A DNA stretch of 62,832 nt, filler included, from Dugesia japonica (lineage: Eukaryota), in NCBI GenBank assembly GCA_001938525.1. It is 6 parts of 6 records of this genome, joined end to end, with 100 filler letters (N's around TTAATTAATTAA, not from the genome) between each part and the next. Parts side by side here need not be neighbours in the genome. Positions count along the whole stretch, not along the records: positions 32,128 to 44,110 come from MQRL01608415.1; 5 more parts are not named here. One strand, given 5' to 3'. Under the pieces are notes generated by a model. It ran no database searches. It saw nothing but the letters and a program-made list of their open reading frames with translations, and had not been told where the DNA came from. Position 1 is the stretch's first letter; the number at the start of each line of letters is the position of its first letter. Positions 1 to 62,832 of the stretch are shown one piece after another. Both the position numbers and the translations under genes were made by a program.

Positions 1-401
1 ACCAAATATTAACGATATATTGTTTTCTGTATAAATATATATAATATAAATGTTGTAATTTTTTGTACTGGACACTTTAATGTAACAGACTGTATATATA
101 TTTTTTATTTTATTTGACCTATTTTAAAAAAACATGTCATTCGATGAGCTTGTTTTCAATGAACTAGTCGGGAATCCTAATCCTGATGTCATAATAAAGT
201 TACATGCAGTTAGTTACTTACTTATTTAGACGCCCGAACACATGATTTTATTTGTGACGTCACTTTAAATCTGCAAACAAAAAAGGGAGTATAACTAAGT
301 CATTGTGCTGTTAGTTTTGCAATTAAATAATTATAATAATATAGAGTTGAAATACTTCAATAATTAAACTAGTTGTTTTTTTTTATTTGTATTCCCTAAT
401 T

Positions 402-1209
402 ATGTCTTTTTTAAAGAAGAGAATGATTACAGATGAAAATCGAATGAGAAGTGGGAAAATTTATTTTTTGTAACGGAAATTAAGAACAAAATTCAATGTC
501 TCATTTGCATGCCGCGTATTTCTGTTCCAAAGGAATACAATGCACACAAGCACTACGGTGCAAAATACAAAGAAAATTATGAAACAATAGCTGGAAAAAT
601 CGAATATGAAAAAGTTTAAAATCTCAAATAATCAATTACAAAGCAAGAAAACTTTTCCAAAGATATGAACGAATATACGGAAGATTCTGTAACAGCAAGC
701 TTTGACATCAAGCTGCCATGTGAGCCAGGATGATGTCAGTGTTTGGCAGCACTGTGAAAAGTTGGTTTTATCGATGAAGATTAACAAATCTCTTCTGAAA
801 TCGAAGCTCACTGGCAATCATTTCTAGCAATCTTACTACTGGTTGTATCACGTGACATAAGCCAAATGTTGATGCTCTGGTTGATGCAAAATGCAGTCAG
901 CTGAATATCCATAGTGGCAAATATATGAATTAGTAACAATTTAATAAACAAACTTTGGCGACTTTAGCAGAATAAATGTATTGATTGTTGATTAAAGAAT
1001 AATATTTCNNNNNNNNNNNNNNNNNNNNNNNNNNNNNNNNNNNNNNNNNNNNNNNNNNGCAAATTACTTTATGTTGAATTAATATTAGTTTTATAAATTA
1101 TAAAAATTTACATTTTACGACTACATCTAGTTCCAGCATTACTGTGGCCCCTTAACTAGCACATATTAGCTAAAACGCCCCGAGAGATCATTTGAGATTG
1201 TAACCACTG
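402..1209 (+). mobile_element. Degraded hAT (SPIN/Buster-GTF2IRD2-like) transposon: N-terminal BED finger region plus 3' terminus
   Basis: Manual translation from ATG 402 with a frameshift gives MSFLKKRMITDENR/EKWENLFFVTEIKNKIQCLICMPRISVPKEYNAHKHY, matching the SPIN-type W..xFF..CLIC..KEYN..xHY pattern. Ends in a hAT-like terminus ...GTAACCACTG at 1209. Confidence 0.7.
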
Positions 1210-2084
1210 TTTAATGGAATCGAGAATAAAAGTTCGTCGATTTTACTGAAATGATGGACGCACCCAAATAATTTTTGCGGATAATTAATTTGTAATTCTG
1301 ACAGGTAAAACAACAGATAAAATACCAGACATCTATAAATTAATATTCATCGAAATTAAAAATGACTAAAATTAAACAATTATTAATAACTTAATGCACT
1401 CAACTGAGTTAACTCGTTTTGGAAAAAATTTACACATTTCCGCACGCCCGACTTTACTCTTGGAATAGTTATTTAATTTAATTTATTTAAACAATTCTAA
1501 TTTGTTTTTGTCAATTTATGTGTTTGATTTAACATACTTTAAATTTGAGTATAAGTCTATATTTCGTTTTTGTAAAAAATTTTTTATCATTCCAATACGT
1601 TTTATACAATTATTTTTTAAGAACTTTTAATTTTTTGTAATTTTTCTAGGTCAAATCAATCATCTTTTGAATTATAAGCAAATCTGGATTTAGAACTGTT
1701 AGATTTATTTGTTTGCTTCATTGAATTCAATTAAAATAAGAATTCCAATTCAAAATTTTATTAAAACAGAAATAATTCTTATTGGTTGCTAAGCGATTCT
1801 TCTCATAATTGACTTATGCAATTTATGTTTTATATAATTTATTTAAACAACTTATTAAAAAAATATATCTTATTAAATTGTTTAAATTATATAAAATATT
1901 AAATTATATAGAAATTTCAATTTAATTTCATATTTGCATTGCAGAAAATTTCAAATTATAAATTTGTACAAAAAGTTTGGTATAATCCTAATGTTTTTAG
2001 AAAAATAAGATGTTTTATTAGAATAATATATTTTTCTTAACTAACAAAAATATTTAAATATTTAAAAAAATTCTAATTAAACTG

Positions 2085-2985
2085 ATGTCAAAACAACGAA
2101 ATCAATTTGAAATAACAAAGAACATTTTTTTCACAACTCAAAATTCGTGAAATGCAATTCACCAATTCAAATCTTTATTATCTTTTTTCTGCGTCCAAAT
2201 TGGAAATTGTGGAGTGATGTGCTAGCTTTGGGCTCTTAAATAATACAATGCAATGTTTAACCTGCAATAAGTATATTAAATTGATAAAATCGCAAACCAA
2301 TATAGATGGTTTCATTTGGACTTATGATTCACTTTGTCATAAAACGATTTCTCAACTTTCTTTGTAAGTAAATTGTCTTTGAAAATACAAATATTTACGA
2401 TCTTCTAGTCAAAATACATTTTTTTTGGTCAAAAATTTTTTGTATAAAAATTTTTATGGATTTACAAGTTAATAAAATACGTGTATTAGCAAATGTTAAA
2501 ATTTGTGGGAGATATGTATATTGGTCATCCTGTTGAAGTAGAAATTGACGAATCGTGCTTTTTCAAGCGGAAGTACAATTGAAGTAGGATTGGTTCAAAT
2601 GTGTGGGTTTTTGTGGCGTATAAACGCGGATCAAAGAAATGTTTTTGGGAATTAGTTCCAAATTGGAATGCAGAGACACTAATGGAATGATCCCAGGAGA
2701 ATACTACCAGGGATAAGTATTATAAGTGACGGATGGGCAACGTATAGATCAATACAAGTATCTAGATTGTACATTCATGATGTGGTTGTACATCCTCTCA
2801 ATTTCGTTTCTCTAAGTGACCCAAGCATTCACACGCAGAATATTGAGTCAACGTGGGCTCACAAAAAGAGGAAATTACAAAATCAATATGGGACCAGGTA
2901 TGTTCATTTTGGTGAATAATTGTGCGAATTTTTGTTTAAGGAATTTTTTTACCTAGAAAGTTATAACAATATTTAACAATAATGT
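2085..2985 (+). mobile_element. Merlin (IS1595/ISXO2-like) DDE transposase pseudogene
   Basis: Zn-ribbon MQCLTC..DGFIW; catalytic motifs VEIDES..KRKYN, IISDGWATY, H..NFV..HTQNIESTW; several stops and frameshifts. Not in the ORF track. Confidence 0.85.
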
Positions 2986-3196
2986 AGTTAAAGTTTAGTA
3001 GATCTCTCTAGATGTCATCAACTTATTCATAGTATAACTGGCTCAATTTTGTTATCTGTTCTTTACTCAAATTTGTTTTTATTAGTTTATGCATTCGAGA
3101 TGTTTAAGTTATGAACGGTTAGTGTATTAACAATGTTAGTTGTAATTAAGTAATGTCATAATAGCGTTATTCTGTCTTATTAAATGTTTACAAAAC

Positions 3197-3720
3197 TTAG
3201 TAGTAATAATATGGTTTAAATAAAGTTAAAGTGTTTTTCATCCTTCGAGTTATCGAGACGAATATTGACTGGAAGAGTTTTGATCTGCTCTTGATGGATG
3301 AATTACCAGTTAGTAATTTTGAGACTCTCATAGTAAATAACATTGTATGAGAATTTGTCCGTAGTTTTAGCAGAAGCAGAAACACCAGCTTCGCATTGCT
3401 TAGATCATTTGATTAGGTTAGGTTGCCTTTATTGTTTTAGAAAGTGAAAATAAACATTAGCTTTTGAAATTTGACGGAGCAGAACACTTTAGAATTTCGT
3501 GTTACCTTTTAGACTGAAACCAAGTTTATTGTATACAAAAATGACGGAAAGATCAGTGTTTAGTTAGATATATAACACAGTTTCTGATTTTGGTTCACCA
3601 TAATTTAAGACCATTATCTCGGTCCACTTAATTTAGCCAATCTATCATAATAAGATTATCAGGGGAGGGGTCAATGTTGATATCTTTTTGAACAGATTTA
3701 GACAAGCTAATATAAACTTA
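3197..3720 (-). pseudogene. Possible very degraded non-LTR reverse transcriptase fragment
   Basis: Weak PSPD..W (PGPDG-like) and downstream RT domain 0-1-like residues; no catalytic motif visible. Confidence 0.25.
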
Positions 3721-4504
3721 GATAATATAAAAAGAACATTATCTAAAAATTATTAATAAGTTATCAATAGATCATTTTATATAATCAAGATTTTTGATCT
3801 TATTTCTTAATAAATAAAATTTTACAGACAATACAATAATTCATATAATAAAAATATATAAAATTCCTTGTTAATAATGAGTATCAATATTATAGGAAAC
3901 AGAAATGTTACTGGCACAAGAAACCATATTTATGAAATTTGTATTAAAACGATTAATAAAGTACAAAATTTGCATGGAGCTTATGTCGAAAAATTACCAT
4001 ATGAATGTTTTTTTAATATTTCATTGGGAGCATTTNNNNNNNNNNNNNNNNNNNNNNNNNNNNNNNNNNNNNNNNNNNNNNNNNNNNNNNNNNNNNNGAG
4101 AATCTAAAAATTCACAATGCTACTGATCACTAGTAATTTTATGATCGATCATAACTATTCTAAACGCTTTTTTATTGATGTTTCTTATTGGAATTTATAC
4201 AAATTGTGAGAACTAACTACCCCAGATAATAAGGAATTTTCTTTTATCATGTTTTAAAAAAAAAATATGAACACAAATTTATACCATAAAACTAATGGGT
4301 TACTGAAATAATTTCGACAATGAAATAATTTGACAGTGAAATTAATTTTAATAATAATTTTTCTTTAGTAATTTCGACAATAAAATAATGTTTATGAAGT
4401 AATATTAATGAAATGATTTTCATTAAAGTTTCATGGCTGCTACATTTAACAGCCAATTAATATAAAAATATGAAATAATTTCGATAGTGAAAAATAAATT
4501 TAAA

Positions 4505-5119
4505 TGGATAGGAAAGTTTGGAAAACTACTCGAATCATTAACATCAAAAAACAATTCAATAAAATTTATTTCAAATAAAAACTATATCCATCATTATTCG
4601 TTTAAACAAACAAATTAAAACTTCATGCTTTAAACGGAAATTATTTTTCAAGAATTTAAATATTTAGATTTAAATCTTGATTTAAATTAATTTGATAATT
4701 TTACAGAAAATAATTATTTTTTTAAAAACACATCATTTTAAAATTTTCATAAATTTTTAAAACAAAAATAAATGATCATTCGTATTAACATATAACTTAA
4801 AAATTTTTACAAAATTTTAAAACACAAAAAAACTGATCATTTGTTAAAAAATTTCATAAAATTTCAAAACAAAAATTGATCATTTGTAATAATATATCTT
4901 TTAAAACTTTCCAACTTTTCAAAACAAAATGACTTGCTATTAAATTATCATTTTAAAATTTTTTGAATTTTCAAAACAAAATTGGCATTTCCAAAAATTT
5001 TAATTTACTTTAATTTCTCAATTAATTTGTGATTTTGAATTTTTTAAAAAAAAGATTTTTTAAAACATAATCTCTAACCAGAGCAAAAAAAATTTTAACT
5101 CACTTCTAAACTACTCACA
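4505..5119 (-). repeat. 3' LTR of Gypsy element 1
   Basis: On the minus strand a polypurine tract AAAAGGGGGAA precedes TG at 5119, and the repeat ends ...CCTATCCA at 4505. It contains internal degenerate tandem units (AAAATTTT..AAAACAAAA..TGATCATT). Confidence 0.8.
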
Positions 5120-7834
5120 TTCCCCCTTTTAAGAAATTTTTTGATCTTCTTTACGTTTCTTTCGAGTCTTTTTCCGTTTGTATATTCCAGGATGTAACGT
5201 CTGTCATGAACCTTCCTCTTGATCTTATAAGGTCCCTCATAACGATCTTGGTTCTTGTTTCTTGTTTCAGCTTTCACTACGACCTCATCTACAACCTCGA
5301 ATTGTCTCTTCATTATATTTTTTGTGCACTCTTTGAGCATTTGTTTCATACCATTTTTCTTTGCTGATTCTCTTCCCAAATACGATTTTGGCCGGACTTT
5401 TCCCAATAGTTTTCTGTTGTGTAGCGTTTAGGATAAATTCTAAATCTGGCAATACATCCGCCCAGTCTGAGGTTTTCATTTCTTTAAGTGTTGCATTAAT
5501 CAGATCCCGCCTAGTTCTAAACTATCTCTCAATTTGCCCATTTGTGTTATGATGATATGGACTCGAAAACCTGAGAGTAATGCCATGTTCATCTGCAAAA
5601 TCTTTCATGAATTTAGACTCAAATGCTCTTCGACAATCAACTCGAATTTCTCTCGGACACCCAAACTTTAATATCCACTTCTCCAATATTGCTTTCCATA
5701 TGGTATCTTCATCTTGTCTTGTCATTGCTATCAAGGCTTCATACTTACTGTGATGGTCTATTATCTCCGGCAATGGTCCACAGACATCTATAAATAACAG
5801 CTCAAACATTTCGACTGGCTGCGTCTTTTTTGTTTCTTCCTTCGATTTCGTTGTCAACACTTTAGTTTTCTGGCATGTTATCCAGCTTTGAACAACCTCT
5901 TGTACTTTGCTCCACAAATGACTTGCGTTATATTTATGCTTCATATACGCTGCTACTTTTTCTGCTCCAGCATGACACAAAAGATGGTGTATTCTCATTG
6001 TAACTTCTTCTACTTTATCATCAGGTATCCATGTTCCTTTATAATTCTCATCAAAATTGCCTTGTTTTTCTTGAATATCTACTGTATTAAACATCCTTGT
6101 TTTTAATTTTCCACTTTTGGGATCTTAATGTGACATTAGACATTGTGCACATGTACCGCATTCATTCCTTGGCAACATATCCGCATTTGTATGAAGCGAT
6201 CCTTTTCTATATTCCAATTTTATATCTAAACTGCTTAAATAATTAATCCAGGTTTGAAACTGTGATGTGATCAGCATCTTGGTATTTAGCTTAAAAGTGA
6301 TGGCTTTATGGCCAGTTCTGAGGATAAATCTCTTCCCATATAAGTAATGTTTGAAATTAATACAAAAGTAATAAATTGCTAGCAATTCTTTCCGTGTAAT
6401 ACAATATCCTTTCTCATGACTCGTCATTGCATGTGACCCATATGCAATTACTCTTTCTTGCCCATTGTTGTTCTTTTGAGATAGTACTGTATGGTATCGG
6501 AACTCCAAAATAAATCCTCTATTTATATCTGGAAAACATAATATTGGAGACATCATTAGTGCTTCTTTCATTCCATTAAAAACTTCTTCTAATTCATTTG
6601 CCCATTCAATTTTCTTGTCACCTGGCCCACTACACCGTTGTTCCAGCAATTTAACTTTTTTCGAATAATTAATAAACTTCCGATAGTTATTGCAAATTCC
6701 CAAAAACTTCTCATCTTCTTAACGCATTTTGGTTTAAGAAAGTTCTTAATTGCTTCTATTTTAGTTGGATCTGTTTGAACACCGTCTTTACTGATAACGT
6801 ATCCCAAAAATTTGATCTCCTTTCGCATGAATTGACATTTCTCTGGATTAACTCGTAGACCAGCCTTCTTAATTTCTGTTAATACTTTATTGATTATTTC
6901 AGTGTTGCTTTTTTGTATCAGTAAATATGAGAATATCATCTAGATAAACCATCACTCCTTTTATTTTTCCGATAACTTTATTAATCATTTCCTGGAACGT
7001 GCCTGGTGCTGCTGCAATTTTAAAAGGAATTCTATTGAAACAAAATTGCCCTTGTTTGGTCAAAAACGCCGTCTTTTCTTGAGAATCTTCACTGATTTCC
7101 ACTTGATAGTATGCATTTCCCAAGTCTATTGAGCTAAAATACTGCGTACCTTCCAAAGCATCCAGCATTTCGTTTGGCATAGGTAAAGCTTGTCTTTCTG
7201 TTATTGCTTTGAGCCTTCTAAAGTCTAGGCACAATCGTATTTCCTTTTTTTCCTTTTTCCAAACACAGATTAATGGCGTATTCTATTGCAAATCACACTT
7301 CTGGATGATACCATTATCATATAGATTCTTGATGGTCTCTTCAATCTTTTCTTCTAGATTCATTGGTTTGCGATACGGTTTTATGTTGATTGGACCTCCT
7401 TTAGTGATTATTCGATGCTTCGTTAAGTGTGTGCATCCCATGTCCCATCTATCCACCCTAGATACATCATCATTATTCTGAATAATCGCAGTCAATCTAT
7501 GATCTTTGTTAATTTCTAGAATCTCCATTACATATCTCAGTCGTTCACCCGTCTGTATTTGCCTTCCAAATTTTGCTTCGATGTTGCAAACAAATTTTTC
7601 TCGATGATTATTGATGTCTACTCTGCACGCTTTTTGAAGATGATATTCAAAAGTATTCTGAAATTCCACTCCACCAATTATATCTGGTATTAATTTCTCT
7701 ACTAAATCTATAACTTACACACGTATCTTTCCAATTGTCTCCAAAGAGCTGTTATGCGCGCTATGCAATCGTTCCTCGCTTTTCTCTAACATTGTTTCTC
7801 CGAGTCTATTAAATGCTTTCATGCTCATCACATT
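5095..7834 (-). mobile_element. Ty3/Gypsy retrotransposon 1, fragmented pol (protease remnant-RT-RNaseH-integrase)
   Basis: RT motifs CLDFRRL, IDLGNAYYQ, YLDD; RNaseH AYGSH..KELLAIY; integrase HHCC (H.LLCH..CQKTK) and core (PYHHNTNGQIER); GPY motif. Broken by many stops and frameshifts; 5' truncated within the protease (NVMS). Confidence 0.95.
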
Positions 7835-7999
7835 TTTTAAAAATTTGTTTGTTTAAATGAATAATAAATATAGTTTGTATTTGAAATTAAATCTTATGNN
7901 NNNNNNNNNNNNNNNNNNNNNNNNNNNNNNNNNNNNNNNNNNNNNNNNAATTGGATTTTGATGTTAATGATTCGAGGAGTTTTCCAAACTCTCCTAACA
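7835..7999 (+). repeat. Partial LTR (3' end) of the element-1 family in inverted orientation
   Basis: Reverse complement TGTTAGGAGAGTTTGGAAAACTCCTCGAATCATTAACATCAAAA..TTTAAACAAACAAATT aligns with 4505-4620; ends in CA at 7999. Confidence 0.8.
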
Positions 8000-9050
8000 A
8001 CATACATACATTTTTATAATGCAAAAAGTTTTCACACTTGAAGAGCTTTGAGTTCTTTCTTAGACCCTCAATAATATCAAACGCTAAATAAATAATGAAT
8101 AAAAATTACTTGATTAATATTTTTACTTATATTTAGAAGTCTCTCAGTAGCCATTAAATTTAGGTATATATTTAAAAAATCATATTAATTATTTATTAAT
8201 CAATTAAATTATTTCTACACTCCTATATTATCATTAAAACAAAGATTTAAACCATAATACAGAATAAAATTGTCAAAATTATTTCCGTGCCGCAAAATAA
8301 TTACTCAAATTAGTTTATTTATCAAATGTTTATTTAAATCAAAATAACAACTGCAAATATATACAAATACTAATAAAATTTAAATTTACGAAAATTTACA
8401 AAAAGTAAATAATTTAATTACTGATAAATACCAATAAATAAAAATATTAACTCCACAAATTTCAATAAAAATTATTTTTAGTAACATTACAATTTAAATT
8501 TTTTCAACTTGTCGTAAAATCAATTGAACTATTGAAACAAAAATTGTTTTCGAAATTCGAAATTTTTTTTATTCTTCCGACTTTCCCGTACACAAATAAA
8601 AAAAATTTACATAAAAAATATTTATCTTTTTATCCATAAAACTCTCTCAAAACATCCAATGTTGATGAAAACAAAACAAAGTTGTTATATTTTGATAATG
8701 TGAAAATCAGTTTTAACATAAAATACATTATAAAAATTATTAATAAAATTATAAAAATTACTTCTCTATCAAAAGCATGACAAGTATTTTGTATCGTAGA
8801 TAATGTTTCAAATTGTAATCCTAATATCTAAATACAAATATTTTCGTAAGTATTCACAGTTGTGGTTTTTTCTGTTAAAGTATGATTTTATTTCTCAACA
8901 TTTATTATAAATAATTTTATAATATTAATCATACTTTTTATAATAGTTTAAAATAGTGTGAAACTACTTTTATTAGACTTATGATAATAACTACTAGTAT
9001 TGAAATTACTATTTCCTTTTTATTATTATTGGTATTACGATTATTATTAT

Positions 9051-9815
9051 TAGATTCGGTTGTCCAGAAACTTTGTCCGATTTTTAATGAAAATTCGAAA
9101 ATACAATTATTAAATTACATAGTTGTCATTTGTTCTATAGCATTTCTCCATCTTTCACACAACTTAAAGATTCCAATATTCAAGAATGTATCAGATTTTC
9201 CGGAGAAAAGATTATCAAAATGATTTTTTATATCGATCAAAGAGCTAAAATTTTTTCCATTAAGGGAATTTTGTAAAGACCTAAATAATTGTAAATTTGT
9301 AAGTGAAATGCCTACTGAATAAAACGGATGGGATACCGCCTCCTAAACGAGATCCAAACACCTTTTGTCTAGTACCCAAAGACACGTGAGGGCGTTTATT
9401 GTCCGGATAAAGCACGATTCCTTTCTAGTGTTGGATGTTTTCTTTCAATTTGTTAGTGTAATTCGTTACATTGCAAACCATACTTTTTGGAATTAATCGT
9501 ATGATTAGTTGGTAGAAGTTCATAAAACAAAATGCCTTGCCAGTTCCATCAGACACCGAACATAACTGTTCTCGAATGAATACTGGCTTTCGGAGTGGTT
9601 AATGATGATTCTATTCGCTTTCGCTAGGATCTTTTCGCTAAACTTTATTATAAATGATTCATTTCTCATCTGCTGTCACCACTTGCTTTAAAAATTGTGT
9701 CGTCTCGTTGCGTTTATAGAGCGAGTCGCAGATGTTGATGCAATCCCTCAAGTTCTTTACTCTTAAATCCTGTGAAATTCATATATCTAAATTATTTATG
9801 TATCCAAGCTTCAAT
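9051..9815 (-). mobile_element. Mariner transposase pseudogene, 5' truncated, with terminal repeat
   Basis: Minus-strand translation gives VMFGV*WNWQGILFYELLP..TINS..Y, IVLYPDNKRPHVS and C-terminal GIFKLCERWRNAIE. A TIR-like end lies next to TA at ~9051. Confidence 0.85.
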
Positions 9816-9989
9816 TGTTCTAGGAGAGTCAATCATCAAATAATTTTAACTGTAGTGTTTTACGCCACTGTCTATTTACTTTTATTATTAATTTAATAAA
9901 ATTTTACTTGTAAATAACGTTACTAAACCAATCTCAAAGACAAAAGAGGTAGATAGTAGTGCATAAGATCACTAAACCAGTCTAAACAT

Positions 9990-11085
9990 TTTGAAAATTA
10001 AATCAACTGTTGACATTTTGCTGTAAAGATGTTAATTTTTTATTCAATAATGATTGGTTCACTCAGAAAGATGATGTTGCAATGGGTTCTTCATTGGCAC
10101 CGACATTAGCATCATTATTTTTGTCTAAAGTAGAGTCACGAATTACTCATTTTTCTGGTAATCAACCCATAAAATACAAAAGATACGTAGATGATATCTT
10201 CCTTATTTTTAAAGACCAAGATGATATAATACTCTTTCTTGAATACATGAACAGTCTTCATCAAAATATGAAATTCACTATAGAAGTTGAAAAAAAGGTA
10301 AACTACCATTCTTAGATGTTCTTTGTAGACAGGGTTGCAACTGAAATACTTCACTTTAAAAAAACCCAACAGACACAGTACTATATATCACTCCTAAAAG
10401 GTTTTGTGATGATCGATATAAGAATAGATTAATAAAAGATTTGGTTCGTCGAATGTGGTGTATATCAGCAAGCTTAAATATTGCTTATGATGGTCTTAAC
10501 AAATTAGATAGTAGTCTTCGAACTAATGGATATTATCTGAAAACGATGATTAATAATAATATAATGAGTACTTTAAACAAACTGCTCAACATCAAATAAT
10601 GACATAGAAGAAAAAATTATAAATAATCAAGAAATAATAATTATAAAACTACCATTATCGGAAGGATCTAAATCATTAAAATGCTCTCTCGTGAAATATT
10701 TTGATGATAATAAATTTAAATTAATTTTCACTTCAAAAAAAACCTCCAGTTATTTTAGCAAGAAATATACTACACCAAAAGCTTTGCTCACTAACCTAGT
10801 TTATCAATTTAATTGTAACGGATGTGATGCCACGTACATTGAAAAGACAAAACGTCATCTTCACACACATGTTGGCGAGCATATGCAATTGAGTAGGAAA
10901 ATTTCGGTTTTAGATCATGCCTAGTGCTGCAAAAATAGAAAAGGCAAAATAAGCATTGATGAATTTCCAGTTTCAAACAGCAGTTTGGTTAATTATTTTG
11001 AAAGAATTGCGTGAGGTTTTAAGAATTGGGTCGCATAATCCGATTCTTAATACTCAGATTAACACACATTCACTTTTAAATTTAT
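9990..11085 (+). mobile_element. Penelope-like retroelement remnant (RT + GIY-YIG endonuclease)
   Basis: QKDDVAMGSSLAPTLA, RYVDDIF, N.LH..MKFTIE, LPFLDV, KKPTDT; then VYQFNCNGCDATYIEKTKRHLHTHVGEH (GIY-YIG). Confidence 0.92.
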
Positions 11086-11191
11086 TTTCATATTATTTTA
11101 ATATTTGAATTTCATTGTGTTAAAAATTTGCAGCATTATTTCAAATACATTTAACGATATAAAATTTTAAAATCTAGTAGTTACTCTTTAC

Positions 11192-11213
11192 ACACCCTGT
11201 ATATACAGGGTGT
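11192..11213. repeat. 22-bp perfect palindrome, probably two Tc1/mariner-type TIR ends meeting at TA
   Basis: ACACCCTGTATATACAGGGTGT; TACAGGGTG is a common Tc1/mariner MITE terminus. Confidence 0.5.
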
Positions 11214-11696
11214 TCAAAAAGTTTTTAGACAATTTAAAAAATTTATTAAAGTTGGAAATATACTAGAAAACTCTTGAATTTGAAACTCTTGAAGCTCTTA
11301 ATTTAATATTTATTTATATATTTAAATATTTTTTATATATATTATTTATTTATATTTATATATTATTTATTTATATTTGAAATCATTTGTCGGTTTTTAA
11401 AATTGATTTGTTAAAAAATAAAATTATAATGTACAGCAAAGTTTTTTACAAAAATTTCCCAGGTATTATTTATAATTTTATTTTTTTTTCATAATCTAAC
11501 ATCCAATTTTTAGAATAAAGAGAAGAACATATTATAATTTTTAATAATCAACGTTTTTATATCGCAAACTTTTATTTATCAGTTTCATTATTTAAAAATA
11601 TAAACTATATTTTCATTCAGTAAGTTAATAATCGTTTAGTATTCAATTAATTTCATTGTAAACATTAAAAATCTTAGCTATTAACTCTAACCTACA

Positions 11697-12083
11697 ATGG
11701 ACGCAGATAAAAAAATATTCATCTTCATGGTAATATTTGAGCGTAACAAATATCATAATAAAGGTACATATAAAGTGAACAAATGTAACAAAGAAATCCA
11801 AACTGTAGGAAGTAGAGCNNNNNNNNNNNNNNNNNNNNNNNNNNNNNNNNNNNNNNNNNNNNNNNNNNNNNNNNNNNNNNNNNNNNNNNNNNNNNNNNNN
11901 NNNNNNNNNNNNNNNNNNNNNNNNNNNNNNNNNNACTAATTTACAAAAAGTGTAGGCACTTCTTTACCAGCTATTCTTTCCCGCATGACAACTAAAGATG
12001 GTGTACCATTGAATGTATTTTGCACTTCATATGACATTCCGAATATACTTCAAATAAAGGCAACAATCTGAAATCCTCAAATA
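11697..12083 (+). mobile_element. hAT-like transposase N-terminal remnant (BED finger region)
   Basis: FER..YKVNKCNKEIQTVGS, then after the gap SLPAILSRMTTKDGVPLNVFCTSYDI; cut off by the scaffold end. Confidence 0.5.
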
Positions 12084-12183
12084 NNNNNNNNNNNNNNNNN
12101 NNNNNNNNNNNNNNNNNNNNNNNNNNNTTAATTAATTAANNNNNNNNNNNNNNNNNNNNNNNNNNNNNNNNNNNNNNNNNNNN
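12084..12183. other. Artificial scaffold linker (44N-TTAATTAATTAA-44N)
   Basis: The identical 100-nt spacer recurs at 23057-23156, 32028-32127, 44111-44210 and 53985-54084; the core has stop codons in all six frames. Confidence 0.97.
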
Positions 12184-12320
12184 ATAAACAAGTTCAACCA
12201 TGGGGAACTAAAATTTGTGGAATATTATGTTTATATTTTTTATACAAAATGTATCTTAATATTAAATTTGATGTTATAATTAAAGAATTAGAATTAATAT
12301 TTAAAGATTTACTTTAATAA

Positions 12321-12770
12321 ATGTATTATATGCCAGTTAATATAACAGGTAAAACATTAGGTAAAAATTCCGTTTCTAAAGAACAACTTCAAGCAAAATT
12401 AAAATTAGAATCTATATTAAATGAAAAGAAATTTATTAATAAAAATTGTGATACAATAACTAATTTAAAAATTTTTAGTGATCCAATAAATGATTTAGAG
12501 GCAATTAATTTAAAATATTTTACAAATACAACTAAAAAATATGATTATAATATAAAAGATTTAATTAAAGATAATAATACATGTTTTAATGATTTAAATA
12601 AAGAAGTAATAAATTTTAAAGACTCTGTTAAAGAACAATATCTAGAGATGCAACAACAAATTAAAAATCTAAAGCAAAGCTTTAAGAATCAAGATTTAGA
12701 GATTCTAGAATTTAAACGAAAGATTACAAATTTAAAATTAATAAATAAAGATTTAAAAAATTCTGTTTGA
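12321..12770 (+). CDS. Polinton-associated coiled-coil protein with fibre/stalk-like ITNL..DP..D.EAIN.KY motif
   Basis: 149-aa ORF co-oriented with, and upstream of, pPolB. The motif resembles stalk repeats in Polinton structural proteins; the C-terminus is heptad-rich. Confidence 0.45.
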   Translation: MYYMPVNITGKTLGKNSVSKEQLQAKLKLESILNEKKFINKNCDTITNLKIFSDPINDLEAINLKYFTNTTKKYDYNIKDLIKDNNTCFNDLNKEVINFKDSVKEQYLEMQQQIKNLKQSFKNQDLEILEFKRKITNLKLINKDLKNSV

Positions 12771-13267
12771 GATTTACTCGAGCATAGATATGCGGTAAAG
12801 AAGATATAAAAGAAATACAAGAAGGTATTAAAAAAAATTTCCAAGAAGCAAATGATGATATTCAAAAACTTTTAAAAAAAAAACTACAGTAGAAAAATTA
12901 ATGAGTACTGTAGAAAAAGAAAGTATTAAACCAAAGGTTGCAATAGTGAATATGGGCTCTGAAGTTTCTACGGCTCCCGAAGCGGTTGAGAAATAATTAA
13001 AAAATATATTAGATTTATATAATAATAATTAAAAAATATATTCATTTTAAATTAATAAAAATAATTGATGACTATATTTCAAAATTAAATTGAACAAAAA
13101 TCCCTTGGTAAAAATTATGGTCCAATTATATTAAATAATTTTAAAGAATTAATTGATAATATTTTTTTAATTGCTGATATTAGTAAATTTAAAAGTAATG
13201 ACTCGAGCATGGACCCTGGAAGAATAATAAAATCTAAAATATTTTTTCATTAACTATAAAAGTAGAA

Positions 13268-13582
13268 ATGGATTCTTTACCAAGTTTATTATTATTAGAG
13301 AGAAATATTAATTTAATTAAAATAAAAAGAAATAGAAATAAAAAACTAGGATATTTTTATTTAAATAAACCTTTGGAATTATATTTTACATTAAATCCAT
13401 CTGAACAAAAAGTATATTTTGTTTTTCATGGATTATGTGATATTTCATTTTTTGAAATATTAATAATAATTAATGGTAAGAGTTTACATTTTGAATATAG
13501 TTTTACTGAAAATAAAATCTTTTCAAAATTAATATCAAGTGATAATCCATGTTTTGATATAAAAACAACAACAAATATATAG
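13268..13582 (+). CDS. Hypothetical Polinton-region protein fragment
   Basis: 104-aa ORF in the compact co-oriented gene run before pPolB; no recognisable motif. Confidence 0.3.
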   Translation: MDSLPSLLLLERNINLIKIKRNRNKKLGYFYLNKPLELYFTLNPSEQKVYFVFHGLCDISFFEILIIINGKSLHFEYSFTENKIFSKLISSDNPCFDIKTTTNI

Positions 13583-13719
13583 TATTTCGATAACTTTACC
13601 TGAAAAAATAAATCTTTATAGTATTACAATATTAAATGATTATACAATTGCAAAAGAAATATTAACTAAATATTCACCACCAAGTATGATACTAAATTAT
13701 TAAATTATTAATTTTAAAA

Positions 13720-14220
13720 ATGTGTGAAGATTATTCTACTAATATTTATCCTGATCTGGATTCTATGAAAGATTATATTTCTAAAGATAAAGAAATAACA
13801 ATTCAAGATTTAAAAACCAAATTAGCAAATTTAAGAATTGTTGATTTTGAATCTGAGTTATATTTTATTGATGAAAAAATTACACATTTTAATAAATTAT
13901 ATAAAATCAGAATTTTATTCGGGAATAAGATATACAGATATTGGTATAAGTGTAATTATTAGAATTGGTGGTGGAGTTATAGTTACTTTAAGAACTTTAG
14001 GATTTGCAACACCATTAATTACTACTGAAATAATAACTTCAGTTCCAATAATTTATTCTATTGTACACGGAACTTTAAAAATTTCATGTTTAAATAAAAG
14101 AAAAAAATTATAATGATTTAATTCATGAATTAGAAGCATGTCGTAATAAATTATTTTTATTTCATCAAAAAGATTTAAAAGATGATATGTTGACAAATGA
14201 TGAAAATTTCAACTAGTAAA
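13720..14220 (+). pseudogene. Polinton/adintovirus transmembrane-hairpin protein (frameshifted)
   Basis: ORFs 13720 and 13838 and the following frame join as NIYPDL..., hydrophobic GGGVIVTLRTLGFATPLITTEIITSVPIIYSIV, then LKDDMLTNDE. This layout matches my recollection of a recurrent Polinton TM family. Confidence 0.55.
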
Positions 14221-14667
14221 AATATGGGTAAAGAAGTTAAAGATTTAATTTCAAAAACTAAAAAAAATTTTGCAAATTTTCAATCGAAAATAGAGAGTCT
14301 CAAGCAGAGCTCAGCGAGAAAAAATTTATTAAAAGAATTAGAAGACTTAAAAATTAAAATAATGAAAAAGTAATTCTTCGAGTCATGCATGACCAATTCT
14401 AAATTTTATATTTCTAAATTCTTCGAGTCCCGCGTGACCAATTCTATTTTAGAATTTATAAATTTTATATTACTAGAAATCTATCCTATTAAATTCGAGT
14501 CCTGCGGGGAGCAATTCTATTTTTAGAAACATTCAATATTTATGAATTTTAAAAAATTCTAAATTCTCGAGCAGAGCTCTGCGAGCTTAAAAATTCTAAA
14601 TTTTAAAAAAGTAGGTCCATCGTTTTAAATTAGGAATTTCTGTCCTATTAAATTTCCTAGTCTTTAA

Positions 14668-17600
14668 ATGTCTATAGTAAATAATACGCCTTTTACCTGC
14701 GAATATTGTAATCGAACGTTTAAAATTAAATCTGGTTTTTCATCACATATTAATTCAAAATCATGTCTTAAAATCGATAATTTATTTTGTAATAATTATC
14801 ATAAAATATTTAAAAGTATAAAAGGATTAAAACAACATACAAACTCTGAAATATGTATTCAAAATCTTGGGGGGAAATATCATTACATTGTAAAGAATGT
14901 GATAAAACATTTTCAAAAATATACCAAGCAAAATTACATTATAAAAGTAATTTACATTTACAAAATGTAAAAAACTATAATGAACTAAAAGTAAAAGAAT
15001 TATTTGATCAATTATCTTTAAATGAACCAATTAATTATGAAAATAAAAATATTAAAAGATTATTTAAAGGAAATGCATTTAAAGATTTTTCAAAATCATA
15101 TTTTAAAGATAGCAAAATCAAATTAATTAAAAAAGTTAATCTACACACAGTAGAAGAATTAAAAGACGAAACAATTAATATATAAAACAAATATTTGGAA
15201 TATAGTAAAAAAATGTGCACAAAATTAAGTATTAAAGTTTTGTATATAAAAGAGGGTGAAGGTGAAAATAAAAAATCAACATATAAATATTATTCAAATA
15301 ATAATAAAATTTGCATGTCTTCAAATATTGATCAAATAGTTCAAGTTCAATTAATGGAATTACAAAAATATATTGAAGAGTCTGAAATAAATGAATATAG
15401 ATGGACAATTGAAAAAATAATTGAATATAAAACAGAATTATGTAAATATCAATCATTAGCTGGTTCATCTTATATTCAATTACCATTTAAAAAAACAGGT
15501 GTAATTAATATTATAAATTATAATAATTATAATTTAATTATAATTATTATAATTATAATTATTATAATTATAATTATTATAATTATAATAATTATAATTT
15601 AATTATAATTATTATAATTAATTATAATTATAATTATAATTATAATAATTATAATTATTATAATTATAATTATAATTATTATAATTATAATTATTATAAT
15701 TATTGTTTTATATATGCTGTATTATCACACAAATTTCGATTGGAAAATCCAACATGAGTATCTAATTATACAAAATATATTAAACAAAATTATTTTGATA
15801 TAACTGGAATGACATTTCCAGCAAGAATTGAAGACATAAAAATCTTTGAAAAATTAATTAATTTCCAAATAAATATATTTAATCTATCGCATACACTCTA
15901 GGAAGAAATTAATCTTCAACCGGTTTACATTACATATTACAATATTGATCAAATTGAAAATAAAGTTAATTTATTATATTATCAAGGGCACTATATATTA
16001 TGTAGAGATATTCGGGTATTTTTTACAACAAATTGTAATCAAAATAAAGTTTGCATTAATTGTCTGAATTGTTTTTCTAATAATAATTTATTAGAAAAAC
16101 ATCAAAAAGAATGCATATTTCACAAACCTTCAAATGTTAAATTTGAAAAAGATACTTGGTTCAAATTTAAAAATGATTATTTTATGAACCAAATTCTATT
16201 CGAAATATACGAAGATTGGGAATCTTATACTGATTCTAAAGGTGCTCAACACCCAATTTCAGAAGGGATTCAAATAGTTTCAAAATAAACAGAACTATTT
16301 CAAAATACATATTATCAATATCATGGGAGTGCTGTAATTGATAAATTTAATAAATTTCTATCTATCATAAATTCTAATTAACAGAAATAAAAGATAAAAC
16401 CACTAATAAATATTTCAAATATTTTGGAAATGATCATCCAGAATTTAAACAAAATAAAACAAAATGCAGGTATTGTGATAAAATAATTAAACATGGAAAT
16501 CAAGTTCTTGATCATGATCATTATAATTGAAAATTTAGAGTATATGCACATAATAATTGTAATTTACAAGATCAATCAATTAAAAGATTTTTTATTCCAA
16601 TTCACATGCATAATGCATCAGGATATGACAATTATTTATTTTTTTAGAGAATTATGTGAAAAATATCCAGATGAAATTAAAAAAGTAATTTCACAAAATG
16701 ATGAAAATTATATTTCTTTTGAATTTGGAAATATAAGATTCCTAGATTCATTAAGAATGTTTCCATGTACATCAATAGATAAAATGGGAGAAATGTTAAA
16801 AACATCTAATCATTTTCCAATATTAAAATCACATAAATTAGAACCATAAAAAGCACCTTTTCCATATGATTATATAAAAGGTGAAAATTCAAAAGAAGCA
16901 ATTAAATTATTAAAATCAGATAAAATTTATTAAATTTATTAAAATAAATTAAAACAAAAACATATTTCAAATGATGAATATAATTTATTTTTAAATTTAT
17001 TAAAACATCATAAAAACATGTNNNNNNNNNNACATGTTATATTACATGAAACTTGATGTGGGAATTTTATGAGATTTTTACACGAGTTAAATTAAAATAT
17101 GCAAAAGAAAATACATATTATATATTTATGAAAATTGAAAGAGGCATTAGAGGTGGATTTTCTGGAGTTTGTGGTGAGCGTCAAGTATTTTCAAATAATA
17201 AAAATAAGACTTATAAACAATTAAATAAAGCTCAATTTGATGATTTAATAAAAATGATGAATTCAAATCATGAAATTCCTACAAAATATTTTCAAAATAC
17301 ACATATAAAATATTTAGACGAAAATTCATTGTATTCAGCTTGTATGACAAAATCATTACCTACAGGCGAAATAATTAAATGTGATGATGATATTTTTGAA
17401 TCAAAGATTAATGAAAACATTGAATATTTATATGAAGTGAATCTAGAATATCCACCTGAAATACATGATAAAACTAAATATTATCCATTAGCTCCAGATC
17501 GAATAAATATAACAAACGATATTTTAAGTCCATATCAAAAATAATTTGATCGCAATCAATATAAAACTATTAAATTAACTTTAAATCAATTTGATAAGAA

Positions 17601-18506
17601 AAATTACATAGTATCAGGAAGTACTTAAGATTTTTATTTAAAACAGGGAATGAAATTAAAGGAAGTACATAATAAATATAAAATTAAAAAATGAAACACT
17701 GCTTAAAAGAATATATTGAATTTAATATTAAACAAAGAAATATTGCAAAAAAGTATAATGATAAATTTATTGATTATTTTTTTAAATTATTAAATAATGC
17801 CTTCTTTGGAAAAACATTAGAAGACAGGAAAAGATGCAATATAGATATTGTTTCAAGTGATAAAAACTTCCAAAAGGAAACTAGCAAAATATCATACAAA
17901 GATATTTACAGAAAATCTGACAGCCATGCATATGAGAAGAACTAATTTCAAATATAACAAGTTCCCATATGTAGGGTTTATGATATTAGAGTATGCTAAA
18001 CTGATTATTATGATTTTATAAATAATCAATTAGATTCAGTAATTCAAAATCACCATAAAATACATTATATTGATACTGACTCTATATTTATATAAATTAT
18101 AGAAGATCATAATGTAAATAAAGTTTAAAAATTATTAGGCAATCAATTATTTTAGTTGAAAGACGAAAAACATGATTCTGAAATAATTAAATGTGATTTT
18201 ATTAAAGCAAAATCATATGCATATGAGTATGTTGAAAATCACAAAGATCAAATCAACGTAGACACTAGACATAAAGGTGTGTCTAAATTTAATAATATTC
18301 AAATGGATTCATTTGATAAAGTATTAAATACAAATGAANCCATATATGAAACTAATTTTACTTTAAAATCAAATAAACATCAAATTAGTATACTTGAGCA
18401 AAACAAAATAGATCTTATTGGTTATGATGTCAAGAGATTAATTGAAAATAATGGAATTAGAACATGGCCAAATAGACATCAATTCAAAAGTCAATATTGC
18501 AACTAA
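14668..18506 (+). pseudogene. Polinton/Maverick protein-primed family B DNA polymerase (pPolB), decayed
   Basis: Three C2H2-like fingers; GSSYIQLP..INI; Exo I YEDWES, Exo II HNASGYD; FLDS; FPYDY; RGIRGG; motif A DENSLY; motif B KLLNNAFFGK; motif C YIDTDS; KSYAY; HKGV. Many stops and frameshifts. Confidence 0.95.
15510..15703. repeat. (ATT/ATA)n-type microsatellite expansion inside pPolB
   Basis: About 190 bp of ATAATT/ATT repeats; the reading frame resumes as NYCFIYAV. Confidence 0.95.
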
Positions 18507-18924
18507 TTCCATTTTACTTTAGATAAATTAAATAATAATTTAAATTGTAATAATAAATAATTATAAAATATATATTTGTACATATTTTTATTTAATTACT
18601 TAATTTTAACTCAATCTCTAATTATTTCTTTACTATTTTATATTTTAATACTATTACATAATTATATATTAAATCGCTTTACACTATATTTAAATTTTAA
18701 TAATTCATTTATATTTATTAAAAATATCATATTTCAATACTATTAAATAATTATACTTAAAATGGATTACTCAATATTTTAATTTTTAATAATTCATTTA
18801 CATTTATTAACAAAATTACCTTTTTTTAAATAAATAAAAATTTATAAAACTTATTAAAAAAAACGTTTTTTCATTTTTTATCAAAAATCAATTTTTTACA
18901 ATAATTATTTATACTAAACACTAG

Positions 18925-19067
18925 TAGATATAAAAATACTTTTTCGCTTAAACAGATGGTTATTTTACCTTTTTCTCTTGAAAATTCAGCGAGCGATTGT
19001 TTACAAGAATTTTCAAGGGAAAGGGTAAGGAAGCATCTGCTGAAGCGAAAAAGTATTTTTAAATCTA
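18925..19067. repeat. Long imperfect inverted repeat (MITE-like hairpin)
   Basis: Arms of about 60 bp: TAGATATAAAAATACTTTTTCGCTT..CTTGAAAATTC pairs with GAATTTTCAAGG..AAGCGAAAAAGTATTTTTAAATCTA; loop about 20 nt. Confidence 0.85.
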
Positions 19068-19088
19068 ATTATCTTAAAAACTAATAAA

Positions 19089-19960
19089 TTATTGAATGAC
19101 TATCAAGATAATATATTTTGTAATAATTGATAACTTTGTAATTTCTTTTCTTGTTTTACATATAGGAAGAAGGAGTCCGCGACTTCCAAATAATTTTAAA
19201 AGGGGTTCATTTAACAAAAAGGCTAAGAAACACTGGATTAAATTTATATCAATATAATAATTAATCATAATGATAAAACAATTTTTAATCAATACAAAAC
19301 CAAGCTTACAATTCCCGGTATATATATCTCATTGTGAAATGATCTTGCTATTGATTCCGCTTCATCAATATCTACAGCTATTTTAGGATTCAACCGTAAA
19401 TGTGGAATTCCAATTTCTTTTATCCAAAATAATTCCTGAATTCGTAATATATTTTTCTCTTTCACTAAAAATAATGAAAAATCACTTCATTTGCAAAATT
19501 ATAAAATCTATTGAAACTTTCAACCATAACTATATTTCGTTTACCATTAATTAAAATATTTCGAAAATTCTCCAATATTTCTTTAAATTTAAACTTAATT
19601 TGTTCGACCAGAATTAAATTGATTTCAAGATGAGGATTACCTCTCAATGATTCAAACTCTAATATTTCATTTGGGAATTCACTAAGTTTTATTTGTTTTA
19701 ATATTAGATTGGATTCATCAATTAACTCATTGATTCCTGATGTTCTATTTTTTTATCATATAAAAACTAATAACAAGCAGCTTACTTTAAAATGCTTTCA
19801 AATGTTTTATCAATATCACTTGTAACTTTTACAGATGTATTTTCTCTAAAATTTGTAATGTCCTTTAATTTCAATATAGTTTCCTCTGCCTGTACGATTT
19901 TTTGTCTACTAGATAGTATCTTGTTCAAATAACTTTGTATATTCTTAAAAACATTTCAAA
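19089..19960 (-). pseudogene. Unidentified protein-coding remnant, possibly a host gene with a short intron
   Basis: Coding-like stretches (TSGINELIDESNLILKQIKLSEFPNEILEFESLRGNPHLEINL; GIPHLRLNPKIAVDIDEAESIARSF) separated by a GTAAG...AG segment of about 40 nt at ~19745-19786. Confidence 0.3.
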
Positions 19961-20099
19961 CATTAAGTTTGCAAAATTATTCTAGATTTTTAAAATATTA
20001 AATAGAGAGAAACTGCCAAATTAATTTAATTATTACTGATTTTAGATTTCAAATATTTATGTTGTCAAAGTAAAAAAAATGTTAATCTTCTAACAATTA

Positions 20100-20360
20100 G
20101 TTCAACATTTACGCAATTGCAGGCTCAGCAAATTTAAGCCAAATAAATCATCAGTAGAGGCCACGCGCAACATTAATAGCGTTTATAAAGTAATGTTGAG
20201 TGAGGGAGGTAAGAAGATGGTTAACGAAGTTTTGATTGTGAAACTTTGAGCTGGAGGATAAACCAAGATAAGAAAGGCAATTAGTCATAGACGATCAAGT
20301 TCTTTGCAATATGTCACATCCTCCAGCTCAAAATTTCAAAATCAAAACTAATTAGACCAT
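20100..20360 (+). mobile_element. Mariner N-terminal HTH fragment ending in a fold-back duplication
   Basis: HLRNC..EATRNINSVY..VRRWLTKF..NFELEDKPR..IDDQVL; 20229-20260 is repeated inverted at ~20319-20349. Confidence 0.7.
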
Positions 20361-20559
20361 TGATTTTGGTGATTTGTTAAAGAAAAATTTCTAAGAAATT
20401 AATTGTCCCATATTCAATGATGATTTATTCACTTCAGTAAAAATGGTCAAATACTTGTATTGCTAAGGAGATTCTTTATTTTGAAATTAAAAATTTTAAA
20501 CTGTTACTATTTTAAGAATCTAATTGAATAAATTTCCAAAGGAATGAAAAACAGATTGA

Positions 20560-21650
20560 TAATAATTGAATAAATAGTTAAATAAAATGAAACCTTGGGT
20601 TCAAGGTTTTTTGGTATTTTGTCAAAAATGAGTCACAAAACATTTTAAAAATGTAGTGAATATATGGCTGTTCTATGTGATTTACTATAAATGCAACCTT
20701 ATTATTTAAACCAGGAAAGCACATGGTGGAAAAAATCACAATAGAATTTTCAACAGATTTTGAGGACATAATAGATGTTTTAGATCAAATCTCGGAATGG
20801 GGTTGATATAAGTGCTTCTAATAAAGGTAAAGCTTTAACGAATAGTTTAACTAAATATGATTTACTAATTTCCTTGAATTGTCAGGTTTCCATTCTTCAT
20901 TTATTTATACCTTTGAGTAAAATCTTTCAAAAAACCTCTATACATTTATTACATGCTAGATATTTAATCAATAGTTGATTTCAATAATTCCCAATATTTT
21001 GGTCTTCGCGGAACCCTAATTATCAGCCTTTTCCATCATAAACGTTTAGATTACCATGGTTCAATCAGTCTGGATTTGTGACAAAGTTTTTTAGGTATTA
21101 ATTATGAAAAATAAGGGAGTTTTGTTGGCCAAATTTTTATTGTTTTGTTAAGAAAATGCAAAATGTGAAAAGATAAAAATTCCAAAAATAAAAATAGGAT
21201 TTTACTTATACAAAACATTTCGTCCAAAAAATTAAAACACTGAAAAATTTTCGTGGAACCCCAAATTTAGGTCGCGGAACCCCGGTTGGGAACCACTGGT
21301 TTACTTGAAACTTTAAAAATCATAAGAGAAAATTGATTGATTCCCAGTTTTATACAATTTTCAAAAATGTTATAATTATAGCTAAATCCCTTAATATAGA
21401 AATCGAATTTCCAATAATGATTTCATTGTCATCCATCGTTTTTGCATTAACTGTTAGTGTGGCTTCATCGGAAAGAAGCTTTTCATGATTGAAAATATTA
21501 AAGACTTAAGTAAGAAATGAAATAGGCTAAGATGGATTCTTAGGTTTAAAGTTATTAAATATTTATAGGGATATAAATGTTAAAATTGATAGTGTAACAA
21601 ATTTAATTTCCAATGGGGGCAAAAGGAGGCTAGATTTTATAATGAAATAA
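20560..21650 (+). mobile_element. hAT transposase remnant (PRKRIR/THAP12-like) with C-terminal dimerisation domain
   Basis: LDQISEW.DISASNKGKAL..PLSKIFQK; later TVSVASSERSFS*LKILKT..LLNIYRDI..KRRLDF. Confidence 0.85.
20977..21298 (+). mobile_element. Non-autonomous hAT element nested in the hAT transposase
   Basis: Interrupts ..INS|LLETLK; carries repeated CG(C/T)GGAACCC subterminal motifs and ends ..GTTGGGAACCACTG. Confidence 0.7.
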
Positions 21651-22589
21651 AAGTTATTTTAATTTAAATCAAGTTCGTTCCTCTTTAGTTTTGATTACAA
21701 TATTATGTAAGTAATTTTATGGTTATATACGTATATTATGGTTATAATATTTTTGTTGAATGTTGTATGCTAATGGTATGTAACTATTNNNNNNNNNNNN
21801 NNNNNNNNNNNNNNNNNNNNNNNNNNNNNNNNNNNNNNNNNNNNNNNNNNNNNNNNNNNNNNNNNNNNATTAACTAAATTTTCTTCTAAAATAAAAATAT
21901 TGTTGCAGTTACATTTAATAAATCCACCATCTCATGAAAAATTCCTGAATGCTTCGTTGATATAAGCGTCTGTGAAATTAATACTTTTTTGTCTGAAATT
22001 CAATATTATAAAAATGACGGAGAAACGTCAAAAATATTGAAAAAAATAATCAATTAATATAAATTTTTTTGTCGTTATTTACGCAAACTTCAAATCATGG
22101 CAAAGATTATTTTAAAAAATTTAATTATTTGAAGGTTTAAGAGAAAAAGGAAACAGATTATTTCACATTTTAATAAAGAATATGGTTTTCATAAATAAGA
22201 TAGACCAGAACATGAACGAGTAAAGTAGTTAATGTGGAAATTAAATAAATAGAGTATATAAAAGTAGTGAGTTAGGTACACACTAACTCAGTTNNNNNNN
22301 NNNNNNNNNNNNNNNNNNNNNNNNNNNNNNNNNNNNNNNNNNNNNNNNNNNNNNNNNNNNNNNNNNNNNNNNNNNNNNNNNNNNNNNNNNNNNNNNNNNN
22401 NNNNNNNNNNNNNNNNNNNNNNNNNNNNNNNNNNNNNNNNNNNNNNNNNNNNNNNNNNNNNNNAATATCATAATTACTTTCTTCATAATTACTTTCACAA
22501 TCTGACTTCATTAAATACCAATATTTATTAAAATAAAAAATTACACAATATTTTTTAAAATATTTAAACAAGTATTAATCACTGTAACT

Positions 22590-23056
22590 CTCCCCTTCTT
22601 CAAAATGCTTTCTTTAGATTAACTGTTTTGTTTTTAGAAATGGTTTTCATTTTTGCATGCAAATTTGTTCGCCTTTCAAATACAATCTCAAATGGTAAGT
22701 ATTTTGTTGATTCTTGAACTGTACCGTTTCTACTGATTTCAATTCTTGTAAGTAAAGCATTCCAGTGTTTTTTCGCAGCAATTTCCTTTAAGTGATGTTT
22801 TAATCATATTTCTTATGGTCTAAATTATTTTTTCTCCCAGCGCATGGGATTGGTGTTGATACGGACAGCTGACCTCTTGTTTAATATTAAACTTTACTTA
22901 CTTCTCTGAAATTTATTTGCTCTCAAACTATTTTCATTTATCGGTTATTATGCTCTTTGTTTTGTCAAAACGATATATCCATTTGTTCAAAATTATTCCG
23001 AAAATTGTTTCTTCATCTATCTTTGATACCGCTGATATACTTACTTGTTTGCTAAA
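22590..23056 (-). mobile_element. Gypsy integrase C-terminal fragment with polypurine tract
   Basis: IITD..FES, SCPYQHQSHAL.EK, N.TVQEST.YLPFEIVF; tract GAAGAAGGGGAGAG. Confidence 0.75.
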
Positions 23057-23156
23057 NNNNNNNNNNNNNNNNNNNNNNNNNNNNNNNNNNNNNNNNNNNN
23101 TTAATTAATTAANNNNNNNNNNNNNNNNNNNNNNNNNNNNNNNNNNNNNNNNNNNN

Positions 23157-23400
23157 TTTTAAATTTTGAAATTATAAAGAAAATTTATTTTAAAAATCTT
23201 AATAAAAAATAAATGACTTTAAATAGATTTTAAAAGAATCTTAAGAAACGATCACCAATTTAAAACAGGAATTTANTTTGTTTAAAAACTCAATTAGTGT
23301 TGTTATAGTTTTTATATTAATAAATCGTTGTAATGAATTTGAATTCTGATGTTAATGATTCGATGAGTTATCAAAATTAAAAATATTTATGATCCACTGT
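23157..23400 (+). repeat. Degenerate LTR-like fragment related to the element-1 LTR
   Basis: Contains TGATGTTAATGATTCGA and flanks resembling 7835-7999. Confidence 0.45.
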
Positions 23401-24191
23401 TTGTAGTTAATTGAAACTAGAGAAAATTATTACTTTCTACTTAACCTTATTATTAGAAATGGAGTTGATTTTAAAATATTATGCTACTAAAATATAATAT
23501 TATAAAAAACAAAGCGAAAATTTCAAATAAATTATGTCATCTATTTATCAAAATATCTCCGACAATAATTTATTATTAAATAACCGATGTCTCTCTAATG
23601 ATAAATAATATTTACATTTACGGTTGTTTTGCAGTGTTATCATAATTTCATATTCACATGACCGATAATTAATTTGATTGATTGAAAAGTTGTCATTGAT
23701 TGAACTTACTCATTTAATTTTGTTTATTAAAAATTGGATATTGACTATTTGGAGCTTCGTTTTATATTAATAATATCAATTGAATCACATAAATTAACCA
23801 TATAATTAAAATACAAGCTAGCAATTTCTTATTGTATATTAAAATGCAAGAAATTTATTTGATTTTTAAATATCAAAAGTTCTTAAGATTTGAATGACAA
23901 TTTTTAATGGTTATTATCCAATTTTTTTCAAAAAAAAATATGAAAAAAACACTCGTTCTAATTATCATAAAATATTTTGAAAAATATCACCAGAATTTTA
24001 TAAGTGCATATAGTCCTCACTAAATGTTTTATAAGTAGTAAATTAGAAATCACAAAAATTTAGAATTTAAATTGTGTAGAAAATATTACAATAATAGTAA
24101 ATATCACTTTTTATCAATAGTATATTACGATTTACTGTTATAACTGATATTATTTAATAGGAATACATGATTGTAATTTACAATTTAAAAT

Positions 24192-24720
24192 ACAGTAAAG
24201 CCCCTTTATACTGCCATATTAAAAACTTTATTTTTTTGGCGTTAGCAGGGGTGGCGGTATAAAGGGATATGTTTAATTTATATCAACATGGTTGTTTCGA
24301 TAAGCTGACTGGTGTATAATGGCAAGTTTTATTTTGTTGTTCAGCTGCGATGCAAATTTTTTGGCAATTAAAATTTGTTGGTTTATCGCAACGTTTTGTT
24401 CCCTTTTCTGACCGAACCATATGTAAAGAGCAGAGTCACGTTCTAAATGTTTTACAGTTCAATGTTTAAGAATTTCATTATCTTCGTGCTCAAGCCAATA
24501 TTGTTTTTTGGCTAAAATATTACAAACCTNTCTTCGACTGATGTGCATTATAAACATCATCGCAAAAAATGTTAAAATCTCATTATGCGTGCAATAAGTC
24601 CTTCGGTATAACGTACAATCTCTCTTTTTGTTTTACCGTCAACTGTACATGTTTTTAAATTTCCTAAATTATTATCCAATCCATTCTTGTTCCTTTTGGG
24701 TTACACAGTTTTTTTTTGAT
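24192..24720 (-). mobile_element. pogo/Tigger remnant (HTH-psq + CENP-B HTH) with TACAG terminus
   Basis: QLTVKQKREIV.., SRR.VCNIL.KK, DSALYIWFGQKREQNVAINQQILIAK; terminus TACAGTAAAGCCCC. Confidence 0.75.
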
Positions 24721-25306
24721 AAAATTAATAAGGGTTCTAGTCCAACATGGTTTATACTTAAAAGCATTATTTCATAATTTCCGGGCAGTTAAGGTGTTAA
24801 TAATTATTCAATAAGTAAAATTTTACTATATTATTTAATCAAAATATAAAATTTTAATTGGGCCAAATTCTTAACCATCCCAGAAAATATAGTGTTAAAT
24901 TCCAATAACATAATTAATAGCCTATAAATATTGTATCCGAAACTTCTTCATCGACAATTTTAACCGATTTTACCATGGATGAAATTTGAATTTCTTTTAT
25001 AATAGGAATTGTCCTAACTATCGAGAACCTGTGATATTAATAGATACATTTTTGTTTCATGATAATTGTGTTGATCCTAAATTACTATTTTACTTATTGC
25101 TAACTTAAATCGTTATTTCTAGGGGTAAAAAATAAATATTTTACCTCTGTTAAAAAATTATTAAAAATGTTCAACTTCGGGGACTTTTTGTTCNNNNNNN
25201 NNNNNNNNNNNNNNNNNNNNNNNNNNNNNNNNNNNNNNNNNNNNNNNNNNNNNNNNNNNNNNNNNNNNNNNNNNNNNNNNNNNNNNNNNNNNNNNNNNNN
25301 NNNNNN

Positions 25307-25545
25307 AATTATATTTGTATGATTACAAACATGTATGATTGTGAATATACTTGCATTATCGCAAACATATTCGCATGATCGCAAACATATTTTCATGATC
25401 CCAGACATATTTGCATGATTACTAACATATTTGCATAATTGCAATTATATTTGTATGATTACAAACATGTATGATTGTGAATATACTTGCATTATCGCAA
25501 ACATATTTTCATGATCCCAAACATATTTGCATGGTTGCTAAAAAA
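25307..25545. repeat. ~20-bp minisatellite (CAAACATATTTGCATGATCG-like)
   Basis: About 12 degenerate units with a 136-bp higher-order duplication (25307 and 25443). Confidence 0.85.
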
Positions 25546-25614
25546 AAATGTTTGTCAAAATGTTGAATGTTATATTTTAAAGATATTTAGTAAAAATAAA
25601 ATTGGGTTAATCCA

Positions 25615-26011
25615 GGGTTTCCAAAACTATATTCCGCAGAACACCAATGTTCCCGGAAACGGTAATAAGTGTTCCGTGTTAAAAATACAAAAGCAAAACG
25701 TAATAATATCTAAATTAAATGTATATATTTAATATCGCCGTAATTCTATATATTTCAAAACAAAGCAACATTTTTTTCTAGTTTCTAGTCTAGTTGATTA
25801 TTGCCAACAAAACAGTGAATATATTGTTGGCGTAACTGGTTGACTTCTTTCCTTTTTATATTTCAATCGGAATATATAAGTCGAATTAATTATTTACCAC
25901 AGAAAAAATAAGGTGTTCCATTAACACTGGGATGTTATTGGAATGCTTCGAAAAAAGATCAATTCTTCTATAGTGGAATTCCAAAAATTGCCCAAAATTT
26001 AGGGAAATGCT
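25615..26011 (+). mobile_element. Possible non-autonomous hAT element
   Basis: Starts CAGGGTTTCCAAAACT..TTCCGCAGAACAC, has internal GTGTTCC motifs and a degenerate reverse end. Confidence 0.35.
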
Positions 26012-26644
26012 ATTATTAATGATGGAAATTAATTTGTAATAAAAATCTACCTTGAATGTTTTTATTGTCATTGATTTTTTGAATCATAAAAATCGGTAGA
26101 GTCATACTTGTACAACTAATAATTTAATGAAANAATTTTTTTAAACATGAATAATCAACTAAAGGATTAAATATTTTCCAATCAGCATAAGAATAAGCAT
26201 AATATGAATGATTAATTATTAAATTATAAAAAAAATTGTAAACTAAACTTCAAACAGTTTAGATCAGCAATTTTTAAATTAAAAAGCACCATAATTGCTA
26301 ATAAAATAAGATTTTATATAAAGTCTCATTTGTTAATATTTTATAATCGATTCTAAATATCACTCTTAAATCTTAAATTGAAAAGCCATTGTAATTCCAG
26401 AATATTTAGTAAATAAATTTTTGTTCGTCTTAATATTTATGAAAAAATATTGTAAANATTTACAAAATGCATTTTTGTTTTACAATTACAATTATTGCGA
26501 GAATAATTGTTGGACTTAACTATTGATCGTATTTAAAATTTTTTGGAAATTGTACGGTAAAAGGTAAATTGCCAAGTAAAAATAATAAATTATAAAAAAT
26601 AATAATTTATTTCATCAGAAAGTTGGTAATAATAATTTATTAAT

Positions 26645-26990
26645 TATTAAATTAAATAATGCATACTATCCAATTAATAGAATGGAATTTAATGTTTAAA
26701 ATAATGAAATGATATTCCAATATTTAGCATATACAACACTGTATAGTGTTGTAAAAATTTTAATCAAGCTCCTCAATTATCATTAAAGGACTTTGGAACA
26801 TTATATCCTATATTTTGTATGGATGTTTCAGTTCAAGATCATAAATTAAATATAATGTAGATGCAACTTTACATATAACAAAAGATACAGATTTCAAAGG
26901 AATGATTTATTGCGTGATATTAGAAGAAAAGCATATTGAAATGAGAATAGAAAGTGGTAAAATCGCTTTGATAGAAAATTTCAGAGGTCA
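26645..26990 (+). pseudogene. Polinton major capsid protein C-terminal fragment
   Basis: LNNAYYPIN..PQLSLKDFG.LYPIFCMD..LHITK..YCVILEEKHIE aligns by eye with LNNNYYPIN..PQLSLQEFG.KYPIFCFD..LHITK..YWCILEEKHVE in ORF 39800. Confidence 0.88.
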
Positions 26991-27064
26991 AAATGTGGCA
27001 CTCCTTGTGCCAATCTTTGATTGTCTAGAGCGAATATCGCCTACCAAGGGTGGTCTAAGGGTGA

Positions 27065-28900
27065 TAGAAGAATACATCTATTTGTAAATATTTCATTGTA
27101 TAATCATACATATATTCATAATTCAATATTCTACAATTTTCATTTGCTTGTAAAAAATCTGGTTCAGATAAATGTTTACTATTTAACATACTATAAAAAT
27201 AAAAAAATTTTCTCTCATCATTGCATTAATTCTTTCAAATGTTTCTTCCATCTTCCGGCAAATATATTCATAAGGATATACTCTTTCATTGGTTTCCCTG
27301 TTGGTAATAAATTATATTTCGGTAATATTTAGGATGGGTCTGTTTCTAATATATTATCTAACTGTTCCAATGAATTGGGGAGTAATCTAACATCCTAATA
27401 CATCAAATTTGAGCTGATATATACTCTTCATCAGTTTTTGCTAAATATTTCTTAAGTAACGTTCCCCTATTAAAATAGTTTTATGAAAAACATGAACATC
27501 ATACTTACTTCCATTGTGAAAGTATAATGGAACACAACTATTTTTTTGCTTACAAGTCACATTCATTATATGATCATCCTCTAAATTTCTCCGAGTAATG
27601 AACATGATCCCTTACTAACATTTAATTGTGAAATTATTGCTTACAATAATAACATGGTGCAATTTCTTTTGTTAATGATGAAACTAGTTCTAATACAAAT
27701 GGATTGTTTATTTGAAGAACTTCTGATAAACTACTTTCTAACTTAACAAGTAGTTCCACAAATTTCTTAGCTGAATCTTCACTATAATATTTTAAGTATT
27801 CAAATTTAATTAAATTTTTTATAATTGCTTTTAATAAAACAATCCGAAACAATGGTTTTTGTAAGCATTCAGTTTGTTTTGAAACTCTTTGGGAGCCTCG
27901 ATATCTGCAAATAAAACTACAAGTATTTTATTTTTTGTCAAATTAAATTTATTNNNNNNNNNNNNNNNNNNNNNNNNNNNNNNNNNNNNNNNNNNNNNNN
28001 NNNAAACTGTAAATAATAATCTTTACGAAACATAGTTTTAAATGGACCATTTTTTATACATAATGATCAATGCTTATATAATATATATTGAGAACTTTTT
28101 GAAATCAAACAATTTAATACTAGATTTACTGATTGATTCAATTTGCTATGTAAATATATAGCAAATTCAGTCAAACTGGCTCAGTCCGTAAATTCTAGTG
28201 TAAAACATGGTAGTGCCTTATTTTTACTTTTATTTACAAAAGTACTTACATTAGTGAACAATACATAATGAGTTTCACTTGTGTTTTCGTCATCATAATA
28301 AAATATATTCGTATAATGTATTCCATCATGTTCAATAACTTTCCAATGAAAATTTTCTCTTATAATTGGTTTAATTGTTTTAAACTTTCATTTAAAATAA
28401 AAGCTTTGATCAAAATTTNNNNNNNNNNNNNNNNNNNNNNNNNNNNNNNNNNNNNNNNNNNNNNNNNNNNNNNNNNNNNNNNNNNNNNNNNNNNNNNNNN
28501 NNNNNNNNNNNNNNNNNNNNNNNNNNNNNNNNNNNNNNNNNNNNNNNNNNNNNNNNNNNNNNNNNNNATAATTAATTGAATTATTATTTAATAAATTTTC
28601 TATAAATATTTTTAATTCTTTATTAGAAGTTATTTTAACAGATTTCAATAAACACCAGAAGAAACATTTATTATCCACATTTTCTGGATTAATAATTGAC
28701 TTATTACAAAAGGATAATTTTAAAAAAGACCCAACTACTGAAAAAATATATTCACAAACAAACATTGAAATTTGATNNNNNNNNNNNNNNNNNNNNNNNN
28801 NNNNNNNNNNNNNNNNNNCTCTCATTCTTTCATCTAATAAATTCTAAAATTTTTCTAATAATTTATCTACATTCCTATTCTCATTTTGTAATTTTGAAAA
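27065..28900 (-). pseudogene. Second pPolB copy, N-terminal/exonuclease half
   Basis: GSFLKL..IINPENVDNKCFFWCLL; CYYCK..VRDHVH (EndoVII-like); VPLYFHNGSKYD; YPYEY; YLQIDV. Confidence 0.85.
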
Positions 28901-28974
28901 TTGTAATTTTTATATTCATTTTCTAATAAATAATAAACATTTTTTCATGAAATAAGTGAATATTTAATTGTCAA

Positions 28975-29430
28975 TGAGACATAGATCCTCCATGGGGGTA
29001 AATATTTATATCAATATCAAACAAAGAAAAGCGTGGGTGAATAAAGGCAAACAAACCCCCATATCGCATGAGACTAGATTTGAATCCAAAGAAACGAATG
29101 CTTTGTGTTTGATGGGATGTTGAACATCTGGTTTATAAAGAAATTTTCCCCAAAAACGAGATGCTCAATACCAACAAATATTGTCCGAAGTTGGAAAGAT
29201 TACATGCACTAATCAAGACAAAACGCTTTTATATCATGATAATGCACNTTTAAACTGTTCAACGTAAGCAAAGAAAATTTTGGAGGACTTGAAATTGGAA
29301 GTTCTGGATCATCTACCATATTTACCTAGAATAGCAGTATACGATTTTTATCTTTTTTAAAGTCCATATAATAATTTGCAAGAAATCGGAATAGATGACG
29401 AAGAAGAATTGGGAAATTTGCAAATAACTG
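28975..29430 (+). mobile_element. Mariner catalytic-domain remnant
   Basis: KKRMLCV*WD, YHDNA, EVLDHLPYLPRIAVYDFYLF. Confidence 0.85.
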
Positions 29431-29849
29431 GTTTTAGGTTTTCGACCAATTTTTCTAAACCCGAGTTTAACTATTTTAAAGAAGCTATTACTTAATCAAA
29501 CTGTGATATTTGATTGTTTTCAGGAAATGCGGGAAAATTAATTAACTTACAAAAAGACTATTGTTTAAAATCAACTATTAGCATCTTAAAATATTTATAA
29601 AGTTGCAAATGGGTTAAAGATATAATTTTTTGCAAACGTTTTTGACTTAAAGCTGGACGATAATTACTCCTTTATATAAATTTTAAAACAATAAGGGTTA
29701 TTCCTTAAAAAACACATTTTGAACTATAACCTAATTTTTGTCGTCATAGACTACACAAATATAGCTAAAATTATGCAACAATAGAATATATGACAAAACG
29801 CATAAAAAAATTTTTATATAACACAAAAACAGTTTATTTAAAAGTTCCA

Positions 29850-30226
29850 TATCACCACTATTGCACTGCTTCTAAGATTATTTGAAAACAAGTTTTTTTT
29901 ACAGAAAGAGCTCTTTCTTTCTTCGTGGAAGTTTGGCGTATTGTTTTTAATGATCTATATAACGTATCAAAATCCCGGTTTACAAAATCTCTTAAAAACC
30001 CGTGAAAAAAATTCTAACTGGTTTGCGAATTAAGAGAAAAACGTTTTAAGGATTTCTAAAAATGATCATAACGCTTGGCACAAACAAGTAATCGAAAATT
30101 GAGGAGAATACATTACCGATTAAAGCTTATGTTTATCTAATATTTTAAATTTGGAAAGATTGTAAATATTATTGTGAATCTCATCACTTGTCAAAGTAAC
30201 CGCACGAATTTATTTGATAACCTAAA
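29850..30226 (-). mobile_element. Possible mariner 5' end remnant
   Basis: Minus-strand TIR-like TTAGGTTATCAAATAAATTCGTGCGG and a weak RF..xDFD motif. Confidence 0.4.
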
Positions 30227-31545
30227 TGCCTGTCAAATTTACTATAATTTTTTAAATACCTCTATAAATCGATGAAATTTTATCCATAAAAGAATACAGA
30301 ATGTATGTAAGAAACTATTCAAACATTGTTTTAACAAAAATTTCAAATCATTTAACATTAATATAATTAAAAATATCATAATAACAAAATCCCTTGAGTA
30401 ATTAGTCGTAAAATTTCCCAGATATTATTAACCAATTGAAGTATGAAGTAAATGTTCAAATGACTAGATAAAATTAAAACTATTTCAGATATTTATCAGA
30501 CAATCATTTGAAATGTGAATTATAGTCAAATTGTCGATATCTGATGGCAATAAAAAACCGATGTCAGTCAAATATCGAAAATATGCCTAATGCTGATTTT
30601 TAAATTAAAAGAAAATGCTGCAAATGTTTATATATAAAACTAGTTAATTACGAGTTCACATATAAATTTGACTTATTTATCATTGATTGAATTTCAATGA
30701 GAAAAATTAAAAAAATTAATAAAATTTCATCAAGAATAATAATAAAAAAATTTATTTCGTTTTTAAAAGTATTTTTTTCCGATTGTTTTATAAAAATTAC
30801 TTTTAAAAGGAATTTTTATTTCAAACTACAATCGACCTTCGTATAATGCGGGAGTTAGGTTTTTCAGAACTTGTGTGTCATGTAAATCGCGTTATGCGAG
30901 ACATATAATGTGAAAAACTATATTTGTTTAATATACGTATTCTTTATTTTTAAGGAATTATTCCTTACCTTATTTTATGAATAATTATATATTAACACTA
31001 TTTTCTAGGTCGTCCGTGTAAATGTAACCCAAACACTAGCATAAAATATTACCATAAGTCATAAGAAGAAACTTCAGTGTATAAATTTCGTTAATTCCAC
31101 AGTTAAAAAACCGTGTTATAACAGTCACGTGAAGTTGAGCATAATGTTGATCAATGGTGATTTTTCTTTTTCAATAATTTTTACATAATTTTTTATTTAT
31201 AGATGTTAGACGCGTCAAAGACATTCGCTGTAGAATTCAAAAGACCGATATAAATCCACAATTGATTCCAAACAAAGAATTTGTTTTAAAAATTTTACTT
31301 ATTTTAAAAAAATAAATATTTAATATGGAGCATAAAATTCGAATAATTTATTTTTCAAAAAAATACCACATTAAATTTAGATATTTAAAATTTCCTATTT
31401 CTTCAAATTTTCATTATTTATAGTCAATATAAGTTTTTAAAAAAATATTAACAATTAAATTACACAAATATCTAAAATATAATTTCACTATAAACTTAAT
31501 TTTGAAATTAATCTATTTTTAAAAATATTACATAAAAAATAAATA

Positions 31546-31759
31546 CAGTGCAGTCCCGTTAACCCACGGTCAATGGGGTCCATGATCTGCCCCTCGGGTT
31601 AAGTGAAGCGCGAGTTATATTTGTCTTCTTCACAGATATGAGTGTTGATAGATTGTTTATATATTGTTACTATGCTGATTATTGCTATGTATGTATAAAT
31701 TCGGGAGCCAAGGCAGAACTACGGGTTAAGCAGAACCGTGGGTTAACGGGACTGCAGTG
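31546..31759. mobile_element. Intact 214-bp Tc1/pogo-type MITE
   Basis: 24-bp TIRs CAGTGCAGTCCCGTTAACCCACGG / CCGTGGGTTAACGGGACTGCAGTG (one mismatch), with TA on both sides. Confidence 0.92.
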
Positions 31760-32360
31760 TATTAGAAATCTTTAAAAATCGAAATCGATATCTTAAAAAA
31801 ATTTAAAACTCTAATTTTTCTTTAAAGTAGAAATTTATCTGATATTAGTTATTAGTTATCTGATATGTAGATGAAATAAATAAAAATAAGTACGTGCACG
31901 AATTCAAGTTATTGTCACTCATACAACAGTTAAATTGTCAAATAAATAATGGATTTCTCAAAAATGATTGATCTATTAAATTTCATTTGAAGCCCGCAAC
32001 TGTTTTATGAAGAGTACAGTTGTCATGNNNNNNNNNNNNNNNNNNNNNNNNNNNNNNNNNNNNNNNNNNNNTTAATTAATTAANNNNNNNNNNNNNNNNN
32101 NNNNNNNNNNNNNNNNNNNNNNNNNNNAAACACACACAAATTTTAAAATTTAAAAATACACACACACCACTAGGATCAAAAAAACTGATCCGATCAAAAA
32201 ATTTTTGATCTCAAAAATCTTAGAAAAAAAAATAACCACAAAATCATAGCACAAAAATCATAGCACAATCGTAATGTGTTTCCGAGCCCCCCGGGGGGGT
32301 GGTCCCGCGATAACTGCTTAAAAAAATGTGCCGATGCGCTACTATCCCCCTACTTACGTA

Positions 32361-32678
32361 ATGTTACAAAATCTATTCGGAAATTAAAAAGGCTGAAATA
32401 TTTATGCAAAAAGTTATTCTTACCAAGGACAATGAGATGACAACTGTAATTGATACTGGAATGCCTCGAGATTATTAACTGTTTAAGATGAATTTATTAC
32501 TAAAGTCAATTATTTCAATTATGTTACAAAACCTATTCGGAAATTAAAAAGGCTGAAATATTTATGCAAAAAGTTATTCTTACCAAGGACAATGAGATGA
32601 CAACTGTAATTGATCCTGGAATGCCTCGAGATTATTAACTGTTTAAGATGATTTTATTACTAAAGTCAATTATTTTTA
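32361..32678. repeat. 160-bp near-perfect tandem duplication
   Basis: ATGTTACAAAA..GTCAATTATTT at 32361 and 32521 with only a few substitutions. Confidence 0.9.
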
Positions 32679-33039
32679 TGCATTCCTAGTAAACTTTGTA
32701 ACTATTATTACGGTTATTATTATAATTTAGTAACCGGTTCAACTTAAAAGATGCCCATTTATTATGAAAATATTGAAAATTAGTTTAGAGGACAACACAA
32801 TATTCAACAATAAAGAAACTTTCAAATGTTAATTCAAAATGGGTCAAGATATGAACACTCTGTCTGTTTGTATTTAAATAAACATTATGATATTTAAATA
32901 AAGTCTTCTGTTTTTTAATATATTGCTAAAGGCTTCGAAAGAGTCAAAAAGAAAATAGTTACAGTTATTATTATTATTTTTTTCCAACATTTGTTATAGA
33001 TAATTTGCTAGAGATTATTGTGAATATTGTTTGGTGGTA

Positions 33040-33215
33040 ATTTTAATATAGGTAAAAAGAAAAAAACTAGAATTACAACGTCATAAAATTTCATTGGTTT
33101 TACTTATAAATACTAAGAAAAGGAAGTTAAAGAGAAATATAATATATAAATAAGCTGGTGGATTCCTTGCTGCATTATCACCAATCGCATTAGCAGCATT
33201 AAGACTAGTAAATGT
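33040..33215 (+). pseudogene. Small basic Polinton protein with GGFL + amphipathic tail
   Basis: KKKLELQRHKISLVLLINTKKRKLKRNIIYK*AGGFLAALSPIALAAL, immediately upstream of the integrase. Confidence 0.65.
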
Positions 33216-33224
33216 TACTTAAAC

Positions 33225-34315
33225 AATGGGTAAATTTGAATCTGTGTCACATATTTATCTCAAACCTATATGGAATTGCTGTAATAGACAAAACCAAATC
33301 AATATGGACAGACCTGAAAAGTCCAACAGGGTTCAAAGGAGTGGAGAAACTATGGAAAGCAACACAATTCAAAAAGTGAGATGAAAAAGTGGTTATTGAA
33401 CCAGTCACCATACAGTCTAAACAAGCCAATGTTGAAAGGATTCCCAACAAGACCTTATGAAACTTTTGGTATTGATGATTTATGGCAAATGGATTTGATG
33501 GAAATGATACATTATTCGATATTTAATAAAGGATACAAGTATATTTTGACATGTGTTGATTTATTTAGTAGATTTGCAATAATTGTACCGATAAAATCAA
33601 AATTTGCTAATAAAATAGAAGCTTCAATCAAAAAAACTTTTATAAACGGGCTTCTAGATAATTTGCAAACTGATTTGGGAAAAGAATTTTATAATTCAAA
33701 AGTCAAGAATATTATTAATCATCTCAAGATTAATCATTATTCTGTATTTTCACAATACAAAGCAGCATAATTTGAAAGATTTAATCGAACATTGAGAGAT
33801 GCATTGAAAAAATACTTTGTACTTACTGGTAATGAAATCTGGATACATGTATTACCGAATGTATTCAATAGTTATAATCATACAAGTCATAAGGGATCTA
33901 ATGTAGACCCGTTGATGTATCATCTGATAATTTAATGAAATTATGGCTTTTGAAACAACAATCAAAAGCAATCAAGAAATCAAAATATAAAGTTGATGAT
34001 CAGGATAAAATCTCAAAGATATCAGCTTTACCATTCATAAAGAATTTCGATAGTAATTGGAGTGATTGAGTGTTTTAAATATCAAAAATCAATACCAAAC
34101 CGAACCCAATAATTTATTTGATTAAAGATTATGAAGAAAATATCATTGTTTGGAACTTCTATGAACAAGAAATATAAGTTATTCCACAATCAACAGTATT
34201 TAAAATAGAAAAGATTATCAGATCGAAAAGAATAGGGAAATATAAACAATTATATGTAAAATTGCGTGCATATGAAAAGCCAAGTCGGATATCAGCCTTT
34301 CAAGTTGTAAATTAA
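33225..34315 (+). pseudogene. Polinton c-integrase with C-terminal chromodomain (lineage A)
   Basis: SPTGFKGVEKLWKA, KWL..Q..YSLNKP, WQMDL, YILTCVDLFSR, LQTDLGKEF, ERFNRTL, FYEQE, then FKIEKII..YVK chromodomain-like tail. Confidence 0.93.
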
Positions 34316-34342
34316 ACAAAGAAAAAAAGAAAAATAAACAAA

Positions 34343-34659
34343 ACGAATAATTTCAATACACTATTACCGAGTAATAGTTGTCTACTTATTCATCTTGATT
34401 ATAATGCTAGTAATTTGATTGTTAAGCTTTAAAATCCAATTTATATGGATGGTCAATGGGAAGTAGCCTTGATGGATTTCACTTTTATGTACTTGATTTT
34501 TCTTTTTAATATCAAATCCCATATTAAATACGTAAAGATTAATAGAAGGAAATAATTGTTACAATTGATAATAAAGAAAAAAGATTGAGTACCAGTGATA
34601 ATAATGTTATTCAAATATATGAAAAAGAATACTTGTATATTAGATTGTTACATCATGAT
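34343..34659 (+). pseudogene. Polinton minor capsid (penton-like) N-terminus, interrupted by Gypsy element 2
   Basis: NFNTLLPSNSC..NASNLIVKL*NPIYMDGQWEVALMDF (LPSNS..G.WEV.L signature). Confidence 0.75.
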
Positions 34660-37600
34660 TGTGAGAATGATATTTTAATTGTTTAATTTCAAATTTATAT
34701 GCGCAGTTAAAATATTTATAAAATCTTTGAAATTTAAAATATTTCAAGAAAATAATTAAAATAATTATTGCGCATATTTGTTGAATATTAAAACTTTTCT
34801 AATTAGTTTTTTATTTGATAGCAACTTAGTCTTAAATAAATGTTTGATGAGGGTAGCGTTTTTTTGCTAATATGGCAACCCGTCATGCTCAAACTTAGTT
34901 ACGCTGAGACCTTTCAAGTTAGGCGACAATCTAAACTGATTCTTGAGGGACGTTGGTCGATTCTTTAAAGTGGCCAAAATTCCCAAAGATTTCCAAGAAA
35001 TTGTAATGGGTAAAATGATTGACCCGAAGCTTGAAGAAAGATATGAAGCATCAGAGAACAAAGTCAAGGGGTATGTAGCTAGGCTATGACTACTGGTGGA
35101 AAGACCAAGAAACGTTTTTGAAGACCTAGAAGAATTCATTAGTTACAGGCAGAGTGATACCAATAAGGAGGTATTTTTTAATCACGTAGAAAAACTGGCA
35201 GATAAACTGCATAGCCATAATCTGTCAAAAGAGTCGTTAATATCAGCACTCCTGGTAAACGCAACGGCACAGAAAAAGGCATAGAAAGATATTCTGATGA
35301 AAAAGGTTTCCGAACCGGAAGAAATAAAGGAAATTATCGGAGACATTTTAAGAATTTCCAAAATGACAGAAGGAATAACCGTGATGCGTAGCTACAAGGA
35401 GGCATTAGACACGGAACCAAAATGAACGATACTAAGGATGCAGGAATCAACCTTCAAAGGGTCAAATACCAGAAAGAAGTTCAGAACAGAGAAAGTAGAA
35501 TGTTGGAACTGTCACAAATTGGGACACATAAGTCGGGAGTGCCCAGAGAGAAAGTCTCCTACATGCTATGCATGTGAAAATGTAGGGCATATAAGAAGAC
35601 AGTTGAACAAGATAAAGTGCGGAAAGTGCAACAAATACGGTCATAAAACCAAAGACTGTTTCACAAAGATGGAGTACAAGAGATGGAACAAATATCCTTC
35701 AAATTATAAGAGAAATGAGGTAAAAAAGCTCCCATATCCGGGTAGACATGTTAACATCAATGCAGGGGAAGATGACGAGACAAGTAACAAGGAATATGAG
35801 GACGACAGATATAAAGACGTTAGATATGGTAACAACAGATATGACGCAAACATATATGAATCAAGGAGAAACAAAAACGGAGAAGCTCCGCTAACAGGGG
35901 AGATAGTAGAAGCTGTAGAACTCAAANTCTAATGGGTGACCCCCAAAATATCGATAGTTATAGTAAAAGTAGTCATATCAATAATATAGAGGATTATGTC
36001 AAAGAACAAGTTTATAATTTTTTAAAGAAAGAGATATCAGTAATCAAGGGAGAAACATCAGCGGAACAAACTATCGCAACAGTGGAAGAATGGGGTAAAG
36101 GTGTGTTTAGATATGATAAAATGCAGGGTGGACCGAGTATTTCGATAAAGATCCAAAACATGGAGTTTGAATGCTTACTAGATACCGTAGTAAGAATTAA
36201 TGTGATGGATTTGGATTTATTTAACAAATTCAAGGATGTCTCGTTATTAACAACCAAGGACAGACTACGGTGCGCTAACGACAGTTCATTAAGCACCAAA
36301 GGAAGATTTGAGGTGGAAGTGAGGATCGGCAATTTGATTAGATGGATTAATTTCATAGTTGTAGAAAAGTTAATCCCTAGCATAATTGGTGGCATTGAAT
36401 TGCAGACCAGTTTTGGATCAGAACTACATTGAATAGATACAACAGAAAGAGATAATCAAGATCGGATTTGCAATATCGAGCCGCATTTTGGAAGGATTAT
36501 TACAGATGAANNNNNNNNNNNNNNNNNNNNNNNNNNNNNNNNNNNNNNNNNNNNNNNNNNATCAAGATCGGATTTGCAATATCGAGCCGCATTTTGGAAG
36601 GATTATTACAGATGAAGAAAGATGCCAAAAAGCTATGAATGAGATAAATACATTTGAAAATGGCACAATCAGGGAGTTGATAAGAAAACATTCTTTATGG
36701 CAGACAAATGGGACATAGGATGCACAAAACTGGTGAAGCATAAAATAGTAACAAAAGGAGGACCTATAAATGTTAAGCCATGGAGAACACTTATGAACCT
36801 TGAGGATAAGATAAACAAAGGGGAACGGAATCTTTTTGAAAATGGAATCATACGAAAGTGCAATTCAACATGGAACACCCCGTTAATATGCATCTGGAAA
36901 AATGAAAAAAAAGATATTCGCCTCTGTCTGGATTTTTGACAGCTGAACGCTATTGTGGAAAGACAAACATTTTCAATGCCAAATGTAGAAGAGATTCTGG
37001 ATAGATTAGGCGGACCAAAATTCTTCAGCTCATTATATTTAGGTAATGCTTACTATCAAGTAGAGCCAGAAGAGGAGTCAAAAGATAAAACAGCTTTTTC
37101 AACAAAGTCAGGTCAATACTGTTTCAATAGAATGCCGTTTGGCATAGTGGCAGCGCCTGGAACATTACAGGAACTCATGACAAAAGTTTTAGGAACAACA
37201 AAAAGAACAACGGTGTATTTAGTCGATATTCTAATATACTCAGAAAACTTGGCAGAGCCTTATAAAACACTGGATGAAGTATTAAGTAAAATACATCAAG
37301 CAGGACTACGTTTGAGCCCGTCAAAATGTCAATTGCTGAGAAAAGATATCAAATTTTTGGGACACATCATAAGTGATAAAGGAGTTCAGACCGATCCAGC
37401 AAAATTAGTGGCAATACAGACATAAGAAAGGCCCAAATGCGTTAAAGGATTGAGAAGTTTCTTGGGGATATGTTGTTATTACAGAAGATTCGTTAAGGAT
37501 TACGCAAAGAAGGTTAGAGAACTAGAAAAACTGTGCAGTGTAAATAAGTTAATATGGACACAGAGTTGCGAACATTCATTCAAAGATATGAAAAAAGCAT

Positions 37601-37760
37601 TGACGAAGCCACCAATTTTAGTGTTTCCAGATGTCAGAAGAGAATTCATACTGGATACGGATGCAAGCTACAATAGAATCGGTGCCATATTATCACAAAT
37701 TAACACCAATGGATAAGAAATGGTGATAGCGTATGGGTCACACTCAATGAATAACCAATG
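34660..37760 (+). mobile_element. Ty3/Gypsy retrotransposon 2: short 5' LTR, gag, protease, RT, start of RNaseH; 3' truncated
   Basis: LTR-like segment TGTGAG.. at 34660-34838; gag from ~34872 with three CCHC knuckles; protease LLDT; RT LCLDF, LGNAYYQ, MPFG; RNaseH LDTDAS..AYGSH. Confidence 0.95.
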
Positions 37761-37873
37761 AATAATTACCATTCCTTAGCACTGCCCACTTATGTATTTC
37801 CTATATATTATGTAAAAAAATTCCATATTTTTTATGAAAAATATCTAATTTAGATAAAAAATAGAAAAATAAA

Positions 37874-38045
37874 AAATTCCCTATGAAAAATTTCCTATGA
37901 AAAATTTCCTATGAAAAATTCCCTATGAAAAATTTCCTATGAAAAATTCGCTAAGAAAAATTTCCAATGAATAATTTCCTAGGAAAAATTTCCTATGGAA
38001 AATTTCCTATGAAAAATCGCGCATAAAAACTTTCGACATAAAAAA
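37874..38045. repeat. 15-bp tandem array (AAATTTCCTATGAAA)
   Basis: About 10 near-identical units directly upstream of the first viral ORF. Confidence 0.92.
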
Positions 38046-38075
38046 TTTTTTTTTACTGAATTATTTCTTTAGAAA

Positions 38076-38558
38076 ATGGAAGAGAAAAAAGATAAACTGA
38101 TTGGGATAGAATTAATTTTAAATACATTTAAAAATATAAGAGATGTAGAAAATGCGAGTTTAAGTGAAATTGAAGCATATACAAAAATAAAAATGACTGA
38201 AGATATAGCAAAAGAAAATTTAGAAGATTTAAAAGATATGCTTAAAACAATTAAACAATTAAAAGTGAGTGAAAAAGAAAAGAAAATGTTTAATTCACTA
38301 ACAACATTTATAATGTCTTTAATAACCGATTNTGACTGTAAAGCTGAGATAGCTGCAAATGCGTGTGATGCATTAAATGCAATAAAAAAAGTTGCGCAAA
38401 AAGAGCGTTATGAACATAATGCAACATTTAAAAAAATAAATGAAGAATTAAAACCACAAATGGTAACTTATGAAGAGGCAGGGTTAAATTTTAAAAAAAG
38501 AAATAGAAAGCATAAAACCGCAAAAGATATGTTGGCATTAACTAATGTTTTTAATTAA
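38076..38558 (+). CDS. Polinton-region hypothetical helical protein, paralog 1
   Basis: 160-aa open ORF; aligns with the next ORF. Confidence 0.7.
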   Translation: MEEKKDKLIGIELILNTFKNIRDVENASLSEIEAYTKIKMTEDIAKENLEDLKDMLKTIKQLKVSEKEKKMFNSLTTFIMSLITDXDCKAEIAANACDALNAIKKVAQKERYEHNATFKKINEELKPQMVTYEEAGLNFKKRNRKHKTAKDMLALTNVFN

Positions 38559-38561
38559 TAA

Positions 38562-39031
38562 ATGGCAGAAAAAAAATTGGGGTGGATTTTATACTTGATA
38601 CAATTAATGATTTAATTGAAGAAAATATAAGTGTTGATAAAATTAGTGAATATAGAAAAAATAAATTAACAAAAGATATAGTAGAAGATAACTTGATTAA
38701 CCTTAATGAAATATATAAAAAAATTAATGAAATTGAAATAATAGAAAAAGATAAAAGTGCGTTTAAATCATTAATGACAGTTTTTATTTTTCAAAATTTA
38801 GAAAATCAATGTCTTAATACTAAAAAAATAAAACCAATAATAATTAGCCATAAAGACATGAGTTTTATATTTACATTAAAAGAAGGTAGAAAACGGCTTT
38901 CCCAAAAAGAGATTATAAATTTTTATAATGATTTAGAAGGGAAACAGAAAATTACTGAAAAATCAAAACGTGTGAAAGTCCCATCATCATGTTCAAGTAT
39001 AATTAGAGCAACAGCTAAAAAATTATTATAA
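38562..39031 (+). CDS. Polinton-region hypothetical helical protein, paralog 2
   Basis: Probable start ATG 38562 (MAEKKLG) with an early frameshift into the 38582 ORF. Confidence 0.65.
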
Positions 39032-39189
39032 AAAATGCCCGGCTCGGTTTTTTTCACAATGAGGAAAAATTATAATTTTAAAAAAAATTCAATAAAAAAT
39101 TTTTGTAAAATTAATTCATTTAATGAAAAAACAATAAAATTTAAATTAAATTTAACATTCCTTAAAATAAAAGAACAACAAAAACTTTA

Positions 39190-39408
39190 ATGGAAAGAGA
39201 TTTTAATGGAAGATTTATTTCATTGGAAGATAGGCTTGAAAAAAAAATAAATGTAATTGTAATGGCAATTGTAGGGGCAACGGTAATAGTGATAGTAATT
39301 GTAATGGTAATGGTGATGGCAAACCCAAAAGAAAAAGGAGAGGAGCAGCAGAGATGGCAAAAATATGTGAGCGGCTTTAAAAAACACACCATTAAAAAAA
39401 CACTATAG
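39190..39408 (+). CDS. Small Polinton-region protein, probably frameshifted
   Basis: After an A-run the alternative frame reads CNCNGNCRGNGNSDSNCNGNGDGKPKRKRRGAAEMAKICERL. Confidence 0.4.
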   Translation: MERDFNGRFISLEDRLEKKINVIVMAIVGATVIVIVIVMVMVMANPKEKGEEQQRWQKYVSGFKKHTIKKTL

Positions 39409-39411
39409 AAA

Positions 39412-40660
39412 ATGGAAGGAAAAATAAATCTCGATAATAATATTATATTTACTCATGAAATGTTAAAAAATGATATTTTAAAAATTTCACCATCATCAAG
39501 CACAATTACAAATTTAATAAAAGATGGGGAGATAATTTTTCAATCTTAACAGTCAACAAATTCATTAGACATTTGTAATGCAATGTTACACTTTAGAATT
39601 GAAATAGAAAATGAAGCCACTAAAATTGCAACTCTAGAAAATAATTTTTTCCCATCTTTATTTAAATTNATGAGATTAAAACTTGGAGCATCTGATGTAG
39701 AAACTATTAATGATCCAGGCACAATATCTACAAAGTTAAATTTTATTACAAGTTATACTCATAGATAAATATATGGAGAATTAACAGGATGGTATTTAGA
39801 TGAAGACCGAAAAAAAATTAAATGAAAAAAAATTTGAAGGATTTTTTCTATTGAGAAATTTATTTGGATTCATGCAAAATGTTAACCGAGTACTTTACAA
39901 CACAATGATTGAATTTAATTGTTATAGACAAATTAATAATAAAATTTTATTTAAAGGAGAAGGGACACCTAATTTAAAATTAATGACTTTAGAATTACAC
40001 ATTCCAGAATGTAGATTGGCACCTAAAATGGAATTAATGCTTGTAGAAAGAATTTCAACTGATCGATCAATTAAAGTTGCATTTTTAAATCGAATAACAG
40101 GTAAAGCAATATTAAGCACAGGAAATTATACTTCTTTAAAATTAAGTATGTTAGCATACAAACCAAGGTATATTTTTATTGCTATGAAAAATGAAATTAA
40201 TTCTTATGCAAATGATGATAATTCATTTATACCAGGGAAAAAAGAAACCAAAAAAGTAGATGGAAAAGACACCTCTGCTGATGTTTATTTAAAAAGTGTG
40301 CAAATACAATTAAACAATAATTACTATCCAATTAATGAATGTAAATTTAATATGGAAAATAATGAAATGTGTTCTCCCTATTTTAATTATTTAAAATGTT
40401 TTCAAGACTTTTTTACAGAGCCGCAATTATCACTTCAAGAATTTGGTGGAAAATATCCTATTTTCTGTTTTGACTTAACAGCACAAGATGATCGATTAAA
40501 TATTAATAATGTAGATATTACACTTCACATAACAAAAGAACCAGAATTTACAGCAAGTGTTTACTGGTGCATTCTCGAAGAAAAACATGTAGAAATAAAA
40601 TTGGTAAATAATAAAATTGCAATGATTGAAAGTGTAAAGGGTGTTGAATTTCAATATTAA
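39412..40660 (+). pseudogene. Polinton/adintovirus major capsid protein (double jelly-roll, hexon-like), frameshifted
   Basis: ~415 codons in three pieces: LDNNII..P..TNL..GEI, LENNFFPSLF..L.LG..VE...PG, L.NLFGF, KPRYIFIAM, SVQIQLN..YP, PIFCFDLT.Q. Located among integrase, ATPase and penton genes. Confidence 0.85.
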
Positions 40661-40664
40661 ATAA

Positions 40665-41114
40665 ATGACCAAGTCAACAAAATTTACATGTGAAAAATTT
40701 AATAGAACTTTGTTAAAAAAAAATAAAGCCCGACATGTAAAACTTTGTAAAGGTGGAGGAGATTTACAATCTTCAAGTTTTATTAGTAATGATTTAAAAC
40801 CTTTTACTTGGAAAAAATACCCAGGTGAGCGAAATTTGTTCCATCATAATTATACCGGACCAGAAACTAGATTAGATATTAGACTCGATGAAAATAATGA
40901 ACCATTACCAGGAGAAGAACCCATTAATCGAATTGATGCAGCAGCACTGAAACATGATATTGCTTATTATTCAGAAGACATGAGAGATCGCCATAATGCA
41001 GATGTAAATTTAATTCATGATATTAATGATATTCCAGATCCTACACCACAAGAAAAATTTCAAGGCACTCTTGTAAAAATTATAATGATTGATAGTAAAA
41101 GGACTGGCAGATGA
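40665..41114 (+). CDS. Parvovirus VP1-type phospholipase A2 domain protein (PLA2X)
   Basis: Ca-binding loop HNYTGP and catalytic helix PINRIDAAALKHDIAY..RHNAD. Confidence 0.9.
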   Translation: MTKSTKFTCEKFNRTLLKKNKARHVKLCKGGGDLQSSSFISNDLKPFTWKKYPGERNLFHHNYTGPETRLDIRLDENNEPLPGEEPINRIDAAALKHDIAYYSEDMRDRHNADVNLIHDINDIPDPTPQEKFQGTLVKIIMIDSKRTGR

Positions 41115-41874
41115 GCTTCATCGAAATTATAGAAAACCAAAACTATTATTAAAAGTAACTGTAAGTGAACCGGATGAAACTTGGTCTGCAGATTTAACAT
41201 TTCATGAAAAAAAAGTAATGTTAACTGTGATTGATCTTTATTCGAGATTTGCATTTGAAGAACTTTGTGAAAATAAAACCGGTAAGGTAATTACAGAAGC
41301 ATTTAAAAGTATTTTAGAAAATAACATTCGTACTCCAAATAATTTATGGGTTGATGAAGGAACGGAATTTTACAACAAAACATTTTCTGATTGGTGTAAA
41401 GAAAATAATATCAATATGTACTCTACTTATAATCATGGAAAAGCAGTTGTCATTGAAAGATTTAATCGCACATTTAAAAACAAGCTCTTTAAACATTTTA
41501 CTCCCGTTGGGAATCAAGAAATCACACAAGAGCTCTTACAGGAAATAGTAGACAACTACAACAACACAGTACATTCTTCAATAAAGACAACTCCAGCAGA
41601 AGCGTATGCAGGGCATAATGTTTTCTATGAGGAAGTCAAAGATGAAAGATCTTAAAAATTTAAAAATAAATTTAAAATAGGAGATAAAGTTAGAATATTT
41701 ATAATTAAACAAAAAACATTTGAAAAAAAATATAGATTTAAATGGTCTGTAGAAACATATTTTGTTACAAAAAATTATTTAACAATTCCTCCCACTTATC
41801 AAATTGCCGATACAAATGGAGAAAGAATTCTTGGAAGATTTTATGAGGCTGAGTTGCAAAAAACTTCTCTATAA
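41089..41874 (+). pseudogene. Polinton c-integrase without chromodomain (lineage B)
   Basis: LADELH, WSADL, IDLYSR, LWVDEGTEF, VIERFNRT; one in-frame stop at 41653-41655, then FKIGDKVRI..FYEAELQK. Confidence 0.93.
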
Positions 41875-41879
41875 AAAAG

Positions 41880-42635
41880 ATGCCTCATTTAGTTTGGAAA
41901 AAAGATAAGGTAATTTTTAGAAATAAACTTTTGCCCAGTAATTTTGGATTGTTGATAATTGGATCTTCTGGTTGTGGAAAAAATTTTCTCTTGACACAAA
42001 TGTTACTTACACCAGGTTTTTTTGATTATGATAATCTTGTATTTTATTCAACTACAATTAATCAATTTGAAGTGCAATTAATTTATTATGCATTTTTAAA
42101 TGGTTTCACAAAACAAGAAATAATATTTATGCTTAATAAGCAAGCGATTGTGCCTAATTACTGCGACACGCCCCAAAAAGTTATAGATTTTTTCATTCGA
42201 AAGAAATTAGTAATAAAAGAACCACAGGTAATAGAAATAATCTTAAGTAGTGATCCATTTAAGATTACTCGCTGTGATGAATTAAAAAAGAATTAAAAAA
42301 ATCTTGTAATTTTTGATGATGTTGTAAATGAAAGAAATCAAGAAGTTCAAAAAAGTTATTTTACTCGAGGTCGACATTCAAATTGTAATGTTATTTATAT
42401 TTCCCAAACATATTTTCACCTTGATAAAAATTCAATAAGAAATNACAGCAACTGTTTTATATTTTTTCGATTAAATAAAAGAGATCGAGATAGTGTTTAT
42501 AGTGATTTATTTTCTTCTGTTTTTCCTAATAAAGATAAATATGATTATGATCAAAATCATCATTGGAGTAAACCTTATACATATTATTATTTAAATCAAT
42601 TAACAAATGAAATAACAACTGATCTTCTTGCTTAG
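41880..42635 (+). pseudogene. A32/FtsK-HerA DNA packaging ATPase
   Basis: Walker A GSSGCGK, Walker B LVIFDDV, FTRGRHSNCNVIYISQTYF; one in-frame stop at 42294-42296. Confidence 0.93.
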
Positions 42636-42639
42636 AAAA

Positions 42640-43705
42640 ATGTCTGATAAAAGTACAAATATCACAGAAGAAGAATTAAGAAAATTAGTAAATTCTAATA
42701 TTAGTAAATAATTAAAATTGATGGCAAAAATTATTGGATTGGTAAAAAAGCAAAAGCAGAAATTAAAAAACATGGGGGGTTATTTTTCTTAGGGGTTATA
42801 CCCGCAATAATTGCTGCTGCTGACAACATTGCAAAAGTCGCAGGTGCAGCTTGTGCTGTTGCAGGTGCTGCAAGCGGAATTTCATCCGCCGTTTCAAATT
42901 CGAGAGATGCATATAAAAAACAACTTGAAATTGAAAAATTACAACGAGAAGTTCCTATAACACCAAAACAAGGGGAAATTTTCAATCTTCTTTTGCTTTT
43001 TTTAACAACAACCTTTAATTTCTGCATTACAACAATTACAACCGGCAGTTCCTCAAACAACAGAAGTAAAACCACTAGAAGTAAAATTTACTCAACCAAA
43101 AATAGAACCATAATTAGAAAGAGAAATGGATTTTGAAAATTTAAACCCATTGATTTTAGAGCGTGAAGAAATTGAAATTAATCATAAATTTTTAAGCCCC
43201 CAAACAACACCAGAAATTATTTATGAAAATATTAATGGAAAAGAGTATCAAGTTATTAAAATTAATAATAATAAAATATATTTAGTTAAAAAAGATGGTG
43301 TCTCGTATTTTTATACAGACAATACCCTTATTCCTTATAAAGACAATATATTTCATTTAATTTTGGGGCATGTAGAAGAACTGGGTTTTTTACATGAAAA
43401 AGATATAATTACTTATTTAACTAAATTTAATATTAAACAACGAAAGAATGGAAAATATGCCACTTTATTGAAATCAAAAGTAAAATCTTTATCAGTAGAA
43501 TCTTTAGCTCCTAAAACAAATAGAAAAAATAACATTTGATGGGAATGGAATAGATTTATTTGAAAAATTAATGGTTTTAATTTCAGCTAAAAAATCAGGA
43601 CATGAAAATGTAGAGAAGGAGATAAAACAAATCTGTAAAAAATTAAAAGCAGAGAAATTAATTTCTAATGAAAAATATAATCATTATCTAAAAAAATATG
43701 TTAAA
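42640..43705 (+). pseudogene. Polinton virion/core protein(s) with KHGG + amphipathic membrane-active segment and C-terminal helical domain
   Basis: Plus-strand frames give KKHGGLFFLGVIPAIIAAA..AGAASGISSAVS, the 43126 ORF, then GNGIDLFEKLMVLISAKKSGH..EIKQI..L. The ORF track shows only the antisense frame at 42731. Confidence 0.7.
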
Positions 43706-44110
43706 TAAAATGTCTCATCAATTTTTGGTTACTGGTAGAAGTCCTAATTTAGAAATTAATTTACAACACCCTTTAGAATTAATTGGAGAATATGAACTTG
43801 GATTAATTTGTTTTTCTTGTTACAATATTATTTTTAATATACAAAAAGAAAATTGTGATTTTATTTATAATGGAGTAAATAATAAAATTCAACCTGGTGC
43901 TTATGAAGTTAAACCAATGGCAGAGAAAATAAAAGACCTTGGAATAATTATAATGNCCGATCTCTCAACAGCAAGATGTTCACTTGAAATAACTCACATT
44001 TTAAAATTCGATGATAAATCTTTCTTTTGTAAACTTTTAGGTTTTACTCCAAAAAAATATACTCCAGGAAAAAAACATTATTCCGAAGAGAAAATAAATA
44101 TTAGTTATAA
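43698..44110 (+). CDS. Polinton minor capsid (penton-like), cut off by the scaffold end
   Basis: HPLELIGEYELGLICFSCYN..NI..N, IQPGAYEV, KLLGF, SEEKINI. Confidence 0.8.
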
Positions 44111-47100
44111 NNNNNNNNNNNNNNNNNNNNNNNNNNNNNNNNNNNNNNNNNNNNTTAATTAATTAANNNNNNNNNNNNNNNNNNNNNNNNNNNNNNNNNN
44201 NNNNNNNNNNCGAAATTAATCTATGACATAATTTGTGTGCAAATAATTTTCCCAAGTAAATACACATAAAAAATACTGGCGCAAGTATTTCAAGAGGAAA
44301 ACCGTCCAAATAGAGCAAATGTTGTAGCAAATCCGAGCCCTAGCAAAACCAAACTCATCATCAGAATCAATCTCTAGCGTTTAGTGCTATGATCCGCTTG
44401 AGCAAGCATGTCAATATTTGTGCAGTTTCTATGAAGATGCAATAATCCGAACTTCATGATGATTATTTCTATCTTTGGTGATTTTTGTACCAAACTTATT
44501 ATTACTTCTGTGTATTTTGTACAAATTTATTTGCTCAACAATTTATTTTTATTTGATTTATATTGTTGTATATAGTTATACAATTTTCGGGACGAAAATA
44601 TTTTGGGAAGATATGTGATGAACCAGGTTATGCATAACATTTAAATTTTACAAATCTTTTATTTTTGTTTAAATTATTTAAGGTTTTGACAAGTTTAAGG
44701 AAATTATTATAAAAATTACTAAAAAGAGGTTAAAATAAAACTTCATTAATTTAAAAGAAAAATAATAAATTACTAAAAATCTAAAATAAAATTGTAGAAA
44801 CTTTTTTGATCTTTTAAATTAGAAAAATTTTGTTACTAAACTTAAGAAGTAAAAATATTATATCCAGGTGGGTGAGCAATTCAAATAATATATAAACAAA
44901 AGCAAGATTGAATATCTTGTGCAAATTTTAATATTATTTTGGGTATAGTTTTTTTATATAGGGCACATATTTTAATATCGTTTTAGACACAATGTTTTGC
45001 GAATTTAAATCTTGGAAAATTTGCGAAGTATGAGGGAGAGAGAGTATTTATATTGAGATGCTAAATTATAAAACCTTTAGAATTTATTTTGGGCAGGATA
45101 ATTGATTCAACGATATATAGTAATTATTTAATTTATTTTGTAATTCTAAGTGAGATAATAAAGCCCCTATCCAGGTAGTTATGATCATTTTTAAAATTTA
45201 ATCTAATAGTCTACATATTTTATTATTGGTTTATCACTGCTTCTAAAAAAGCAGAAAATCGTCTATTTATTATTATTGAATCTTAATTTTATTTTAAAAT
45301 TATAAATTGCAGTTGACTAATTAGCAGAGGTTCAACTGTTAATAAATATTTTAATTATAAGCGAACCGCAAATTAAAAATCTTATTCTTTTATTTCGACT
45401 GGTGTACCAATTAGTTTGAAGCCACCGCTTAAAATACTTCAAAGGTCAGTAGCATTACTGAGACATCGTTCAATATAAAATTAAATAGGATCAAATTATT
45501 GCACTGTACGTCACCAAAATTTAATTAAATTATTTAGATATTTATTTTTATTTATATTAAATTTGTTTTATTTGTTATCGTTTAATAAAAGTTTATTCAA
45601 TAAACCGTCTTAGTTTTTTGAATTATTATTGTTATTTATTATATAATTTATTTATAAATTAATAACTATCATCTACACTCATTTTATAAAATCATTTGTA
45701 GTCAGAAAACCCTTGTTAGATATCTTTACCNACGAGAATATAACAATTATGATAAAGTGAAGGTTGGGAATATTTTATAGCGAATGGTGTAAATATGAAA
45801 AATGAGAATGAACACGATAAAGTAAGCATCAACCAGATAAAGTGAACGAATGGAAGATGATAAAGTATGAATATAATGAACAAGATAAAGTGAAGAGTGT
45901 GAAGATGATTAAATGGATGGTATGAACACAAAAATGACCAAGTAATGTTAAAGAGTGACTAATNNNNNNNNNNNNNNNNNNNNNNNNNNNNNNNNNNNNN
46001 NNNNNNNNNNNNNNNNNNNNNNNNNNNNNNNNNNNNNNNNNNNNNNNNNNNNNNNNNNNNNNNNNNNNNNNNNNNNNNNNNNNNNNNNNNNNNAAGATAT
46101 GAAAGCGTAAAAGTAGTAAATAGAGATGCATTTAAGGACGACTACGACGAGCGCGAATGAGTGTTGATGAAGATGAATATGACGGAGAGGTGTAGAATAT
46201 CATGAGTTTCAAAGTCAGTTAATGAAGCTGGTGTTGTAGATGCGTAGANTCGCCATAATGTCTCACGGTTGTTGGTGTTTGATCACTAACCTCTTTAATC
46301 TTAAACTCAGCGGATACTTTAAAAACGATGTATAAATGTTATTTAAAAATATTAATTTTAATTTTATGAATTGTGTTCGGTTGGTTATAGTTATTTGCAT
46401 TCATCAAATGTTATTATAATGTTATCTTAAAACGTTAGTTTATTAATCTATATTATTTAAAACTGATATAATTTTATAATTTATCGGAGATTATTATCAA
46501 TAGCTTTAGTTCGAATTATTTCATTATTTAATTGTCTCTGAATCATATATGATACTAGAAGTAAAACAAATTATACCTGATTGCATATTTAGAAACTTCA
46601 TTTTACAGAACATTCTGACGAACCACTCACTATGATTCCAGAAACCTAGGGGTTTTTTTTCTTTTAAGCATTATTTTATTATTTCAGTTTCTTTTATTTT
46701 CCTTTATCATTACTTCTTTCAGTCTTACCGCTATTCCAGCACAAAACTTGTTATATTTAAAAATATCAATTTATTTACTTATTTATTTTAATAATTTCTA
46801 ATAATTATTTAAATTATATTCAAATGATTTAAATAATAATCCCCTATATAGATTATTTGAACTTTAAAAGTATTAATAAAACAAAATAAATCAATAAAAT
46901 TATTGAAAAAAGTAGAACTTAAAAATTAATAATGTTCGCAACAAGACGAGAAAATTGCAAAGATTTTTTTAAAATAATAATTAGAAAATCATTCAAATTA
47001 ACACTAAAATTATAAACTGCAAAAATAAAGATGAAAACAGGAAATACATCTCTCAGACTGAAAATAAAAAGAAATAGAATTTTTATTGGACAATTGGAAA

Positions 47101-47449
47101 TTTCATTTATTCGAATAACTGATTTTCTTTCTTTATTGGCAAAGTAAATGATAGTTTTAGATAAAAATTATAAAATCTTATTATTAATTATCTTATTATT
47201 AATTAATCTTATTATTATTATCATTATTATTATGTTTATTATTATTATTGTTATCATTATAATGGAAATTTTTAATCTTAAATTTGTTCGGTTTTTTTAA
47301 CATATCGTTTTTATTATTGTCATTTTGTAATTATCATACTGTTAATTATTAATTAATTAACATACAATATTAAAGCATTTGTTTCAAGTATTTCTACACT
47401 TATTTTTGGCGACTCTTTTAGAGCCCACAGACTTTTTAATACAATATCG

Positions 47450-48420
47450 ATTTACAATTATAATTAAAACGAGAGTCATTGTTGGGCCTAATCATTGATC
47501 GATTTCAGAGATTACATTAAAATAAATGCTTCGATCAAATTGTTTTTGTTTTTTAATGTATTTAATGATTTCGACTTAATCTTCGTCTGGAATTGACTTT
47601 TTTAATTTATTCAATATTGTTTTTATAATAGAAATACTTTTTGAATTACTTTATTTTATTTTATTTTAATTGGTTAATTTTCATTATTATTGGGTTGGAA
47701 CGCAAAATTTTTGGGTAATATAAGTTGTAAAATTNTCCGAAAAAACAGTGAAGAATAGAAACAAAAAATTAGTATTGGACCAGAAATTTGACTATTATAA
47801 TTATTATTTTCATTATATAATTATTATCATCATAATAATTACGGAATTATTATAGAATTCCGGAAAATGAAAACTAGAGAACTCTAATTTGGAAGGAAAA
47901 AATTATTACTGCAAAATATGAGATGAAAAATTTGTTAATTATAATAGAAATTATCTGAAACAGTATAATAATGTATTAGAAGAGTCTCTGCGATCCGTTT
48001 TATTTATTAAAAATAATGGAATTTTCCGTTTAATATTATTATTATTATTTTAATTAATTTTGCTCCAGTTCCTATTGCTTTGTCTGGTGAATACGAAAAT
48101 AGTAACAAAACCAGTGAATCACGTTAAGTCATACAAAGATTTATTGTAGCAACTGGAATAATCAGAGGTCACATTAGATGACCAGCTGAAATAAAATCGT
48201 CCATCAAAAAGTACGATTCGATGTGCGCAGAATTTGTTAGCCAGACGAGAGGAAGAAGAAATGCACACAGAACGTCATCTATTCAAAAAGTTGGATTTAG
48301 GAAACGGTGATCACGATTGGTTAGCTAATGGACAGTTCCATTGTTATTTGTGCATCAACCAAATAAAAAGAATATGCACCAAGAAATAAGACTCAACTTA
48401 AAAACAATTTTGCAATTATT
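47450..48420 (+). repeat. Copy of an unclassified repeated unit (homologous to ~61800-62832 minus)
   Basis: Collinear blocks: ATTGTTGG.CTAA.CATTGATCG, CGGAAAATGAAAA, AATGTATTAGAAG.GTCT, AAGTCA.ACAAA, TCACAT..G.TGAC; peptides DLGN and W..NG. Confidence 0.7.
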
Positions 48421-48565
48421 TAAAGTCGTTTTTTAGTCAAGAATTTTTACCATCTTGGTCAACCATAAATCATAAATATTTTGCAGACAAGTGGAAAGCT
48501 ATAAATTAAATGAAAGTTATTTTTTATATTTTATATTTATTTAACCTCAATATAAAATGTCAATT

Positions 48566-48961
48566 CTATGATCCAAGTGTGCTCCCTGAATAAACAGACG
48601 GTTGTGTTCTGAGAATTGATATCGCTGATAGAGGAAAATGTTTCTGTGGATAAAATGTGGTAAATAAATGCTGTTTGGAGATGGAAAATGCTTTTCTAAT
48701 GTATTGTAGTCGTGAATAAAACATTATAGAGATAAATCGTATTTCGAGAATAGAATGCTTTGCGAATGGATTGGTGCCGTGAATAAAGCGTGGCAGAAAC
48801 AAATTATATTTCGAAATTAAAGCACTGAAAAAATAGAAAGACTCTCTAAAGAAAGAGAATTGGTGAAAAGAGTGTTTTTTGGGAGTTTGATTACTGTGAT
48901 GAAGGCCTAATAAAATAACTCTATAAAATTTCTTTTTATTTTTGGAATAATGTGTGAGCAA
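48566..48961 (-). pseudogene. Degraded LINE-type reverse transcriptase fragment
   Basis: YRVILL.., YIRKAF (D..KAFD-like) and SGSTLG (PQGS.LG-like) appear in the expected order. Confidence 0.4.
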
Positions 48962-50040
48962 TGCTAATTTTCAATCATTTAGAAATAAAATCTTTTATGA
49001 ACCTCTACTTTTGTGTGCCGACTTATTTTTCTAAATGAGTAAATCTTTAGTTGTTGAATAATAATTTTGAGTAATATTAGTAATTGTCTTTTATGCTTAT
49101 AAATATTCTAAACTGATAGGTAAGTCTTTTGAGAGCCCCAGAAGCTTAGGGACGAGAAAGGATGGTAGTGTAAGACTGCTATCTTCTCTGGTCCGTAAAC
49201 CAAGAGCAGTGAAATCAAAAATGATAAGTTGTAGGCCAAAAACATGNNNNNNNNNNNNNNNNNNNNNNNNNNNNNNNNNNNNNNNTTGTTGTTTTTATAA
49301 TAAATCTCGAACTTTATCATAATTAATCCTAGATGAATTATTTAAATCGAGAATACAGGAAGGTGAAGTCAAAGAACTATAACTGGCCACATATTGACGA
49401 GCGCGGAAAGTGCTTCATTGAGTAGTCGGAGGTACAAGTTATGATCGCCAAAGAGAAGGAGAAACATGAACTAGAAATACTCAAGATAAAAACAAAGCTA
49501 GAAACCACACAATTACAGTTGGAAATCAAGGAAGGTATTATTCAGGTGGTCACAGCTCAATGTGACTTTATGAACCAGTCCACTGAGCCGTGGTCAAAAA
49601 TTTAGAATGAAATGAGTTCCTTAAATTTACTAAAAATTCAAAAAGTCCGGACCTTAAAGAAGGAGCTGAAAGAAGAGCAGGAGAAAGATTTCTACCATCA
49701 CAAATGCATTTGGGACCACAAAAAGTTTGTCGTGGTTTATGTAATTTGATGCACAAAGGCGTTTGTGTTTTGAATATAGTTTTTGGATTGTGTTTGAGCT
49801 TAGATTTTCTNANTTTGCTTNANTTTTGCCTGATTTGGCTGCATTTCTCATTAATAAAAGGTAATCTAAAAATTGTCTTTCGCTGAAGTTTAGCTTATGT
49901 AAAATTTATTAATTAGAAACGAAATTCATCAAAGAAATACGAGGATATTTCATATTTATGATGTGTGAATACTATTGATGTGTCAATCTATACAACTGAA
50001 ACTATTTGTACAAATAAATAAATAAATACAAATAAATAAG

Positions 50041-51450
50041 CAGCGGATCTCAAACTTTTTCAACAGCGTAACCCTTTAAAGGCAAACTAATTTCCACGGA
50101 ATCCCAGTAATTATATTTATTAATTTATAAATAAAAAGATAAAAGCAAATAACAACAATAATAAAAAAAACAACTATTTGTATTGGGACGAGTGGGCTTG
50201 TTTCCTATTTTTACATTATTCCTTTATGTCTGGTTTTTTAGAAGACATTTGAATCATCATATCAGCTTCTGCATCGAGTCTGTTGCGATATTTAGTTTTT
50301 GTTGCAGCATATGAAGAAAATCCAGATTCACAGAGATAAGTCGTAGCAAAAGGAAGAAGCATTTTAACAACTTTCATTGATAAATTTGCATATTCCACTC
50401 TTAAAGTGCACCAAAACTCTGACAAAGATATTTTTTCAAATAAGGGCTGTAGTGATGGATCGGAAATCATGTCAATAAAGACTTCGTACTTCTTAACAAT
50501 GAATTGTCCTGGTCTTGAATGGGTTTTTAATCTATGTATGAGTTTTAAGTTTCTTATTCTGCTCATCTGGAAAATACTGTTTCACCGAATTTAGCATATC
50601 TTCCAAATGTTCACGAAAGTCATCATACAACATAAAAAAAATCACTTGCTTCAATGTCGCCATTAGTGAATAAATCTTTAAGTATTGTAAAGCTATCTAG
50701 TCCATGAGAGCTAATTTAAAGGATCATTAATTCCAATTTTTTTAAAAGCTTGAATCTTATCATTGTCTGTGAATATAGTTACTTGTTTTCCTTGAAGTGA
50801 CATATTCACTTCGTTTATCGTCCATTTGCAAAGAAATGTTACAATATTTAAGATGAGATATTAACTCAGCCTTCACGTTGCCTGACAAATCTTTAATTTG
50901 ACGAGTTACTGTGTCATTGGATAATGACACATCAGTTATTTCTTTTTCCGAGTTTTCATCAAGTATACATTTAGCAATATCAACTGCTAGACTTGATTAA
51001 TGTCTTAGTTATTGTATGAGCTTCGCTGCCAGCGCCCCACGATAACTGTATATGTAAGATGATTCAGTGACTCTCTAATTTTTAGTTTTAAAAGTTGAAG
51101 TAATCAGGATTTAGCGCTTAAAGAGTTCATCACGCATACGCATAAAATAATCCACATTCTTATCTTTAAACTCTTTATGTACGGTTTCAAAATGACAGCG
51201 CATTTTAGCTGGCATCATAACACTATTTGGAAATGTTTTACTGCTTAAGGCACGTTAAGACACATTGTTAGCCTCTTCAATACCAAGAGACAGTTGGCAC
51301 TGTTGTTTCATTTTCAGTATTTTTGGATGTAGATGTTTCAGGTGATTTCTNNNNNNNNNNNNNNNNNNNNNNNNNNNNNNNNNNNNNNNNNNNNNNNNNN
51401 AGATCCTGTACCTTTCGCTGTTCCTTTGATAAGCCAACGATCCAACCTTA
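50041..51450 (-). mobile_element. hAT Buster/Charlie-type transposon, internally deleted
   Basis: M.PAKMRCHFETVH (BED), VSLSNDTVTRQI, FW..EY..L..LLPFATTYLCESGFS..KTKYRNRLD; terminus CAGCGGATCTCAAACTTTTT at 50041. Confidence 0.92.
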
Positions 51451-52321
51451 ATAACGTATATTCAATTAATTTAATTATTAAAAAATCAGCTAAGAATAAT
51501 GTATATGTTAAGGTTTATGTAATAAATCCGGATATTATTAATTATAACTGGCCGTTATTAATAATATCTTCGTATTTTGGTAAATATAAATAATAAGTAA
51601 TAATTATTATATTTAGTATTTATTTTAATTTTCTTATATTTATTATTAAAGATTTTTAACAAATATAATACATATCTTATAATTGTTTTTTGATTATACA
51701 CAAATTTTCAATTTATATATTACAATCACTTTTACCAAAATTATAAATTTAAATATTAGTACGAAATTAAAACACTTGTATATTCAAACACTTTGCAACT
51801 ATGATATTCACTTATGAACTGAAATATACTGAAAGAAATTTTTTTATATAATGTAAAATCTCGCTACCTAAATTGAATTTTATTAAAAAAAAGTATTGTA
51901 AATGAATTAAAAATTATATTAAGGAATATCACAATTTTTTATCTCCTATTCACTACTTTTGTTTCCCATTTATTTACTTGCATTAATCCTGCCCACAATC
52001 AATTTTTTTTTGTTATTACTTGATTAAAAATTTCATTCGAGAATTTAATTTTACATCGAACCCTTCCGCCTTCAATTGAAAAAAATCAATTTAGTTTTTC
52101 ATTCAAAAATTTATGATGTGGACTTCTGTCATTTACTTAGCAAAGTAAAAAAAATTTTGTAGCAAACAAATGACGGTAATTCTCGTAATAATTTTTTTTA
52201 AACTTCTTTTCAAAAATATTTGTTTCAATGCTATATTGAGTTAACTGTTACAGATTTTTATAGTTCAATAATTAAATGAACAAATCTTAACTTTTGAGAG
52301 CAACAAATTAATTTTATTTAA

Positions 52322-52324
<3 letters not shown>

Positions 52325-52386
<62 letters not shown>

Positions 52387-52436
52387 NNNNNNNNNNNNNN
52401 NNNNNNNNNNNNNNNNNNNNNNNNNNNNNNNNNNNN

Positions 52437-52503
<67 letters not shown>
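52325..52503. repeat. (AAT)n microsatellite spanning a gap
   Basis: Pure AAT repeats on both sides of an N run. Confidence 0.97.
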
Positions 52504-55500
52504 TTTTTTTGTAAAATATATTTGAATTTTTAGGGATATAAATTTATAATTTTTTTAAAAATTCCATTATGAGATACACGGATTCCTTTAAATTTTTATG
52601 TGATTTATTTTTTCTACTGTTTCATTTCTAAAAACTATCTCATAGACATAAGTAGATACCAAAAACACTTTCAACTCTTTAGATAAAATTTCTTAAATTG
52701 TAATAGCTTTGCTTTAATTTAACCTGTACTCTTCAATTATCTTTCGTTATAATCAAAATCAAAATAATAATCAGCACCCATATTGAAAATCAATATCGCA
52801 CTAATATATATAGTTCATATGTTTTCAAGCATTATAAATTCGAGTCCATTGACAGAGAAAATATATCACTTTCTTCTTAAATTAAGAATGAATATAAGAT
52901 TAGATTTCGATTTTCTTTTGTCTGCTGCTTGATTACCCATGAACAATAGAAATAACTCGTGAAGAAATATTGGTATAAAATGAATAGTTTATACGAATAA
53001 TTAACTAGAATTTATTTCAAATTATTACCCATTTCTTTGTTATTATAAAGTGACATTGAATTAAATAATTGCATATGATAGGCAAGAACAATGAAATCAA
53101 ATGAGTTGTTAATAATGATGTTACAAATAATTTCATATATCATTGAAGCTTTTTCATTTTAAGCATCATTTTCTAAAATAATTATTAAAAAAAAAACAAA
53201 TTCTAAAACCATAAATTGAACTAGAAATTAAAACAATGAACTAACTAAATTAGCTGATTCAAACAAAAAAATTAATTTGTTTATTCTTTGAAATTGTTGA
53301 AAGAATGAAAATTAAAATAAACAAAAATAAATTACATAAAAAAACAATGTTTCTTTCTAAAAACTGGGGAAAAAAATATTTGAACTGAAAAAAATAACTT
53401 CTCTTCATTTACAAAATTATTATTCAAATCAAATAAACCGCCTATTAGAAATTCAACTCTTAATAGTTTTATTAAATAGTTAATTTGAAGCTTCTGATCA
53501 TTTTAATGAAACTGCACGTTTTCAATAAAACAAAGAAATAATTTCTAATTTTTTTCCCTGCAATTAACAAAGAGTGATGGAAACTAATTTGATGGGTTGT
53601 TGAGATTCAACATTGAATAAATTATACAAATTCGATAGAAAAATGTCAATTAATTGCTTTTATTAGAATAATACGTTTATGAATATTTATTGTTTTTATT
53701 GATTGTTTAAATCTGATTAGGCGTTTTTTTGAATTAATAAATTTATTTATTTAGATTTTTATCTTTTTTCATAAAGTATTTATAATTGTAAACATATTTT
53801 TTGTACACTATTTTGGAATTTATTTACTTTTACAAATTTTCGTAAAGGTTATTTTCATGTGTTTTTTAGGTTCAAAAATGATCCTAAAACGATACTATTT
53901 AAATATTTTTTATGAAAATTAAGATTAAGCAAATTAAAATGTCTAATTATAATAGTTCTAAAACAATATCATATAAATATTATANNNNNNNNNNNNNNNN
54001 NNNNNNNNNNNNNNNNNNNNNNNNNNNNTTAATTAATTAANNNNNNNNNNNNNNNNNNNNNNNNNNNNNNNNNNNNNNNNNNNNTCTGTATCAGGAGGCA
54101 AACAAAGAAAAAGACTTTAATAATTTATTTACAAAAATAAGCAGACATTGTAATGTAATCATTAAATAAATAAAGGTTTTTTCTCATAAATTTACACATG
54201 TGGATTTATTGATTTAATATTGAAAAATTAAATGAAAAATTAATTAGAACTTCATAAAATTTATAAAATTTTGTACATAATTATAAATATAAATTTGTAT
54301 GATAAAATGCAGTCTAATAAATAAAATGTTAAAAATCAAATCAGATCAATTGTCAAATAATATAATGTCAAATCAGATTAATATCGATCATTGATTTGGT
54401 TGGGGTCGCTTGATTGATTTGCTTCTAATTCGAAAACGTTGTTGTATGTTTGTATCCGTTTTGTTATATATGCTATGATTGATTTTAAATTGATTTTATA
54501 GTTTATTTTATTTTTCCTCAACAATAAAATTATACTTTCATAAATAAAAGGTTTTTAATTAAAAATAATTTTATTTATTAAAATAATTGTTAAAAAATTA
54601 TTTAATTATAATATTAATAATAAATTCTAACTTTATAATTTTTATGAAATCTATTGCACACTGAATTCATTTTCCTGTTATAAATAATTTTAAAAAGTAA
54701 TAAATTAAATAAAATGTAATACTTTTCTTCATCGATAAATCTTTTAGTAAATTGTTGAAATTCTGTATCCTTTGAATTAATTTTCTACAAATAANNNNNN
54801 NNNNNNNNNNNNNNNNNNNATGTTTAAAATTACCTTTTTCCAATTTCATTAATTAATTTCACTGGTAATTTTTGAAAATCTCCTTTATTAGGTGATTTAA
54901 TTTGAATTTAAATAATTTAAAAAATAATACATAAAAATCAAGTAATTTTTTTCCAGCATCATTTGATTTCATTGTTTTTAGAATTTTGTTTACAAAAAAT
55001 TGAAGAAATGATTAAATTAGTATAAATTATCAATAAAGTTCAAAGCAATAATTTTCTTATTCATCATAATAATATTCAACATAATCTTAGCAGTAAGTAG
55101 ATGTGTGCGCATCAGATCACTCCCCCTATCGGAAAAACATAGTGACCTGCTCAAAGTTATCTACTGGATATTGTGGATTTATTGATTTATGAAATTTGAT
55201 CGAGGAAATTTTAATTTATGTTTGATTTAAAAAACTTTTTTTGGCAGGAAATCTTTTCTGAAGGTATTGGTGGGCTTAGAAATTGTAGAAAGTGTAGGTG
55301 TTTTTTCTGTTCAAAGCTTTTGATAGTGGTCTGTGTGTGTGAGTGTGTAAAAAACGAACAAAAGTCAAATTGTATCTGTTGGTGAGTGTATTTTTGGGAG
55401 TTTGGTGATGGACTTGTACTGGCCCTCGAAAGTTTTATATTATTATTAAAGGAAACTAAGGGTGAAAATTATTATTAATAAATACAAAATCCGAAACCAA

Positions 55501-55799
55501 AATAAATACATATATTCGAAAATTATATTGAATTGTACATCCAAAAATTATTAAATCTTTAAGAATTAAATATAACTATAAAAAATTACACTGAATTTAT
55601 AAATAGTATAAATAAATCTAGGGTTCGATTAAAAGTTTATGCTAATAAAATTATTGTCAGTAAAAATTTTCGTTCACAAAAATCATAATCAGATAAATTG
55701 TTAGATCAATAGTTATGTTTGAATATAATTGCCAATAAATTGGGTATTGAATTGATGAATATCGAATGTTCACATGTTGAATATCGAATGTTGAGTGTT

Positions 55800-56800
55800 A
55801 TTTGGTGTATTTATATGTTTGTAATATATGGTTGTCATTTATGCATTTGCTATCGTTGTGTNNNNNNNNNNNNNNNNNNNGTTTGATTTCCTCAACAAAT
55901 GTTCCCCATCCAGAAAAAGATGCTCCTGCATCTTGAGACATAAATACTGTGAAGAAGATACAACTCGTTTCGTGTAAACCGAAAGGAATTGTGTTGGAGC
56001 AAGGCATGATAAATACACGTGGGTTAAATTTATCTTCAACATTAGGAATATTAGAGTAAGGAGAGGTTGGTCAAGAAAAGGCATGTAAGGAATGATCGTT
56101 GTTTCGTTGAAAAAGTTTTGCAGGCTGATTTTTTGTTTTACGACTGGGTTCGGCTATTCTGTTGAGAAATTTTAGTTCCTCTTTTTTCTTCTTGAGTGTT
56201 TTTTTAGATGGTTGAATAAAAGGCTTGTGTGCGATAATTAGCTAATTAGACTTGTGGCCTCTTTCGATTTCCACGGTTGTTATTGTCTGCCAAACACCAT
56301 ATGTCTACATAACACCATATTTTAAATCGTCATTATCTTTATAGATTTGACCTTCCCTGCAAATTTGTGGAGCATTTCTAAAATAGGTAAGCTATTCATA
56401 CTGTTGTTGACTATCTACAAAACGTTATGATAACGATCTGATTGGTAGGAAAGTCGTAATGAAAGTATATTCCTATGATGTATTCGGTTGAATTGGACAC
56501 CAATTGAATGGTTGAAGAAATTTGAATCTATTCTAAATCTTTATTTGATTGTTAAAACGTCTCAGTTCGGAGTTAAGATGTACTAAAATATCATCAGTAT
56601 CTTTCTTAGGGTATTGTGCTGCTTTGACAAGGTACATACTAATGTAAATGACATCTCTTTGGATCGTAATATTTTTATTTACCTACTTAATCACCAATTT
56701 AAGGAATGTCGGTTTGATTGAGATGATGTGCAATCCTAGTGAAGTTATTACATGGTACTTTTAATTTCAAAGGAAGATAAAACGTTGAACAACACGCCAC
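55800..56800 (-). mobile_element. Possible highly decayed Penelope-like remnant
   Basis: Weak DDILVHLNS, IIPY and ..QEHL motifs in RT-to-GIY-YIG order. Confidence 0.3.
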
Positions 56801-57387
56801 CTTCAATTACAACACGCTTAAACATATTTTTGTTACGGAAAGAAATACTATAGATATGTCGTATATATATTAGATTTGGGTACAATTTATCACAATTTAA
56901 TAAAAATAAGTAAAATATATTACTAAAATTACTCGATAGACACGCTCTAACATATAAAATATTTAAACATTAAGTTATAAATATAAGCGTTAATAAAGAT
57001 GAAGTTTTGTTAATCTGGCTGCTGATTCAGTTAATGATATGACTGTTGATGTAGTTGGTAATTTTGAGGTTCTTGTTACTGCAATAGTAGACTTTAAGAT
57101 AATTGACTGAGCAATGATAAGAAGACAGTGTAGGAAAAAAGAAATTGGTTTTAAATGGTTACACGTTGCTATTACCAACTATATACTCTATCATTGATCA
57201 ATGGCATTAAACGGTTTTAGATCAAAGTAATCATCTGTACTAAATTTTTTGTTGATACGGTTGCTGATCTTGTTGATTCAGTTAATGATCCGACTGTTGA
57301 TGTAGTTGGTAATTCAGAGATTTCTACTTAATAAAAGATTTTACTTTTTGAATTTGAAACTATAAATATATAAAAGAGATATGACTT

Positions 57388-57618
57388 CTGAGAGGAAGAT
57401 TTCAAAATAAACAAATTGAAAGGGTTTTAAAAGATTATTGCTGGACCTACGTACTATGCAAAACATGCCATTCTAATACTACTAATCTTGAAAAAGATAA
57501 TCGATTATTGTTTCTTGATTGTAAGGCATGTGGATCACGTTACAGTGTTGATCAACAGTCATCGGGTTAAAAAGCTCTTACAACGAAAAGAGCCGCAATT
57601 CGAGCCAAGACTCAATAA
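57388..57618 (+). pseudogene. EIF2S2: Translation initiation factor eIF2-beta C-terminal fragment (C2-C2 zinc finger)
   Basis: LRGRFQNKQIERVLKDYCWTYVLCKTCHSNTTNLEKDNRLLFLDCKACGSRYSV..G*KALTTKRAAIRAK matches the eIF2-beta pattern KGRF..KQIE.VL..Y..YV.C..C..RL.FL.C..C.SR.SV..KRA..RAK. Contains a premature stop; not in the ORF track. Confidence 0.9.
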
Positions 57619-57625
57619 ATTATTA

Positions 57626-58183
57626 GATTGTCATTCAATAAGTCCGTAGGATAAGTAAAAAAACAAAGTTTGACAAAACTCGATTTTATTATTCAGCATA
57701 ATTGCCTTCGAGGGCGATACAACGAATATAGCGATTTTCCAACTTGTCGATACCACTTTTATAGTACGATTTCTCTTTCTCGTCAAAATAGGTTTCAGTT
57801 TCAACGATTACTTCATCACTGGATTTAAATTTCTTTCCAGCAAGCATTCTCTTAAGATCTGAAAACATGAAAAGTCGCTGGGGGCTAAATCTGGAGAATA
57901 TGGTGTGTGGGTAAGCAATTCAAAGCCCAATTCATTCAATTTTGCCATCATTTTCATCGATCTGTGACACTGTGCATTGTCTTGGTGAAATAACACTTAA
58001 TTCTTTTGCAAATGTGGCCGTTTCTTTGCGATTGCATCCTTCAATCGATCCAAAAGTGCACAGTAATAGTCGCTGATGATGGTGGTTCCTTTTTGGAGAT
58101 ATTCGATGAATATTATTCCGTTCGCATTCCAAAATACAGATACCATCACCTTACTGGCCGACTGTTGCGTCTTATCTCGCTTT
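57626..58183 (-). mobile_element. Irritans-subfamily (Himar1-like) mariner, C-terminal half plus TIR
   Basis: KTQQSASKVMVSVFW, FHQDNA, PYSPDLAPSDF, DLKRMLAGKKF, RCIALEGNYAE*; terminus containing AATAAGTCC. Confidence 0.93.
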
Positions 58184-60288
58184 GATTTCGTTTTGTAGAA
58201 AATGACACTTTTCTGGATTAATGCATATACCATCCTTCATTATTTCCATCAATACTCTATCAATTACTTCATAGTATTCATCTTTATTGTTCATAAATAT
58301 CAAAATATCATGAAAATAAACTATGGCTCCACTGATTCCGCCAACCACTTTTGTCATCATCTCCTGAAATGTCCCTGGTGCCGCTGCGAAGCCAAATGGC
58401 ATTCTATTAAGACAGTATTGTCCGTGCTCCGTTGAAAATGCGGTTTTTTCTTCAGATTCTTCTTCGAGCTCTACCTAATAGTAGGCATTTCCCAAGTCTA
58501 TTGAACTGAAATATTTACCTCTATTTAACTTATCCAGTATTTCATCGAAATTTGGCATCGGAAAGGCTTGTCTTTTCGTTATTGCATTCAATTGTCTGAA
58601 ATCAAACATATTCTTATAACCTTCTTTTTCTTTTTCCAAACACAAATCAATGGAGTATTCCATGGAGAGTTGCATTTACGGATAATATTATTCTTGAAAA
58701 GGAATTAGATAGCTTTTTCAATTTTAGATTCTAAGTTTATTGGTTGTCTATACGGTTTTACATTGATTGGTTCACCACTTGTGATTATTATGTGTCTTGT
58801 CAGATGTGTGCATCCTACATCCCATTTATCTGTCATAAAAGCATCTTCTTTACTTTCAATTATTTTCAATAACTGTTGATCCTCTTTAATCTTCCAAATA
58901 TTCAAAGCTCTTGTTAATCGCTCTCCTTTTTTAATTTGTCTCCCAAATTTCGTTTCAATACTACAAATGTAATTTTCTACTTTTTCATTCGTTTTGCTGT
59001 TAACTTTTTGCATAAGCTGATATCTAAAACTCTTCTGCATATCTATTCCTCCTATTAGATCTGCTGTCACTCTTTCAGCAACTAAGAAAGTAATCTCTTT
59101 GCAAACTTCATCTATTATCACTCTGGTTCTAACTTTTCCAACAATTTCAAGTGTACTATTATTTGCACAACGCAATCTTTCATCACTCATTTCTAAATGC
59201 GTTTCTCGTAATTTATTAAAACAATTCAAACTCATCACGTTAATTTGAGACCCTTTATCTAATAGACATTCGACTTTATTTCCTTGAATTGAGACTGTAA
59301 CATTTGGTCTGCCTTGCAATTTAATAGTATGAGATATTTGTTTTCTTTTCTGCTTCAATTGTTTCAACCCATTCAACTTTTCTATCATTTGCAAAATTTT
59401 CCCTCTTTAAGAACCTGTATACTTTTCTGTAACTTTTCCGATATCATCCCACTTTTCGACTCATTGAGGATAATTACTCACTTCATTTAACAATCAAAGG
59501 CTCCAACAAACTCCTCTACTGGTGAAACACTGTCTTTGGGTACTGCCTTTCGGAATCACTTTCATATACTTCCTCATATCCATCGTTTGTACTGACATCT
59601 TCATCTTCAATCGCATGTACTCGATAATATCGGTTTCTTGATCTTTCTGCAGTCAGAAAATTCTCACTTGTTCTTTTCATTTTTAAATTTGTGTAGCACT
59701 CTTCTGCTCTATGTCTACCATTACCACATCGTTTACACCTCACTTCTTGACATAACCTTCTAATATGGTCAACCTGTTCACAGCCAAAACATTTTGTTGC
59801 TTTTTTATGTGGACTATCTCGACTTATATGTCCTGTTTTATGGCAAGACCAACACTCTACCACTTTTTTCGTTGGATAATTTGCTTTAGTATGACCGATC
59901 TTTTGACATAACCAACATTCGATATTTTGTTTTTCCTTTCTTTGATCCACATGTCTATTCACGGTAGTATTTACAGGTTTCTGATAATTTTGATTTGTAA
60001 CTCTCGAGTTCCTTCTACCTGCATTGACTTGATATCTGTTTTTCTCTACACGATCTACTAAACTTTAAGTTTCTTCAATTTCTTCTAAATTCTCTCGTTT
60101 TCGCAAAGTTACTTCTTCAACATTTTTGCTATCTGAACAATATACTAGCATCTTTGCTACCATTCTTTTCTCAGTAAAATCTTTTTTTGTAAATCTTTTT
60201 ACTAAATCTTTTACATTTTTAAAATAAACTTGAATATCTTCATTTCCACGCCTGTAGTTTATAAAATTTTGAAAATCTTTGATTACTT
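58184..60288 (-). mobile_element. Ty3/Gypsy retrotransposon 3: gag (four knuckles), protease, RT; truncated at both ends
   Basis: CCHC repeats in ORF 59516; CLLDKGSQINVMS; DFRQLN, IDLGNAYY, MPFG..APGTFQ. Confidence 0.95.
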
Positions 60289-60398
60289 AAAGTATGCGCG
60301 TAGATAAAAAGTATATATTTATTATAAATAATAAATATAAATAACAATATATTAATTAAGACAAAAATGTTTTTATTTAAATAACTTAGTCTTAAACA
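60289..60398 (+). repeat. Partial LTR 3' end in inverted orientation
   Basis: GTTTTTATTT..AACTTAGTCTTAAACA matches the end of the element-2 LTR (34807-34838). Confidence 0.55.
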
Positions 60399-60479
60399 AT
60401 TTATAATATTTAAATTACTCTTTTTACTTTAATCATAAATAACTTAAAATTTATTTAATTTACTTTGAAATCTTTCTCA

Positions 60480-62500
60480 TAATACGATTTATAATAGGGA
60501 TATAGTAAACGAATTTGTTCCGAACTACCGAACAATGTTAGTAGAAAAACTGTACCTGGTTTTATTATTATCAATATTATTCTTTGGAGCAATATTCACT
60601 TCTATTCTCATTGCTTACTCTGCTTTTTGTTGACATTTAATCACTACAAGTTAATCTTTCAATTTTTTCAATATTCTCTTCAATAGAAATATTGCTCATA
60701 GCAATCAATCCAATTTTCTCAAAAAATTTTAAAATATATACTTGCTGCTTTCTAAAACTTTGAGCATCTTCTAGGTTCAATATCGCTTGCAGCTTATCAT
60801 CTTTAAATTTAATTGTTGTTTTTCCTCGCTACTTGTCATTCTCACCAAAATATCCGGTTTTGAATCATAAATACTTCGCGACAAGTTTTTCCAGTCAAAG
60901 CATAGTTGCTATAAATTTAATCAAGTAATTCATGTGCATTGAAAAACACTTCTTCAAACTGATTATAAAAGCTAATTCTTCCCGCATATAATGTTTTTTA
61001 GGCACAAATATCGTCGTCTTAGAATCAAAATAAAACATTTTATAAATTGAAAATTTGAAGATGTAAAGATATAGCGCTTAAACTGAAGTTTAGATAAACA
61101 ACAATATAACTTGCATAAATTTCTTTATTCAAAAATTTAGTCCAAAGGCTGAAACGTCCTTATACTCTACCAGAAATAATGAAGTCAACTCAATAAAATT
61201 TTTATTAACAATAGGTCTCGTTTCTCGACATAACCCCCGTTTACATTGACGCAATTGTCCAACGGTTGACCATTCACTCGAAGTCTCTTTCAAATTTTGA
61301 TCCTTCTGCATGAGTAATTTCGTCACGTTGTCTTTAATATCATCTTTTGTTCTTTCAAGTATCAAAACCCCCAGACCTATTTCAATTGTGTCACTTTCTA
61401 AAAATCTAGTTCAGAATACTTCATCCTCCACATTTTTGCGATAACCGTATTTTATCTTAATATCACTAGTAACTGCTTTATTTGCATTGTTACATCTCTT
61501 CATTTCTACGGCTAAATCATCGTGTTTAATACATTTTAATTATAATTTTAGTATTCTTTTCAATGTAAATAAAAATATATTTTACTTTTACAGATATAAC
61601 TTTTAATAACCTCTTTACAGATTGGCAGCTAATATTTTTTACAAACGTTTCCATTAGAACATAGTTCTTGTCCAATAAAAAATTAAGTTTTTTAATGAAC
61701 TATTTTCATAATATCTTTGCGGCCACGGTTAAATTGGCTTGTTGACAACTGAAATAAAAAATTTCTATATCTTCGATTTATTTCATCATTAAATTCTTGA
61801 GTTGCTGCCCATTTTTCAACAAATATTATTCATTCTCTTCAAATCGCGTTTGGGTTGCTGCACCCAATAATCGACGTGTTTTTTAATGAAATGGTGAATT
61901 GCCATTTATCCATGTTTTTAATTATTTTACAATTTCCTTCTTACCATACCATGTTACCTAAGTCTGGCTTTTATTAATGTGATTAATTATTTGAAATAAA
62001 ACCATTACTTTTCCCAACAAAATGAAAACTTGCCAAATATGATAATAATTATTTGATAAATGCATTGTTTATTTGATGCTTACATGTTTTACATGGTGTA
62101 AAAAGAAAATAAATAATTAATCAATATAGCCACTTATTCCATTGGTAATGTTTAATGAACTACATTAGCCAATCAATACAGTTACTTAACATACTTGCTC
62201 AACCCGATTTCTGATATTATCTGGAACTTGAAAACTTGTGCTGTGAATTATTAAACATCAAAACGTAAATTCGTTTCACAGCTTTTAACAAATAAAAAAA
62301 ATATTTTTTATAACTTTTAAATATTCTCGGAGATGATATTTTGCGTGCAAACCAACTCGCTTTTAATCGTCACCTCATGTGATTTCTGTATTGTAACTAT
62401 GCTTAGATTTTGTCTGACTTGAGGTGGCTAAATTAGTTTGTTGATGATTTTCAATTCATTCAAGCAGACAAGGCACTGGTAAATGGAACAGACTAATTAA
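60480..62500 (-). pseudogene. Unclassified coding-like remnant, part of a repeated unit
   Basis: Long near-open frames (KCIKHDDLAVEMKRC..ILERTKDDIK..RQCKRGLCRE) broken by stops and short AT-rich spacers; partly duplicated at 48060-48420. Confidence 0.4.
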
Positions 62501-62704
62501 ATCAGTAATAATAATATTAAACGGAATATTCCGTAATTTCTATTTAAAAAACGTGTCGTAAAGACCCTTCTAATACATTATTATATTATTGTATATTATT
62601 TTTATTATTTAATTCCTCTTTTCTTCTTTATGCACCCAATTTTCATTTTCCGATATTTTTTTAATAAATCCATAATTATAATAATAATAATTACATAGTT
62701 ATAA

Positions 62705-62806
62705 TTACGAGAACAATTGTTGGACTTAACCATTGATCGTTTTATAGAATTAATAAAAAATTCTTTAAAACGATCAATGGTTAAGTCCAACAATTATTCT
62801 CGTAAT
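62705..62806. repeat. Inverted repeat with ~40-bp arms
   Basis: ATTACGAGAACAATTGTTGGACTTAACCATTGATCGTTTT / AAAACGATCAATGGTTAAGTCCAACAATTATTCTCGTAAT; single-arm copies at ~26476-26545 and ~47450-47505. Confidence 0.88.
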
Positions 62807-62832
62807 AATTGCAATTGTAAAACAATTATGGC

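Follow-up and report, generated by a model that had tools for sequence, protein, structure and literature searches.

Within a 62,832-nt stretch of the Dugesia japonica assembly GCA_001938525.1 (the window, six parts joined by 100-nt assembly spacers), we identified a module of virus-like genes that runs up to one of the spacers. Its features are as follows:

37760..38075, no strand assigned: left non-coding region, with a 14-bp tandem array at 37872-38017 (10.4 copies)
38076..38558, plus strand: ORFan 1, 160 aa, open, with one N
38562..39031, plus strand: ORFan 2, with one frame break close to its start
39035..39408, plus strand: two small frames, a 51-aa basic ORF (39035-39190) and a 72-aa ORF (39190-39408)
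39412..40660, plus strand: major capsid protein, double jelly-roll (DJR), with homologues spanning both parts
40665..41874, plus strand: PLA2-like domain (PF08398, 40665-41114) and rve integrase (PF00665, 41089-41874)
41880..42635, plus strand: A32/FtsK-like packaging ATPase (PF04665), 40% identical to the ATPase of L003 over 249 columns
42640..42968, plus strand: pX-like core protein, broken near 42709, with a homologue at L003:2595-3161 (E 9e-7)
about 42950..43708, plus strand: further conserved core-type protein, start uncertain, with a homologue at L003:827-1672 (E 4e-12)
43710..44110, plus strand: N-terminal 133 codons of a single jelly-roll penton, 35% identical to L003:13-783 (E 7e-9), truncated by the assembly spacer

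Between 38076 and 44110, ten plus-strand reading frames span 6012 of the 6035 bases, with gaps mostly of 1–5 nt, and ten stop-free stretches of at least 110 aa were observed, against a mean of 0.01 (maximum 1) in 300 shuffles. The Pfam matches, to a DJR-like capsid (PF21738, E 3.4e-13), PLA2 (E 1.4e-8), rve (E 2.2e-10) and Pox_A32 (E 2.7e-5), follow the order given in an initial annotation of this DNA, which had described a tightly packed, co-oriented run of virion genes. The frames and the Pfam order bear that description out, except that the run holds an extra gene and that PLA2 and integrase are probably one gene.

The left non-coding region is likely the subterminal region of the element. 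It adjoins a Gypsy RNase H ending at about 37758, and, regarding the order of insertion relative to Gypsy, neither a continuation of the RNase H nor a duplication was found. Remnants of Gypsy, mariner, hAT and further Polintons surround it; such transposons, like the oligo-dT libraries, point to a eukaryotic host. An Rfam search gave no matches. A target-site duplication, alongside terminal inverted repeats, is a hallmark of Polinton/Maverick elements. Within the window, 37746-38075 has no inverted-repeat partner; the module's right end is missing.

The capsid gene is interrupted by two stops (39547 and 39766) and by a shift of frame near 39810-39827. An AlphaFold2 model of its unbroken 286-aa stretch (pLDDT 89.4) aligns to the PBCV-1, Sputnik, EhV-201 and faustovirus capsids over 229–242 residues with Z 10.3–11.5, the match to the PBCV-1 chain (Z 11.5, rmsd 3.5, 242 aligned) being the highest and that to Sputnik reaching Z 10.3. 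The expected double jelly-roll is thus supported by PF21738, the model and the fold matches to PBCV-1 and virophage capsids. A sequence comparison with about 15 billion proteins puts the nearest capsid at only 44–51% identity. Against IMG/VR, the single capsid protein gave no confirmed match in 7 candidate stretches and a capsid alignment found one locus; against the PDB, the protein had no sequence match and its profile had one, at E 0.81. In the capsid tree, the window capsid falls in a starred clade of 10 rows (100/99) with the metagenomic relatives L002, L003, P0001, P0003, P0004 and P0188.

Downstream of the integrase, the ATPase has a stop at 42294 and a Walker A motif that differs at one conserved position; its homologues are found in L003 and L017–L019. 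The pX-like protein contains a glycine/alanine-rich hydrophobic stretch, and its homologues show weak Adeno_PX matches, below the cut-off. It corresponds to what had been called a membrane-active protein, an activity that we infer. The further core-type protein, missing from the gene list of the initial annotation, changes frame between 43458 and 43544. The penton had been expected to adopt a single jelly-roll, which appears correct from its homologue L003:13-783, whose model, of modest confidence (pLDDT 62.7, 4 sequences), resembles the mavirus penton (Z 11.4, rmsd 2.9, 121 aligned; Foldseek E 1e-6).

Upstream of the capsid, ORFan 1 had no match in Pfam, PHROGs or the fetched proteins, and ORFan 2 gave only a sub-threshold Pfam match (E 0.009) and nothing usable in PHROGs, Atlas or the fetched proteins. 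A small basic protein had been reported in this region; the 51-aa basic frame is present, but its identification is ambiguous, given that the same place also holds a 72-aa frame, in which a 6-bp repeat codes for a hydrophobic run, and that neither frame has a homologue in Pfam, PHROGs or the fetched proteins.

The assignment to adintovirus-like, capsid-encoding Polintons holds by sequence and by fold. Capsid-encoding Polintons have been catalogued from many animals, and the module shares with the class Polintoviricetes the DJR capsid, single jelly-roll penton, A32-like ATPase and rve integrase (PMC4028283; bioRxiv 10.64898/2026.06.19.733378). According to the same sources, a phospholipase is common in Polinton group 2 and Polinton capsid genes are usually fragmented (13 of 72 split, 46 full-length). 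The module differs from these elements in its PLA2, which is likely fused to the integrase, and in its two ORFans without homologues. Hexon, penton, FtsK, integrase, PLA2 and pX-like membrane-active candidates are also shared with adintoviruses, degraded endogenous copies of which are known from many animals (Starrett 2021, PMC8502044; Buck 2024, PMC11071296). However, adintovirus PLA2X is described as a gene of its own that ends in a pX-like domain, whereas in the module the integrase directly follows PLA2 (PMC8502044; PMC11071296), and the adintovirus integrase ends in a chromodomain (Buck 2024, PMC11071296) that the module integrase lacks. The PLA2-like gene of the Alpha-class adintovirus virion module (Starrett 2021) is present here, but likely in integrase-fused rather than stand-alone form. 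Buck 2024 further defines adintoviruses by a hexon in reciprocal BLASTp recognition with Mayetiola or Terrapene references, and insect cell lines reportedly release Polinton particles (PMC8502044).

The six metagenomic relatives are 37–56% identical to the module. L002 has the same capsid–PLA2–integrase order, and L003 carries six of the module's genes, with a fused PLA2–integrase lacking a chromodomain, although its gene orientation differs. The mavirus virophage shares the capsid (Z 9.4) and penton folds and an rve integrase with the module, at 7–18% identity over aligned residues. Nothing here suggests, for the module, the giant-virus dependence seen in mavirus.

The PLA2 domain retains its HDxxY motif, and in PLA2 as in the integrase the catalytic motifs remain legible; the reading frame is lost at 41088-41103 and a stop lies at 41653. 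The integrase ends 5 nt before the ATPase start and has no Chromo match in Pfam. In 71 of 120 homologues, the integrase likewise ends no more than 15 aa past the last conserved motif, and most PLA2–integrase proteins of the closest relatives lack a chromodomain.

Sequence comparison makes it likely that PLA2 and integrase are two halves of one fused gene in the family of the window copy. They form a single ORF in L003 and L017, and the closest homologue, P0188 (64% and 53% identity), is fused. PF08398 and PF00665 occur together in 87 of the best 120 matches and 99 of 120 homologues match both parts, biased counts in that the query is itself fused, the matches were ranked by score and span 259–826 aa only, and related sequences are not independent. 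No description of such a fusion was found in the literature searched, and the L003 fusion, used as a single protein, returned no IMG/VR locus. In the window, 160 nt separate PLA2 from integrase, with a change of frame; each of the 62 homologue linkers measured is longer (at least 58 codons). A GG or GxG motif occurs in 81 of 88 linkers, compared with 1.5% of 4400 control windows. This motif may be no more than a conserved PLA2 C-terminus.

The junction may not be a lesion at all if the window family naturally encodes PLA2 and integrase as separate proteins or joins them by programmed frameshifting, an explanation that we regard as rather unlikely. In L018, a 15.6-kb element with 123-bp inverted repeats at its ends that encodes PolB, capsid, ATPase, PLA2, integrase and protease, the two domains occupy separate overlapping frames, each with an ATG of its own. 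L019 likewise switches frame at the PLA2/integrase junction; therefore, a split form exists. Sf Mavericks have distinct PLA2 and integrase genes (PMC5803895). No indel was found at the junction among the differences listed for the sister contigs (12 of 13 rows), a listing that would not include larger differences. Separate genes in the window family are, however, hard to reconcile with the integrase frame, whose first ATG (41218) lies beyond the first catalytic aspartate, or with the fusion in the closest homologues. As for frameshifting, the overlap at 41089-41114 contains no slippery heptamer, the only one lying upstream at 41055, and the window shifts +1 whereas L018 and L019 shift −1. A programmed frameshift at this junction thus finds no support within the window, and a fused gene remains the likely reading.

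Further Polinton-type remnants lie elsewhere in the window:

12186..12317, plus strand: C-terminal tail of a maturation protease, 43% identical over 35 aa (12186-12290) to L018:8471-8983 (E 2e-5)
15018..18490, plus strand: decayed protein-primed PolB with an endonuclease VII-like insert
26589..26988, plus strand: second capsid fragment, about 52% (aa) and 69% (nt) identical to the module capsid
about 27067-28900, minus strand: second PolB fragment, adjoining the second capsid fragment
33290..34250, plus strand: second Polinton-type integrase of a different family, 34% identical (aa) to the module integrase, followed by a penton-like start (weak match, E 0.003)

PolB and the protease had been reported as absent from the scaffold, which is wrong for the window, although both lie across assembly spacers from the module. 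The protease tail, which begins at a spacer, covers the catalytic-cysteine region and has no Pfam match on its own; the search for an adenain thus yielded 35 aa, which probably belong to another Polinton copy. The PolB at 15018..18490 matches the L018 and L019 PolB in tblastn (E to 3e-22), with motifs A, B and C located, and scores 0.97 in Atlas to PF03175-type clusters; a word-based search with a PolB piece gave 0 of 197. It also aligns with the N-terminal half of the L018 and L019 PolB; in adintoviruses as defined by Buck 2024, the PolB N-terminus carries an OTU-like domain. In Pfam, PF03175 is matched below the cut-off (E 6e-4). The PolB of L018 and that of L019 have no PF03175 match. With stops read as X, the PolB frames matched nothing in Pfam beyond zf-BED and endonuclease VII, each weakly. 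This PolB is probably another copy, older than the module.

The module copy ends at a spacer, and the remaining Polinton features (a PolB, a protease, inverted repeats and a target-site duplication) could not be tied to it. The module and the PolB/protease piece (12.2–18.5 kb) might be two halves of one insertion split by the assembly, considering that both end at identical 100-nt spacers, lie on the same strand and would jointly hold all core Polinton genes. We consider this unlikely. The module has a GC content of 26.1% and the PolB/protease piece 20.7%; the 3.5 kb of PolB are interrupted by a 189-bp microsatellite and at least 12 breaks, whereas the module has at least 9 in 6.0 kb; and other Polinton families lie in between, with PolB two spacers away.

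The module is a real Polinton/Maverick remnant of adintovirus type and is not near-functional. Its breaks, four of them in-frame stops, affect ORFan 2 and five core genes (capsid, PLA2/integrase, ATPase, the pX-like gene and the further core gene), so that "near-intact", as it had been described, is an overstatement, all the more with the penton cut off at 44110. The present copy is capable of no particle.

The module is also one copy of a large family in the genome rather than a lone insertion. In two DNA-type runs, 14,751 (X1) and 13,895 (X2) contigs were placed on its sequence, and the sister contigs are mostly 90–95% alike. Summed depth over core genes runs from thousands to 35,843, against about 5–37 for single listed contigs, although it is not a copy number and contigs lose rare variants. 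Across 7550 bases, of which 1.2 kb are Gypsy, there are 597 places where at least one-fifth of the depth differs from the window. Of the 2330.8 depth units that X1 has over the first capsid stop, about 19 share the window's letter and 2312 do not, and in this limited sense the suggestion that intact relatives are possible stands.

The provirus proposed by the initial annotation, from one undescribed virus, recently inserted and still close to functional, is very unlikely and largely refuted. Long open stretches do persist at 26% GC, the PLA2 and integrase motifs are readable and the nearest database capsid is distant, but the number of breaks and the divergence among copies argue against it, as does the near absence of the transcripts sought in two RNA runs, where 16 of 10.5 million and 48 of 11.6 million reads matched, mostly partially. 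Recency as such is weakly supported because of the private stops and the hundreds of sites that differ from sister copies. It is also very unlikely that the element is intact and that the breaks are errors of a low-quality assembly, for despite single Ns, many gaps and the disagreement of nearly all reads with the window at many sites, X1 keeps the window's letter at about single-contig depth (16–21) at several sites, the first capsid stop included, a 192-bp contig is identical to 43220-43411, and in-frame stops are not homopolymer slips.

Taken together, the stretch is very probably what is left of the left part of an integrated Polinton/Maverick that encoded its own capsid. This decayed copy belongs to a large family within the genome, in which PLA2 and integrase were likely one fused protein. 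As such, it is an ordinary, modestly interesting variant, decayed capsid-encoding Polintons being already well described. By analogy with known relatives, working members would build an icosahedral shell from capsid trimers and penton, package a linear genome with the A32 ATPase and mature their core proteins with an adenain-type protease; PLA2 and pX-like proteins would aid membrane crossing on entry, and integration into host DNA would fall to the rve integrase. The PLA2–integrase fusion is predicted to be packaged as a precursor and then cut at the GG/GxG linker, such that the integrase would reach the cell together with the genome. We tentatively raise the possibility, less likely than not, of a widespread undescribed Polinton lineage in which the protease frees the integrase from such a packaged precursor; the window would then hold a decayed copy of one family of this lineage, amplified to many copies within a single host. 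If true, this would be a DNA-virus counterpart of the retroviral Gag-Pol, bringing a ready integration enzyme on entry. Should the fusion reading hold, it would offer a testable answer to how Polinton genomes integrate after entry, through a particle-borne integrase rather than one made post-infection. The high copy number, for its part, marks a host suited to seeking natural Polinton activity.

In the three-frame translation of 37700-44200, a + strand gene run covers 6012 of the 6035 bases from 38076 to 44110, with gaps between genes of mostly 1-5 nt. The module contains ten stop-free stretches of at least 110 aa; 300 shuffles gave 0.01 of these on average. The domains listed below come from Pfam searches of 35 frames taken from the window. 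The tightly packed, co-oriented virion genes described in the initial annotation are thus confirmed. The left 300 bases of the module are non-coding and hold a 14-bp array; they adjoin a Gypsy RNase H, whose sequence breaks off near 37758, and the right end is the spacer at 44111. As a whole the module belongs to a known kind, the virion modules of Polintons/Mavericks, and is a decayed copy among many. Its mode of working resembles that of adintoviruses, although a chromodomain, which their strict definition includes, was not found in it.

Pfam domains and breaks in the module (+ strand), the breaks judged against natural homologues
39800-40657, +, double jelly-roll domain PF21738, E 3.4e-13
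Module, +, PLA2 domain PF08398, E 1.4e-8
Module, +, rve integrase domain, E 2.2e-10
Module, +, Pox_A32 ATPase in two pieces, E 0.009 and 2.7e-5
ORF2 (second ORFan from the left end), one frame break
Capsid, stop codons at 39547 and 39766; reading frame changes near 39810-39827
PLA2/integrase, reading frame changes at 41088-41103; stop codon at 41653
ATPase, one stop codon (42294)
pX-like gene, a break near 42709
Core gene, reading frame changes somewhere between 43458 and 43544

Among 1.84 billion representatives, 155 capsid relatives were detected at E up to 0.001 (best 44% identical), and a word-based search gave two (best 49%); none of the 10 top matches examined carried an informative name. 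The unbroken 286-aa capsid stretch was modelled at a pLDDT of 89.4 (91-row alignment), and the expected double jelly-roll fold was recovered: such capsids rank first in Foldseek and VIA-align, led by PBCV-1 (Z 11.5, rmsd 3.5, 242 aligned), with Sputnik, EhV-201 and faustovirus at Z 10.3 and mavirus at Z 9.4, and a BFVD fold search agrees. The penton piece of the window matches a metagenomic homologue (L003:13-783; 35% identity, E 7e-9), and it is this homologue, rather than the window's own piece, whose four-row model (pLDDT 62.7) supports a penton jelly-roll: it aligns with the penton of mavirus at Z 11.4 (rmsd 2.9, 121 aligned; Foldseek E 1e-6).

The module had been described as near-intact, which is too strong for a stretch with at least nine breaks in 6.0 kb. 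In addition, the Walker A motif of the ATPase deviates at one conserved position. This copy is presumably dead.

Nor is this a lone insertion, given the many sister sequences in the contigs of the DNA-type runs X1 and X2. The module is partly present in 9 of 24 listed runs, these nine spanning 4 studies, and the best run contains 34% of the sampled words. Four runs were mapped onto 36561-44110 at 85% likeness. From X1, 14,751 contigs were placed (1150 at ≥99%, 3159 at 95-99%, 6608 at 90-95% and 3834 below), counts to which 1.2 kb of Gypsy contributes, and X2 gave a similar picture. Summed depth, which according to the mapping tool's own warning is no copy number, lies in the thousands, with a peak of 35,843, over the capsid, PLA2, integrase, ATPase and penton genes and is about 200-300 over ORF1, the leftmost ORFan, with single listed contigs at about 5-37; it is read only as a family of many copies with divergent subfamilies. 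This family presumably spread by integration. The mapping differs from the window at 597 places. Where the first capsid stop lies, almost all depth differs from the window and about 19 units in X1 match it, so this stop is genuine and private to the module's copy. The search for transcripts yielded few RNA reads, mostly placed only in part (15 of 16 in X10, 6% read; 42 of 48 in X14, 25% read), and none of them covered 39837-41348.

Relatives were found at 15 loci in a metagenome scan and at 1 and 6 loci in IMG/VR scans. L002 carries capsid, PLA2 and integrase in the window's order, and L003 carries capsid, PLA2-integrase, a pX-like protein, ATPase, core protein and penton. A complete-looking Polinton from IMG/VR, L018 (L018:1-15597), spans 15.6 kb, has terminal inverted repeats of 123 bp and encodes PolB, protease, capsid, ATPase, PLA2 and integrase. 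In a midpoint-rooted capsid tree of 43 rows (32 fetched proteins, 10 locus capsids and the window), the window falls in a starred 10-row clade with L002 and L003 (100/99), apart from L017-L019. Two capsid-like genes stand in tandem on one Polinton-like contig (L001:7654-10855), and between capsid and PLA2-integrase L003 has a cysteine-rich ORF (4565-5188) lacking a Pfam match, which may resemble an HNH-type nuclease.

In L003, PLA2 and integrase share one 472-codon frame. A search with this protein gave 665 matches, and both Pfam domains occur in 87 of the best 120, a sample biased towards fusions that includes L003's own protein and one both-domain match from the coral Oculina patagonica. Both halves are matched in the window by 99 of the 120 (best 64% and 53% identity). 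There the halves are out of frame and closer together than in any of 62 measurable homologues, and the integrase frame has no ATG upstream of the first catalytic aspartate. Against a fusion, L018 has separate frames with an ATG of their own, and L019 also changes frame there. In L018 the overlap of the two frames is 37 nt long and lies at an A-run, with a stem-loop downstream (-15.4 kcal/mol, calculated without a control run).

The adenain-type protease family cuts after glycines. Of the 88 linkers that could be measured, 81 contain GG or GxG, compared with 1.5% of control windows drawn from the integrase part. The motif recurs in the L003 pX-like and core proteins and is a candidate adenain-type protease site. 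After the last integrase motif, 71 of the 120 homologues end directly, 11 run on and 38 lack the motif. In Polintons (PMC4028283, PMC8502044), the particle is assembled and matured by capsid, penton, ATPase and protease, membrane passage is a candidate role of the PLA2 and pX-like proteins, and the integrase inserts the genome; among the 72 elements in Table S1 of PMC4028283, several that have capsid, penton and ATPase are from Schmidtea, Hydra and Nematostella. A PLA2-integrase fusion would carry the integrase inside the particle. That it is a packaged precursor, with packaging and cleavage both predicted, is a tentative and rather unlikely reading. The open-access papers and preprints searched contain no description of such a fusion.

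Five identical 100-nt spacers (12084-12183, 23057-23156, 32028-32127, 44111-44210 and 53985-54084; each 44 N, a 12-nt all-frame stop word and 44 N) divide the window into six pieces, each 8.7-12.1 kb long, which may be unlinked and need not adjoin one another in the genome. PolB and protease, initially reported as missing from the module's scaffold, do occur in the window as remnants in the second piece. A protease tail opens it (12186-12290; 43% over 35 aa to the L018 protease, E 2e-5), and a decayed PolB follows at about 15018-18490 (tblastn with L018/L019 PolB, E to 3e-22; motifs at 17311, 17784 and 18066; Atlas score 0.97 to PolB clusters, with PF03175 on 16-84% of members). Since this piece is more AT-rich (20.7% GC vs 26.1% in the module) and more broken, it probably represents another copy. 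The 12186-18490 remnant (21% GC) also holds a coiled-coil-like ORF (12321-12770), two ORFs without matches and a C2H2 zinc-finger pair (14668-15182), and its PolB is interrupted by a 189-bp ATAATT microsatellite (15516-15704).

Elsewhere in the window, capsid, PolB and integrase sequence each occurs a second time. At 26589-28900, the second capsid piece (C-terminal, +) is directly joined to the second PolB piece (-), forming a third, rearranged Polinton remnant. At 32361-34830, a 160-bp tandem duplication (32361-32675) precedes the second integrase, of Polinton type, and a weak penton-like start; the Gypsy element cuts this stretch at about 34830. The Polinton remnants are surrounded by Gypsy, non-LTR RT, mariner, hAT and ISXO2-like remnants, and no host gene was recognized among 83 frames scanned.

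Other transposon remnants in the window
34830-37758; 5000-7750 (-); 58270-60064 (-), Ty3/Gypsy elements, all three decayed, with matches to gag zinc knuckle, protease, RT, RNase H and integrase
2683-2916, ISXO2-like transposase (Pfam)
9995-10312, reverse transcriptase (Pfam)
50219-50581 (-), hAT dimerization domain (Pfam)
58000-58236 (-), mariner transposase (Pfam)

Among the repeats, a 20-bp tandem array lies at 25311-25533, and a 43-bp dispersed repeat has three copies (26491, 47463 and 62701), one arm of which is also found in an inverted pair (26470-26544 with 62756-62830).
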